From assembly GCA_964016885.1 (NCBI GenBank), contig OZ024740.1, positions 124,682,001 through 124,746,000 of the forward strand: DNA of 64,000 bases, written 5' to 3'. The stretch is from Eledone cirrhosa (lineage: Eukaryota). Under the pieces are notes generated by a model. It had not been told where the DNA came from. It was given only the letters and a program-made list of their open reading frames with translations, and ran no database searches. The position numbers were made by a program, and so were the translations under genes. Positions 1 to 64,000 of the stretch are shown here, one piece after another. Every line of letters starts with the position of its first letter. Within the stretch, counting starts at the first letter, position 1.

Positions 1-235
1 CAGTTTAGCAGACGCTTATTATAGCGCTTGCTTTGTTCGTTTGTCAACAAACTGAACAGCCTGAATTTATGCCATACGGTGTTAAGGCAACCACGTCACC
101 TTTTTGTTCAACACTGACACAGGAACGATGTACTAGTTTCAAGCTTGTTAGCTATCATCAGCACCGTTTACCCATCTGCCAGATAGTTGAACGTTCGAAA
201 GTATATACTTTCCTTATGAAAATTAACGGCTGAGC
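1..235 (-). mobile_element. Family A HHR-bearing repeat (retrozyme-like), partial monomer cut by window edge
   Basis: Homologous to the arrays at 54712-55662, 60207-61534 and 62789-63935 and to the foldback at 25070-25555; contains an intact HHR; ends in a TG/TA microsatellite. Confidence 0.85.
125..167 (-). ncRNA. Type I hammerhead ribozyme (family A)
   Basis: Minus strand: ACGGTG-CTGATGA-T-AGCT-AACA-AGCT-T-GAAA-CTA-GTA-CATCGT. 6-bp stem I (extendable over 106-192), 4-bp stem II, palindromic ACTAGT stem III, GUA cleavage triplet. Confidence 0.9.
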
Positions 236-236
236 A

Positions 237-273
<37 letters not shown>

Positions 274-552
274 AGAAAAAAGCACATACACACAAATATA
301 CACACACACGCATACACATACACACACATATACATATGCATACACACATATATATATACATATACATATCTACACATACACATATACATGTGTACATACA
401 CACATATACACACACACACATGTATGTATGTCTCTCGGTATAAACTATACTATACATACATATACATACATATACACGCACATACATACACATAAACACA
501 TATACACATACACGCACTCGTTCGCACACATATATGTATCTATATATATATT
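236..552. repeat. Compound (TA)/(CA)/(CATA) microsatellite
   Basis: Direct reading; explains the overlapping low-complexity ORFs. Confidence 0.9.
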
Positions 553-631
553 GGGAAAAAGTAAACTGAGCCTGATAGAAGATTAAAATATTTATTATCA
601 CTACCAGGTTATTAATATTATCACCAAGTAA

Positions 632-686
<55 letters not shown>

Positions 687-687
687 T

Positions 688-1327
688 TAAGAAACACAGT
701 AAACCGTGTGTCTAAAATTACAAGGGTTGAAAAACCACATTTGTTTGAAATATTTAACCAAGAAGCAGATAGAATGATAAAATAAAAAATATTATTATAC
801 AAACCGCCTCAATAACCATTATATCTCTCGGACAGATTATCCCTAATCTGTTTCGCCCTGAGTGTGTTTGTAACATATAATCCTAGGCATCATCAGCGAG
901 AGAATCAGATTAAATGCAACAAACACTATTTGCCAACGTTCACACAGAAAGATGAATTTGTCACCTCGTGCTCCGCTAGTCAAACGTGGTAAGCGTGTAT
1001 TGAATAGAAATAACAGTCCAACACACGCAACTTAATAAGCTCAACTTGTGAGGGAGCAGAAATATATATGAAAATTAGAGTTAAAATTCAATTGGAACCC
1101 TGCAACTATTAAGCTCCAAGTATAAAAATTCTGAGCCGATTAATAATATATAGTAAGAAACACAGTAAACCGTGTGTCTAAAATTACAAGGGTTGAAAAA
1201 CCACATTTGTTTGAAATATTTAACCAAGAAACAGACAGAATGATAAAATAAAAATATATTATTATACAAACCGCCTCAATAACCATTATATCTCTCAGAC
1301 AGATTATCCCTAATCTGTTTCGCCCTC
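688..1327 (-). mobile_element. Family B HHR-bearing partial tandem repeat (~1.4 monomers, period ~467 nt)
   Basis: 688-859 is repeated at 1154-1326 with few differences; abuts (TA)n on the left and a SINE tail on the right; no coding homology seen. Confidence 0.8.
824..903 (-). ncRNA. Type I hammerhead ribozyme (family B)
   Basis: Minus strand: TCTCTCG-CTGATGA-T-GCCT...GGGC-GAAA-CAGATTA-GGGA-TAATCT-GTC-CGAGAGA. 7-bp stem I, long stem III with GGGA tetraloop, GUC triplet. A 3' half copy lies at 1291-1327. Confidence 0.9.
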
Positions 1328-1440
1328 ACTGTAAATGAGGTTGGTGTTAGGAAGGGAATCCAGCTGTAGAAATCAAGCCAGAATCAGTTCCCGTCCCACC
1401 CTTGCAAGCAGCGAAAAGCGGACGTATAATGATGATCATG
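1328..1440 (+). mobile_element. SINE/RTE 3' tail fragment
   Basis: GGTTGGTGTTAGGAAGGG..TCCAGCTGTAGAAA motif followed by GGACGT and a (GAT)n-like tail; matches 19634-19740. Confidence 0.75.
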
Positions 1441-1660
1441 ATATATATTTAGCTGTTGTTCAAACAATGATAAACATTGATTGCCAGCTAAATTAACAGT
1501 TTTATATAGTTTTTATATATAAAATATACAGAAGCAAAGACCAATCCAAACCAAACAGTGGGTGTGTTTTATTATTTTTGGCAATATTATTACAATATGA
1601 CCCTCCCCAAATATAACAATATTTGTTTCAACACACGATTTCATATAAAAATCCTTGCAA

Positions 1661-1715
<55 letters not shown>

Positions 1716-4534
1716 ACATATATATAATCATCATCATTCTTATACCTGCTTTTCGTTTCTTGCAGTGGTCAGAGGAGTTTCCCTCAATTTACCACCTTGA
1801 CACATGAGTTTTATTGTTATTTTCAGTTTGAAAATTACAAATGTCAATGCAAACTTTAGAATTCAATTATCTTCTCATACAATGTTGTAATCAAAGAATT
1901 ATTAGATTAAATATCTTTTACTATACACACCATCAGTTTGCAAATACATATGTATGTAAATATATCTATGTATATAGATATGTGTATCTATAGACAAATA
2001 CATGTATCAAAAAGTGCACTCACAAACACATGTGCATGAAAACACAAACAAACTCACACACTCAGATGCAGGAAGATTTGGTGGCAATGATGTCAGGGGA
2101 AGATTCCTGCAGTTTGATAACAAAAGTATTAAGTGAGCTTTGGTAACTATTTCTATCAAACTGGCTTGTCATGTACCTAATATAATGTGATTCTAATTTA
2201 TTCAGTTATAACTCTTTAGTATATATATTTTTCTTGTGTTGAGTCAAAAGAAATCAATAGGTAGTGAAATACAGCTTAGAAATAGACAAGAGAGTAAAAT
2301 TACTTGACCAGAGGCCTTAGTATATCTAGTTTGATATGTCATTGTTCTACGTTCAAAACTTATCAGGGTTGATTTAGCTTTCCATCCTGTGTTGATAAAA
2401 CCTTTCCAATTAATCAACTAATGTAGCAGAGTTCATTGAATTATTTATACACTTTATCTATATTATGCTAATATTTCACATGGTGTCTGTATAAAATCAA
2501 TATATGAGTTACTTTAATGCTAAACAATTACTTGCTAATTTCATATAGATTAACAACATGAATTCAAATATGAATACTAACTTAATTAGTTATATGAGTT
2601 GGTTGAGTAGGTTGTGTGCTAGGCTACTGATGCAAAAAGGTTAATTGGTATAAACTGCTACAATTAGCATGATATTCTTCTTTTAAATAACCATGAAAAT
2701 ATCAAGCATTGACAGGTTGTTCTTGGTCCTCAGACTGCAATTTTCCTCAATAAATTGAGATGAAGGCATCATTCCTTTCAGTTGGTATTTGAGAATGCTC
2801 ATGATCCCTTGTTTAAACCAATTACTTCTTACACAATGTAAAATTGCTGAAAAAGTGTTGTACTATCTGCCGACTGTAACTCCTGCCAAAAGAATCATTG
2901 CATTTCCAGTGACATGAGGCAGGATATGGACTCAGAATGCACAGAGCTAGAACAAATATCACAAAATCTCCTGTCTAACTCTTTATTGATTCTGATAATC
3001 CATTGCCACTGGATTGGTACTTTATTTATCGATCTTGAATGGATTAAAGGCAACGTTTACCTCAGCAGGATTTGAACTCAGAAAGGAGAGGGTCAGAACA
3101 ATTAAAGAGGCAGTTAATCTGGTGCACTAACAACTCCCCCAATTCATCAGCTGTATACGTTAGCCATCATAATCATTGTTAGAAACTACTTCTACCATCA
3201 TAATCACATATGCTAGAATTTTAAATTTAGTCCTCATAGTATATGGTGCTAGCATACATCTGTCAAAGTGTATAGCTGTCATCATAATGAATATAAGTTA
3301 GAAAGACGATTCCTTCATCATAATCATATATGTTGGAAACAAATACATTAGCGGAAATTGTATATGTTTGAAAGGTACATCTGTCGTAATATATGTTAGA
3401 AAGATAATTTAGTTATCATGGTCACCACTACATTTATATTAACCCTTTCATTAGCATATGTCTACTGAAATTTGCTGCCCTTGATTTGAAAATCATGATA
3501 AAAAATAATTAAGTATATGGAAGGATTTAGTAATGTAATTAACTTTCACAGTATTAAGCTATTGTTTGGCAACATGCCATTCTTGAAAAAGACCATCAAA
3601 CTTTACCAGCACTGCGACACTAAATTAAATGTAATGAGGAATCAGAAATCAAATGGAGCGATCCAGTTTAGCCTGCATGGGACAAAGCAACCTCTTTAGT
3701 ATTTGCTACATGATGGAATACACTCAGTACGCCTCCTAAATGTGTGAACCAACAAACAGATACAAAGTCGAGTAGAAGAGACCCTTAAATCATGTGAAGT
3801 ACTTGCCATCCTTTTTAATGTAGGTACCATAACATGCACCTAATTCACTCTACAAAGGGGTTTGTAATTAAGTTGAGACATTGTAGAGTAGAGAGGACTG
3901 TGCAGTCTTACCAAGTACATGACAACTTCTCTAGTACTAGGGATATGATAAAGTAATCCCAGTATACTCTGTAAAGAACTAGTGATGGTGTCAAGATAAA
4001 AGAAACCCAGTTTTACTCTGTAAAGTAGTAGGGCTGGTTTCATGATAAAATGCATCTAGTACACTGTGTAAAGTGGTTGTCATTAGAAAGAACATCTAGC
4101 CATAGAAATAATGCCCAAATGAGCAACATATGAGCATCATGGGATCTCTCTAATCCCTCTGGTCTTGGACTATGTCAACCCAGTCTAACAATGCCAGGAT
4201 GGAAATCAGATATTAAATGATAATGATAATGATATTTGGAACATAACTTAACAAAGGTTTTTACAAAGAAATTATGACACATTAAAATAAATAAATTCAT
4301 GCCATAAAACAAGGAACAGTTTCAAGCAGTTCGATATTAAATGGGTTGACATTATTTTCCTTAAGTGTAAATGATTTCTGTTATATGTAAATAAACTTCT
4401 TGACAATGGGGTCATGTAGGGATCATATGGGTGGGCTGGTATATATGGTGAAAGGTTGTAGAAGCAAGTCAAAAGGGGGAGGGAAATAAGGCAGGAAGTG
4501 AAAGAAAGGAATTTTTAATTGTATCTATATCCAA

Positions 4535-4868
4535 TACAGAGTACCCGACCTCCTATGGGTACATGCTGAAGCATATAAACAATATGCCCCCACACCCCCC
4601 ACCGCAAGGTGGTCGTGGAGGGGCCACGGCAAAAAAGCACCCAGCCCACACTGTAAAGTGGACGTGTAGGCGCCACGAAAAAGCACCCAGCACTCACTGT
4701 AAATGAGGTTGGTGTTAGGAAGGGCATCCAGCTGTAGAAATCAAGCCAGATCAGTTCCTGTATGAGCAAGGCATGGTCAGCCGACCAGACACTGCACACA
4801 ACAGGACAACCCGTCTAACCCATGCTAGCGTGGAAGAACGGACGTAAAACGGTGATGATGATGATGAT
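4535..4868 (+). mobile_element. RTE LINE 3'UTR fragment
   Basis: Close inverted match to 59661-59955, which continues into RTE coding remnants; (GAT)n tail. Confidence 0.7.
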
Positions 4869-5296
4869 CCAGTGAAACATATAATTATAAATGCAAATAT
4901 AGACAACTGTGCTTTTAAGAAAACTACCTACACACAAATGCAAACATACAACTGCTTATATAAACTTATACATACCCACCAACTGACATATACACATATA
5001 CATACACACTCACACATAATACCTATTTTTCCATTATGAGTGTTCATATGTCCTAATATTAGATTATTTTCTGTAGTCAATATGCAGGGGAAGCTTCCAA
5101 TTCCATTTTCAATATATATATATATAAAACCCTTGCTAGTTAAAACAACAATGAGGATGATGATGATATATATATATATATATGTGCGTGTGTGTGTGTG
5201 TAGTGTGAAGAAAAGACAAATTTATAGCTGATACAGAATCAGACTTTCGAGACCTTAGGTAGGAAGAAACAATGTTGAGTAACATTAACAATAAAC

Positions 5297-5905
5297 ATCA
5301 TCATCATCATCATTTTTCCATCTGTTTTTCCATGCTTGCAGTATGTTGGATAGGTCTTTATCAGCAAAGCATATCCCCACATGTCTCGATCATTCGTCAG
5401 CTCCACTGTGAGGTTCAACAATTTGAGATCAGTTCTCACCACACCTGCTCAGGCCTTTCTTGGTATTTCTTATCTGCAGCTTTCTTCAACTGGGATTTCA
5501 TGGCACTTCTTTACTCAGTGATAAACATTGATGCACATTACATGTGCTTACCAATACAGTTTTAGCTCTTGCACACTACTTCTGATTCATCTTATACCCA
5601 GTTTTTCTCTCAGTTCATTAAAGCTCTGTTGTTATCTTTACATTAACATTGCACATCCATCGAAGAATGCTTGCTTCATTTCTTAAAAATCTGTGTAAAT
5701 CCCCTTCAGTCATTGTTCAAGTTTCAGAGACATGCAGCATAATAGTCCACACACAGGTGACATACAGCCAGCCTTTCATTCAGAAGAAAAAACTTTTTGT
5801 TGTCAACAGAGGTAGTAGTTCCTTAAACTTCTTCCATCCTGTCTTTATTCTTGCTACCATGTTCTTGGAGAACTCCACTCAACTGCTAATTAAATCAAAT
5901 AGATA
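5297..5905 (-). mobile_element. Degenerate RTE LINE 3' fragment
   Basis: Minus-strand remnants (GWKKFKELLPLLT; RNEASILRWMCNV) and (GAT)n tail. Confidence 0.75.
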
Positions 5906-6120
5906 GCAGAATAATAATGGTTTCTGATGAAGGCACAAGGCTAACACTTTTAGGGGAGGGGGAAATTAATTGAATTGGCCCCTCTGCATTAGTGGTACTT
6001 TATTTTATTGACCTAAAGCTAACTTCACGGGGATTTGAAATCAGAAATTTCTAGGATGTGTTCACTATGCTGCAAATCCTTTTGTCCAACATGCTACCAA
6101 AATTGCCAATCCATCAGAGA

Positions 6121-6121
<1 letters not shown>

Positions 6122-6180
<59 letters not shown>
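6122..6180. repeat. (AAT)n microsatellite at the 3' end of Tx1 element 1
   Basis: Direct reading. Confidence 0.9.
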
Positions 6181-6421
6181 CTTTCTTTATTAACCACAAG
6201 GGTTTACATAAAGTAGACATTAAGGACATTACAGGACAATACAGGACGGTACAAATGGGCATTTCTGCGTGTAAAAAACAGAGGATGTAATAAAATAACA
6301 AAGAAAAATTCCCCAATAGGGGGGAGACTTCCGAGGGACATTTGTGGAGAAAGCCCATTAAAAGACCACAGTGACCCTGACCACCAGGGCAAGTGCCCTC
6401 TCCCAGTTTTCCACCTTTAAT

Positions 6422-9400
6422 TTACAGACACATACTCAGAGAAGGCCCATTCATTCGGGCCATACTTGCTTCTCTCACTCATCTTTCAACAAAATGCTGG
6501 GAAGAGAGCACTTCCCTCTCTACCCTGATTTTCCTTTTCAAATGAAATTTGAAAAAGTTAATCAGGGCATCACCGAAGAAGTAAGTGCTCGTCTTCAGCC
6601 CTTTCAAACGTGTCCACCATACTATCGCTTTCGCCATGGCCACCAGACAGATAAAAACTGCCTGCCCTTCCCGGTTAAAGGAAGAGGGCGGGGAAATCCT
6701 CACGATGGACTCAGCTGATAGCTGGATCCGTCCTACACGTGACAGCAGGTGTTCGACATAAACCCACAAGTCAGAAATGCTCGGACACTGGATGAGTGCG
6801 TGCAGGACGTTTTCGTCGCCCTGTGCGCATCTCGGACATGCCCGGCTTACGGCACCTCCATGCCTGTAAAGTTTATCCCCAACTGGCAAAGCTCCCCTGT
6901 AGCACTGCCAGGCCAGGGATTTCTGGAAGTTGTCCATAGGCCCCGGCCCAAAAGTCCTTCCAAAGAGATTGGCTAGTTGATTTTCGTCGACGCCCAAAGT
7001 TTCTCCAAGTACGTCGTCGCTCTTCCCCTCCACTAATCCCCTATAGAACGCCGAGGTGGAGTTTCCACCGATCACATTGCCCGATTGGTCGAGGGCTGTG
7101 AGCGCCTGAAGACATTCCAGTTTCCAAGCGCTCCCTCTCGGTCTTCGCTTCACCTAGGACTGCAGCTCCGTCAAGGAGACGATCTGGGGAAAAACGTGTC
7201 TAGCAAACGGCGACCACACCTGATCACCGTCGAGGAAGAGGTGGAGATGTCGTAGCCTGAGCGCGTGTCTGCGCATCATCAGCCACGGCATGCCCAGCCC
7301 TCCATGTAGCAGGTGTTGACAGCAGATGGACCGCCTGACCATCGGAGCGCGTCCCTTCCACAAAAAGCGAAAGAGCAAACGCTCAAGCGCAGTCAGGCGG
7401 GGCTTAGGACAAGCTACGACGGTCAGGCGATAGTAGATGACGTACGCGATGTACGCGTTAGCTACCTCCGCTCGACCTTTCAGGGATAGCTTCCGCTCGG
7501 CCCATTTCTGGGTGAGAGAAGCCACCCTGCTCGTCACCTCGTCCCAGTTTTTGTCCGTCTGGAGGTCTGGACCGAACCAGACCCCTAGCAATTTAACCGG
7601 TCCGTCCGTCTAGCGCCCGACGACGCTGTTGGACGGCATGGACCTGCCTCTCCAGGTGCCGAGCTGCAGGCCCACTGACTTTTCCTGGTTGATCATTGCT
7701 CCTGTCACCGCTTCGTATTCTCTTAGTGTAGTGCCGATCGCCTCGATGTGTTTGGCGTTCGACACCACTACGGTGACATCGTCCGCATATGCTGACACGG
7801 ATCTTCCGCATCCTAGTTCGCGCGGGACTCCCTCTCAACGTCTCCAGTTTGTGCAGTAATGGCTCGAGAGTCAATACGTACAATAGGGACGACAGGGGAC
7901 ATCCTTGGCGGACCGAGCGCATGATGTTGAACGGTTCCGAAAGGTGACCGTTCACTCTCACTACAGAGCAGATGTCGCTGTGCATGGCAGCGATCCAGCC
8001 TCTGAAGACGGGCCCAAAGCCAGCCGCCCTCAGGACTGCCGCTAGGTAACGATGGTCGACCCTTTCGAAGGCTTTCGACTGATCTAAGTTGATCAAAGAC
8101 CCACCCGTGCCAGGTTCCCTAGCTACCCTCTCTACGATGTATCGCATGAGGTGGAGGTTGTCGTGGATGGATCTGTCGGGAATGGCGCATGTCTGTACCT
8201 CCCCCACTAGACCACCAACGACAAGCGCCAACCTCTTTGCTCGCACCTTTGCCAAAATCTTGAACTCTGTGTTTAGCAGAGTTATGGGCCTAAAATTATC
8301 TATGTTATCCCCCTTGTTCGGATCCTTTCTCAGCAGCGCCACCGCTCCTTGGCTCACATAGCTGGGAATTCTCCCGTTCTGTTGCCAGTTGCAGTAGACG
8401 TCCGCCAAGAGGCCTCCGAACAAGTCTGGCATTTGTACGTAAATTTTATAGGGCAGACCATCCAAACCAAGCGATTTACCCCTTGTGCAGCCAGTCATTG
8501 CCTCCCGTACTTCAGTGGTTGTTATCGGCTTTTCGCAACACTCCGCCTCAGTGGTCGAAAGCCGCGGCAGTCCGTCGAGGTAGACACTAAAGTCCATCCC
8601 TCGATCCGGTCCGCCACTGCCCCCGAACAGTTGAGCGAAGTGTCGCTGAAAAGCTTCACACATTTGCCCGGGATCGAGTAGCATGCGCCCGTCGTGGTCC
8701 ACCAAAGACCGGATCGTGGCTTTGTTGCCACCACGCGCCTCCGCCACTCGGGCCCATTGAACGGCTTTCGTCCCCTCGTGTCTGAGAGCACGCACCCTAG
8801 CTCTGACAACGCAGCCTTCGTGCTTTGCATTGAAGAATTGGTCAAGGGCCAATTTCGCCGTAAGTACGTCGATCGCGATGCCTTTGCTAAGCGCCTCGTC
8901 TAATTTTCTAACTAATTCTCCCTCTGCTCTATTTTTCTTTCTTGCTAAAGCCTTACTAAACCTAGTGGACTCTATTCTAATTGCTCTTTTCAGAGCAAAC
9001 CACCACTTGTTGTTGACGATGGCCCCCGTCAACGCCCGCTTCACTAGTTCGCTAATTCGGTCTCTGTAGGCCTTGCGCGCTGGTAAGGACACGTTTAGCT
9101 TCCAGTAGCCGGTCCTCGTCTATGAAGCCTATCTAAATCAAGCACACAGATCACGAATTTGTGGTCCGTGTAGCTGACTATCTTGAATTGTGGACAGCCT
9201 ATGCTAAACCTATCTATTTCCCTACAAAATACTCTATCTAGATATGATCTGGATGACCCCTATGCGATTTTTCCAAGTCCACATTGGCACATTCGGGAAA
9301 TCCAATCGGTATCTGTCAGACAGTTCAAAACGCCTGAGCAGGTTGGTGAGGCTTTTGCACCCTCCTCCCCTATCCGCTGATCCCACACAGTCCCAGTGTG

Positions 9401-9838
9401 CATCTAAGATCCCGTTCCAGTCGCCCACTAACACTAAAGAGCGGGACGTTCCAAGAAAGGTCTCCAGACGTCGGAATAAATCAGGCCGCCCTGCTCCTGT
9501 TGGGGCATAGACGGCCACTAGCCTGAAAGCTTGCCCGTCTCCGCTGGTCACGTCTAGCACCACCAACTAACCTTCTAGGTCTAGGAAGATGGCCCGTATG
9601 GCGAGATCCAAACCTCTCCGAAAAAGCACAGCAACTCCTCCCCCCGATCCCGGCTGGGAGATGCGTACACATCGTAGCCGCCGAAGATCGGTGCGAAGGC
9701 CCGTGCTTCGGACATTCTGGTCTCGCTGATGGCCACTACATCTATGTTTAGTGACCTGAGGTCGTTGAGCAGGTGGCTCTGCTTCCATGATGACCCCAAG
9801 CCACGCGCATTTACGCTGCCTATTCTGAGTGAGGTCAT
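6422..9838 (-). pseudogene. Tx1 ORF2 (APE endonuclease + RT + zf-RVT) with stops and frameshifts
   Basis: SVNARGL, ISETR, GDWN, FRPITLLNTEFKILAK, DQSKAF, RQGCPLS, AYADD and CPRC..HALIQC spread over several ORF-track pieces. Confidence 0.92.
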
Positions 9839-9881
9839 GTTGAAATGGAGTGGAAAAGATGGGAAAGACCGCTTACCTTAC

Positions 9882-11047
9882 TTATCGTTGAGGAAGGATG
9901 GTTTCTCCATTCTTTTCAATGCTTGTGGCCTCCTCCGGAAGGATGTCCTTATAAATCCTCCTGGCGAGTGTTTGTCGGAAGTCTCCGATGTCTTTGGGGA
10001 ATTTTTGTTTTAGTGTCGTGTACGTTTTCTGTGTGATGCGAGTGATTTGTATGCGTGGAGGTGGTGTGAACTTTTGGGTTGTTGTGTAGTCTTTTTCTGT
10101 GATGCTGGTGTTGTGTTGGATGTAGTGTAATACTTGGTTGTTGTTCAAATTTAATGCTGTGTAGTGTGTATCGTTTTGGTTATTTTGTTTTGTTTGCGTT
10201 TGTTGTGGGTTTGTTTCTGTTTCGCATTTTGGTGACTTTTGTGGTGTTGGTGATGGTGGTGTTGGGGTTAATGATGGTGATGGTGTTGGTGTTTGTGGTG
10301 ATGGGGTTGGTGATGCTGGTGTGGATGGTGGCATATCTGTCCTAACTTTTTTGTTTGATAGTTTATTTGTTTCCCTCTGTATTTTGTTTTTTGGAGGGGG
10401 AGGGAAGAGAATTTTTTTCTTTTTTGGTTTCTTTTTTCTTTTTTTCTGATACCGTTTCCTACTCCTCGTCGTCACAATCTGTCACCAGTTGCGATAAGCC
10501 GGGGAGTGGAAAATGCTCCACAGGCGTTAGTTTTGGTTGTGGCGTGGTGGATGATGTAGGCGAGGTTGACCCTGTACCCATCTTTCTTTACCATTTTTTT
10601 TGGCTTCTTCTAATTCCTCCTGAGTTACCTGAAATGCTTCGCACTGTTTGGCTACTCTGGCAAAACTCAGGGTGGTTTTCTTAATTTCATTGTTGCTGTT
10701 GTTCTTATCGTTATTTTTGTTATTATTAATTTTAGTTTCAGTTGTGGTGGTGGTGGCGTCAGTGGTGTTCGGTGTGGAAGAGTTCATTTTGGTTGAATTC
10801 ATTTCGATATCACGAGTTCATTTATTTTTTTCTTTTGTTTCTGTTGTCGCTGTGGTGGTGGTGGGGTGGCGGCTTTAACACCTGCAGTCATTGGTAATGG
10901 CGGGAAATGAATGTCTGCCTGAGACAAATTTAAAATATTGCTACTGCTTATATTTATAGTGTTGGCAAACGTAATAATATTTACAATGGTGGTGTCTGTG
11001 TGAGGTGTTATTTTGTGAGGAAGGCTATCAGCTACTGAGTCGGCCAT
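9882..11047 (-). pseudogene. Tx1 ORF1 remnant, central region apparently deleted
   Basis: SFARVAK and YTTLKQKFPKDIG align by eye with element 3 ORF1 (SFAQTTK, YQKLKKDVK*DVG); no zinc knuckle seen. Confidence 0.65.
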
Positions 11048-11266
11048 GATTTTTCAAAGAAAATTTTATTTTGTTTGATAATAATAAAAAAGTTTAAATT
11101 TTGGGCTCAAGGCCCCAATCTTTTTGAGTGTCATTTTCAGAAATCAATGTATGTGCACTTATATACAGTTGACAATAAAATTTTTCCATAAATGGCAATT
11201 TTAAACAACTGAAAATAACAAACCTTTGCGGAGCTCACGATGATACGATTTACTACGTAGGTTGCT

Positions 11267-11267
<1 letters not shown>

Positions 11268-11327
<60 letters not shown>
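11268..11327. repeat. (AAT)n microsatellite between Tx1 elements 1 and 2
   Basis: Direct reading. Confidence 0.9.
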
Positions 11328-11328
<1 letters not shown>

Positions 11329-13250
11329 TTTCTTTATTGGCCACAAGGGCTAACACGAAGAAAAACATTACAGATGGCACAGAACGGTACAGGACGATGC
11401 AAAGTGGGTTTGGGCCATGTAAACAGGTTATAACAAGATAGAAATAAATATTCAAACAACAAAAATTCCCCAAATAGGGGGAAACCTGCGAGGGTCACTC
11501 GTGGTGAAAAGAACACAAAAGACCACGGCCACCCATACCACCAGGGCAAGCGCCCTCTCTCAGTTTTCCCACTCCTCAGTCTACAGGCGCATACTCAGAG
11601 TGTGCCCGTTCACTCGGACCAGAAGCGCCACTTTCACCCACCTTTCAACAAACTTACTAGAAGACAGCACTTGCCTCTCCACCCTGATTTTACACTTCAA
11701 GTGAAACTTGAAAAAGTTAATCAGGGATTGGCCGGAGAGGAAAATGTCCATCTTCAACCATTTCAGCCTTGCCCATCACAATCCCTTTCGCCATGGCCAC
11801 CAGGCAGATGAAAACTGCCAGCCCATCCTCCCCTTTAAAGGAAAATGGTGGGGCTATCTGTACAATGGACTCAGTTGATAACCGGATCGGTCCTACACGC
11901 GACAGCAACTGATCAACATAGCTCCACAAGTCAGCAATCCTCAGGCACTGAACGAGTGCGTGCAGGACGGTTTCGACACCTTGCACGCATTTCAGACAGG
12001 CTCAGCTGACAGAACCTCTGTGCCTGTAGAGCTTATCCTGAACCGGCAACACTCCCTGATAACACAGCATGACCAGGGATTTCTGGAAGTTGTCCATGGG
12101 CCCCGGTCTGAAAGTTCTCTTGAAGAGAGCGAACAGCTGATCGTCTTCGATGCTCAGGGTCTCCCTGAGAACGTTGTCGATGCCCAGGGTCTCCCTGAGA
12201 ACGTTCCCCTCCATTAGCCCTCTATGGAACGCCGAGGTGGATGTTCCACTGATACTACTGCCCAGCTGGTTCTGCCACTGCCCCCAAACAATTGATCACA
12301 GTGCTGTTGAAAAGTCGCACACATCTGCTCGGGTTCGAGCAGCGTGCACCCATTTTGATCAGGCAAAGACTGAATTGTGGCCTTGTTGCCACGTCGCACC
12401 TCCATCATACAGGCCCATTGAACGGCTTTCGTCTCCTCGTGTCTTAGAGCACACGCTCTAGCTCTGACAACGCAGCCTTCATGCTTTGCATTGAAGAACT
12501 GGTCGAGTTCCAATCTCGCCGCAAGTACGTCGGTTGCGATGCCTGTCCTAAACGCCTCTTCTAGCTTTCTAACTCTCCCTCTACTCTATTCTCCTCTATC
12601 ACTACTTCTTTACTAAACCTTATCGATTCTTCTCTAATAGCCCTTTTCAGGGTAAACCACCACCTGTTGTTGACCATCGCACTCGTCAACGCACGCTTAA
12701 CTAATTTGCTAATCCCGTCCCTGTAAGCTTTGCGTAGCGGGAACAACGCGCTCAGCTTCCTGTAACCGGGCCCTTGCCTATGGTGTCTATGTAAGTCAAC
12801 TTCACAGCTTACAAATGTGTGGTCCATGTAGTCGACTACTTTAAATTGTAGAGAACCTATACTAGCCTTATCTGTTTCCATACAGAATACCCTATCTAAA
12901 TACGATCTGGATGACCCGATCCAGTTTGCCCATGTCCACATTGACACATTCGGATAATCCAGTCTATACCTGTCAGACTATTCAAAACGTCTGAGCAGGT
13001 TGTTGAGGCTTTTACACCCTCCTGCCCTGTCTGCTAGTCCTACATAATCCCAGCGTGCATCTAAGATACTGTTCCAGTCGCCCACTAACACTAAAGAGCG
13101 GGACGTTTCAAGAAAGGTCTCCAGACCGTCCTGGTCATCCTGCCCCTGATGGGGCGTAGACAGCTACTAGACTGAAAGCATTACCTTTGAACCACTGACT
13201 TACCTCTGGGTCCAGGAAGATGGCACGTATGGTGAGATCCAAGCCTCTCT
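11328..13250 (-). mobile_element. L1/Tx1 element 2: 5'-truncated, RT internally deleted
   Basis: Homologous to element 1 from mid-APE to QLFGGSG, then jumps (~12270) to the C-terminal region and 3'UTR; 30-bp tandem duplication at ~12147-12206. Confidence 0.85.
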
Positions 13251-13809
13251 CTCTCTCTACCACAACAGTATTGACAAGATAGTCCGCAGTAATTTACCTA
13301 TCTATCTATCTATCTTTGAGCAAGAACATAATCTAGCTGCGGTCTGTTCTACAGCGTAGATGTAATTCACTTCGCGCAGAAGTTTTGTTCAAATTTATTG
13401 CGGAAATTTTGTAAGTTCAATTTTAATTTTGATACTATTGTGTAGCTTGATCCCCCGTCTGAACTGTCAGGCGGTGGGTCAGCTCATCTTTACCCCTCCT
13501 AGGGGTGAAAAACCTGTTTTTAAAAATTTTGTGGCATAAAAAATTTCAATCGTCTGACAGAAATGTTAAATGAAGCTAACGAAAATAGTGGTGGGGGGGG
13601 ACAGCGGTAAGAGTTGTAAGCTCGCACGCTTTAGTCCCCCCTTCCTTCCCAACTAACGTCATAGAGAAGAGAAGGAAAGGAAAAATAAAAGAAAAACAGA
13701 CGAATCTGCGGAGAAATATGACGAAAACACAAATCTGGACATTGATTCCAACAACGAAAAAAAAAAATTTGAAAAATTGCATGACAATATTAATACCACA
13801 AACAAAGAC

Positions 13810-15486
13810 ATGACAAACAGAAAAATAACATTTGAAAACAACATAATAACAGAAAGCAAAGCAGACGACAAAATCAACACCAATAATATTTCATTTGCAC
13901 AAACAACAAAGAAATCTTTGACATATATACCTGAAAATATTTCAGATGTGGCACAAAGAATTACAGACGCCAAACAATATATAACTGAAGGAGAAAATGG
14001 TATTTTATCGGTAAAAATGCCTCAAGAACTCACCAAAGACATTGAAAGTCGAACGGTCGTTTTCCGCACCATCAACAACATTTCTAAAAAACCTGAACAG
14101 CCAACTCAAACAGAAATCAAAACAGTACTTACAGAAGTGCTTAATGAAACCACTTTCATAAGAAAAGACAGACTGTATGGAAGCCTAGCGATTATTATGA
14201 AGAACGAATCGGCGGCAAAAAAATGTGCTTTGTCACCGATTCGTTCAAAAAATTTTACCTTTTATCCATCTTATATGGGTAAAAGAACTCAACGCATATG
14301 GCTGGATGCAATGATGCCAGATGTGGACTACTGCTGGCTCATAGCTGGCTTCATCGATCCAGCAAATGACAACGTGATTTCCATTGGGAAAACCACAGAC
14401 AATGCGTTCAGTGGAACAGGTATAGAACTTGTAGTGCAAATGAAGCCTGAACGCATCGCCCAAATACCCGACAGAATCCTATTAGAGGGCCACGGATATA
14501 TAAACATTAGCGTGGAGGGGAGAAGGCCGTCCTGTCATATCTGTGTAGGCAGAGGGCACCTGAAGGCGGCTTGTCCCCAACTCAACAAAAAGAAAACCCT
14601 GCTACCAACACCAGCTCCACCACCACCACCACCACCACAACAGATAAACAAACAACAAAACTCAGTCCCACCCAACCCGTCCCTCAGTAAAACTACACCA
14701 CCACCACAACACAAACAGTCACAACACATTACCCCAAAACAAAATACAGGCCCACCCAACCCCTCACTCAATAAAACAACACAACCACCGCAGCCACAAC
14801 ACACAACACAGTCTAACATAGTGACATCCATCTCCCCCACAAAGAAAACCAACACGGAAACATTACCAGCAAACATACCTCTTCCCTCCAACACCGAAGA
14901 TAACCCAACGAATTCGGAGGAAGAAACGGAGTCCTTCAGACAGATTAAAAGGAAAAAAAGAAAACATGTGCAAAACACACAAAGCCAAACAACCCCCACC
15001 CAAATGTCAACACAATCCAACAAAACACAAAACACCCCTCCAGCAACAAACAAAACCAAACCTGCCCCTCCCCTCTTCGAAACACTCACACCATCAGAAA
15101 AAAAGACATTACACTATACTTACATCAGCAGAAACAATAATAAATTAAATGAACTCATAAACAATAATCCTTCGGTACAAACCGAAGGTGTAAACTTTGT
15201 TTCTTCAGAAAACTACCCACATTTAAAATTAATAAAGATCCCAATGAACCTCTACCAAAAACTAAAAAAGGATGTTAAGTAGGACGTAGGACCACCCTCT
15301 GTCAAACCCATAAACCGCGTCCTACTAAAAAGCTTTCCCCCTCCCCTTCCCCTCCCCAACACAACTCCAAACACCCCAACCCCACCACACACTGACGACC
15401 CCACACCACCACAAGACACCCCTTCACCCAACACCCCCGACCCCATGGAAGTCGTGCGACCCGAACCCCGGGAAGCAGAAAGGTAG
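13810..15486 (+). pseudogene. Tx1 ORF1 (gag-like, CCHC zinc knuckle) with one probable premature stop at 15280
   Basis: CHICVGRGHLKAAC = CX2CX4HX4C; Pro/Thr/Gln-rich tail; frame stays open 67 codons past TAG 15280-15282; first in-frame ATG at 13810. Confidence 0.8.
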
Positions 15487-15519
15487 GTCTCTACACTCTC
15501 CTTTGGCTCTGCCGCCCAC

Positions 15520-18500
15520 ATGGATGTGTTAAGAGTAGGATGTTTGAATGCACGTGGCCTTGGCTCAACTTGGAAGCAAGCAAAGCTTCTAAATGACCTC
15601 AGGTCATGTGGTATAATTGTAATGGTTATCTGTGAGACTCGGATCAGCGTCGTGCGGCAGCTGGACCCTACCTTCGATGACTTTGAGGTGCATGCATCTC
15701 TCTGTCAACCTGGAGGTGGGGGTGGGGTTGTCGTACTGCTGCAAAAAAACACCTGGGTCTTGCCGTACAGGTTGTTCACTCGGACCCGGAGGGTCGTTTG
15801 TTGGTGCTAGACGTTGGCAGTAGTGAAGGTGCGGCCTTGAGACTGGTCGCCGTCTACTCCCCTTTCGGAGCTGAACGGCCCGACTTCTTCCAGCGTTTGG
15901 AGACTTTTCTGGGAACGTCGCGTTCCCTGCTTCTAGCGGGGGATTGGAATGACATCCTAGATGCACGTTGGGACTATGCAGGAGCATGTCCTGATAGAGG
16001 TTACTCGACCGTTTTAACTTGGTCGATAGATATCGACTAGATTTTCCAACTGTGCCTACCTGGACTTGGAGAAACCACAGTGGTCAATCTCGATCGTACT
16101 TAGATAGATTCTTAGTTAGAAGTAAGGATAGGGACATATTAAGCTGTCCAGAAATGCGCACGGTTGGCTATACGGATCACAAATTAGTGACCTGCGTAGT
16201 CAATCTCGAGAAAACACATAAACAGGGTCCCGGTTACTGGAAACTTAATTTGTCTTTACCGGCAAAAGAGACTTACAGAAATCGGATTAGCAGATTAGTT
16301 AAGGAGAGGTTGATGGGTGCAATCGTCAACAACCGATGGTGGGCATCTCTCAAAAGAGAGATTAGAACAGAATCAATAAGTTATAGCAAGATGTTAGCTG
16401 CCGATAGGAATAGAAACGAGAAAGAATTAACAGGTAAATTAGAAGAGGCAATCAAGAGCGAAGATGTGGCCAGAGTGCTGGCATCGAGGACGGCCTTGAA
16501 CCAGTTTTTCGATGCAAAGCACGAAGGCTGCATCATTCGAAGTAAAATACGTGCTCTAGGTAATGAGGGGGCCAAAGCCGTTGGCTGGGCCCGCGTGACA
16601 GAAGCTAAGAGTGGAAATCGATCCACCATTCGGTCGTTGCAAGACGAGGATGGACGGGTGATCCGGGAGCCTAAGCAGATGTGCGAGGCCTTTCAAAGGC
16701 ACTTTGCCCGATTATTCGGGGGAGGCGAGGGTCCGGGCGAGGACGTGGATTTCGGTCCATACCTCGACGGCCTGCCGCGTCTCTCGAGCGAAGAGGCAGA
16801 GTCCTGCGAGGGACCAATCTCGGCTGATGAGATCGGAGATGCGCTGAGCCAATGCAGCAAACGCAAATTTCCAGGTCTCGATGGTATACCTTACGAACTT
16901 TATTTAGCAATGCCGGTCTTCTTCTCCGAACTCCTCGAAGCGGTCTACTGCAATTGGCAGCAGAACGGGAGAATTCCTTGTTCTGTAGCCAAGGGCGTAG
17001 TCTCGCTGGTGAGGAAGGACGAGAACAAGGGGGATAGTATAAATAATTTTCGGCCCATAACCCTGCTAAACACAGAGTTAAAGATTTTGGCCAAGGTGTT
17101 AGCAAAGAGGTTAGCGCTTGTCATGGGTAGCCTGGTGGGAGATGCGCAGACATGTGCTATCCCATCCAGGTCCATTCACGATAACCTCCACCTCATGCGA
17201 TACATCATAGAGAGGGTTGGCAACAAACCCGGCTTCGGTGGGGCCCTGATCAACGTGGATCAGTCTAAGGCCTTCGATAGGGTCGACCATGGTTACCTGG
17301 ATGCGGTGCTAGCGGCGGCTGGGTTCGGTCCTGTTTTCAGAGGCTGGATCACTGCCTTACATAGCAAACACATCTGATCTAGGATCAAGGTGAACGGCTA
17401 CCTTTCGAAGCCATTCGAAATCACACGATCCATTCGACAGGGGTGCCCTCTCTCCTCCCTTCTGTACGTATTGACTCTCGAGCCTTTACTGAGGAAGTTA
17501 GAGTTGTTTCAGGGTATCCCCCTGGAACCAGGATTGAGCAAAGCGGTGTCGGCCTACGCCGATGACGTAACAGTAATGGTATCGACCGACTCGGAGATCG
17601 AGGCGATCGGTACCTTACTGGAGGATTACGAAAGGTTGTCAGGAGCGAAACTGAACCGGGAAAAATCCATCGGGCTGCAACTCGGAACGTGGAGAGGCAG
17701 ACCGATGCCTCCCGACGGTGTCGCCGGTAAAGTTGCTTGGGATCTGGTTTGGACCGGACCTCCAGGTGGAAAAGAACTGGGACGAGGTTACGATCAAGGT
17801 GTTTGCACTAACCCAGAAATGGGCCAAGTGTAAGCTGTCCCTAAAAGGCCGGGCGGAGGTGGCGAACCTTTACATAGCGTCCGTCACTTACTACCGCCTG
17901 ACTGTCGTGCCTTGCCCTAAGGAAACACTCACCACCATGGAACGCATGCTCTTCCAATTTCTTTGGAAGAAGCGCCCTCCTATGGTGAGAAGATCCATCT
18001 GCTGCCAACAACCTTCGAAAGGAGGGCTGGGGATGCCGTGGTTGATGATGCGTAGGCACGCATTAAGGCTACGGCACCTACAAGTATTCCTCACTGGTCA
18101 ACCAGTGTGGGCTCCGTTCGTGAAACGAGCCTTTCCGAGACTCGTCTCGCTCACCGAGCTGCAGTCCTGGGTCAAGCAAAGATCCGGAAAACTGGGAGAC
18201 TGGCACACTGAGTGTGCTCAGGCGCTCAGGGCTCTCTGGCAAGCGGGCCAGGCCATCGGTGGAGAATCCACCTCATCATTCTATAGAGGGTTGGTGGCTA
18301 GCAGGGGCGATGACACCCTTGGAGAGTCGCTGGACATGGAAGAGGACGAACTGGTCAGCCTGTTCGGTAGGACTTTCGGCCCGGGTCCAATGGACAACTT
18401 CCAGAAGTCACTAGCCTGGCAGTGCTACCGGGGGGCTCTACCCGTTCGAGAGAGGCTCTACAGACACGGGCGCCCAGGCAGGGATCCCTCGAAAAAGATT

Positions 18501-18917
18501 TGCCCTAGATGCGTGCGTCACGAAGAAACCGTTGCGCACGCATTGGTGCAATGTCCGGGCATGGCTGATCTGTGGGGCTACGCCGAACGACTGCTGTCGC
18601 GGGTGGCGCCGATTCGATTGACCGCCGAGTCCGTGATGACAATCAAACCGCCTCCCCTCTTCACAAAGGAAGCAAAGGCGGTTTTTCTGTGCGTAATAGC
18701 CATGTTGAAAGAGGTTGTTTGGTGGACACGATTGAAAGGTCTGAGGTCAGGCAACTTCCTCTCTGGCCATAGTCTGGTCTACTTCTTCCGATATCACTTC
18801 GGAAGAAGGATAAGAATGGAGAGAGAGGTGCTTGGCCACAGCCAGTTTTATGAAAGGTGGGTGATAGTGGCGAGAATGGCTCGTGTAAATGGGCCTTCTC
18901 TGTATACCATCCTGTAG
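15520..18917 (+). pseudogene. Tx1 ORF2 (APE + RT + zf-RVT) with about four frameshifts
   Basis: CLNARGL, ICETR, GDWN, YLDRF, TDHK, GYWKLN, RQGCPLS, AYADD, CPRC..HALVQC; frame breaks near 15750, 16015, 17372 and 17725. Confidence 0.93.
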
Positions 18918-19597
18918 GTAAAGAAGTGAAGGAGAGGGGAGCACCTTCTCCATGTGCTCCCCGGGCAAAGGATTGCACACTTTTTCGGGGGTGTGTGCAA
19001 CCCCCATCACGTCCCCTCCCTTTTGAGGTTGTTTTCGATTATTTTCATTTTATACCCTTTTTACTCGATTGTATGTAAACTCCCCCTTTGTGTTTGTCCC
19101 TTCTTTTTATGCCTTTATGGTAAATAAAGAAATATATCTTTGAGCAAGAACAAAAATGCGCAAATGCAAGAACAACAAAGCACAAATCGCAATGGCAATC
19201 TGACAGTACATAGCTAGTTATATAATTATGTATGCAGATAGTTATTGAGGTAAATAGGTAGAAAGGTAGATTGTCAACGAGATAAATAGATATCTTTCTT
19301 TATAGATAGATAAATATGTATACAGGTTAATTATGTAGGTAGGTACGTAGATAGTTACATAGGTAGGAATAAGTCATCAGAATTTAGTCAATATATTTCA
19401 TCATTTTTAAAGAAAAGAAAATTATTGTAATTGATTTGAATGAATGTGCATTGAAATAAAGCGATGGTCTGATTGAAAGAGGTCAAGAAAAGGTGGAGGT
19501 TTCAAATATCTATACATGTTGCAAGCAAGGAATTATTAAATTATATATGTGCTTACTATTAATACTGATATTTTGACAGGTGCTATGGTGATATGTA

Positions 19598-20458
<861 letters not shown>

Positions 20459-20629
20459 TAACAGATTAAAGTTTAAACAAAGAATCGCTGCTTTCACCCT
20501 TAACGAGATCTTATATATATATCGAGGACGGTCGACTGAGGTAGAAGCTGGTAAATAGTCGGCCGTCCTCTTGTCTCTGATTTCCAGCCCCATGGATTTT
20601 ATCTGTTATATTCCTTTGTTATATTTTGA

Positions 20630-20687
20630 ATACCTGATGATGTCACCGGATCCATACTGAATCCGTTCATTGAAATGATGATAGTAT
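20630..20687 (+). ncRNA. Minimal type I hammerhead motif (Penelope-type)
   Basis: ATAC-CTGATGA-[imperfect stem II, CGGAT/ATCCG]-GAAA-T-GATG-ATA-GTAT inside a TA-flanked insert (20522-20737). Confidence 0.7.
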
Positions 20688-20743
20688 AATAAACCTTTCA
20701 AGGATTTACACCAGTCCAGTCTCCTGTTATTTTATAATATGTA

Positions 20744-20833
<90 letters not shown>

Positions 20834-20848
20834 TGTGTGTGTGTGTAT

Positions 20849-21110
20849 ACGTGGAGAATTAAAATACAGGAGAACAGACCGTTAAGACGTACGTAGGTGC
20901 TATTTTAAATAAACATCTTTTAACAGTCTGTTCTCCTGTATTTTGCTTCTCCACGTGCATACGCTCTGCTAATTCTCTCGCCCACTAGATATTAACACTT
21001 CTAATATTTAACACTGCCAGCACTAGTATTGAGCACCCTATGCATACGCTATTTGGCAAATAGCTACATGTATCACCTATCCCTCATTTTCTCTCTCTTG
21101 ATACGACGTA

Positions 21111-21113
<3 letters not shown>
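20849..21113 (+). repeat. Short foldback (37-bp arms) with one-sided tail, in microsatellite
   Basis: 20849-20885 vs 20920-20956 inverted; unique tail to ~21113, then (TA)n. Confidence 0.75.
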
Positions 21114-21206
<93 letters not shown>

Positions 21207-21250
21207 AAGTTAAATAAAAGTCAAATGATTAAAATTTAGCTTCGTTTATT

Positions 21251-21305
21251 ACTGCTATATATATTTCAGTGACAGCCATCTTTGGCTGTGACCTCTTCAG
21301 GCAGT
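21251..21305 (-). ncRNA. Minimal type I hammerhead ribozyme (inverted copy)
   Basis: Reverse complement of 21386-21440. Confidence 0.82.
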
Positions 21306-21385
21306 TTGAATTAGTATGGTATAGACAAGTACATATGTCATACACCTAAACAACATATGTACTTGTCTATACCATACTAATTCAA

Positions 21386-21440
21386 ACTGCCTGAAGAGGT
21401 CACAGCCAAAGATGGCTGTCACTGAAATATATATAGCAGT
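21386..21440 (+). ncRNA. Minimal type I hammerhead ribozyme
   Basis: ACTGC-CTGAAGA-GGTCACAGCCA-AAGA-TGGCTGTCACT-GAAA-T-ATAT-ATA-GCAGT; palindromic stem III loop, AUA triplet. Confidence 0.85.
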
Positions 21441-21628
21441 AATAAACGAAGCTAAATTTTAATCATTTGACTTTTATTTAACTTTATTTTTCACTACTCC
21501 GGAGTAACCAAACCAACCTGCGCACTTCGTCGAGTGCTCCAGCCTGCATACTGAGGTGTTGGTATACAACCAACATAAACTCAAAATCTCTCTCTCTCTA
21601 TATATATATATATATAAATATATATATA

Positions 21629-21989
21629 GGGAGTGTAGCTTGGAGTTACCGTAGGTTCACCCGGGTGAGCACTCGATGTTTAGGTTCATTTCTGTGTTGA
21701 GCTGTAATATATTGAAAGGATAGCAAGGACGATTGGTTACTCCTTCATTACATTTATTGGTAGGAGACGCGCTTTTCGCCACTGATCAGCTCAAGGTTCG
21801 ATCTGTATCGATCTTACCCGACTCAATAATCGGTAGCTCGACGGACCATTTTAAAGGGTCCGTCGAGCTGCCGATTATTGAGTCGGGTAAGATCGATACA
21901 GATCGAAACTAGAGCTTATCATTGGCGAACCGCACATCACCTACCAATAAAAGCAATGAAGGAGTTACCAATCGTCCTTGTTATCCTTT

Positions 21990-21997
<8 letters not shown>
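21629..21997 (-). repeat. Foldback (~141-bp arms) plus ~78-nt tail in (TA)n
   Basis: 21707-21847 vs 21857-21997; arm consensus includes GGCGAAACGCGCGTC, like an HHR 3' half. Confidence 0.85.
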
Positions 21998-22028
<31 letters not shown>

Positions 22029-22031
<3 letters not shown>

Positions 22032-22684
22032 ATAGTAATAAATTTGAAGACTAAAATCCAAAGAGGGCTCGATAAGGATAAATATATATCAAATGTATAA
22101 GAACCGTAGAGCAAATATTTATTAAAATAACAGATTAAAGTTTAAGCAAAGAATCGCTACTTTCACCCTTAACAGGAACTTCTGAAACTAACAAAGTCAA
22201 TCTGTGATCGCAGAAGTGAATATTTCAAATTACGTTGCATCCGGAGAAAGACAAGAAGACGATACTTTGGTTAGTGGAAACGTTCCCTGGCAAAGAACGG
22301 GTAAAAACGAATATAATACGTCATTACTTGGAGCGGTGAAAAACAAAGAATGACGTATAATCTTCGTTTTTTCCGTTCATTGCCAGAGAACGTCTCTATG
22401 AACCACCTAATAGAATATTAGTCTACGACTTCTTTTATACCATAAACGTGGTATGTCTTTGCGTGTAATTGTTTTTCACCGCTCCAAATAATGACGTATT
22501 ATATTCATTTTTTCCCGTTCTTTGCTAGGGAACGTTTCCACGAACCAAAGAATCGTCTTCCTGTCTTCCTCCGGTTGCAACGTTTTTTGAAATATTCACT
22601 TCTGCGTTCACAGATTGATTTTGTTAATTTCAGAAGATCCCATTAAGGGTGAAAGCAGCGATTCTTTGCTTAAACTTTAATCTG

Positions 22685-22688
<4 letters not shown>
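22029..22688 (-). repeat. Foldback (220-bp diverged arms, 122-bp spacer) plus ~98-nt tail in (TA)n
   Basis: 22127-22346 vs 22469-22688; spacer holds a third partial arm copy (22349-22405); the arm end recurs at 20453-20510. Confidence 0.85.
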
Positions 22689-22746
<58 letters not shown>

Positions 22747-22761
22747 CCATATATATATGGT

Positions 22762-23060
22762 ATTATTAATATTCTTTGTATAATATGCTTGATATATTGA
22801 CTTTAAGTAAAACTCTCTTCATAATACTTTTCAATATTTTACTATCTTTTCATTGTAATATTATTTTGTACTTCTTGCTCTCCAATATGATGTCACTAAC
22901 ACTAATTATAATGTATCTTAATGAAGGTTCTAAAGATTAGGAATTTGATTACTTGTTTAACCATTATATATGCTTCGATGAATCCAGATATTTGTCTGGA
23001 AGAAACAATCGTCAGCAATTAAACGATCATCAGCATGAAAAAAATGTGATTGTTTTCTAT

Positions 23061-23096
<36 letters not shown>

Positions 23097-23150
23097 ATTG
23101 TAGTAAGGTTGCTTGGATGTGTCCATAGGCGGTATGCCGGTTGAGCACTC
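22762..23150 (+). repeat. Left arm of ~385-bp long-range inverted repeat (partner 26142-26523)
   Basis: Collinear reverse-complement similarity including the internal TA tract; degenerate HHR at 22971-23017. Confidence 0.85.
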
Positions 23151-23384
23151 AGGGAGACGACACAAGTCCATGGGATCTGACATCGTACCTTTGATTACCA
23201 TGTATATCGTATGGAACATGTAGGCACACCCAATGTTAAATATTTGGATCTGTACTTTATCTTAAAAATCGCCGTCGCAACAGCCCTGATACGGCAGTTT
23301 AATTTCTATTGGTATACTCAATCCTGTCTCACCCGTCACTAATGCACTCCGTTTCATCCACAGTACCCTACTCCATTACATGCG

Positions 23385-23892
23385 TTTTTTGCGTATCCTT
23401 TCTATGTATTTTTTATGTATTTTCTTTACCTATTTCTTTATGTAATTTTTTATGTGTTTTTTAACGTAATTTCTAAGTTTATTTTTTGCATTGTTTTTAT
23501 GAACTTTCCATATTAAATTTTTTTATATTTGTTTTTTTATGTGGATTAATTCATGTTAATATCCTAAGCCACCTTACTTAAGGTGTATATGAATGTGTGT
23601 CTATATATATGTGTATCCTGCCACGTGAGACTTTGCGTGTGGATTTTGCGGATTCTTTTTATATATATTTTTCTTTGTATTTTTTACGTATTTCTTTACG
23701 TAATTTTTCATGTATTTCTTGATGTACATCCTCATATTTATTTTTTAATGTACTTTCTGTGTACTTTTTGTAGATTTCCTTTATGAGCTTTTCATATGTA
23801 ATTTGTTTATATGTGTTTTTTATGCTGATTATTTCATGTTAACACCGTAAGCCACCTTACACGAGGTGTATATGAATGTGTTTCTGTATATA
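23385..23892. repeat. Diverged T-rich tandem duplication (~260-285 bp unit)
   Basis: TTCATGTTAA..TAAGC.ACCTTAC..AGGTGTATATGAATGTG occurs near 23550-23600 and 23834-23881. Confidence 0.65.
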
Positions 23893-24145
23893 CTTATATA
23901 CTGCTATATTTCTGTGTGGGCGCCTGTAGGCGTATGAGAGTGGCTATAAGTGTGCGCAAATGTGCCTCTCTGCGTGTACGTCTGTGGGTTGTGTGGATGC
24001 ACGGATGTATGCAGGTATGTACACCTAAACCTGTGCAAGAATGCTTGTAAGGACATATATACACACACACGCACAACTGCGAGTGTCTGTAATTATATAT
24101 GTGTGTGCGTCTGTGTCTATGTCCGTGAGTGTGTACATATGTATA

Positions 24146-24998
24146 TCACCTTGATCACTTTAACTGACCAGTCTGGCGGGCGTCCATCGGCACCGCTGGT
24201 CACAGCACGCCATCCATTCCTCTCTGTATCGTGCTTTCCCCATCCACGTAGTGCCAATCATATTCCTAAAATCGTAACTCCACCTTCGTGGAGGCCTTTC
24301 GAGAGGTCGTTTCTGCTCGCGCGGGTACCACTCGCCAACTGCGCGGGTCCACCGATTATCGGTGAACCGGGCGACGTGTCCAGCCCATCTGAACTTGCTG
24401 CGCATATATTCCGTGTTGACGTCTCTCACGCCGGACTTCTGTCTGATGACTTCGCTCCTGATGTGCTCTCTCAACGAGATTCCTAGCATTGATCTCTCCA
24501 TGGTTCTTTGAGACGTTACCAGCCTCTGCTCTTCTCCCTTCGTTGTAGCCCCAGTTCCACTGCCATATAACTGGAAAGGCGGTGTCAACATCAACGGCGA
24601 GATACTTACCCACCTCCGTTTCGCTGATGACATCGTACTCATCGCTGAAACCACGGATCAGCTTCAGACTATGCTGACGGAGCTCGACATCAAAAGCTCT
24701 GCAGCAGGCCTCAAGATGAACCGCATGAAAACGAAGTTGATACGGTCCGACAACGTACCAACTGGTCGAATGGAGGTTGGCGGTGATGAAATAGAGGAGG
24801 TGGAGGAATACATCTACCTATGACAAGAAGTGAACATGCGTCGAGACATTGAGAGGGAGATCTCGCGGAGAGTAAGGGCCGAATGGAAGGCGTTCGACGG
24901 CATAAGGGATGTGCTCAAAGGGAGGTTGGACAAGACCACCCGCACCAACCTCTTCAATAGCACAGTCTTTCCTGCAATGTTATATGGCAATGAAACAT
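24146..24998 (-). mobile_element. RTE-1-like LINE 3' fragment with 5' inversion
   Basis: Minus 24146-24570 encodes the C-terminus (RWAGHVARFTDNRWT); plus 24566-24998 encodes the upstream part (LTHLRFADDIVLIA...MLYGNET). Confidence 0.88.
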
Positions 24999-25027
24999 AT
25001 GTATATATGGGTGCATATATGTATGTA

Positions 25028-25069
<42 letters not shown>

Positions 25070-25074
<5 letters not shown>

Positions 25075-25127
25075 GTAAGTATGTATGTACACGTACATAC
25101 ATATGTGTATACAGACGTACAGTAGCA

Positions 25128-25189
<62 letters not shown>

Positions 25190-25442
25190 CACATACAGGT
25201 ACACATATATATATGTACGTATCAGTTTAGCGAACGTTTATTATAACGCCCGCTTTGTCCGTTTGTAAACAAGCGAACAGCCTGATTTATGCCATACGGT
25301 GTTAAGGCAACCACGTCACCTTTTTTTGCCTTAACACCGTATGGCATAAATCAGGCTGTTCGCTTGTTTACAAACGGACAAAGCGGGCGTTATAATAAAC
25401 GTTCGCTAAACTGATACGTACATATATATATGTGTACCTGTA

Positions 25443-25475
<33 letters not shown>

Positions 25476-25555
25476 GCATGCTACTGTACGTCTGTATACA
25501 TACTTACATTTAAGTAAGTGCCATACTAAGAGTGAGAAATGAAATTTCGTTTCAT
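25070..25555. mobile_element. Family A foldback insertion, truncated before the HHR
   Basis: Arms 25070-25310 and 25326-25555, loop 25311-25325; same subfamily as 1-235; flanked by (TA)n. Confidence 0.88.
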
Positions 25556-25635
25556 TATATTACAACTTATATATATATATATATATATATATATGGGTAG
25601 GCTTGGATCTGTGTACGCGCTGGTATAAGTATGTG

Positions 25636-25671
<36 letters not shown>

Positions 25672-26141
25672 CGCATATGTCTGGGTCCGTGTATGTGCAC
25701 ATGTGTGTGTATATCTGTGTATGCATGTACCTATATATGAGGGTGTGAATATATGTATGTGTACGTGTATGCACACCTGTGTGTGCGTACATTCTGGCGA
25801 CAGAATTAAGGTGAGTGATGCTCGCGCCTGAATGGAAATAGACAGTGGGCAGTTTTGAATAGTCAAACATACAGATGACGACCAATGGATGTGCCGCACA
25901 AACAGGATGATGACAGATGAAGGGAATTTAAACGTACAGAATACATCAGACAGAAGATTTGCTTCAAAGTCGCTAGACATATCTGAGGAACTTGAGAATC
26001 CAGAGTCAGGTTCAATCCACAAATAGATCGTGCCTCGAGCTGTTCGCCGGAGAAACAATTGTAATATGTTAATTAATTGTGTTTCGATGTATCACTCATT
26101 CTTTGTTTTCCATATTATTGTGCTCTGCTCTGAAGGAGCAT

Positions 26142-26523
26142 AGGGTGTTCAACCGGTACACCACCTATGGACGCATCCAAGCAACAATTATATATATACA
26201 TATATATCTATATATACAATATAGAAAACAATCAAATTTTTGTTTAATGCTGACGATCGTTTAATTGCTGGCGATCGTTTCTTCCAGACAAATGTCTGGA
26301 ATCAACAAAGCATATACTATGTTTAAACAAGTAATTAAATTCCTAATCTTTAGAACCTTCATTAAGATACATTATAATTAATAGTATCAGTGACATCATA
26401 TTGAAGAGCAAGAAGAACAAATTAATATTACAATGAAAAGATAGTAAAAAATTGAAAAGTATTATAAAGAGAGTATTACTTTGTATAATATATCAAGCAT
26501 ATTATACAAAGAATATTAATAAT
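26142..26523 (-). repeat. Right arm of long-range inverted repeat
   Basis: Reverse complement of 22762-23150; degenerate HHR at 26266-26312. Confidence 0.85.
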
Positions 26524-26696
26524 TGTTTCTACTTTTGGCACAAGGCCAGCAATTACCCAGTGCATTACTGGTACTTTTATCGACCCCGGAAGGATGAAAG
26601 GCAAAGTTCACCTCGGCGGGATTTGAACTCAGATCATACAGGGAGGTAACACTATGCTTCAAAGCATGGCATCGACCCTCTACCGATACTGCCAAT
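26521..26696 (-). mobile_element. tRNA-derived SINE (Nin/Deu-like domain)
   Basis: A box TGGCAGTATCGG, B box GAGTTCAAATCC, GCCTTTCATCCTTCCGGGGTCGATAAAA; domain name from recall. Confidence 0.8.
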
Positions 26697-27284
26697 TAAT
26701 AATAGCATGCATTAAGGTAAGACAGATGCATAGTGAAAGCATTCATATATATGTTATGTAAGCATTATATGATGAATTAGCTACAGGCAAAGATACAGGA
26801 GGTTATATAAAAAGTTCATGTAGAAAATATTAATATTTATAGTTGTGATGTGTGTAAGCAATAAGTATAGAGGTACATATTTCAAATAAATATATCAAAT
26901 AAACATTCAATCCAACGGTATGAGTTATATGGCACTTCTTCTTTAAAGTTCTTCTATAAGGTATTTTTACCTTAACGCAATGTTTCTGTTGCCATGTCAT
27001 AATCATGTTTGAATAATATCCCAGTTGTCTGGAAGAAAGGATCGTCAGCAATTAAATGCATTAGACAAAAATTTGGTTGTTTTCTATATTGTATTTCTGC
27101 TGTAATATATCTGATATTTTACATTGAACTAATTTTCTTACTGGTAATTTGGAGATACACAATATTACACTTTCTTATTTATAATTGTATATATATCATA
27201 TATATATGTATAAATATTATTATTATTATTACATATATATATCATCATCATCATCATCATCATCATTTTACGTCCACTAGGTGA

Positions 27285-27835
27285 TAAGATTAGCATGGGA
27301 GGGGGGTTCCGAGGCCTTAGTATCTTGAATAAAGATGGGTTGGAAGAAGTTTAGGGAGCTGCTTCCTCTGTTGACAAAGAAGGCTTTCTCCCTGTGTACG
27401 AAAGGACGGTTATATGATGCCTGGGTGACATGTGCGATGCTGCATTATAGTGAGACATGGGCAGCAACTGCAGAGGATATGTGATGGCTGGAGAGAAATG
27501 AAGCAAGCATGCTCCGTTGGATGTGCAATGTCAATGTGCGTGAATAACCAAGCATAGATGAGTTGAGAAAGAAACTGTGTATAAGAGGGATAAATTGAGG
27601 TGTGCAGGCGAGAAGACTAAGAGGGTATGGACATGTGATGCGAATGGAGGATGACCGCTGGGTAAAGAAGTGCCAAGAAATCCCAGTAGAAGGATGATGC
27701 AGTCGAGGAAGACCACGAAAAACATGGGCGGAAACTCACCAAGGACATGACGAAGGACTGTGAGATGCTGTGCTGAATAGGACCCGTCCAACTCTTGCAA
27801 GCAGGGAAAAGCAGACGTAAAATGATGATGATGAT
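27285..27835 (+). mobile_element. RTE LINE 3' fragment
   Basis: GWKKFRELLPLLTKKAFSL, WLERNEASMLRWMCNV, (GAT)n tail; an opposite-strand 3' fragment follows at 27836-28040. Confidence 0.8.
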
Positions 27836-30800
27836 GTTGATGATTTTCCCTGCTTGCATGTTGGGACGGTTCCTATTCAGCACAGCATCTCTCCACTTGT
27901 CCTGCTTCTTCATCATCTTCTCTGTGAGCTTCAGCAATCTGACATCTGCTCTCACCACCTCCACCCATGTTTTTTGTAGTCTTCCTCTACTGCATCTTCC
28001 TTGGCACTTCTTTACCCAGCGGTCATGCTTTATTCATTGATATTAGTTGAAACAAATAATGAAATTATAACTGGTTTTTTTTTTACATATATATTTAATA
28101 AATGATTCATTTGGTTTTATGCAGTGTAAATTAGAACATTACACATCAAATTGTTTATATCTAAATACACCCACCTCATTCATCAGAGCTTTGATTAGAG
28201 TTTTCATAATATTAAAGAGTAAATCTTTGAGAGCATGGATCCTTTGTGGTAGCTTACACAACATATTTAATAGAAAACAATCAAATTCATTTCATTTGAA
28301 TGAATGGCTTATTTACCATACTCATTCTTAACTTTAGCTCAAAGAATTTGCTGCCTCCAAAATCTCAGGTGACAGAAGATATTTCTGTTTCATTCCAATT
28401 TGCCCTTTTACTAATAAAAACTTTTCTATTACTGAACAAAACTATCTTTTTGAGTAGTCTGTTTTCAATTCAAGAAACCGTATAGAAATAATGCACATTG
28501 GCTCAGAACACTTTAACGTAATGTAAATCTGAGATTGAAATGCAAATATTCTCAAATGGTTTAGATGTCATTGCTTGGTTCTCTACAACTAGCATATTTT
28601 GTGGAAAATCATTACCGAATATATTTTTAGATTCTTTTCTATCCATCAAAAAAAGTATATCTGTAGCTATACTGGAATCTTCAATTTTATCTTGCAGGCA
28701 ACTTGGTCAATTTTATCCAATAAAATAAATCTTTCCATAACCAAAGCAAAACTAGAAAATGTTGGTAACATTTATTTTGATGATAATGTACACTTCATAC
28801 TCTAAATTGCATGAGATATTGGGGCTAGTATCACACAACACTCACTTTTTAAACCTAACACATTATCAAATATTCTCAAATAAAGAATTACTGACTACTT
28901 CAATGGCAAAATAAAAATCTGTGTTTTTAGAGTGGAGAATTAATTATAAAAAGTATAATTAACTAGATATAGGTAATAAAGGAGCTTCTATGCACCCATC
29001 CAACATAAGAAAATTAGCAACAACATTTCTTTTAAATCATAACCTAGCATCTCAAAAATGGAAGTAAACACTGGTTAATGTAATCTCAGCTACAATATCT
29101 ATAAACAAGGTGAGGTTGTCACTGTTTGAATATCTTTGATCATACATCCTCAATCAAAATTGACCTGGGACCAGACAACACATACAATAGTTGCTGAGTA
29201 TACCTCCGTGATACTTGATAGCATTTCCATTTTATTTAGAATGAAATACATTTATTGCTTTTGAAACAACTACTGAAACAATTATATGATTTTGTCTCTC
29301 GTTTTTTATGTAAATATTTAGTACAAAAGTAATTTTTGGCAGTGGTTATTTGAGTAAGTTTTAGTGCATATCTGTCTAATAATTGTGTCGCTAATAGAAG
29401 TCTGAGATGACTGAGGAGTTACTTGGTCATCAATAGGTGTGACATCAATGCAAGTAGACATCACAACTGCAGAAATTGGCTTGAAGAAGGAATCATGTTT
29501 CAGTTGTTTACCTTGCTGATGTTGTTTCCACATAATATAATACCCTGGAGACTCTAGGATGTTGATAGTTTTGCTGAACATCAGTTTCTGTTGACAAGTC
29601 ATTGTATAGAATGGCATTCTCTAGAGATACTCATGTAAAGAAGAGAATCAGTTTTAGTTAACACATTTTCAATGAATTTATATATGAAATGTCTTACCAA
29701 CAAAAGATTATGTTTTTTAAAGAGTAATATGAAAACGAATAAGATAGACTTTTAAGTACCAGGCTGAATATAGATAGAAACATGCATGGAATGGAAGAGC
29801 TGTAAGAATTTTAATAGTAAAAAAATAGATGGTTATTATTTAGGAAAAAGTGTGGAGTGCTATAAAGAAATTGTGTAAAATTGAGTAAAAAACAGAATAT
29901 GTACTGGTGAAATATCTTTTGCATTTGGATATTATTTTTGTCACCACATTATCATTCCATCTGCTTTACAGATATCATGATACAACTAGCTGTAGGGAAT
30001 GTAATGCTATCTCAGAACAACAGCCAAACAATTTCATACTAGGATTTCATAGTAATTGGTATGCCATTCACTGTAACTGCTGTGACGAACTGTTTCCAAA
30101 TCATCATAGCAGTAACACTGGATGGTATGCTGTCTCTGAATCAAGTCCATTCTCTGTTTATGTTTGCCATAATTCAGTAATTGATTACTTAATCTTTGCA
30201 TTTTACAATTGATGATGTCACATTAAGTCTTATATCATGATCTGATCATGTAAGCAGGCTGTAGAAATATGTTTGCAAGATTAAAGGAATATTTAGAATC
30301 TAACCTTCTGTTTTCATTGAAGGATTTAACTTAGTTCCCACACCAACCACAAGACGCTGCATCTGCGGTGGATGATTTGCATCATGTTGAGTGCTTTTTC
30401 TTATTACATCATGATCTGTTAATCAGAAAGACCTGATATACCCATCAGTTAAACCTCTCAATATATATAGAGAATGAGAGGCATTAAGAAACCAACCAAA
30501 AATAGAGATTCATTTGAACAGGATGAGTTCTCTGGACCTAACATGACTTATAATGTGACAACCTGTCTATTCCATTCAAGACAACCCAATGAATATAGCA
30601 TCACCATTTAAAGTTTTCCTTTGCAAGCAAGGAAGCACTTCATCATATTCTCTGACCTCTTGAATAGGCCAGAATCTATATTCTGCTTATATAAATTCCC
30701 ATACACTATAGATTGCATTGGATGTGTTTTATTGTAACAGTGAATGCATTTATTATGTCATCAATACTAGGGAAGTCATCAAGTTTCTGAGATAACTGAA

Positions 30801-31039
30801 AGAGTTTTAAAAAGCCTTTGTTTAACATGTTTACCATAGTTAGATGTCCTTCTTATCATTAACCACTTTACAGACTGTATTGGGTTTGTATCAAAATGAC
30901 ACTAACAATAAGCATGTTGTCATGTCAACAAAAAGAGAGTCCTATCCATGAATTTTAGATATAGATTCTACAGCCGAATGTCCATTTTAACACTAACGAC
31001 TTTAAAGGGTGTATTGGGTGGATTTTATTGTGGCATCAG

Positions 31040-31073
<34 letters not shown>

Positions 31074-31074
31074 C

Positions 31075-31125
<51 letters not shown>

Positions 31126-31566
31126 TATATATTTATATATATATATATTTGAATTTATGTTAACTTAATGTTAACTTAATGAAAAATAGTCTAACAAGAC
31201 GGTTATTTAATTTGAAGCCTTATCAACCAGCCAGTGCATAAACAAACAATATACTTTTAGAAACATTGAGCAGGTTATACATTTTAAAAAGATTTATGTT
31301 AGCAGCTTCAACACACATTTTTTATTATAAAAATAGTCTAACAAGTTAGAGTATATAAGCCCTGGAGAGGGAAAAAAGTACACAGTATCACCCATGTGAA
31401 TCCAACTCACATCTGCCATATACCAGAGTGCTGTGCTTACCAATTGTGTTGCACCAATGCGAGCTTTACACATTTTTCTATTATTTAAACCTTGACTGAA
31501 TGATAAAGTTTAAAATAATGTGGTGCTGGTGTTGGTGTTGTTGGTGGTGCTGTTGGTGTTGGTAGT

Positions 31567-31567
<1 letters not shown>

Positions 31568-31627
<60 letters not shown>

Positions 31628-31629
31628 AT

Positions 31630-31676
<47 letters not shown>
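31568..31676. repeat. (TAG)n microsatellite
   Basis: Direct reading. Confidence 0.95.
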
Positions 31677-31677
<1 letters not shown>

Positions 31678-32518
31678 TTTGTGTGTGTGTGTGTGTATGC
31701 GAGTATGTGTGTGCATGCATGTGTTGGAATTCCATAGGTTAACAAAACCTGTGTTTGAACAGTTGAAATAACCAGATCATGAAATTAATGTGTGAGAGGC
31801 TCAACATTCCACAGACATCTATATCTTTAATGTTGTTCTCAAGGAGATTTACTGTGGCATAACGTCTACAAGGCTGGTACTTTGAGCAACAGAGTTGACT
31901 ATTTCTTGCCAGCTGAATGAACTGGAGCAAGATGAAATAAAGTGTTGTGCTCAAGGATACAACATGCTTCCAGGAATTGAACTTACTCTTGTGAGCCAAA
32001 CACCTTAATTACCAAGACATGTACCTTCACACTGCAGTATAGGTAACAACAGTAATGATAGAAACAACAACAGCAATAGCAATAACATTTTGTAATACAA
32101 ACAATAAAAGTAACTACAACATCAACGGGAACACAAATAGCTATAACAATAACTACAACAAAGATAACCAAAGCTAAACATTAATAACATCCATGAGAGA
32201 TTAAATAAGCACCTACTACAGCAATCAGCCCAGAGACACAAACAATGAAACTACTAATAAATTCAACAGCAATGATGAATGAATATGACAACAATATAAT
32301 AGTGACAATAACAACAAAACAAACAACAACAAAACATCAACAACAACAGCAAGGAGAAACCATTTGAAATTAAATAAATATACATCTATCATCATTATCT
32401 TGATGCTTATATTGTTTTGACAAGAATGGCAATATTAAAAAATGTTATGTTTGTATGTTTATATATACAAATATACAAATATACACATGCACACACATAT
32501 ATATACATTTATATATAT

Positions 32519-32581
<63 letters not shown>

Positions 32582-33489
32582 AATGTATATGTATATATAA
32601 ATATATATTTATATATATATATGTATGTATGAATATGTTGTGAGTGTGTGCATGAGTATGTGTGAGTGCTTGTGTGTTTATATATATATATATGTGTGTG
32701 CATATATATATTAACATATATATGTGTGTGTATATGTGTGTATGTAATTTTAAAATAATATTTAGAAAGGAAACTTTAAACAAATAAATGATCGAAAACA
32801 TAAGCAAATTGTCGAAAAGTATATATATATAAAAAATGAATTATCGAAATTATCAACGGAAAGAAATTATGGTAAACAAAAATATATTAAAGTTTCAAAA
32901 TAAATAAATATAGCTGGAAGATAAATATGGTGTCTCTTTAAGAAAACGTTAGGAAAAATAACTTGGCTAAGTGTGTGTCATGGTGTAGCAGTATATTGGT
33001 ACTTTTTTACTGCTTTCCATCATTAGTCAGCAGCCATGCTGATGCTCTACATTAATGTCAATCATACTGAACCCAAGATCTTATTCTTTTCAAGTGTGGT
33101 ACTTTTTTTATTGGTCTCTTTTTCATCGAACTGTTAAGTTATAGGGCATAAAAAGACAGATTTGTAAAACACTCACATGGGCAGATACACACAGACACAC
33201 ACACATCACATCATTTAACGTCCATTTTTCATGTTTGCATGTATAAGATGGGTCATCATGTTATCAGAAAATGCCGATCATTTGACCATGTCTTGCTCTT
33301 GTTGATCTGTATTTTGGGTTGGTTTCTACAGCTGAATGGTCTTCCAAAAGCCAATCATGTTACAGTGTTTATCGAGTACTTTTTGTTGTGTCACCATCAC
33401 AACCACATTACTGCATGGACTGGGTAGTTTGTTGTTAATGTACCGGATCAGCATACATAGAGTCTACTTAGTGTTTTGTCATGGTAACA

Positions 33490-34992
33490 TATTGAATGGC
33501 TTGTGAGAGCTATTCAAGTCATGTATAAAGAAACAGTCAGCGCGGTTAGAATTAACAACGAATATAGTGAAGAGTTTAGCGTAAAAGTTGGTGTTCATCA
33601 GGGCTCTGTTCTTAGCCCCCTCCTATTTATTATCGCCCTCCAAGATATAACAGAGGAGTTCAAGACAGCTGCCCATAGGAACTTCTATACGCAGATGATC
33701 TAACGCTCATAGCCGAATCAATGGCTGAAGTAGAGAAGAAATTCCAAACATGGAAGCATGGCCTAGAATCAAAAGTCCTTAAAGTTAACTTGTCTAAGAC
33801 TAAAGTCCTAATATGTAGGAAGAAGAATAGGGCACTGGTCCCATCTGGGAAATGGCCATGCTCAGTGTGTAGGAAAGGAGTAGGCAGAAACTCCATTTTA
33901 TGTCCCAAATGCAAAGTATGAGTGCATAAAAGATGTAGTGGGATCACAGGTAAGCTAACTAAGAATATAGATTTTATATGTGGCCGGTGCTCTGGTGCAA
34001 TAAGTAGCAGCAAATGCCCACAGAATACTAGCTCATTCCATTGCCCAGATGGTTCAATAGAAATAGTGGACACCTTCCGTTACCTGGGTGACAAAATCAG
34101 CAGTGGTAGCTAAAGTCTGAACGGGATGGAAAAAGTTCAGAGAGCTTATACCACTATTGGCCGCTTAAGGTTTCTCTCTAAAAATAAAAGGCAGGCTGTA
34201 TGATGCCTGCATACGAACAGCGATGTTACATGGCAGTGAGACATGGGCCTTGTGTGCAGAGGATCTACGTAGACTGGAGAGGAATGAAGCTTGCATGCTC
34301 CGTTGTATGTGTAATAGTAATATACGCGCACGGCAAAGCATAAATGAACTAAGGGAGAAATTAGGAATAAGAGGGATCAGATGCTATTTACTCGAGAGAA
34401 GACTACGTTGGTATGGTCACATGATGTGCATGAAAGATAACAGCTGTATAAAAAAAGTGCAGGGCGATCAAAATAGACGGTAGCTACAGAGTAGGCAGAC
34501 CCAGAAAAACCTGGGACGACTTGATAAAATCTGACCTCACACACTTACACCTCTCCAAGAAAATGTCACTGGACCGAGATCTTTGGCGCTACGTAGTAAT
34601 ACAGAAGACCCGCCTTGCTTAAGTACAAAGCGAAACCTACAGTCAGTAGGCACCTCTTAACCAAAATACACCCCGTCCACTACCCCTACCCCCACTGCCC
34701 TTTCGATGTAAAGCTATGTTTGTACCACAATATCCAGTCCTAAATAAATGAGGTCGTGTAGGTGTCACGACAAAAAAACACACAGTCCACGCTGTAATGT
34801 GGCCGTGTAGGTAACACGGTAAACCCTCCCAGTCCACACTGTAAACGTGGTTGGTGTTAGGAAGGGCATCCAGCCATAGAAAATCCACCAGACAGTCCTG
34901 AGCAAGACAACCAATCTTGCCTCAAGTGGGACAATTCCTGTCCAGACCCATGCTAGTGTGGAAGATGGACGTTAAACGATGATGATGATGAT
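33490..34992 (+). mobile_element. 5'-truncated RTE LINE (RT with embedded PHD-like finger, 3'UTR)
   Basis: GVHQGSVLSPLLF, LYADD, KVNLSKTK, CSVC..CPKC..HKRC..CGRC, FRYLGD, MLHGSETW, RRLRWYGH; (GAT)n tail. Confidence 0.9.
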
Positions 34993-35047
34993 ATAAATGA
35001 AATGAATACAAAGAGTTTAAAACCGTTAGAACATGTTTATATAATAG

Positions 35048-35090
35048 TGCGCCTACGTACGTTTCGCCCGGAATGGGCTTATCAAGGGCA
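35048..35090 (-). ncRNA. Degenerate minimal hammerhead motif
   Basis: TGCCC-TTGATAA-GCCC-ATTCC-GGGC-GAAA-C-GTAC-GTA-GGCGCA; two transitions in the CUGANGA box, probably inactive. Confidence 0.6.
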
Positions 35091-35173
35091 TGGAAAGCAA
35101 AATAATTATCAATATAGGACCCAGGAAGGAATTCACGATTAAATTAACAATCCACCGCCCCAGTTATTTTATA

Positions 35174-35352
35174 TAATTGTTTCTACTTTAGGCACAAGGC
35201 CAGCAATTATCCAGTGCATTACTGGTACTTTATTTTATCGACCCCGTAAGGATGAAAGGTAAAGTTAACCTCGGCGGGATTTGAACTCAGATCGTAAAGG
35301 GACGTAATGCTACTGGAAAGCATGGCATCCGACGCTCTACCGATACTGCCAA
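35174..35352 (-). mobile_element. tRNA-derived SINE (same family as 26521-26696)
   Basis: A and B boxes and shared central domain. Confidence 0.82.
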
Positions 35353-35934
35353 TAATGATATTAAAACAGAAGTTCATGTGTAAAAATGAAAGAGTACAAT
35401 GCATCAATGTTCATATAAATATGTTATACAAATGTTTATGCATCCATGTTTATTAAGTGAGTTGTATATAGAAGCTGTGTTATATTGTGTTGTTAATTAT
35501 AAAAGTTAAAAGCAGCTATAGTGAGAAGCTTGGATACAAGGAATACACCCCACCTACACAGTAGTTTACCAGAAAGAAAGTAATCTGGTTCAATCTATTT
35601 CATATATGTGCAGACATTAACATAACCATAAATATTTTTCTAATATATACCCATTCACTACTTATGCATAAAATACACTTCAGCACTAATGAATTAAGAT
35701 CAGCCCTTCTTGTTTGAATGACATTGCTTCTCAAATCTCCCACAACAACCAAAGATATATATATGCCCAGGTAGCTTCCATCCCAACAATCAATTTGCAA
35801 CTATAGAACCCCCCTCACACTTAGTCTACCTGTTTAAAGGATCATGTTTCTCTAGTGTGGTGGTATATAGAAGTCTCAAGTCTTAAGTCTGTCTCAAGCT
35901 TGGAGTCTCATCAGACCAATTTCCATGGCATTAA

Positions 35935-36265
35935 GCAACTGATAGTACAAAGACTCCTCCTGGAAAGGACACCAATTAATTGCAGAGTTAACCCCCCAGC
36001 TATTGCTGGTACATATTTTCAGCTGAGTATACTGGAGCAATGTGAAATGAAATGTTTTGCATAAGATCACAACACACAACTCAGTCCAGGCATCGAACCC
36101 ACAACATCCTGTGTATGAATGGTCATACATTCTATTGAGTGCAGAGGGGAAGTTGTCATGTCTTTTGACACAAACTGTAGGGTCCTTCCAATCCATTTGT
36201 TTGGTAAGCTTTCTACAGCTGGATGCCCTTCCTAACATCAACCAATTTACAGTGTGTACTGGGTG
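35935..36265 (-). mobile_element. Degenerate CORE-like SINE pieces
   Basis: GGTTCGATGCC B box, CORE-like segment and AGGAAGGGCATCCAGCTGTAGAAA motif. Confidence 0.55.
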
Positions 36266-39200
36266 CATGTCTCATGTAGATCACCAGCATCAGGGTGGTT
36301 GTCATATCCTTGACACAACTGAATGCATTTCCAGGCAATACAAAAGAAACTCATTTACCCTATATTGTCTCCAGTCATTTGTTTACTGATGATATAAATT
36401 ATTCATCTCATTCCTGGCAAGAATAAGAGGGACATACCTTTCTTGAATTATGTCCATTCATTCATTTCTTTCTTTCCTACACAGCTGGATATCTAGAAAG
36501 AATTATATTCCTCACAACACCAGTATCTAGGTAGAGCAGTCTATGAATTGGGTTAAAGAGTGCTTCCTACAGTCCAATATAAAGTCCTCTCCCCCACTAA
36601 CATATTTTTTTTATTCTTACTGCTCATAGATCACCCTGTTAAACTTGATGCCATGAGAGAGGTTAGCAACTGGAGGTACATAAAGTATGTATATAATGGT
36701 TGCATCTGTACTAGTCCCTAGAGTTAGCATACAAAGGAAATCAAATTAAAATTGACATGAAAATGTTGTTACATAAAATAGAGTTTTAGTTTGTTTTTAT
36801 TGTCTCAAAATAATATTTTTTTCCTCTTTAGCCTCAGTTTAAATGAAGGTATAAGATAACAAATATAATATGTTGGTTAATGTTAGAGCAGCAAAGCAAT
36901 GTCAGTTTCTTTTGTCTTCGTTGTCATGACTCGTGACAATGATCTCATTAACCTTTCTATATAGCATCTAGGAGCCAAAATAAGAATCTTTTTACTCATT
37001 AACTAATGCAACAAAACAACTGGTCATAAAGGAAAAGGCCATAGGTAACAATAGTGTGGGATTAATGGGCTTGAAGCAGCCAATAAAATATGCCAAACCC
37101 TTTTTCTTGATTGAGCCAGATTTATCTTCAAAATTTGAAAATAAAAGTTATTTGTTTCTGTTTCTCTCAAGGATATTAACACAGGAGATGAAAACCACAA
37201 GATAAGAATTGCTGCCAAAATTTCAGCCCAGATCATACAATAACAATAGCTTGCAAACAAGATAAATGAAACATTTCCATCAAGCACATTTTAACTGACT
37301 TAAATTCATTAAAAGCCTTTATGTTCAAATTTGAACCAATGCCATATTTTGTTGCAAGATTAAAATAGCAACTTTTTGAATTTTTTATCTTACTACAAAT
37401 AAATCAACTTCAGTTTGTTGTAAACTAATTCAATGAAATAACACATTTTAAAACTTTCTGTTTTATTTCAGTGTTGTACCTGCTTAGAAATTGATATGAT
37501 CTGAGATTGTATGTTGAAAGTGAAACAATTACATTGTGGAAGAGTCATAGTAGACATTTAAACACACATAAAGTTACATATTTATTTCTTAAGTGTCAAA
37601 CAGTTTTGTATACACTAATTTGGGTTGTGTCATGATTCTACTGTGACCATTGTTAGTCACATACTGGTCTGTTTTTATAAGATTTCTTTTATTGTTTCTA
37701 TATATATTTCCTTCAATTCCTTTATTCATTTAAAAACAAAACAGTTTCCAATTTAATCTTTAATAAAATATTGTTTGTTCACTAGCTTCCCATCAATGGT
37801 AAAACCTTTGTTCATATTTTTCAATGTAATGCTACAATCCACTATTGAAATAAGGTTTCTTTAAAATGCTTGAATCTCTTTGAAATAAAGTTTTCTTTAA
37901 AGTTTTCTTAAAGTCTTCTGATCAATGGTACATCCAGTATTGAAATAAAGTGTTATTTTAAAAATTAATTTGACATCCTTGCTATTTCCAATATGCATAT
38001 TGTAAAAAGATGATAGCTTTAATTTAAGTTCCTGTTCAAAATGAAATATTTTTTCATTTCTTTCTCCTCTTTCTGATATACATAGTCTTAGCTGATTTAA
38101 TAGACAAGAGTTACTTTTCTTTCATTCTTTTGTATTTGTTTAGCAATTCTTTTTCTGTGAAACCATGAGTTGCAACAAATATTGTTGTGTACTGCAAGGC
38201 CCACTTTGACACTTAAAAACGAGCACATGGGCTGTAGTTCACAATTTTATTGTTAGTCTAATTCATAATTATTAGCTAACTTCTTAATACGCTTGTTAGA
38301 AATGTTTCATCATTCACCCTATTCCAGAATTAAATGCTCTCAGTTCTCTTTGTAAAGTGGTAGCTTTGGTTCCATGAGAAAAGGCACATGGTTGGCGATA
38401 GGATGGTCATCCAGCCATAGAAACTATGACAAAATATGGAACATATGAGCAAGATGTCGTTCAATTTCATGCTGTGTTACTCCATATAAACCATGCCAGT
38501 ATTGAAGGCAGACACAAAATAATGATGATGATATTGATTACAATGATGATCATAAATCATTTGACTTTATCATTCTGACGAAAATTTTCTGACAAGCTTA
38601 TTAAGATGTTTGAACAAACAATAAAGAATAAACCACAACTAATGCAGGTATTGTAATTGTCAAAATTACCTTACCAAAATACAATGATTTTCAATCAATC
38701 ATTATGGTATACTTAAGTTTGGAATCCTTTTACAATTAGATCACTTCATTTTACATAAAATGTACATGAAGAAATTTCACATGACAACTGGTGACTGGAT
38801 TTGAAGAGAGAACAGACTTTCAATCCCAAGCATAAAATACCTGATTTAAACCTTTTGATATTAAATTAACAGGAGCTGCCCATGGTTAAACAGTACAAAG
38901 CTGTTTATTTTGAAATGTTTATAGTTATTTAGAAACCTTCCATCATAAATTTATGTATGAACGTTTGTTAAGACCAGCTTAATAGAGAGAGTCTATTATA
39001 TAATTAAATCCCTACAAATTGTTGATTAATTTCAAAATGATTTGAAAATTCTAGACAGTAAAATATTAAGGGCTTCTTTAAAATAAAAGGTAATTAAATA
39101 ATTAAAGGAACCATCAAATATATCTCTCCAAGATATATAGTAACTGAAAAATAGCTTTCTTAGGCCCTTAACTAAGTTGTAGGTGCACCATAATGATATA

Positions 39201-39904
39201 TGAATTTAACATGGTGATTTCATGTATTGCTGGCTCTTATATTTTTACTTTTACTTCTAAGGTAATCTTGGAGTGGAAACAAATATGCTCAATAGGAGTC
39301 ATTGAGCTATACAATCAAAGACATTATATTATCATCATTATCAGCAATGACAACAAAGAAAGGAAATGTTAACACTAAAGAAACTTTTAAAAAGCTTTTT
39401 GGCTAGATGAAATTGTATGAAGATATTACATATTTAAATATCAACAAATGTAAAACTTATATCATTTTTATGTCCTCTATTTCATGCTTACATGAGTGGA
39501 ATAAGTATTCATCAGTAGAGGTTTTCCTCACTTGTTTTGTTCCTTCATCATCTCCTCATTGAGGTTTTGCATTTTGTGTTCAGCTCACACCCCTCCTGCA
39601 CATATTTTCCTCTATATTTCTCTTCTACAGCTTCCTTTCATTTGGAAGGCCTGGCACTTCTTCACCCTCTAAAAGACATATTGGAAAGAATTCTAAGCAG
39701 CTACAGAGTGAATCAACAGCTTTGTAAAAATATATGTATAAAGATATTTATTCTCTTGTGTAGTTCAAACATAAAACTGTAGCCATGTTGGGGCACAAGC
39801 TTGAAGGAATTCAAGCAGAGTTACAAGTCATACAATAATGACAAAATTAAACACACAAATTACACACACATACGATCACACACACACACATACATACATA
39901 TATC

Positions 39905-40465
39905 ACCATCATCATCATCATTTTACATCTGCTTTTCCCAGGTCCTATTCAGCACAGCATCTCTCCACTTGTCACAGTCCTTCGTCATCTCCTCGGTGAG
40001 GTCTGCTCTGACCACCTCTGCCCATGTTTTTCATGGTCTACCTCTACTGCATCTTGCTTCTACTGGGATTTCTTGGCACTTCTTTACCCAGTGGTCATCC
40101 TCCATGAATAACACATGTCCATACCATCTCAGCCTTCTCTCCTGCACACCACAACTTATCCTCTTATACCCAGTTTCTTTCTCCACTCATCTATGCTTGG
40201 TTGTTCATGCACATTGACATTGCACATCTAATGGAGCATACTTGCTTCATTTCTCTCCAACCATGGCATATCTTCTACAGTTGCTGCCCATGTCTCACTA
40301 TCATGCAGCATTGCGCATCTCACACAGGCATCATATAACCGTCCATTCGTATGCAGGGAGAAAGCCTTCATTGTCAACAGAGGAAGCAGCTCCCTAAACT
40401 TCTTCCAACCCGTCCTTATTCTAGATACAATGGCCTCTGAACACCCCCCTCCCATGCTAATCTGA
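39905..40465 (-). mobile_element. RTE LINE 3' fragment
   Basis: RIRTGWKKFRELLPLL...MLHDSETW...WLERNEASML; same family as 27285-27835. Confidence 0.82.
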
Positions 40466-40813
40466 TCATATATAATAAGGTTCTGCATAGTTTACATCTA
40501 TCAATTTTAACTCACAAAGCATTGGTCAATCCAAGGTCCATGCTATATGTCTGTTTCAAAGCAACAAATATGCCTCAAGACTAAATGTTTAACCTTAAAC
40601 ATTTCATACCTCAAAAAGTCAACTTTATTATTTTATATTACTTATTAGTTTAGAACTCGTAAACAAATCTTCAACAAGTCTTACCATACCATCTTAAACT
40701 TGAAGAATACATTGGATATTGTTGTTCTCGATACACAGATACACTATTGGGGGAATCGTGGCATAATTTTAGCTGGAATGTCTATTTACTCTGAATAAAC
40801 TTGGGTCTAAATA

Positions 40814-40865
40814 TAGAAGAAGAAGAAGAAGAAGAAGAAGAAGAAGAAGAAGAAGAAGAAGAAGA
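40814..40865. repeat. (AAG)n microsatellite
   Basis: Direct reading. Confidence 0.95.
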
Positions 40866-43800
40866 GAGCAACATCAGCAATAAACTCGAATTCATTTTGA
40901 TTTTATTGTAATTTGGATGTGGAATTAAATTGGGTTAAATTTTTGACCTTCTTTCCTGATGTTTAGAGGGCATTTATTTTACAAATTGCCTTCCCATCTT
41001 GTTGATCGTCTGCGGAAAATATTATCAACAAATTAGATTTCATTGTCAGCCATCTTGATAAAAATGAAATAGCAAAATCATTTTTTTTTTTTATTTTTTA
41101 AGTTGAGTAGAGTCAGATGCAGATGATATTGAAATGTTTTCGTTTGTAGATGGAGAAATATGATAATATTGGGAAATATATAAAATGATTACTGGGATAA
41201 TTTCAACAGAAATTATTGTTTATTTCTTTACTCTCTTTGTATATTTGTTTAATTTTATTGTGTGTGTGCATGGTGTGGTGTAGTGTGGTGTGGAGTGTGT
41301 GTGGTGTGTGTGTGTGTGTGTGTGTGGTGTGTGTGTGTGTGGGGGGGGGTGTTTGTGTGTGTGTGTGTGCGTGTGGGTGTGGGTGTGTGGGTGTATGTTT
41401 TCATCTGATAATATTGCTAGTTGCAATGATGTGGATATTGTTAATGGTCATGGATGTGGTGATGATTGTGGTAGAGGCAGATGTGTTATATTAGTACTAG
41501 TTTTAAAAGTTGTGATAGTGATAGTGATAGTACCATCAATGATTCTGATGATGGTGGTGGTGGCAGGCAGCAGCTGTGGTAATGGAGATGGTGGTGTTGA
41601 AATGATGTTGGGAAAGTGGATGAGAATAAGTATTGTGATTGTGGAGGTGGTGATAGTGGTAAAAGATTGCAAGGATGATTGTAATAGCAACATGTTTGCT
41701 CTGGTGGTACAGAGTTTTGCTTTAGGTCATGGTATTTAGTAACTTCCATTCGTATAAAAGGATAAATAAATATAACATTATCTACATTTAAGAGTCTGGT
41801 GAGTATTTCAGTTAGTTTAAATTTTGAATGGATAATATTCATATCTATGTTTAATTATTTCTTCTATCTTCTGTACTGATTTCTCTTTGCATCTCTAAAT
41901 CCATTTCTATGAGAGTGGAGTGAAATAAGTCCATATGAAAATTCTAAGTATACTGTGGTCTACACTTACCAAGATTCCTTGGAAATGAAAATTTAAAATA
42001 TTCAAAATAAGTACAAGCATAAGAAATTTTCCTTTGGCCACTGACATGGATGTGTAGTTCAAGTGTATGCTTCACAACTATATATTTTAGAGTTTAGTCC
42101 CAATACCTGGCATATTGGGAAAATGTCTTCTAATGGTAATGGTACACTAAATAACATCAACATTTAGTTTTATCTCACTCTACTGTGAGGTCAAACTACA
42201 TCCAAGCCCCACTTTGCATTTCTTTCTTCTGTGTAGATAAACTGATTTCTAGTAAATTCCCAGAGTCAATTCAACCTATTAACCACCTTTCCTGTAGAGA
42301 AATTGGCATTGTGTCATATCATCATTTTCATCGTCATTTTTACGTCCGCTTTTCCCTGTTTGCAAAGGTGGGATGGGAACTGATTCTGGCTTGATTTCTA
42401 CAGCTGGATGCCCTTCCTAACACCAATCTCATTTACAGTACTGGCAATGCTCCCACGATTTCTCAAAGACCTGCTGCAGTCTATTTGGTTTGTTGTACTG
42501 CATCCAAGGTGAAAACAATTGTTCGTCAGCTTACATGGACTCAAGATCCTTCATTATTAGAAGTTATTTGTAAATTAGAGGCAGTGACTTTAATTTGGCA
42601 TATAGGTAACAAAAAGTTTAAAGCTAATTGAAAACTATATTTCTAAAATGTTTTTTTAATGGTTATTTTCTTTTGCCACATTATCTTTAATCTATGCAGA
42701 ACATTTCATTAATGACAACACTCCAGCTGTTTAATTCATTTAGGTATCTCTGTCACTCCTTTAAGCTGCTGTTTATCTTCCTGTAATTAACTTCAACTAA
42801 CAAGCTTCTTTTGTATTGCTTTTTGTAAATAGATTTAGAAACTACAAAAAATTATTAATTAATTATTTTAAATCATCTTTTTAGAGGTATTTTTTGTCAT
42901 TGTTATTTTTTCTTGATTATCAAATTATGTTTTATTGCTCATTTCTTCAAGGCAGTATACATTTTGAATCCAGATTATTTCAAAGCTATCACTGTATTGT
43001 CACTTGGAAATATTAATTAGTGTATAAACAGCTCAGTGTTAGTGTCTGCAATTGAATCCTTATACCTTATCTCAGAAATGTTTATAATAGTACAATATAT
43101 TTTGTTCACTTAGTTAATTAAAAGGGCATGCCCAATGACCATCGTTGAAACACCATCAAAGATGGTATTCTCAAGTTGTGTATAAAAAACAAATTGAACA
43201 GGCTGGGAATATTATGCTCCACGTTATTAGATAGGGTATGATATTACAAATATACTGAATAACTTCAATGAACTGGCTTAACAAAGAATCACCCCTGAAT
43301 TGAAGCTTTAGATGATTTGAACTAAACAATTGTCAGTGCTTTTACTGAATTAAGTTATTGGCATTTCAATTTTAAGAAAGCTTCCTGTTGTAGCAAACAA
43401 GAGCTAGAAAAATAGTTTATAGACCATGTGATGTTGTTGTTTAGTCCTCAGTCTTTTCTGAATGAGTATATCTATGATCAAAGGTGTTCCAGCCATGTTC
43501 CTTGTGTCTTTGGTTTTCCTTGTTTGACCACTAAATGGGATCTCTACCCCACCTGGTGTTCTGGCCAGAGTGTGATGAAGTAGCCTATGTTCATGCTCTT
43601 CTAGCCCCTTTCTCCATGGAGGTCAGCTGAGGGATTCCAGAAGGGCGCTGCTCAGACATCCCTGGTTCTGCTGAGCTCTATTGTTGTTTCATTCCTGTGG
43701 AAAGCGACCCTATTTTCTGACTTGCCTGAGTTGGTTTGCTTCACTACAGGAGAAGTGGACAAGAGTTTAAAGGTTTTAAGAGGTTACTTATGCTTGACCT

Positions 43801-45284
43801 GGATTAAATTGAGGAAATGTTGCACAATAGCAGATCTATAGAGGGTATTCTTAACATTAAATTGATTATATAGATTTGGGATGAAAACCGCAGTGTATTT
43901 CTTTCTGACTAACTTAAATTTAATTTATTCATAAGATGTATAAAACTTATATTTTTTATTTTAACCATATTTTAATTAAACTTGTTTCTCATAATTATTT
44001 AGGGAAACAGCAAAATTCATAAACATCTGATTCTTAATTTGGTTTGTCCTTTAAACTACAACCAACTGAGGATATTATGTAATTGTAATATCAATCAAGA
44101 ATTTAGAGTCAATAACTGATTTGTATTAAATCCAGAATTTAACTGTTATATTGTTTCATAAAGTTATTTCTCTAGTGAGATTTGAGATTGAGGATAATGC
44201 TCTGAGCCATTTGTTGTATATGAGGTGAGACAGTTGATGGTACATAACCTGAAAAATTATTTTCACAATATGAAATTAAATTTAATTCACAAGGATGGAA
44301 CCTACAGTCAACAAGGCCTACACATGTAAATTAAGTTGAATGGCAGGCACAAGATGTTTGAGGAAAACAATTTTCAAGAAAACTTTTAAAACCAGTTTGT
44401 TCAACGCATCATTCCCTTTAAGTCTTATTATCATAGTAGGGATTTGCCAACGATTTCATTGGTAAACAATCCTAGAAAATTCATTTTCAGCAGCCTTGTA
44501 TAGTATATAAACAATAAGACTGTACGGCTGTATTCCTTGAGCAGTTCATCAAATGTTATACTGTAAACTATAATTACTTGTAAATCTGATGATTAATTAT
44601 TTTATTTTCTAATTTTTTTATTTTTTTACTTGTAATGTCCCAAAACAAAAAAACAAAAAACAAAAACAAAAACAAAGACAAGTGAAATCTTCAAATACAT
44701 ATTCTTTTTATATGTCTTTTTACCTTTGGTTAAAGTGATAGGGTCAAATATAGCAATATAACCCAATTATCACTTCAATAAAATCCCCTTATATAATATT
44801 TTGTCTTAATTTACATAATTTGTATTTTGCTTGAGTTACAATTGCCTATCAATACATGCATCTGGTGCTAATTGTCAATGTATGCTACAGTCTTTCAATT
44901 AATTAAATCCTTTGATCATGACCATTGATACGATGCTGCTTTTGACTTAACTCTAATTCCGCTATGATATTACATGTCAATCATATTACCACCCCATGGA
45001 GAGATTTTATTTTGTCAATGAGGTTTACTCCTCTAGCGATTAAGTTTTAATCTGGCTCCCACCTTTTGACATTTCTGGCTTAATTGAACTTACTAGAAAT
45101 TAGATTCCTAACAGTATATTCTACAAGATCAAAAGAACACAAAAGCCCCTCCCCCACAATATGGTATGTAATCATATATGTGATGATAATGGCAGCTAGC
45201 TCGTGCTCAAGTATAGCCATTGCTTAACATTTTCAAATGCACTTCTGTTACAGCATAGTCGTTGGCAACAAGAATTGATGACTG

Positions 45285-45520
45285 GTTGCCATGTAATTTC
45301 ATGTGCTGCCTCAAACATTCTGCTGATTGAGAGCTTTTACCACATTGATGGCACATTGTCATACCATGCACAACAGCACAATCTGCATCAGCTCTTTTTA
45401 CATGGCTCCTTTTGTAACTCTTTAATTCAGCTTTACTGAGGCAGGCTCTACCACACTAATTGCATATCAGCTCTCCTTGGTCTCCCTTGTTTCCTGCCAA
45501 TTCCACTTTCAAGCTCTTTT
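45285..45520 (-). pseudogene. Two decayed C2H2 zinc fingers, probably the C-terminus of an old BovB-type RTE LINE
   Basis: Manual translation: CN*CGRACLSKAELKSYKRSH ... CHQCGKSSQSAECLRQHMKLH. Confidence 0.5.
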
Positions 45521-48500
45521 TAAATTTTCATAATTTCATGAAGCATATCTACAGTAAAGTGGATATCATTGTCTCTCATGTGATCCTCTGTCATTTGGCA
45601 GGTTTCATTTGCCAGTTTAACTGCTGACGAACTGATCAGTTAACAAGCTGTACTGGTTCAACAATAGTGCTTTAGATCAATCTGTCTATTAGGTGAACTC
45701 ACAGTCCGAATAGATAAATAGACAGTTGGATTTTGCAGATTTCTTTTTATCACACTTTTATTTTCAGACTTTGAACATGCAGTAAAACCTTAACATATTT
45801 TGCTCTCAGTTCTTAATGTTGCATAAAGACAATGATCCAATAATCTATTCTGGCATTAATTCACTTCCACTTATAACTCATTCCATTTCTTAAAGATATC
45901 CAGTTTATTACTAAATTTTGATGTTCTTTACTTTTGTTTCTTTTCAATAATATTAGGCATAGGTATAGTGTATATGATTGTTGTGATAAAAAAACATGTT
46001 TCAGATATAATTCTTTAATCAATTTAAAAGAGTTATGTATTGTCAGCAGTCATAACTGGCATGATAATGAAAGAAATATTAACAACGTAGCTATTTTTGA
46101 AGATAGACTGCTCTTGTTATGACATCAACCCTCCTTTAATATATTGATATTGTTCATGATTGTATATTAATACATATATCATGCATTCTTTATCATCATT
46201 TATCACGTATATTAAAATCCGAAATCTGTTATTTTACTTTAAATAATTACAATATTAGATACTTTAAGTGATGAATTGCCAATCATTCGAATGTTGGATA
46301 GAATGCTATGCAGTATTCATTCAGGCTTCCTACACTCTCAGTTAAAATCCGACTATGGTCAAATTTACCTTTCCTCAAAAGGATGAGGTCAATAAATTAA
46401 GTACCATTTCAGTAATTGGATTAATTCTCTCTCTCTATCTATCTATCTATCTATCCCCCCTCCCCTCTGACATTCAGGTTTCATCACAGTAGGTTTAGGA
46501 CTATAAGATATATCAAAAGAAATTAAGTGTTTTCTATGTTTTAGCCTATTTGTTGTTTTCGTTTTCACTTGTCATAAATTATGGAATTCCTTTAATAGAG
46601 GTGAGTTAGGCACATTTGCATTGTGGAAGTACTTCTATCATGACATGACTAGGCAAAAAAAGTTAGAAAATGTGTTGATCACAGTAAATGTACATTAATT
46701 TTATTAAAACAAGAAAGAGGTCCTTTAAAGTCATTTGATATGCATTCAATGAACAATAAAAGTGAGGTTTAATTTTATTACATACATAACAAATTTGCTG
46801 TAATTCTTGGCAGAAAATGATAGTTCTAAATTTATAGTTGTCAAATTAATAACTCATGTACATAACAAATGATCAGCTAAAAGATTCTCTGAGCTAGGTC
46901 TATAGTTTATCATCATGAGAGAAAGGAAATTTGATTCACCATGTTTTATGTATTACTACAGCTGATTCTTCAAAGCTTCCAGTTAATTTTTCCTCATTAA
47001 TATCAGAAGGTCCCACAAAAGCAATAGATATTTAACACAATTGTGAATAAGATACAGCTTGGTCCAGAAATCTAATATGTTTGTTGACACTGTTCACTGT
47101 TAAAGTTACATTCTCTAGTAGTACGGTGTTAAAAATGTTTGAAGGTATTCTACAGATAAATGAATATGAATGATCTTGTATTTTTTTAAGCTGTTATAGC
47201 TTTAACTCTTAACATCTTATAAAGATTTAATAGAAATTTGCAGTTTATTTAAGGCGATATATGTTTACAGGTTACAATTATGGTGCTCTTTTTTACTTTT
47301 AAGAATATCTTGTTAATGCGGTCTCATGTAGTGTAGACTTAAACATGAAGATTAGAATTATGAGCTAATATAATTAAACTTCTTAGAGTTGTAATGATTT
47401 CATCAAGCCTTTCATATGTTGACAAAAGATGTCTGGTATATATTTCATTTGATGATTTCACATAAGCTTCTTCTAGATATTTGAAAGCATTTTCAAAGAT
47501 TGTACAATCTTGTATGATGTTAGTTTCTCTATATAGATAGGAACAAAAGCTCTGGTCTGTTAGAATTAAGATTGTTAGTCAAAGATGTTTGGAAATATTT
47601 AAATCTTATCACCCATTATTTAAACTTTTTACGACACTGAAAAAAAAAAAATTTGTTGAAATGTCAAATCCTTTTGGTACTGCTACTATCTCGTCTATTT
47701 TTATTAAAACATTACCAACTTTAACTATTTAGCATTTAAACCAGCCGTATCCAGCCAGAATTCTCTCACTTTTTTCTTTTCAAAAACTGGTTGCTCATAC
47801 TTATGTTAATGTATCGTTTTCAAAATAAATAATATCAAAATCTCGTAGATTTAATATTATGTGAGATAATTATGTGAAATAAAGTATTCACCATGAAAAT
47901 ACAATAGCAAATATAAAGTAATGTAAATGTTAAAAGATTAAATTGATCAATTATGTAAGAATTGTTAATAGCTGTAACTGGCATGGTATCAGAAGAAAAT
48001 ACAAAGGAACTTATCTTTAAATAGATAAGCAGCTCTAATTATAACAATAGAGGATAGTACAGTGTGAGATTTTTGTGTAAGAGAAAGGTTTATAATGAAG
48101 TACAATGTTCATTTTACAAATGACAATATTACGTGCAAACAGTCTGATGCATGGCCAGAGATTTTCTTTACACTACAGTTTTCAAAAGTGCTTTTGTTTT
48201 GTGTGTTCCAATGCTGTTATTATAGAGGTTTACTGTATATTATTTATGTTTTAAGGTATATACATGTGCATGTTGTTGTTTAACTGTAGGTCAGTGCTGA
48301 TCCAGCAGTTCTGTGATCAAGGGTATCCCAGTCATGACGGATTATTAAATGTGTTTCAAGTAAACAAAAAGCAGAGCAGCTTTAATGAAAAACAAAATAA
48401 CTACTTAGTTGTTGTATGAAGTGAGTAGTAGGATGTCTAGAAATGTACATGTAAATAATGTTCCTGAGAATAAAGACAAAAATTATAAATGCATTGCAAA

Positions 48501-50701
48501 TAATGAATGACTCACCCTCATATATATAAGAGGCTTCTGTTATATATATTCTGGTTAACCCAAGGTGATAATAAAAGACACTTTTTTAAGGTGTCTTACG
48601 TTAAGTGTCAAACTCAAAATTTGTGGGTATGAAGCTAATATTTTAGTCACAGAGCCATACCTGCACCTATCATAACCATACCTTGAAGTACATTAGAATC
48701 ATGAGCTCTGTTCGTGTTGCTACTCATTCATTCTGTCTTCATGTTGCCTCCCTGTCACAAGCAAATTCCCACTTTTCAGATTTACGTTGGGGTTAGAAAG
48801 TTTAAAAGGCAGGTCTTATTGATATTTAGCCACAATTCTAATTAATAAACATGCAGTTAAAAAACTTCTAGCTGTGACCATGCCATTTAATTATTTTCTA
48901 GATATAATATCCAAAGTCTGTATTTTCTAACATTGCTTACATTTTCTAGGATGGTAAGGCATGTTTTGTGGGCAGGTTTGGCTGCTGTTTCTACAAAGTC
49001 AAGCAACTATATAGTGATGTATGTAGACTCAGTTCGAAATTTAAAAGAGAATGTATGTGTGTGTGTGATTGTGTAGATAGACAGAGAGGGGCGCGGGAGA
49101 AATGTAAAGAAAGAAATAAGGAAAAGAAAGAAATAAGGAAAAGAAAGAAAGAACAAATGCTAAACTTCCAGTGAGTTATGTCTCTAAGCTACCTTCCCTA
49201 TCTGACCTCAGATATTTTCCTTCTTATATATTACTATTGCTCTTGGGAAATGCATAACACCATTGCAACATTTCTGTCCCCTCTTTCTCAGCCAAATGAC
49301 TCATTTGATTAGAAATAGTCAAGTAATTAACTCATTTTATATACAATTCTATAAAATAAATAAAACATTATTTTATTAATTCATATTGCTTGTATACATG
49401 CAATATCAGAATTTATAAACCTGGCTAACTCATATAAAATAAAAATATAAATAAAATTGATGTAAAATGGATGTAAACAAAAATACAAAAAAATGAGCGA
49501 GATATAAAAAAAAAGTCTCTTTGAGAAAATTGGTATTTTATAATTCTGATAAAAGAATGATTTATTTTGAAGTTATCATTTGTAAATCATATTCCTATTT
49601 CTTTTTCTATAGCAAAGCTAAAAACAAAAATAGTTTCTATTCTAACGAAATTGAAATGGCTTCTTTTATGAAGAAAATCTTTTGCTTTAGGCAAATGTAA
49701 CATTTGTTTTGATATGGGTTTTAATACTAATAGTGTTTATAAATATATTTTGAAAACCAAATTAGTCGTTAGTTGGAGGAGAAATTTTATATAGTTTGTC
49801 AAATTTTGAATTTCATAGAGGAAAAGTAGAAGAATTAACATATAACGAAAATATATAAAACAACAACAGAAACAGTGAAATCAAAATAAAACAAAACAAA
49901 ATGCAATGGGAAGAAATAAATAAATAAAAAGGAGAACATTTTGAAAATAATCGATTTAAAATCTGGTTGGAAATTATAGAATCAACTGATGACTATATTA
50001 ACAATATTTCAAATCGTTTCTTTTTTCTTATTTTATTTCATGTTATTTGGTTAATATGTAAATAATTTTTGGATGTAGTCAAGTAAATTAAATCCCCATA
50101 GTTGTTGTTATTTGTAATTTTGTTTGTTAGTTCGTTAACAGTGTAATTTATATTTTAATTGTTACAGTTCTGCTTTTGCTACATTCTTACACTCCAGAGC
50201 TTAATTCTTTGAATTATTGAAGATATGTGCATGTGTGTGTTCATGTGTATATGCATGCATACATGCATGTATGGATACGTGAATATGTGTGTTCACAAAA
50301 TGCTACTCCATTATTTGAAGATATAGCACTTGTAACCAGCTCTTGTTATATGATAAGAAGGCTGTTTCTTTTAAAATATGTATCTCAAGATTTTACATTA
50401 TAATTTCGTTTAGTAATGTTTAAGTACAAAGCACCAGCTTAATAATGATAAAGTTAGTTATATTATTAAATCCCTCCAAATTCTTGATTATGTTCAAAAT
50501 GATTTAAAAATCAAAGGCAGTATCTTTCAATAGAAATATAGTAATGAATGCATCAGTCTTATCTGTTAGGTCAATTTAAGCACCTTAGGTAAATGTCTAC
50601 ACCAGTGATACTTACTGTAACAAAGTTCTTATGTAAGAGCTTGTACTTACACTTATAACTTGTATTTACACTTATAACATGTTCACTTGTACATATGAAG
50701 A

Positions 50702-51090
50702 AATAATTGTTTCTACTTTTGGCACAAGGCCAGCAATTACCCAGTGCATTATTGGTACTCTATTTTATCGACCCCGTAAGGATGAAAGGCAAAGTTAACC
50801 TCGGCGGGATTTGAACTCAGAATAGCAAGGGCCATAACTCTATGTGTCAAAGCATGGCATCTGACCCTCTACCAATACTGCCAATCCACAGCCCCTTGAA
50901 GAAATAATTGTTTCTACGTTTGGTACAACACCAGCAATTACCCAGTGCATTACAGGTACTTTATTTTATCGACCCCGTAAGGATGAAAGGTAAAGTTAAC
51001 CTAGGCAGGATTTGAACTCAGAATGGCAAGGGCCGTAACTCTATATGTCAAAGCATGGCGTCCGACCCTCTACCAATACTGCCAATCCAC
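50702..51090 (-). mobile_element. Tandem pair of tRNA-derived SINEs
   Basis: Two ~200-bp copies starting at 50702 and 50902, of the 26521 family. Confidence 0.85.
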
Positions 51091-51140
51091 CGAATGATGC
51101 ATAAACATGTGAACTTTACGAATAAGAGAAATGAAGGACT

Positions 51141-51302
51141 TCATCATCATCATCATCATCGTTTAACGTCCATCTTCCACGCTTGCATGGGTTTGGATGG
51201 GAGTGTTCCCACTTGAGGCAAGAGTGGTTGTCTTGCTCGCATAGGACTGTCTGGCGGGTTTTCTACGGCTGGATGCCCTTCCTAACACCAACCACGTTTA
51301 CA
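51141..51302 (-). mobile_element. RTE/SINE 3' tail fragment
   Basis: Inverted match to 34840-34992. Confidence 0.75.
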
Positions 51303-53829
51303 CAACTTATTAATAAGAATAAGAAAAAAACATTATTTTAAACTGGAAATTGGATGTGTGGTTATTTGTGTCACAAATGTGTGCTCTTGGGTTTTATCCC
51401 ACTTTTTGGGTAAGATATCAACCAATCTAAGCTAACACTTCCATGTTAATTTAAGTGCACTGAGACAATATACAATTAAACCTCCTACAGGGAATTATGA
51501 AGTGTAGCCCATACAATACTCATCTATTTTACTCAGAATTAATTTAAATCATCATCTTAATCATTACATCTGCTTTCTGTGCTGGTATGGGTTAGATAGT
51601 CATTACAGCCTAAGTCAGCTCTTATTTGGTATAACTCTATTTTTAGATGGATCAGAGAACCACATCTCACATGAGTATTCTATTTTTGGCATACCTTCTG
51701 CAGCAGGATGTAGTTTCTAAGACCAACTATATTATAGAATATACTGTGTGCAGTTTGTCGTTGCACCAACACTAGAAAGATTGACATATTCTCAACATGC
51801 CTAAAACATTCTCTCTATCCTACAATGTCTCTGTTGATCACGGGAACAATTCTCAGAGTGTACTGAGTGCATTCATCATAACACCAACACTAGGGATGTT
51901 GTTTTGAACACAGATTTAGAATTTAAAACATAAATTATATGACTCATTTTAAAGTAAGATTTCTCGTCTGCATTGAAACTATCTCGGAATTTGATATTGA
52001 TTTTGTTACTTACTGTTTTTGTTGTTGTTCATATAAAACTGATCTTATAATTAATTTGCTTATCTGTACATATTTATTACTTCAAAGATCTTGTTCTTTA
52101 CATTTTCCTCTTTCCTATGTGCTTCAAGTTATAATTTAACAATTAAATTATACTTATTACTGAAGCAACAGTGATATAGACTAAAGTGAGTAGGTTAGAG
52201 AGGGGGATGGAAATACAGCAGTAAAGAAATAGTGATAGAAGTAGAAGATTTAGACAAAATGAAAGACAGAGAAGAGAGAGAAAGATAGAGAGAGTATCTT
52301 AAATTTTTATTTAAAAATTTTCCTTTTATTTCTAAATAATTTTCCATCACTTTCTCTCTGTTTCCTCCTATTTTAATATAATTTTTATAGGCCACAGATT
52401 ATCATGTTGGAGTTAATTTACAAAAAATATATACAGTAAAAAGAAACCTCTTGTAACTTCAATAACTAATAATCCAACTACAAAATGAGTATGTAGTTAA
52501 TAGGTGGCTTCACCACCACATGATTTCAGGTTCAATTTATCTGCATGCATCTTAGGAATAGTATCTTATTAACTAATACTTTGTGAGTGGAATATGGTTG
52601 ATGGAGTCTGTGCAGAAGGTCCACATATGCATATGAATATGTGTGTTATAAACTGGTGTTATTTGTGTTTGTGTCCTTTTATATCCAATAACCAGCTTGG
52701 CTAATAGAGATCGAGGAAATAAGTAGAAGACAGAAATAAATATCGAAGTGCAAATGATTGATGGTACTACCACAGCATTGCCATATTCCAATGACTAAGA
52801 CCAGTAGATGAGTAGAATATATGTATAGTAGAATGTTGAAATGGTAAATCTAACATCACTGATGCTCAAAAAAAGAAGCTTGGAAATGCTATTATGAAAG
52901 GTGGATGAATATGGAAAACAAGCGGAAGGTGGAGGAGAGTCTAGCCCCAGTTGACCCAACAGAAGGACCAGCTATCAAAATTGACAGTTATAGGGTCAAA
53001 GAAGCATTCAAGGAAAAGAAAAATCATAAAGCCCCCAGTACATAAGGGATAGTTACAGTCAATAAGAGATAGTCACAGGGATGCTGAAATATTTTGAAGA
53101 AATAGAAATTAAACTAATTAATACATAATCAATCAAGTAATACACGATAGTAACTTCTCTTGTAGTTGTCTCACTTAGAATATTTTATCTGTGGTGCTCC
53201 TTCCTAGTACAAAGCCAAACTGTGTCTCATCTAATTTTACTTTTTCTTTACTTAGGTGTGCCAACATTCCTTTCATCACTTTGATAACTTGTTTCATCAG
53301 TTATGTGCCTTTGTAGTTGCTCCTTTTTAGAACATCATCTTTTCCTTTTTTGTATTTAATGATTATACTGCTATGCATTCATTGGGCATAAAACTGTTGT
53401 TTATTACCTGATTGAATAAGTAAGTGACTTGTTCAATTCCTTCACCAGATGATTTCAACATCTTTGTGACTATTACCGATGGTCAAGTGGCTTTACAATT
53501 ATTCATCTCCAAAAATGCTTTGTTGACATCAATGTTGTATAAAGATCTTTTTATATATATACCAGGTGTACTTTTCAAATCTATTTTATAAAATCATTTT
53601 CCTTATATATATACATGTATGTATGTGTTATGTTGTGTCCTTGAGAAGGAAACTTTATTTCATGCTGCTCCAATTCCCTCAACTGTAGAAATCAGTTGCA
53701 ATACCACTGGTTCCCAAGCTATATCAGCTTAGCCTTTCACTTGAACAACATCAGTGGCTAGTTCCACAAAACACCTTGCCTGGTGTTCTACCCAGAGATG
53801 AAATTTCTAAGTTCAAGACATTATATAAT

Positions 53830-54032
53830 CATCATCATCATCATCATCATCATTTTACGTCCGCTTTTCACTGCTTGCAAGGGTTAGACGGGTCCTATTC
53901 AGCGCAGCATCTCTCCACTTCGTCATCTCGTCCATGAGTTTCAGCGGTCTGAGGTCTGCTCTCACCACCTCCGCCCATATTTTTCGTGGTCTACCTCTAC
54001 TGCGTCTTCCTTCTACTGGTAGTTCTTGGCAC
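53830..54032 (-). mobile_element. RTE LINE extreme 3' fragment
   Basis: GRRSRGRPRKIW-like remnant and (GAT)n tail. Confidence 0.7.
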
Positions 54033-54208
54033 GTTATATATATCTATCTCTCTCTATATATATAACGAAGGAAGTGTGGTAAGGAACCAGGTGGACAATA
54101 ACGCACCAGAGTACTCAATACTTTCTGTCCAGAAATAGCCGTCGAAACGGCTTGAGCTCTGCCGTCGGGGTCCTGAACATTTTCCTATTACCCACTCTAC
54201 TACCCAGA

Positions 54209-54243
<35 letters not shown>

Positions 54244-54403
54244 TTCCTGCTCATGGACACAACACATTACCCTGCCAGGGACCAATCTTACAGCCTTACA
54301 ATCGTGAATCCAAATCTCTAACTACACACACATACACACTCACACATATATATATGTATATATATGTATCTAATTAGAAGGTGAACAAGACAAAATATAA
54401 CTA

Positions 54404-54471
54404 CTCCATTACCAAATGTTTCTGGATCCCAGACAATATTAATATACGTCTGGATCGGTCATCAGACAGAG
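54404..54471 (-). ncRNA. Type I hammerhead motif (Penelope-type 3' end)
   Basis: CTCTGT-CTGATGA-CC-GATCCAGAC...GTCTGGGATC-CA-GAAA-C-ATTTG-GTA-ATGGAG inside a TA-flanked insert (~54370-54660). Confidence 0.72.
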
Positions 54472-54678
54472 ATGTTATAAGTAAAAAATATGAAATGAGA
54501 TTTAAAATCTGTTAAAAATTGGAAGTGAGGCTGGAAAAATAAAGGGAAATATAGATAAGAAAAAATATATATCAAAGAAGGGTAAGAGAAATAACATATA
54601 AAAATATATAGCAATATATAAAAAGACATACACACATTCAGATATAAGTAAAATATATGTATATGTATATATACGCAC

Positions 54679-54716
<38 letters not shown>

Positions 54717-54976
54717 GGAAAAATGAAACGAAATTTCGTTTCACACTCTTAGTACGGCTGTTACTTAAATATAAGTATGTACACGTACATACATATATGT
54801 ATACAGAAGAACAGTAGTATGTATATATATATACATACATGCACACATATATATATGTACGTATGGATTCACCGAACATTTATTATAATGCTCGGTGTGT
54901 TTGTAAACAAACATCCCGTATTAAGCCGTAGTGTCTAGCAACCATCGTTGCTCGTTTGTTCAACACTGACAAAGGA

Positions 54977-55019
54977 ACGCTGTACTAGTTTCAAGCTTAT
55001 TAGCTATCGTCAGCAACGT
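54977..55019 (-). ncRNA. Type I hammerhead ribozyme (family A)
   Basis: ACGTTG-CTGACGA-TAGCTAATAAGCTT-GAAA-CTA-GTA-CAGCGT. Confidence 0.9.
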
Positions 55020-55398
55020 ATACCTTCCTGCCAGATTGTTGAACGTATATATTTACCTTATGCATATTAACAGCTGAGTAGCCCAATTTGCATATCGTGT
55101 GGATTAATCGGCCGGGTGCACCGAAAACGATAAACGGAAAAAATGAAACGAAATTTCATTTCCCACACTTAGTACGGCTGTTACTTAAATATAAGTATGT
55201 ACACGTACATACATATATGTATACAGACGTACAGTAGTATGTATATATATATACATACATGCACACATATATATATATGTACGTATGGATTCACCGAACA
55301 TTTATTATAATGCTCCGTGTGTTTGTAAACAAGCATCACGTATTAAGCCGTAGTGTCTAGCAACGATCGTTGCTCGTTTGTTCAACACACACAAAGGA

Positions 55399-55441
55399 AC
55401 GCTGTACTAGTTTCAAGCTTATTAGCTATCGTCAGCAACGT
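55399..55441 (-). ncRNA. Type I hammerhead ribozyme (family A)
   Basis: Same motif, 422 nt from the previous copy. Confidence 0.9.
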
Positions 55442-55657
55442 ATACCTTCCTGCCATATATATATGTGTGCATGTATGTATATGTATATATACATAATACT
55501 GTACGTTTGTTTACAAACACACAGAGCATTATAATAAATGTTCGGTGTATCTATACGTACATATATATATGTGTGCATGTATGTATGTATATATATATAT
55601 ATATATATACATACTACTGTACGTCTGTATACATATATGTATGTACGGGTACATACT

Positions 55658-55700
<43 letters not shown>

Positions 55701-55833
55701 ACACACAAACATACACATATATACACATATATACCCAGATATACACACTTATACACACACACATACATAAATACATACACAGACATATACACACACACAC
55801 ACACATAAAACATATATATATAAATATATATAT

Positions 55834-56136
55834 ATAATATATAAGATCAAAAGATGGTTAAAAGAGTTCCATGTATTTTATTATGCGCATTTCAAAAACA
55901 AATAGAGCAGTTTTAAATCAACATATATTGATTTAAAACTGCACTATTCACAAGTGTTTTTTAACATTCATATCATGTCTTCCTATTTTATCTGATGAAA
56001 ACACAAATATTATTGCATGATGATATTTGTTTTTGAAATGCGCATAATAAAATACATGGAATTCTTTTAACCATCTTTTGATCTTATATATTATGTATAC
56101 TCCAGTCCTGCAAACTGTAGAAAACTTTAAAAAAAT

Positions 56137-56140
<4 letters not shown>
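55834..56140 (+). mobile_element. Foldback (71-bp arms) plus ~46-nt tail in (TA)n; inverted pLTR-like
   Basis: 55834-55904 vs 56024-56094; extra internal hairpin ~55902-55947; contains an HHR. Confidence 0.85.
55984..56054 (+). ncRNA. Minimal type I hammerhead ribozyme
   Basis: TATTTTAT-CTGATGA-[long AU-rich stem II]-GAAA-T-GCGC-ATA-ATAAAATA; palindromic GCGC loop. Confidence 0.82.
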
Positions 56141-56182
<42 letters not shown>

Positions 56183-56188
<6 letters not shown>

Positions 56189-58142
56189 AGAAGCAAAAAA
56201 TTGCTTATTGTGATCCAGTTCGTGGTTAAGAAAGCCAGTTTCATGGATGGTTTCAACGCACGGTTAGGGGTAACTCCACAAGTAACTCCAGAAGTATCTA
56301 AGTTTATACAATTTGACATTAACGATTATTACTCATCTATATCCCCCAACACCTTGGATAAAGCCTTAGCATTCGCCAAATCCAATTCTGACATAACAGA
56401 CGACGAGATAAAAATCATATTAGCTGCTAGGAAAACAATAATTAAATTTGAAAACGCCTATTGGGAACGTAAGGATAGATTAAATAACTTTGACATCACG
56501 GTGGGGGCTAACGACTCGGCTCAAGTCACAGACTTAGTAGGTATTTACATAGCCCATAGTTTACAAAGCGAGTTTAGCGACCTTCACGGTGGAATCTACA
56601 GAGACGACGCCCTTCTCCTAGTTAAGAACCTAAATAACCATTGCATAGAAAGACTCCGTAAGAATATTAGAAAGACTCTCGGAAAACTAGACCTTAGCAT
56701 AACGTACAAGTATAGCACTAAAACATTTAACTTTCTAGATGTGACGCTTAACCTAAATACGGGACTTATAAGACCTTTTCACAAGATTAATGAAAACTTA
56801 GCATACATCAACTGTAACTCAAACCACCCACTATCTATAATTAAATCCATTCCACGCAACATATCCCTTAGGATCTCCCGCCTCTCATCTAACCGGCAAA
56901 TCTTCGAAGAACATGCAGAATACTACAATACCGCATTAGACAAGGCAGGCCACTTAGATAGAGTAGAATATATAGATGAAAGCCTCTGTGAAGCACACAC
57001 GAACACGCATAACACAAACTCCAGAAACACACGCATACACACATTTACGCATAGAACTGCAAAGTATACGGCTAATAGAAGTACAACATCGAAATCAAAC
57101 AAGTCACGCAGTAGAAAATATATTTGGTATAACCCTATATTTAACACCTCTATTAGTACTAACCTACCCTCTACTTTCTTTAGAATAATAAATGGGCACT
57201 TTCCAGATTCACATAGATACAGCAAAATCCTTAACACTAAATCTATTAGACTATCCTACTCCACGGCACCAAATATAGAAGCACACATTAAGATGCTTAA
57301 CGCTAAAAAGATACATAACAACACCAAAACACAAATTTACAACAATAACAATACAATTACCACCGAACACAACAGAATATCTAATACACAACCACCCGCT
57401 AATAGGCAAACAAAACGTAACACTCTTGTTCAGGCATCGCAGCCCACAAATAATGCCAAAGTTGCCCATAACAAGAAATGCAACTGCCACCTACCTGAAA
57501 CCTGTCCATTACAAAATGAATGTATGCAGTCTAACCTGGTTTACCAATGCACAGTGGAATCAGACAACCAGAAATGGTATTACATCGGAGCGACTGGGAA
57601 TACTTTTAAAGCTCGTTGGTATACACACCGTTACGCAATGAAACATTCCCAGCACCGTTATGTAACTACCCTTGCAAACAAGACCTGGCAACTGAGGGAA
57701 AGTAACCATCAATACACCCTGAAGTGGAAAAAATTATCAAACGCGCCCCCATATCGGAGTGGTATGAGAAGCTGTCGATTATGCGACCTTGAGCTGTTCC
57801 ACATCTTAAGTTCGAAGAATAGGTTACTCAACAATAAAATTGAGAGATCAATTTATTGTAACCATTGACTCAAAGAGAAATTTTCGCACTACAAATCGAA
57901 CACTTAACCTCTTACTACCAACTGACAAACTGCATATACTTAGACTTTATACCCTCTTATATCTAGACCCTTTAATTACCCACAAAACCAATTCATATAT
58001 CCCCCCTTCTCCCCCATTCCTCTTCTATTTCTTCGTTTTCTTCCTTCCTTCCCCCTTCTTGGCTATCTTTTCTTTTCTTCCTTCTCACCCCCTTCTTTGC
58101 TTTTATTTTTGTCATTATTATCTTTATTTTATATTTTTTATT

Positions 58143-58175
<33 letters not shown>

Positions 58176-58182
58176 ATGTATG

Positions 58183-58235
<53 letters not shown>

Positions 58236-58263
58236 TTGTGTGTGTATATATATGTATGTGTAT

Positions 58264-58307
<44 letters not shown>

Positions 58308-58796
58308 CTCTTTATATCTCCCCCCCCCCACCTCTCTCTCTCTCCCTCTCTATCCATCCCTCCCACTATTATCTATTTAATTCTCTTTAACTCACTACAC
58401 TCCACGACATGATGTCTGCTATCAAAACTGACCAAAGAATCCTTCCACCTCTACCCCTACCTCCACCTCTACCCCTACCTCCACCTCAGTTTGTCATTCT
58501 ACTTCCTACCTCTTCCCCCTTCCTCTCTCTCTCTATACTATGCCGTCTGTCCCCCCACTTCCCGATTCCTCTCTCTCTATACTAGTAAATACAATTCCAA
58601 ATAAATGTTTTTCTCTATATATTAAGAACTATTTTAAGAGTAACTCACTATTTTGAAAATTTGGACTGTGAACAACAATTATAATTGAGTGGCTGCTATT
58701 TGCAGTATAGCAATATAAGGTTGCACTTACCAATGAAACGGTCGTAAATACCTGGATTAAACCCTTCTCTTAATGCTTACCTGTGTTTTCTCTTTT
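56183..58796 (+). mobile_element. Penelope-like retroelement insertion in (TA)n, Hydra-clade-like
   Basis: (TA)n at both ends; pyrimidine-rich 3' region with internal microsatellites; clade assignment from motif recall only; 3' boundary uncertain. Confidence 0.65.
56201..57868 (+). CDS. Penelope-like element RT + C-terminal GIY-YIG endonuclease, 5'-truncated (homology starts ~56290)
   Basis: FIQFDINDYYSSI, GANDS, GIYRDD, FNFLDVTL, SNHP, CNCx5C, LVYQC..YYIG..FKARWYTH, CRLC..CNH; no internal stops. The first ~30 codons are probably not element-derived. Confidence 0.9.
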   Translation: MLIVIQFVVKKASFMDGFNARLGVTPQVTPEVSKFIQFDINDYYSSISPNTLDKALAFAKSNSDITDDEIKIILAARKTIIKFENAYWERKDRLNNFDITVGANDSAQVTDLVGIYIAHSLQSEFSDLHGGIYRDDALLLVKNLNNHCIERLRKNIRKTLGKLDLSITYKYSTKTFNFLDVTLNLNTGLIRPFHKINENLAYINCNSNHPLSIIKSIPRNISLRISRLSSNRQIFEEHAEYYNTALDKAGHLDRVEYIDESLCEAHTNTHNTNSRNTRIHTFTHRTAKYTANRSTTSKSNKSRSRKYIWYNPIFNTSISTNLPSTFFRIINGHFPDSHRYSKILNTKSIRLSYSTAPNIEAHIKMLNAKKIHNNTKTQIYNNNNTITTEHNRISNTQPPANRQTKRNTLVQASQPTNNAKVAHNKKCNCHLPETCPLQNECMQSNLVYQCTVESDNQKWYYIGATGNTFKARWYTHRYAMKHSQHRYVTTLANKTWQLRESNHQYTLKWKKLSNAPPYRSGMRSCRLCDLELFHILSSKNRLLNNKIERSIYCNH

Positions 58797-58847
58797 ATAT
58801 ATATATATATATATATCAACTAGAAATTGGATATATATATATATATA

Positions 58848-59655
58848 GCTGTATAAAAAAGTGCAGGGCGATCAAAATTGATGGTAGTTACGGAGTAGGT
58901 AGACCCAGAAAAACCTGGGACGATCTGATAAATTCCAACCTTACACATTTGCACCTCTCTAAGACAATGTCACTGGACCGAGATCTTTGGCGCTACGCAG
59001 TAATACAGAAGACCCGCCTTGCCTATGTACAAAGCGAAACCTACAGTCAGTAGGCACCTCTTAACCAAATATACACCCCAATCCACTACTCCTACCCTAT
59101 CTTCTCACCAACACCACCCCCTCTCTATAAAGTTGGTACCACAACATCCAGTCTAAATAAATGAGATAAATGAGATCGAGATCGAGATCGTGTAGGTGTC
59201 ACGACAAAAAAACACACAGTCCACGCTGTAATGTGGTCGTGTAGGTAACACGGTAAAAAGTTCACAGTTCCACACTGTAAATGTGGTTGGTGTTAGGAAG
59301 GGCATCCAGCCGTAGAAAATCTGCCACGCTGTAATTTGGCCGTGTAGGCAACACGGTAAAAAGTTCCCAGTTCCACACTGTAAATGTGGTTGGTGTTAGG
59401 AAGGGCATCCAGCCGTAGAAAATCTGCCACGCTGTAATGTGGTCGTGTAGGCAACACGGTAAAAAGTTCCCAGTTCCACACTGTAAATGTGGTTGGTGTT
59501 AGAAAGGGCATCCAGCCGTAGAAAACCTGCCAGATAGTCCTATATGAGCGAGACACGGTCACCCGACCAACCTTGCCTCAAGTGGGACAACTCCCGTCTA
59601 ACCAATGCTAGCGTGGAAAGTGGACGTTAAACGAGGATGATGATGATGATGATGA
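58848..59655 (+). mobile_element. RTE LINE 3' fragment with triplicated 103-bp UTR unit
   Basis: Matches 34442-34992; units start at 59221, 59324 and 59427. Confidence 0.88.
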
Positions 59656-59660
59656 TATAT

Positions 59661-60200
59661 ATCATCATCATCTTCACCGTTTTACGTCCATTCTTCCACG
59701 CTAGCATTGGTTAGACGGGTTGTCCTGTTGTGGGCAGTGTCCGGTCGGCTGACCATGCCTTGCTCATACGGGAACTGATTCTGGCTTGATTTCTACAGCT
59801 GGATGCCCTTCATAACACCAACCTCATTTACAGTGAGTGCTGGGTGCTTTTTTTCCGTGGCGCCTACACGTCCACTTTACAGTGTGGGCTGGGTGCTTTT
59901 TTATCGTGGCACCTCCACGACCACTTTGCAGTGGGAGGGAATATTGTCTATATGTTTCAGCTTCGGCTTGTACCCGTGGGGGTTTTGGTCTTGTGTATTA
60001 CTGCATGAGGCCAGAGGTGACGGTTGTGTGTCATCGCTTTTGAGAAGTTTAATTGGGTAAGATCGGCTTTTATCACCTCTTCCCAGGTCTTCTTGGGTCT
60101 CCCCACTCCGCGGTTTCCATCGACTTCTAATGCTCTGCACCTTTTTATGTAGCTGTCATCCTTCATACGCATCAAGGTGTCCATACCAATGCAACTGCCA
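59661..60200 (-). mobile_element. RTE LINE 3' fragment
   Basis: MRMKDDSYIKRCRALEVDGNRGVGRPKKTW; (GAT)n tail facing the previous element. Confidence 0.85.
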
Positions 60201-60206
60201 TATTTA

Positions 60207-61534
<1,328 letters not shown>

Positions 61535-61923
61535 TCCTGCATTGAACCACCTAGGTACTATGACATAACCTGTGTATTTGCTGGCATGGGCGTGCATCTG
61601 TGCGCTTATGTTAGTTGATATATTAAATTATCTATATTTATCTCCAAATCACTGATTTGTCGAGCAAACTTGTCAAAACCACTTCTAAAAAAATTTTTTT
61701 TTTTGGGGTGTTAGTAGGCGTCAGTCATCTTACCATCCCATTCCTTCTAACTAGCCTCTGTGTCACGTGATTGATTCTTTAGAATCGGCCATTTGACTTG
61801 AAGCAGTGAGAATTTCGGTACATAGAATTCAGTCCTCGCAAGCTGTTCGATCTACCGAATTATTATTATTTTTATATGAGCCGCCAGTGTCCGCGCATTG
61901 CCTGGAGACTTAACTGAGAATAG

Positions 61924-62005
61924 ACTTCCTGATGACGCAATGAATTCTCGACAGTTGGATTACATAACTGTCTTTATCCCATTGCAGAAACTAATTAGTT
62001 GGAGT
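61924..62005 (+). ncRNA. Type I hammerhead ribozyme (family C)
   Basis: ACTTC-CTGATGA-C-GCAATG..GACAGTT..AACTGTC..CATTGC-A-GAAA-CTAATTA-GTT-GGAGT; palindromic ACTAATTAGT stem III, GUU triplet. Confidence 0.87.
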
Positions 62006-62022
62006 GAAAATTTAAGTAAGAA

Positions 62023-62063
<41 letters not shown>

Positions 62064-62509
62064 ATTTTTTTAAAAAAATATTTTCTTATTTTACGTCCTT
62101 TATATTATTGTTCTGCATTCTCCTGCATTGAACCACCTAGGTACTATGACATAACCTGTGTATTTGCTGGCATGGGCGTGCATCTGTGCGCTTATGTTAG
62201 TTGATATATTAAATTATCTATATTTATCTCCAAATCACTGATTTGTCGAGCAAACTTGTCAAAACCACTTCTAAAAAAATTTTTTTTTTTGGGGTGTTAG
62301 TAGGCGTCAGTCATCTTACCATCCCATTCCTTCTAACTAGCCTCTGTGTCACGTGATTGATTCTTTAGAATCGGCCATTTGACTTGAAGCAGTGAGAATT
62401 TCGGTACATAGAATTCAGTCCTCGCAAGCTGTTCGATCTACCGAATTATTATTATTTTTATATGAGCCGCCAGTGTCCGCGCATTGCCTGGAGACTTAAC
62501 TGAGAATAG

Positions 62510-62591
62510 ACTTCCTGATGACGCAATGAATTCTCGACAGTTGGATTACATAACTGTCTTTATCCCATTGCAGAAACTAATTAGTTGGAGT
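62510..62591 (+). ncRNA. Type I hammerhead ribozyme (family C, second unit)
   Basis: Same motif 586 nt downstream. Confidence 0.87.
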
Positions 62592-62609
62592 GAAAATTTA
62601 AGTAAGAAA

Positions 62610-62651
<42 letters not shown>

Positions 62652-62690
62652 TTTTAAAAAAATATTTTCTTATTTTACGTCCTTTATATT

Positions 62691-62731
<41 letters not shown>

Positions 62732-62998
62732 ACATATATTTATAAATATTTATATATATATACATTTTATATATATAAATACATTTATATATAAGTATGT
62801 ACACGTACATACATATATGTTTACCGACGTACAGTAGTATGTATATATATATATACATACATGCACACATATATATATGCACGTATGGATTCACCGAACA
62901 TTTATTATAATGCTCGGTGTGTTTGTAAACAAACATCCCGTATTAAGCCGTAGTGTCTAGCGACCACCGTTGCTCGTTTGTTCAACACTGACAAAGGA

Positions 62999-63041
62999 AC
63001 GCTGTACTAGTTTCAAGCTTGTTAGCTATCGTCAGCAACGT
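62999..63041 (-). ncRNA. Type I hammerhead ribozyme (family A)
   Basis: ACGTTG-CTGACGA-TAGCTAACAAGCTT-GAAA-CTA-GTA-CAGCGT; the next copy (63425-63458) is cut by the inversion. Confidence 0.9.
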
Positions 63042-63624
63042 ATACCTTCCTGCCAGATTGTTGAACGTATATACTTACCTTATGCATATTAACGGCTGAG
63101 TAGCCCAATTTGCATATCGAGTGGGTTAATCGGCCGGGTGCACCGAAAACGATAAACGGAAAAAATGAAACGATATTTCATTTCCCACTCTTAGTACGGC
63201 TGTTACTTAAATATAAGTATGTACACGTACATACATATATGTATACCGACGTACAGTAGTATGTATATATATATATATATACATACATGCACACATATAT
63301 ATATGCACGTATGGATTCACCGAACATTTATTATAATGCTCGGTGTGTTTGTAAACAAACATCCCGTATTAAGCCGTAGTGTCTAGCAACCACCGTTGCT
63401 CGTTTGTTCAACACTGACAAAGGAACGCTGTACTAGTTTCAAGCTTGTTAGCTATCGTACTAACAGCCGTACTAAGAGTGGGAAATGAAATATCGTTTCA
63501 TTTTTTCCGTTTATCGTTTTCGGTGCACCCGGCCGATTAACCCACTCGATATGCAAATTGGGCTACTCAGCCGTTAATATGCATAAGGTAAGTATATACG
63601 TTCAACAATCTGGCAGGAAGGTAT

Positions 63625-63667
63625 ACGTTGCTGACGATAGCTAACAAGCTTGAAACTAGTACAGCGT
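63625..63667 (+). ncRNA. Type I hammerhead ribozyme (family A)
   Basis: ACGTTG-CTGACGA-TAGCTAACAAGCTT-GAAA-CTA-GTA-CAGCGT; predicted cleavage after 63661. Confidence 0.92.
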
Positions 63668-64000
63668 TCCTTTGTCAGTGTTGAACAAACGAGCAACGGT
63701 GGTTGCTAGACACTACGGCTTAATACGGGATGTTTGTTTACAAACACACCGAGCATTATAATAAATGTTCTGTGAATCCATACGTGCATATATATATGTG
63801 TGCATGTATGTATATATATATATACATACTACTGTACGTCGGTATACATATATGTATGTACGTGTACATACTTATATTTAAGTAACAGCCGTACTAAGAG
63901 TGGGAAATGAAATATCGTTTCATTTTTTCCGTTTACATTTATATATATATATATATATTGCAGGGTAGGCTGCTCGCTCGGTGAAATGTAACGTACTAAT

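Follow-up and report, generated by a model that had tools for sequence, protein, structure and literature searches.

The systems closest to the repeat described here are the EN+ Penelope-like elements and the animal non-LTR retrozymes. Insertions of EN+ Penelope-like elements consist, according to excerpts of PMC3846280 and PMC8557442, of a pLTR, an inverted 5'-truncated copy and a tail at one end. The same layout occurs in several Penelope-like clades, and (TA)n targeting is reported for Naiad, Hydra and probably Neptune (excerpts of PMC8557442). Sequences of the pLTR alone suffice for mobilisation in trans, as stated in the available part of PMC3846280. A purified vertebrate Penelope-like enzyme cuts and extends both target strands, and the tail was explained as the stretch between two adjacent internal reverse-transcription start sites; hammerhead cleavage was dispensable, and the two sites served both strands alike (Frangieh et al. 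2024, PMC11167929). Retrozymes were proposed to depend on Penelope-like enzymes (PMC7229834; 10.64898/2026.07.22.740005), mainly from a shared distribution and the similarity to pLTRs, and in the accessible text of the preprint its authors regard the mechanism of retrozyme mobilisation as still to be characterised. The main texts of both papers make no mention of tails or inverted insertions, the preprint having the word "inverted" solely within a cited title, and a literature search, with supplements outside its scope, found no mapped retrozyme insertion ends. The architecture is already known for autonomous Penelope-like elements, and the Penelope-retrozyme partnership is known as a hypothesis; added here are Penelope-type insertion scars in a non-autonomous retrozyme, together with a counted pairing of short and long ends.

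Family A is a non-coding tandem repeat with a unit of 426 nt and a minimal type-I hammerhead-like motif; its period is 420-432 nt in the window, i.e., the whole stretch of 64,000 nucleotides that was analysed. The reference monomer M is the reverse complement of window 63005-63430, a young genomic copy. M1 denotes the first base 3' of the predicted hammerhead cut, thus M426/M1 is the cut position. In any frame of a trimer of M the longest stop-free stretch has 63 aa, so family A has no ORF and can only be non-autonomous, whereas EN+ Penelope-like elements carry one ORF for a telomerase-like reverse transcriptase and a GIY-YIG endonuclease. Like these elements, family A forms partial tandems that are truncated on the 5' side, has an inverted copy placed head to head and an extension at one outward end, probably has two internal start sites, is independent of ribozyme cleavage and has targets that are AT-rich or (TA)n; the Hydra, Naiad and Neptune clades likewise insert into (TA)n microsatellites (excerpts of PMC8557442). 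It differs in the tail, which has 56-59 nt against the published 30-40 bp, in having 3-5 nt in common with the TA target at both start sites, and in a near-obligate pairing of tailed with untailed ends, whereas the Penelope-like papers, in the parts available, call the tail "optional" or place it "often" at one end. The animal retrozymes (PMC7229834; 10.64898/2026.07.22.740005) resemble family A as non-coding head-to-tail repeats of a few hundred nt with high copy number, and, as far as family A can be judged by reading, in a minimal type-I hammerhead-like motif that occurs once in each unit and has a short, palindromic helix III. The comparison was made on genomic copies, in which a head-to-tail, non-coding organisation with no LTR, PBS or PPT was found.

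Genome-wide counts were obtained with short exact patterns, each with a reversed-pattern control. For a 32-nt internal motif (M294-325) the count over the genome of 3.0 Gb was at least 5,309 (control 0). A sample blind to the ends was drawn from the first 100 places listed for this motif, which all lie on contig C1, from 1.6 to 62.4 Mb; 68 non-redundant loci and the window were analysed, with 9 overlapping loci swapped for wider stretches. The segmental duplicate L025 was left out of the end count, leaving 123 uncensored 3' ends of arms. Two further samples, intended to be free of the length bias that the internal motif brings with it, comprised the first 30 loci for each end-plus-TA pattern, chosen by one end only; one duplicate was dropped from each (n=29, n=29). 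Altogether the sampling covered the first 75 Mb of one chromosome and the window. A satellite-like tandem array of family A of about 21 kb (21-26 kb) is located at C1:51.772-51.794 Mb (G000:C1:51772396-51793781; L076, L077), with a non-canonical 3' end at M104 and a 5' end at M53. Long arrays of family A may have grown at the DNA level after insertion.

Short and long ends of family A insertions

Two 3' ends recur in family A. The short end, S, lies at M216-227 (..TACTTATA), the long end, L, at M272-279 (..TTTTTCCGTTTA). The copies in the window and their flanks are:

103-237, minus strand: fragment of a diverged subfamily, beside (TA)13 at 242-267
25070-25556: foldback of the diverged subfamily; left arm antisense with short-type end at 25070, right arm sense, ending at M267
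54653-54710: (TA)n-rich flank of an L end, target microsatellite (TRF 54653-54713)
54711/54712, minus strand: L-end junction, ..CCGTTTAT followed by ATATAT, adjoining (TA)n
54711-55458, minus strand: arm with L end, 1.75 monomers from M373 back to M279, 94-95% identity to M
54977-55019, minus strand: hammerhead-like motif, found by reading, helices I and II in the fold; second copy at 55399-55441
55454-55515, plus strand: inter-arm junction zone, an extra short sense piece equal to M126-191 (BLAST), then arm restart near M60-73
55494-55662, plus strand: inverted partner arm, M60-M220, S end at about 55662
55663-55688: (TA)n flank of the S end (TRF 55561-55688)
60199-60706, minus strand: older arm broken into three pieces; contains a microsatellite expansion and an internal jump; 3' end non-canonical, at M346
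60726-61535, plus strand: older arm of 1.9 monomers with L end (M277), junction ..CCATTT followed by CCTGCA
62785-63458, minus strand: arm with S end at about 62785-62790, M399 back to M224; the young copy behind reference M
63461-63935, plus strand: its partner arm, M226 to M278, with L end, junction ..CCGTTTA followed by CATT

On the plus strand the junction at 54711/54712 reads TAAACGGAAAAA, the reverse complement of TTTTTCCGTTTA. The S end of the partner arm at 55662 reads ..TACTTATAT followed by AAATATATA, also printed as ..GGGTACATACTTATAT followed by AAATATATATA; the sequence of the zone between these arms suggests template jumps at the inversion point of the 54711-55662 foldback. In the 62785-63935 foldback 421 nt of the arms are 99% complementary. 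The diverged copy has the minus-strand short end ..CATACTTACATTTA followed by TATA at 25070 and an inversion centre near 25322, and is a near-perfect palindrome; its M267 end recurs in a second copy of the diverged subfamily (L073). The L end at 61535 directly meets the 5' end of a different repeat of 586 nt, with no TA between them. All end coordinates of the initial annotation were found as given, by direct reading and by BLAST to M. It had described the long end at 25555 as shorter than the others, and this arm does end at M267 (position 25556), 11-12 nt short. The one short and one long end that it had assigned to each of three arrays were recovered in the head-to-head foldbacks 25070-25556, 54711-55662 and 62785-63935; the fourth foldback, 60199-61535, combines an L end with the non-canonical end M346.

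Both ends stood out sharply in the ends-blind sample. Ninety-nine of the 123 uncensored 3' ends (68 loci and the window) fell into M214-228 or M266-281, as opposed to 9.0 expected under a uniform spread, the two end windows presenting 31 of 426 positions (binomial p ~1e-88). These were 55 L ends (M266-281) and 44 S ends (M214-228), and 24 ends were elsewhere. None of the 123 was within 15 nt of the ribozyme cut (M426/M1). The two sharp peaks that had been foretold from the window were thus present, and the view that priming does not take place at the cleaved ribozyme end was borne out. Some of the other ends are later interruptions, e.g., the one in L069, which is flanked by pLTR sequence from an unrelated Penelope-like element. 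BLAST places most S ends at M223, reading one mismatch into the TA flank; the true boundary in the printed junctions is ..GTACATACTTATA(T) followed by TATATA, that is M216-220, ambiguous with the flank. The L junctions read ..TTTCATTTTTTCCGTTTA(T) followed by ATATAT. Flanks opening with (TA)4 were seen beside 35 of the 55 L ends and 27 of the 44 S ends, but beside no more than 3 of the 24 others. Where the flank was not TA, the ends were still at M220-227 and M272-278, within 7 nt of the same sites. Poly(A) or another simple tail was absent from the ends in the printed junctions. Genome-wide, the 15-mer preceding the L end was followed 3,730 times by (TA)n and 4,749 times by the next bases of the monomer (controls 0), and one sequence variant of the S end plus (TA)n was counted 1,567 times (control 162).

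Short ends were paired with long ends. The ends-blind pipeline yielded 38 head-to-head foldbacks, 23 of them S+L, 3 L+L, 1 S+S and 11 with a canonical and another end; one S+L (L025) and one L+L (L062) among them are duplicated loci. Upon inspection, 5' flanks of apparently single arms hid short inverted arms, of 52 nt equal to the tail alone in L003 and as fragments of 13-20 nt in L008 and L055. The partners in the end-ascertained samples were as follows:

L-ascertained arms (n=29): S partner 12, L partner 0, other 2, none 15, censored 0
S-ascertained arms (n=29): S partner 0 credible, L partner 16, other 5, none 6, censored 2

One "S" partner call among the S-ascertained arms was discounted as pure TA of low complexity. 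Pairing of S with L was significant in these samples (Fisher p = 3e-8). Over all samples, collated by hand with overlaps removed by coordinate, 48 S+L foldbacks faced 3 L+L and 1 doubtful S+S (48/52 against 50%, binomial p = 6.5e-11). Of the three L+L foldbacks, L048 and L031 have a flank other than TA beside the short arm, and L062 is old and duplicated. A further 16 foldbacks had one non-canonical end, with L as the canonical partner in 9 and S in 7. The tail, from about M221 to M279, has 56-59 nt, and 44 nt in the old subfamily. With outward 3' ends and this extra stretch at one end only, the insertions present the inverted-repeat-plus-tail signature of Penelope in its published form, as had been supposed from the window. 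The scars agree with the pair of internal start sites that was determined in vitro on the vertebrate element. A tail that was loosely described ("often at one end") becomes a count, which constrains models of the priming of both target strands. No strand difference in site use was observed in vitro, hence a strict S+L pairing is not predicted by those data (PMC11167929).

In the end-ascertained samples long ends were solitary in 15 of 29 cases and short ends in 6 of 27 uncensored cases, a difference that is not significant; the long site may be the primary start. Tiny two-armed insertions were observed in (TA)n on C1 (L139, L144, L126, L008, L090), with arms of 28+59, 19+52 or 65+87 nt. The long arm of L139 coincides exactly with the tail (M221-279), and M193-220 makes up the short arm. 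Some tiny insertions carry pieces of 13-20 nt of the long end alone and resemble abortive double initiations.

Template, start sites and insertion

The 5' ends of arms, 209 in number, were scattered over the entire monomer, as the initial annotation had expected for the inversion points. Twelve were at the ribozyme cut (M1-20; 9.8 expected), 33 in the self-complementary, TA-rich M115-155 (20.1 expected, post hoc) and 22 in M390-415 inside the hammerhead (12.8 expected, post hoc p = 0.009). The 37 inter-arm junctions had overlaps of 1-9 nt in 18 cases, a zero gap in one and a filler of 1-49 nt in 18. The 5' coordinates of the two arms agreed within 25 nt in only 2 of 36 foldbacks, i.e., the 38 of the pipeline counted once, minus L025 and the second copy of L062. 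In the end-ascertained samples L arms had a median length of 220 nt and S arms one of 424 nt. Among 29 L arms 11 crossed the cut site and 10 were longer than one monomer; among 28 S arms the corresponding numbers were 19 and 14. The longest arm, in L071, has about 3,158 nt or about 7.4 monomers. Arms read through the ribozyme site over up to 7.4 monomers, therefore the template would have been an uncleaved multimeric RNA or a circle. The multimeric or circular template that had been proposed from the window is supported in this one respect, the read-through, which fits a circle as well as a linear multimer. The arms of one foldback were no more alike than each was to young copies elsewhere, a comparison for origin from the same RNA that is blunted by the star-like phylogeny. 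The arms of the first sample that are close to one monomer in length resulted from ascertainment by an internal motif; in the end-ascertained sample 428-462 nt was measured for only 4 of the 29 long arms, which is suggestive at most.

The region M100-300 folds below shuffled sequences (z = -4.8), with stem-loops just 5' of S and of L. Predicted are a long hairpin at M119-207, a small hairpin on the near-palindrome M211-226, which holds the short site, and a 12-bp hairpin at M246-270, whose end is 3-7 nt short of the long site. At S as well as at L, 3-5 nt of UAU or UAUAU could pair with a (TA)n end. However, the 44-nt TA/TG run M127-170 was almost never an end, with 6 of 123 ends in M121-212, some of them alignment artefacts at expanded microsatellites. 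This longer TA run is hardly used, thus microhomology alone does not pick the sites. Of the earlier suggestion of two TA-like priming sites, the pairing potential at both sites stood, while TA-likeness as such did not set them apart from the longer run. Site choice looks directed by structure or protein, with microhomology assisting.

Family A is probably inserted in trans by a Penelope-like reverse transcriptase/endonuclease into (TA)n under cleavage of both strands, as the two fixed ends, their pairing and the flanks suggest. The Penelope-like enzyme would cut both strands of the (TA)n target, and each 3'-OH would prime one cDNA. S and L would be internal start sites of reverse transcription, each just 3' of a predicted stem-loop, S following M119-207 and the small hairpin M211-226, L following M246-270. 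The 3-5 nt of UAU at each start site would pair with the TA primer, and two antisense cDNAs, copied from an uncleaved multimer or circle, would extend inward and join at microhomology. More speculatively, the strict S+L pairing may reflect a coordinated use of both start sites within one event. That each integration uses S and L once, with a dimeric Penelope-type enzyme placed on adjacent stem-loop sites of one RNA and priming both cut strands, is a tentative and rather doubtful extension. If it were true, high-copy retrozymes would be a natural record, event by event, of a coordination invisible to bulk assays in vitro.

Four other explanations were weighed. All arms might have ended at L at first, with S ends arising secondarily by slippage or deletion between TATAT (M216-220) and the flanking (TA)n; both junctions are indeed ambiguous with the TA flank by 3-5 nt, and the TA microsatellites here are long and unstable. 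With such an origin L+L foldbacks should be numerous, above all among young copies, and S+S should occur at times, whereas the counts were 3 and 1 doubtful next to 48 S+L. S+L is already the state of the youngest foldbacks, in which the arms are 99% alike (window 62785-63935, L041, L046), and S ends are present at non-TA flanks too, so that we consider this origin highly improbable. A single cDNA that folds back on a palindrome and copies itself, a snap-back model discussed for Penelope in the available part of PMC3846280, would also create an inverted arm. Self-complementary TA-rich stretches in the monomer, the mild excess of 5' ends at M115-155 (33 of 209) and the near-perfect palindrome at 25070-25556 are in its favour. 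Yet arms made in this manner have to meet at an equal monomer coordinate, which was approached within 25 nt in the 2 foldbacks mentioned above; arm lengths are strongly unequal, e.g., 52 against 442 nt, and the copied arm should share the end site of its template rather than fall 56-59 nt short. We regard self-priming as very unlikely.

Growth and inversion of arrays at the DNA level, with the ends as accidents of recombination between TA repeats, would make family A a satellite. The 21-26 kb array at C1:51.772-51.794 Mb with its non-canonical end fits this, and the accessible text of preprint 10.64898/2026.07.22.740005 proposes local amplification of retrozyme arrays by unequal crossover. Against it speak the short copies (median arm 220-424 nt), which are dispersed in their thousands in unrelated surroundings and have the identical two ends, the truncation on the 5' side, and two-armed insertions of as little as 71-87 nt in total; a satellite origin is scarcely credible. 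LINE reverse-transcriptase frames are present in the window, and a non-LTR reverse transcriptase might have copied the repeat and inverted it by twin priming. Twin priming is a known source of inverted 5' parts. It produces the 3' end of the element on one side and an internal point on the other, whereas family A has two defined 3' sites, and the ends lack the poly(A) or simple tail of such insertions. Two fixed internal start sites with a tail have been described only for Penelope-like elements (PMC11167929), and a LINE-type mobilisation appears highly improbable to us. Insertion by a Penelope-like enzyme accounts best for the ends.

Hammerhead-like motif, candidate partners and neighbouring elements

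The motif reads on its sense strand ACGUUG-CUGACGA-U-AGCU-(AACA or AAUA)-AGCU-U-GAAA-C-UA-G-U-A, the predicted cut, and CAGCGU. Its parts are helix I (ACGUUG/CAGCGU, 6 bp), the core CUGACGA, helix II (AGCU-AACA/AAUA-AGCU, 4 bp), GAAA and helix III (2 bp within the palindrome ACUAGU); the cut triplet is GUA. In the copy at 54977-55019 cleavage is predicted between 54982 and 54983; the distance to the L end at 54712 is 271 nt, in keeping with the earlier estimate of about 274 nt. Core and helix I pairing were retained in 172 of 174 motifs of the sampled loci, with a covariation of U.G to G.U, and the core box was CUGACGA in 168 of the 174. At one helix I position the 174 motifs had U.G in 144 cases, G.U in 17, A-U in 5, U-A in 3, C-G in 3 and no pair in 2; the G.U form is a both-sided change between subfamilies. 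The same layout with a short palindromic helix III is described, in the available part of PMC4209133, for metazoan type-I hammerheads acting as dimers. The Rfam hammerhead models gave no match at the gathering score, and none at E up to 10 over 62700-64000. The usual G10.1-C11.1 pair that closes helix II is absent, U and U flanking the AGCU/AGCU stem in 156 of 174 motifs, and the local fold of the motif was no better than that of shuffled sequences. For these three reasons we call the motif hammerhead-like. The only sub-threshold Rfam matches on 62700-64000 were miRNA-like, on the TA/TG hairpin. This hairpin, M127-215 (e.g., window 63788-63872), matched mir-297, mir-466 and similar families with 51.8 bits against a gathering score of 90 and was rejected as a miRNA, the match being a composition effect.

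Sequences of the GIY-YIG type are frequent in the genome: a first look gave 10,595 candidates, and all of the 150 that were scored were above the Pfam cut-off. At least one uninterrupted frame of 938 aa combines RVT_1 and GIY-YIG. Twenty GIY-YIG loci (12 + 8, out of at least 150 scored matches) were compared with M, and there was no similarity outside TA-rich low complexity, with the sole exception of an unrelated family A copy beside one of them. A resemblance of 10-13 nt in one 3' UTR, noticed by eye, was not significant. In a degenerate EN+ element (L078/L157) the 3' end adjoins (TA)n; by reading, its GIY-YIG core contains two cysteines, therefore it is not Hydra-looking, and it shares no sequence with M. 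Within L157 2161-4349 (G000:C2:30095161-30097349) an older family A foldback, with a short end at 2161 and an M266 end at 3480, faces the 3' end of this degenerate element across one long (TA)n tract. The same microsatellites are used by several elements. Another Penelope-like element, L151 (G000:C1:145869300-145878300, minus strand), lies outside TA repeats and has no sequence relationship with family A; the family A arm in L069 is interrupted by pLTR sequence of L151.

A second retrozyme-like family occupies window 61535-62706 on the plus strand, with a unit of 586 nt present twice, 300 nt of it 100% identical. Its motif CUGAUGA...GAAAC-UAAUUAGU is at about 61929-62001 and is repeated 586 nt further on, with the helix III palindrome ACTAATTAGT. 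The 3' end ..TTTTACGTCCTTTATAT adjoins (TA)n at about 62690 and resembles the long end of family A; the end sequence also flanks a family A copy in L109. The joint with the family A long end at 61535 could be due to a template switch onto the long site or to a later insertion. Between two family A arrays, at 56189-58412 on the plus strand, lie two open frames next to each other, with 559 and 200 aa and no Pfam match. Reverse-transcriptase frames of the LINE type (RVT_1, zf-RVT) are at 6479-9119 on the minus and at 15998-18917 on the plus strand, and an RT-like coding remnant at 24800-24990 just precedes the family A copy at 25070.

Follow-up and report, generated by a model that had tools for sequence, protein, structure and literature searches.

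The insertion and its family

The window analyzed here is a stretch of 64,000 nucleotides from Eledone cirrhosa. Its positions 56184–58799, lying between two (TA)n tracts, very probably correspond to one dead insertion of a young Penelope-like element (PLE) family of the Hydra clade, made of a sense arm and an inverted stub and likely target-primed from both nicked strands. The left edge is a (TA)21 microsatellite (56141–56183; TRF 21.5 copies, 100%) and the right edge a (TA) run that starts at about 58798–58800 and extends to 58816, in agreement with the first-pass annotation, which had placed an element within (TA)n at 56183–58796.

Unit coordinates are given in the numbering of the reference copy, L010. 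Next to the left microsatellite, on the minus strand, we found an inverted 100-base stub of the family's distal 3′ end (56184–56283, unit 4165 to 4065; blastn 95–96% to L010 4065–4183), and the two arms meet at 56284–56290, where six bases (aactcc), as read from the sequence, repeat a word of the stub. The sense arm, on the plus strand, begins with a 5′-truncated open reading frame (ORF; 56291–57865) covering residues 248–772 of the 785-amino acid family protein, as judged by tblastn and alignment. It is closed by a TGA (57866–57868, plus strand) that, by comparison of copies, is private to the window copy and lies 13 codons ahead of the family stop; at this position 18 other copies have AGA and one has AGC. 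The last 12 codons of the family ORF and the family TAA (57869–57907) are untranslated in the window copy and are followed, all on the plus strand, by a proximal 3′ untranslated region that contains a CT-rich tract (57908–58138; 95.4% to L010 3121–3336), an internal (TA)/(TG) microsatellite (58139–58307, unit 3337–3577), defined by TRF and by colinear homology on both sides, whose length differs from copy to copy, and a distal 3′ module (58308–58799; 91.7% to L010 3580–4037) with the proximal-type 3′ end 'ttttctctttta'. The final ~130 bases of the family unit are absent, so that the window copy is truncated at its 3′ end as well.

Read from stop to stop, the open frame (56189–57868, plus strand) has 559 codons, of which the first 33 are an accidental read-through of the inverted 3′-end stub and the last 526, from 56291, are coded by the element. 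By tblastn, residues 248–785 of the family protein (P0003) correspond to window positions 56291–57904 (95.9%). A chance frame is excluded, since the protein has at least 79 matches in its own genome, with 83–98% amino acid identity. The window copy cannot act, because residues 1–247 are missing and the frame stops prematurely; it had been described beforehand as 5′-truncated and unable to be the helper of other repeats, and this holds.

The family unit has ~3.4 kb (L010 737–4165, ~3.43 kb), in which a 2358-nt ORF is followed by 1045 nt of 3′ region containing the internal microsatellite; without the microsatellite and the distal module it would have ~2.6 kb (~2.58 kb). Of the family matches in the genome, 21 have no internal stops, and the ORF part of 19 copies is 96.9–98.5% identical to the window copy: the family is young. 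We examined 20 loci, which are the best-scoring matches and not a random sample, and one of them (L010) has an intact 785-amino acid ORF, for which reason the family may still be active. The family protein is only 29–37% identical to its nearest database proteins.

The encoded protein

The roughly 525 stop-free codons and the motifs reported by the first-pass annotation were all located. On the plus strand we identified FIQFD (56303–56332), YRDD (56597–56608), SNHP (56819–56830), the CxCx5C linker CNCHLPETC (57479–57505), whose pattern recurs across an alignment of 20 homologues, LVY (57536–57544), YIG (57581–57589), ARWYTH (57611–57628), the CxxC motif CRLC (57773–57784) and the CxH motif CNH (57857–57865). 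The truncated ORF retains the reverse transcriptase (RT) motifs from 3/A on, the thumb, the CxCx5C linker, the GIY-YIG motifs and CxxC..CxH.

A structure model of the full-length protein (pLDDT 83.6, pTM 0.80) has as its best Foldseek matches telomerase TERT chains (6zdq_A, E 4.4e-9; 3du5_A, E 7.8e-9), and the top three rows of the VIA search are also TERTs (Z 17.3, rmsd 7.6, 309 aligned; Z 16.4, rmsd 3.5, 306 aligned; Z 15.6, rmsd 6.2, 356 aligned). Judged from structure alone, the modelled RT is closest to telomerase RT. The ORF also holds two low-complexity inserts, modelled with pLDDT below 50 (481–519 and 601–641).

In the C-terminal part, the GIY-YIG motifs LVY..YIG..R..H..E..N are present, and in the full model residues 661–754 follow a beta-beta-alpha-alpha-beta-alpha order, with a block pLDDT mostly of 88–94. 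PF01541 is found on 26–50% of the members of the Atlas neighbour clusters. Pfam identified neither RVT nor GIY-YIG domains in the window protein or in the intact copy, and gave nothing significant for the 20 homologues, of which one touches PF01541 (E 0.012). PDB sequence profiles returned only a retron RT for the whole protein (E 0.021) and no match for the endonuclease part, while an endonuclease-only model, built from a two-sequence alignment, was unusable (pLDDT 38.8). The whole-model fold searches (Foldseek and VIA) listed no GIY-YIG chain, the lists being filled by RT matches. Motifs and the RT structure match together show a protein composed of a TERT-like RT, a linker and a C-terminal domain carrying GIY-YIG motifs, and support the Penelope-like RT/GIY-YIG identity that had been proposed from the motifs.

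Insertion footprints and neighboring ribozyme repeats

We mapped the insertion footprint at the 20 loci, taking as abutting those ends that lie directly at (TA)≥6. The canonical 3′ end is within range in 13 loci and abuts (TA)≥6 in 11 of them, and the left edge, resolved in 17 of the 20, abuts in 12. By comparison, 3.9% of window positions lie ≤10 nt from a (TA)≥6 tract, and against this rate the binomial P is 2e-14 for 3′ ends and 7e-14 for left edges. Inverted arms are present in 12/20 loci; where their outer end is in range (n = 10), it corresponds to unit 4037 in seven cases and to unit 4165 in three. An upstream tandem partial copy (pseudo-LTR), joined by ~37 nt, is present in six of the 20 loci. 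The copies are 5′-truncated at many points and their outer ends are fixed, at (TA)n. Three classes of 3′ ends were distinguished, all of them at UA runs (unit 4165, ~4030–4037 and the internal microsatellite). In a sister family, F2 (54.6% amino acid identity to the window family), all 14 3′ ends examined abut (TA)n, as do the 5′ junctions of L063, L064, L068 and L069.

These footprints suggest a mechanism in which the GIY-YIG endonuclease would nick (TA)n, after which the TA 3′ ends so exposed would base-pair with UA runs of the RNA; the three classes of 3′ ends may exist because the TA ends would pair with different UA runs. Target-primed reverse transcription would start on each of the two strands nicked in the TA repeat, generating a sense arm and a mirror-image stub. 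Since (TA)n is self-complementary, both strands could prime, and the two arms would then have their 3′ ends outward, as the footprints seem to indicate. Alternatively, the two-armed copies could have acquired the flanking (TA)n from an RNA tail. In L015 and L018, (TA)n is directly at the sense-oriented left edge, and therefore the repeat is a target and not only a tail. Priming from both strands of a (TA)n target is the reading that we consider likely.

Next to the insertion, the first-pass annotation had noted a family A array and a hammerhead foldback; the two neighbors described here are not part of the PLE. The first is an array of two tandem 422-bp units (54714–55540, minus strand), with type-I hammerhead motifs at 54977–55019 and 55399–55441 and its 3′ end adjoining (TA)n at 54713; we took it as the 'family A' of that annotation, which gave no coordinates. 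A strict hammerhead descriptor has eight matches in the window against none in each of 20 shuffles, and both motifs of the array pass it. The second is a foldback repeat (55843–56090, plus strand), member of a dispersed family (40 loci scored of 668 candidates, 93–98%), whose motif (55992–56038) is only a looser, hammerhead-like one. Rfam found no hammerhead in the whole window at gathering score, nor, at E≤1 or E≤10, in positions 50000–64000, the 422-bp motif, the foldback or the PLE 3′ module, and the calls in the neighbors therefore rest on the custom descriptor and the shuffles.

The window family was searched for the same ribozyme. We observed no CUGANGA in the sense strand of the non-coding parts of L010, and no hammerhead core in any of 26 3′-region segments from the 20 loci. 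F2, whose 3′ ends are 98–100% identical (40 scored of 1096 candidates), has a predicted hammerhead-like motif, the exact core pattern of which is kept in 14/14 further loci. A two-sequence alignment of the PLE 3′ regions, in itself unreliable, suggests that the hammerhead core was lost in the window family.

It was hypothesized that the window family, acting through intact copies, mobilizes the 422-bp family, the foldbacks and other repeats in trans. PLEs as mobilizers of animal retrozymes are a published hypothesis (PMC7229834; preprint 10.64898/2026.07.22.740005), and the family has at least one intact ORF. We compared targets, 3′ structures and ages with the 422-bp family (23 loci), which forms tandem arrays of 1–6 units and inverted arms in 7/23 loci. 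Its alternative 3′ ends, A422 and A370 (the latter in eight loci), each lie at a UA run next to (TA)n. The median identity is 97.8% in both sets, which are top-hit samples, and the ages are similar. The resemblance extends to target, arms, UA-run ends and age, but not to the 3′ sequence: blastn (word 7, E≤0.01) gives no match between the 3′ regions of the window family and the hammerhead repeats of the window, whereas non-autonomous elements were tied to their PLE by a common pLTR or 3′ sequence in the cases described in the preprint (10.64898/2026.07.22.740005) and in PMC8557442. One such case is that of the Xenopus retrozymes, which, according to the same preprint, match PLE pLTRs in sequence, unlike the 422-bp repeats and the window PLE. 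A chimera of PLE and ribozyme repeat is not seen in any of the 10 inverted arms with a resolved outer end. A small hairpin 8–11 nt before the (UA)n end is present in both the window PLE and the 422-bp family; we considered it as a common recognition signal and dropped it as weak, because it is missing in F2. What is common is the footprint, which fits any (TA)n-targeting PLE, F2 included, and is not specific to the window family. F2, with its hammerhead-like motif, or other PLE clades are equally good or better candidates as helper, and we consider mobilization by the window family unlikely.

A broader proposal, about which we are equally doubtful, is that a hammerhead-less Hydra-type enzyme sets its 3′ ends by pairing nicked (TA)n with any UA run of an RNA, this family or F2 being the engine of the hammerhead retrozymes embedded in (TA)n. 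If so, the enzyme would copy unrelated RNAs with UA runs, retrozymes would be mobilized without a common 3′ sequence, and the two to three alternative UA-run 3′ ends and the mirror-image arms would be explained in PLE and retrozymes alike.

It is still less probable that the distal module (unit 3578–4165; 58308–58799 and the stub) is a non-coding passenger inserted in the PLE's terminal (TA)n, with the PLE ending at the internal microsatellite: five of the 20 loci (L004, L012, L013, L017 and L020) do end in that microsatellite, with no distal module in the ~1 kb beyond, L005 ends just ahead of it, and the module-less unit (~2.58 kb) would have the usual size of a Hydra element, near the 2507 bp of Hydra-1_Obim, but the inverted arms of L003 and L005 cross the microsatellite from unit 4037 (to 3208 and 3429, respectively), so that one template held both parts, in six loci the tandem pieces upstream have their end at 4165 and are linked to the ORF by the same ~37 nt, in a pseudo-LTR-like manner, and no solo module starting at 3578 is present among the 20 loci. 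The module is treated here as part of the element.

Comparison with known elements

The locus itself is an ordinary repeat annotation. The family is useful material, since it is young and abundant, has one natural intact ORF among the 20 copies examined and leaves clean footprints (fixed UA-run ends, mirror-image arms and a 37-nt junction piece), which bear on the unsolved mechanism of PLE insertion and on the mobilizer of animal retrozymes.

In LINE-1 twin priming, two cDNAs are made from both strands of one staggered break, resulting in an inverted 5′ part. The two-strand priming proposed for the window family would be analogous to it. The two differ in that both outer ends in the window family are element 3′ ends, at self-complementary (TA)n, and in that its enzyme is that of a GIY-YIG PLE and not of an APE-type LINE.

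The 422-bp tandem repeats with type-I hammerhead motifs fit the class of animal non-LTR retrozymes (Cervera and de la Pena 2020, PMC7229834; Li et al. 2026 preprint). The window PLE differs from this class, since it encodes an enzyme and carries no ribozyme.

With Penelope/Poseidon, Neptune and Nematis elements, the window family has in common a TERT-like RT, a C-terminal domain with GIY-YIG motifs, frequent 5′ truncation, pseudo-LTRs from partial tandem copies and adjacent inverted 5′-truncated copies. The junction piece recalls the extra 'tail' of 30–40 bp at the junctions of canonical EN+ PLEs, as described in PMC8557442. In contrast to those three clades, the window family has no CCHH, has DKT instead of DKG and has no hammerhead in the pseudo-LTR. 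The missing hammerhead does not exclude its membership in PLEs, since Naiads are also without it (PMC8557442).

The clade that the motifs were said to resemble is Hydra, a clade of C-terminal EN+ PLEs, as defined in Craig et al. (2021, PMC8557442). We compared the 20-homologue alignment with the published feature list and, by eye, with sequences of the supplement (PMC8557442). The family protein carries RVRWK and KADKTSN, both in the region missing from the window copy. In the alignment, D119 and K120 are invariant and followed by threonine in 18/20 homologues and by serine in 2/20; RW(K/R), CxCx5C and CxxC..E..N..CxH are present, and a conserved pair of cysteines is missing between GIY and YIG, where most homologues have no cysteine. 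Hydra-1_Obim, which has a (TA)n insertion in its supplement entry, and other Hydra sequences seem to have the same motif blocks. These sequence features, together with (TA)n insertion, agree with the proposed resemblance.

Like the Hydra clade, the window family has a single ORF, RW(K/R), DKT and not DKG, a divergent RT4(B), CxCx5C instead of CX2-5CxxC, GIY-YIG motifs that lack the CCHH pair, CxxC and CxH around conserved E and N residues, and a (TA)n target, and the clade's hosts are aquatic invertebrates including a cephalopod. Canonical hammerheads are universal in the clade and its elements are generally short (<3 kb), according to PMC8557442. The window family, in contrast, is without the hammerhead core and has ~3.4 kb, with the internal microsatellite, a 590-bp distal module and the two low-complexity inserts in the ORF. 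It is therefore Hydra-type by its predicted protein and target features and fails the hammerhead and size features, constituting an exception to the published universality of the hammerhead in this clade; together with F2, which keeps a hammerhead-like motif, it offers a natural comparison for the purpose of the ribozyme.

The Penelope-like copy of the window and its family

The frame of Penelope-like reverse transcriptase (RT) and putative GIY-YIG endonuclease described in the first-pass annotation was confirmed by the frame itself (559 open codons, 56189-57868 (+)), by its motifs, every one of which could be located there, and by matches across the genome. The first 33 codons lie outside the family protein, since nearly all genome matches begin at residue 33-34 of the window protein used as query. 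These matches, at least 79 in the 3.0-Gb genome of the window (83-98% amino-acid identity; 21 without internal stop), define the family, here F1. A natural copy with an intact ORF, L010, served as yardstick for the family unit (about 3.4 kb) and for unit positions. Its ORF of 2358 nt encodes 785 amino acids (P0003) and is followed by a 3' region of 1045 nt. This region contains a CT-rich tract and, at unit 3337-3577, an internal microsatellite of (TA)/(TG) type, as well as a distal module of 590 nt that terminates in '...gcttctctaac' at unit 4165, after which (TA)n begins. In tandem arrangements, unit 4165 is linked to the ORF start via a 37-nt piece. P0003 contains two T/N/H-rich low-complexity inserts (481-519 and 601-641; window about 56990-57110 and 57350-57470; pLDDT <50), missing from most homologues.

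The window copy is dead. With the intact copy as tblastn query, window 56291-57904 corresponds to P0003 residues 248-785 (95.9% identity), and the whole sense arm (56291-58799) covers only unit 1504 to about 4030-4037, so that both ends are truncated. The codon that follows the CNH motif is TGA in this copy, versus AGA in 18 others and AGC in one, and is thus a private premature stop, 13 codons ahead of the family stop. Directly upstream of the sense arm stands an inverted stub (56184-56283) that corresponds, in reverse complement, to the terminal 100 nt of the unit (4165 to 4065), and 6-7 nt at the junction repeat a word of the stub. The insertion is flanked by (TA)21 on the left (56141-56183) and by a (TA) run on the right.

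The window also holds broken non-LTR retrotransposon ORFs, unrelated to the Penelope-like element (PLE), at 6479-9119 (-) and 15998-18917 (+), with Pfam RVT_1 (E 6.5e-18 and 1.2e-10) and zf-RVT. Two short inverted ORFs, 58748-59053 (+) and 59957-60301 (-), have no Pfam match, share a '...DG..GVGRP.KTW...' tail and enclose a 103-bp tandem repeat of three units (59221-59532); together they probably form one end of a further repeat family.

Insertion footprint and a proposed mechanism

We examined the footprint in the 20 best-scoring F1 loci. The 5' start is reached in nine copies, while 11 are truncated at varied points. A canonical 3' end is in range in 13, at unit 4165 in seven and at unit ~4037 in six; 11 of these ends directly adjoin (TA)>=6, one lies 17 nt away and one has no tract. 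In five further copies the sequence stops inside the internal microsatellite, and about 1 kb of adjoining locus holds no distal module. L005 stops just short of the microsatellite, and L016 was assigned no 3' end. The left edge adjoins (TA)>=6 in 12 of 17 resolved loci. Of all window positions, just 3.9% have such a tract within 10 nt, which gives binomial P values of 2e-14 (3' ends) and 7e-14 (left edges). An inverted arm precedes the sense arm in 12/20 loci; its outer end is in range in 10, and coincides in all 10 with a canonical 3' end, either unit 4165 or ~4037. Six loci carry an upstream partial tandem copy (pseudo-LTR). These features are the PLE insertion hallmarks published in PMC8557442.

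Four pairs of loci share nearly identical 5' truncations (L001, the window copy, and L002, unit 1504/1503; L003/L019, 1242/1244; L011/L016, 856/856; L014/L015, 911/917) and differ in their inverted arms, which points either to favoured sites of template switching or to a second round of copying from copies that were already truncated.

We propose that the endonuclease would nick the (TA)n, which is self-complementary, on both strands and that the TA 3' end left on each may base-pair with a run of UA in the RNA, candidate sites being the distal end, the 'uuuuauacuuauac' run near unit 4030 and the internal microsatellite. The two cDNAs would extend toward one another and then be joined. The window copy may be such a product: priming at unit 4165 would have given its left arm of 100 nt, and priming near unit 4030 its right arm of 2.5 kb. 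The (TA)n is a pre-existing target and not merely an RNA tail, because single-armed copies have (TA)n at the sense-oriented 5' junction (L015 and L018 in F1; L063, L064, L068 and L069 in the sister family F2).

Hammerhead motifs and the possible mobilisation of neighbouring repeats

The neighbouring hammerhead-motif repeats are real. With a strict type-I hammerhead descriptor, the window yielded eight motifs, against zero in each of 20 shuffles; none of the eight was detected by Rfam. Five belong to a 422-bp tandem family (124-168, 54977-55019, 55399-55441, 62999-63041 and 63625-63667). Two (61924-62005 and 62510-62591) lie in a 586-bp duplicate, which is a different ribozyme repeat family; its two units (61535-62700) show no difference across the 300 nt compared, and in each a hammerhead motif with long helix II is followed by a long T run. 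The eighth, 824-903 (-), adjoins (TA)n and, with a full helix III of 7 bp and a helix I of 7 bp, is the most canonical-looking in the window, yet falls under Rfam thresholds. We also noticed a mirror-image pair (21264-21300 (-) and 21391-21427 (+)) with identical CUGAAGA...GAAA cores, in which (UA)n itself would make up helix III. The foldback at 55843-56090 is one copy of a dispersed family (93-98% in the 40 loci scored from 668 candidates; further loci L049-L057). Its arms are built otherwise than PLE arms, because the left arm mirrors the first 100 nt of the unit in other copies; in the window it mirrors the last 55 nt.

F1 itself showed no hammerhead: CUGANGA is absent from the sense strand of every non-coding part of L010 and from 26 3'-region segments of 20 F1 loci, and Rfam gave no hammerhead match in F1. 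F2, a second family of Hydra type (54.6% protein identity to F1), was discovered adjoining a 422-bp array (L045 217-2375, G000:C2:324446016-324448174; further loci L059-L072) and has a hammerhead-like motif about 170 nt ahead of its 3' end, comprising CUGAUGA, a long hairpin, GAAA, the palindrome CAAUUG and a 4-bp helix I. This putative ribozyme keeps its exact core pattern in 14/14 further loci, which are 98-99% identical and hence offer no covariation. F2 looks younger than F1. From 1096 candidates, 40 loci were scored, and their 3' ends are 98-100% identical; (TA)n adjoins the 3' end in all 14 further loci.

It had been suggested that F1 or a relative mobilises the hammerhead repeats in trans. 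The 422-bp family, with at least 40 near-identical copies among 1465 candidates, matches the F1 footprint in 23 loci: arrays have 1-6 units, inverted arms occur in seven loci, and both alternative 3' ends (A422 and A370) are at UA runs adjoining (TA)n. Median identity to the window unit is 97.8% for 43 units and equally for the ORF of 19 F1 copies, both being top-hit samples. Comparison of target sites, 3' ends and ages thus showed neither a lack of (TA)n bias, nor different ends, nor non-overlapping ages. Nevertheless, nothing ties the repeats specifically to F1, which has no hammerhead of its own: the 3' regions of F1 and F2 have no similarity to any hammerhead repeat in the window, no chimeric PLE/repeat two-armed insertion was seen among the 10 inverted arms with their outer end in range in the 20 F1 loci, and a 3' hairpin common to F1 and the 422-bp family is missing from F2. 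Published PLE-to-repeat links rest on shared pseudo-LTR or 3' sequence (preprint 10.64898/2026.07.22.740005; the Chlamys case, PMC8557442). Mobilisation by F1 is plausible on general grounds, unproven and not specific to F1; PLEs as mobilisers of animal retrozymes are an already published hypothesis (PMC7229834).

Relation of F1 to the Hydra clade

Sequence libraries are nearly blind to the F1 protein: Pfam gave zero matches for the window protein or the intact copy and none meaningful among 20 homologues, and the sole match of its PDB profile was a retron RT (E 0.021). We found 19 near-length homologues (29-37% identity), one being a hypothetical protein of the cephalopod Argonauta hians, and a profile search reached 40,253 cluster representatives at E<=0.001. 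AlphaFold, given the alignment of 20 sequences, produced a confident model (pLDDT 83.6, pTM 0.80); the best Foldseek match of this model is telomerase reverse transcriptase (TERT; E 4.4e-9), and the top three in VIA-align are all TERT (Z 17.3, 16.4 and 15.6), followed in the structure ranking by retron, DRT, R2 and LINE-1 RTs. A predicted structure closest to TERT is what would be expected of a Penelope-like RT. The putative endonuclease at the C-terminus has GIY-YIG motifs and, in the full model, the matching order of strands and helices; a PDB profile of this part had no match.

According to Craig et al. 2021 (PMC8557442), the Hydra clade keeps RWK, has DKT in place of DKG, a divergent RT4(B) and a CxCx5C linker, and its endonuclease lacks CCHH and carries CxxC and CxH around conserved E and N. 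All these protein features are visible in our alignment, and F1 shares motif blocks with the Hydra proteins printed in the supplement, compared by eye only. The reading of F1 as a Hydra-type PLE, set against the clade by this motif list and by eye, is well supported, and F1 belongs to an already known kind of element. The same source describes Hydra elements as short, inserted in (TA)n and bearing a canonical hammerhead, and its supplement lists Hydra-1_Obim from octopus (2507 bp, (TA)n). F1 differs in its longer unit and in the absent hammerhead, and is an exception to the Hydra rule, since hammerheads are called universal there. The missing hammerhead is one of two modest points of interest in F1; the other is the setting of 3' ends at UA runs, for which the evidence is clean.

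Follow-up and report, generated by a model that had tools for sequence, protein, structure and literature searches.

The closest described systems are the non-LTR retrozymes of animals and the endonuclease PLEs, for which the sections covered of the published papers are cited here. Animal non-LTR retrozymes (PMC7229834; 10.64898/2026.07.22.740005) consist of tandem non-coding units with one type I hammerhead each, are low in GC and occur alongside PLEs; they have been argued to be non-autonomous PLE derivatives (10.64898/2026.07.22.740005). Circular RNA templates have been proposed (PMC4209133; PMC7229834). PLE-type hammerheads are weak cleavers in vitro (PMC4209133), and 8 of 9 Xenopus retrozyme dimers failed to cleave (10.64898/2026.07.22.740005). 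Endonuclease PLEs (PMC3846280; PMC8557442; PMC11167929) show 5' truncation, tandem and inverted arms, TA targets, a tail at one end only and two internal start sites. The one-end tail of inverted PLE insertions was described as an optional feature of 30-40 bp (PMC3846280; PMC8557442) and later tied to the two internal start sites of the PLE protein; the purified protein, predicted to form a dimer, cuts and extends both strands and uses two internal RNA start sites (PMC11167929).

The window, that is, the whole stretch of 64,000 nt of Eledone cirrhosa DNA that was analysed, contains a repeat, family C, whose copy here lies directly against an array of another repeat, family A (Table 1). A first-pass annotation had reported a near-identical head-to-tail dimer of a 586-nt unit, and alignment of 61535-62120 with 62121-62690 bears out the dimer: the first ~490 nt are identical save for one base where the T tract begins, and all differences are confined to the T tract. 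The second copy ends at unit position ~570 and is followed by (TA)n, giving an insert of 1.97 units. The length of 586 nt holds for this locus but not for the family; among 102 full units taken from 39 loci, lengths run from 552 to 586 nt and 560 is the majority value, and the unit at the dimer locus is the longest of the 102 because its T run has expanded. Nor is the element a "long" retrozyme, as had been suggested, since 586 nt is unremarkable beside published family consensus lengths of 51-972 bp (10.64898/2026.07.22.740005), although the C unit is longer than the 170-400 nt retrozyme RNAs tested in 2020 (Cervera and de la Pena, PMC7229834). The long T run is present in the dimer as described, but it is a slipped homopolymer specific to this locus. 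A role as poly(A) tail or terminator was ruled out, since the run is internal, variable and absent from the older subfamilies. Double cleavage at the dimer is predicted to give a 586-nt monomer, a geometry that fits this locus, with a family monomer of ~560 nt. At the dimer locus TTT is a possible 3-nt target duplication, indistinguishable from a start 2 nt further on.

Table 1. Positions of the features discussed, numbered from the first nucleotide of the window
Feature	Position	Strand	Remarks
5'-truncated autonomous PLE	56185..58800	+	RT + GIY-YIG frame 56189-57868; short inverted arm
Older family A arm	60726..61535	+	432-nt period, units 87% alike; own hammerhead at 60786; own downstream end site
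Family C unit 1, 586 nt	61535..62120	+	ragged 5' edge of insertion; one T shared with family A
Family C unit 2	62121..62690	+	stops at fixed end site S1 (~62688-62690), the inferred reverse-transcription start
Type I PLE-style hammerhead 1	61924..62005	+	read from sequence and covariation; predicted cleavage after U62000
Hammerhead 1, stem I	61924-61928/62001-62005		ACUUC/GGAGU
Hammerhead 1, core CUGAUGA	61929-61935		extra C 61936
Hammerhead 1, stem IIa	61937-61942/61980-61985		extra A 61986; GAA 61987-61989
Hammerhead 1, palindromic stem III ACUAAUUAGU	61990-61999		U17 = 62000
Hammerhead 2	62510..62591	+	identical to hammerhead 1; predicted cleavage after U62586
Predicted monomer RNA from double hammerhead cleavage	62001..62586	+	
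Expanded internal T run of family C unit	62027..62059	+	second copy 62614-62655; locus-specific slippage
Family C "tail"	62105..62223	+	~120 nt from S1 (62104) to S2 (62223)
CTCC-N(3-14)-RYYGAR motif	62120..62133	+	16 nt after S1
Second motif copy	starts 62228 and 61642	+	5 nt after S2
(TA)n-rich target tract	62689..62793		displaced from family A 3' end

A 29-mer taken from the hammerhead has 2,113 exact matches in the genome against 0 for its reversed control, and family C is therefore a repeat and not a chance occurrence. A similarity search of the species' own 3.0-Gb genome gave 158 matches at 98-100% identity among the 40 scored of 608 candidates, and the copies are dispersed over many contigs, as recent mobility would leave them. 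The proposal of a young, multi-copy family is upheld by these counts, and the multi-unit arrays at dispersed loci show that the dimer is not an assembly duplication. Older subfamilies have units of ~530 nt, are ~70% identical and are without the T run. Relatives are carried by contigs from runs of four organisms (covering unit positions 1 to ~465), and one contig of another organism crosses the unit junction. In the 557-nt family unit the longest open frame is 55 codons and GC is 36%, so that the repeat is non-coding and low in GC; folded as a circle, this unit is better than shuffles (z -4.7, 40 shuffles). The ends of the insertions run into TA repeats and, on that basis, are not of LTR type. 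Judged from its sequence, family C is a young non-coding retrozyme-like repeat of roughly two thousand near-identical copies, and at the DNA level it agrees with the definition of a non-LTR retrozyme in the sections covered of 10.64898/2026.07.22.740005. A literature search returned no description of family C; supplements of papers, which lie outside such a search, may list the family or its hammerhead variant.

Each unit had been said to carry an intact hammerhead with a two-part stem II and a 10-nt palindromic stem III. Both hammerheads are present and have these stems, but their core departs from the canonical one in three places: an additional C follows A9, an additional A stands between C11.1 and G12, and the cleavage site is GUU (H17 = U). 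When those positions were freed in a pattern search of the species' own genome, the extra C, the extra A and U17 were kept in 1,365 of 1,409 matches, a count conditional on an ACUUC stem I, which misses the ACUCC subfamily. Type I hammerheads stand in at least two consecutive units (251 hammerheads, 74 loci), and the three departures are found in all of the 251 but one, where they are shifted by an insertion in stem III. Since they are family-wide, the hammerhead is of the PLE type and not canonical: it has C3-A9, G12-A15.1, U16.1, H17, an extra base after A9, the G10.1-C11.1 pair and a palindromic stem III, all features of the minimal PLE hammerhead, whereas A9 and G12 do not directly flank the closing pair of stem II as in the canonical type I description (which also called for a 6-bp stem I and a 4-bp stem II). 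A 2017 paper on PLE hammerhead variants reportedly may cover the second extra base. With the PLE minimal hammerheads of PMC4209133 that of family C shares the extra nucleotide between A9 and G10.1, the G10.1-C11.1 pair, a long stem II, a 5-bp stem I and a palindromic stem III suited to dimers; it goes beyond them in the second extra nucleotide (A) between C11.1 and G12, which is absent from the sections covered of that paper, in the 10-nt palindrome and in U17. The hammerheads of animal non-LTR retrozymes are, in contrast, canonical (PMC7229834; 10.64898/2026.07.22.740005).

An Rfam scan of the 64-kb window gave 0 matches at the gathering score. The hammerhead region by itself has only a modest folding advantage over shuffles (z -1.5); it is covariation that supports the ribozyme. 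In 22 distinct hammerheads 95.6% of cells are paired and 6 pairs are changed on both sides; the covariation score was 0.194 against 0.075 and was reached by 0 of 500 shuffles, and slid controls gave 0.005-0.051. The sequences compared are related, and the pattern used to pick them holds the core, stem III and part of stem I constant; only stem II is therefore informative. Stem II is kept by compensatory changes across the subfamilies, a pattern which indicates that the family C ribozyme is under selection. Set against an active ribozyme is the MFE fold, in which the hammerhead core is mispaired. The palindrome ACUAAUUAGU can pair between two copies, with a computed duplex energy of -9.0 kcal/mol. 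Four single-copy changes (loci L035, L036, L038 and L063) cluster at unit 456-460, within the palindromic stem III, more densely than elsewhere; this is perhaps a hot spot of RT error or of assembly.

Further hammerheads were seen in passing. At window 55992-56060 (+), with an inverted fragment at ~55875-55900, there is one with CUGAUGA, a long stem II, the palindrome AUGCGCAU and an AUA-like site; it is followed by an ATG resembling the start of the young PLE ORF described below, recurs in L105 and L112, and is probably either the terminal repeat of a PLE or one more non-autonomous family. A hammerhead-like motif at window 21300-21430 (CUGAAGA, palindrome AUAUAUAU) stands on both strands as a small inverted insertion. 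Other unrelated hammerhead families, some canonical-looking, occur in L207 (~2320-2370, +), L118 (119 and 430) and L033 (1999, -). The non-LTR retrotransposon RT frames with an upstream ORF at window 6479-9119, 12214-12977 and 13657-18917 are ordinary LINE-like copies.

The outer 3' ends of family C insertions fall at two fixed sites ~120 nt apart, S1 at unit ~570 and S2 at ~103 of the next unit; each runs into (TA)n, and both sites are also used in the ~70%-identical older subfamilies. The 5' ends vary in position, some of them clustering in the T tract, and no arm among the scored insertions begins at unit 461-475, where the cleavage site lies. In a set of loci chosen by score, 24 of 39 are head-to-head inverted insertions and 23 of the 24 have one S1 arm and one S2 arm; in a set of 35 young loci chosen by position, the same was true of all 19 scorable inverted insertions (L210 and L212 were left out as unscorable). 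The exception is L059, with two S1 arms. Since the 15 non-inverted insertions use both sites (9 end at S1 and 6 at S2), a coin toss was taken as the null, and by simple arithmetic 42 of 43 inverted insertions with one arm per site would then have a probability of ~5e-12. Family C shows the insertion anatomy of PLEs in its 5' truncation, tandem and inverted arms, one-end tail and microsatellite target. Two junctions are odd: the 5' junction of L047 has a mirror copy of flanking target DNA, and at the inversion junction of L035 a piece of the unit, ~18 nt long, is present in four stuttered copies. Each has the look of a slip in priming or re-priming.

The units of one insertion also resemble each other in a way that bears on the template. 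Of 31 informative insertions, 28 have no marker site at which the two arms differ, whereas permuting the arms leaves 4.3 such insertions (maximum 11 in 3,000); the three discordant ones, L048 (a tie arising from alternation), L066 (a mosaic) and L215, differ by one marker each. Site distance between units is 0.97 within a locus and 2.77 between loci (0/5,000 permutations), and locus-private variants are fixed in every unit, 12/12 in L037, 8/8 in L059, 7/7 in L043 and 4/4 in L038. In L048 two linked variants alternate unit by unit (period 2) in both arms, as expected if a dimer had served as template; L039 and L031 also look period-2, but only in the lengths of their homopolymers, and were not counted. 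The arrays cross the cleavage site 266 times; 257 of these passes are exact, and the junction itself is unchanged in all 266. This speaks against a template of cut linear monomers with repeated jumps from one to the next. A homogeneous source array, read as an uncut multimeric transcript, would likewise yield one haplotype per insertion. The best reading is that a circular template explains all of these patterns, and that an uncut multimer from a homogeneous source explains most of them and needs an earlier bottleneck.

The motif CTCC-N(3-14)-RYYGAR occurs exactly twice per unit in family C and in three PLE families, just 3' of the end sites. Its chance expectation is 0.05 per C unit, for a motif that was defined after the sites were known; it was later found before the ORF of a fourth PLE family, and the second end site of the L107 PLE family is placed by position only. 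The motif likely marks the binding place of the enzyme. Since it is common to several PLE families it does not name the helper of family C, and it is described as sequence only, because the start-site regions, when folded, had no significant structure in common (z from -2.7 to +0.9).

The genome is rich in PLEs, with about 30,000-43,000 first-look candidates, and the families examined are four of many. A contemporary intact PLE is present: a young family adjoining L044 has dozens of copies at 99-100% identity and an open 738-aa RT-GIY-YIG frame, with a hammerhead upstream of the ORF that has a palindromic stem III, and with TA targets. Its two end sites are 87 nt apart, and 8 of 9 clean inverted insertions have one arm of each kind, a count that omits two unclear ones. 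This PLE is a candidate helper for family C. At L168-L169 (G000:C7:78450000-78468000) there is a tandem trimer of an intact 4,011-nt PLE of this young family, its units 99.9-100% identical, which is likely an active source element. The truncated PLE within the window belongs to an older family (up to 95% aa identity between copies) and has one arm at each of its own two end sites. Pfam assigned no family to either the window protein or the young one; we take both to be PLE proteins from their RT, CxC-CP and GIY-YIG motifs. A BLAST search for homology of C to the terminal repeats of autonomous PLEs gave no significant match in the three families tested, and the matches of C to the young PLE and to one older PLE family were of low complexity only.

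From this sequence evidence we think it probable that family C is a non-autonomous retrozyme mobilised by a PLE, one RNA, likely a circle, being copied from two fixed start sites at once. An array would be transcribed by read-through; its hammerheads would cleave as dimers held together by the palindromic stem III, and ligation would give monomer or dimer circles. The GIY-YIG nuclease would cut both strands of a TA tract, and two RT subunits, bound to the two CUCC..YGAR elements, would prime at S1 and S2 and each copy a variable number of rounds. The two cDNAs would then be joined head to head, or a single arm would be joined to the target; the dimer locus would represent a single S1-primed arm, landing where the terminal TA tract of family A begins. 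Put more specifically, and here only as a tentative suggestion, a PLE dimer may grip one ribozyme-made circle at its two CUCC..YGAR elements while the subunits roll independently, the circle sometimes being a dimer, in a two-headed rolling-circle reverse transcription. Circularisation at the cleavage site restores the head-to-tail sequence of the array, so back-junction reads in RNA-seq cannot test for the circles.

The same twin-site insertion by a PLE could instead draw on an uncut linear multimeric transcript, the hammerhead being slow or used elsewhere and the homogeneity inherited from the source. Hammerhead cleavage is indeed dispensable for PLE insertion in vitro, uncut RNA being the main substrate (PMC11167929), and such a template would suit the non-canonical core of the C hammerhead and the near-identical trimer formed by the autonomous 4,011-nt PLE; it predicts equally well that the cleavage site should show neither stops nor scars. 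It still requires a bottleneck of one or two units somewhere if private variants are to be fixed in up to 12 units and an array is to keep a strict period of 2, and the preservation of stem II by compensatory changes also counts against it, so that we consider an uncut template unlikely, if quite conceivable. A further proposal removes the second RNA start site, the inverted arm coming from fold-back self-priming of the first cDNA or from an antisense template. Fold-back has been put forward for PLE inversions (PMC3846280), would explain the shared haplotypes of the arms, and agrees with the near-symmetric junctions of L201 (181/181), L218 (130/130), L194 (389/391) and L050 (436/438). In 21 of the 43 inverted insertions, nevertheless, one arm exceeds the other by over 600 nt. 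The arms are therefore not mirror copies, which argues against simple fold-back; either arm may be the longer, most junction positions differ between the arms, and the use of S1 or S2 on either strand would be left unexplained. This origin of the inverted arm seems improbable.

How the dimer came to lie against family A can be judged separately. The direct fusion at 61534/61535 is real, with one shared T, and had been put down to template switching or nested insertion by a shared RT. Insertion of A and C in one event, by template switching of such an RT, would account for a direct fusion at the natural end site of A and for A and C hammerheads of similar build. However, the A unit next to the dimer matches the best of its other copies at 94-95% identity (40 scored of 4,153 candidates), whereas the dimer matches its own at 98-100%, and the two therefore arrived at different times; as the A units here are also only 87% alike, A is the older. 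There is no homology between A and C, and of 16 non-inverted 5' junctions of family C 11 adjoin a TA-rich repeat and only the dimer locus adjoins an A end. Origin in one event is thus very improbable. Family A runs to the 3' end site natural to it, after which TA repeats follow elsewhere; here its TA tract is found on the far side of C, as expected of a nested insertion. The simple reading of the fusion would be a later nested insertion of C and not a template switch, and both families target TA tracts, including tracts left by earlier insertions. The call that C is unrelated to A stands for the sequence (best E 0.16) but not for the hammerhead, which in A has the same build, and the shared RT is not borne out, the start-site motif of C and the PLEs being unseen in the A copies inspected by eye. 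Growth of C at the DNA level, by unequal crossover after a solo terminal repeat, or duplication in assembly, deserves next to no credence: local amplification has been suggested for vertebrate retrozymes (10.64898/2026.07.22.740005), but here the insertions are dispersed over 74 loci, their 3' ends fixed, their 5' ends ragged and their inverted arms multi-unit, and the unit junction is crossed in another organism too. The family A arrays at 62790-63940, 54700-55670 and 60230-61535 have two fixed end sites ~60 nt apart and hammerheads with C-A or U-U opposed atop stem II; the inverted array at 62790-63940 has one arm of each end kind.

The preferred reading, a PLE-mobilised retrozyme copied from two start sites, places family C within a class of element that is already known. 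It is like the animal non-LTR retrozymes in its tandem non-coding units with one type I hammerhead each, its low GC, its company of PLEs and a length within their range; RNA circles have been shown for those retrozymes and are proposed here for C, and an analysis of end sites, inversions and haplotypes as given here for C is absent from the sections covered of PMC7229834 and 10.64898/2026.07.22.740005. With the endonuclease PLEs it shares the 5' truncation, the tandem and inverted arms, the TA targets, the tail at one end only and the two internal start sites, but it has no ORF, its tail is ~120 nt and not 30-40, and both of its arms are multi-unit; the tail that is "optional" in PLEs is near-obligatory in C on exactly one arm (42/43). 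There is TATA microhomology at both ends of C, whereas the Anolis PLE starts at non-homologous sites (PMC11167929). Like non-autonomous Chlamys elements such as MRC1 (PMC8557442), C is probably a non-autonomous partner of PLEs, and it forms multicopy head-to-tail insertions. The 3' end of elements of the MRC1 type is like that of their autonomous partner, and hammerheads are missing from most Chlamys elements (PMC8557442); C carries a hammerhead, and no partner homologous to it came to light among the PLE families tested.

What C adds is the counted, near-obligate pairing of two start sites, the long tail, the evidence for a single template and a contemporaneous intact candidate helper. The route by which PLEs make tandem and inverted insertions, and the movement of retrozymes through RNA circles with the aid of PLEs, are stated as open in the sections covered of the literature, and for both questions C offers genomic evidence that can be counted, namely one arm per start site, one template per insertion and a period-2 array. 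If the mechanism is true, a hammerhead variant with a C-A opposition atop stem II and a GUU site would be active, and two-headed rolling-circle reverse transcription would explain the tandem, inverted and one-sided-tail structure of all PLEs by one mechanism. Since one genome supplies both a non-coding template of 560 nt and the protein of a young, intact PLE, the rolling-circle model is directly testable.
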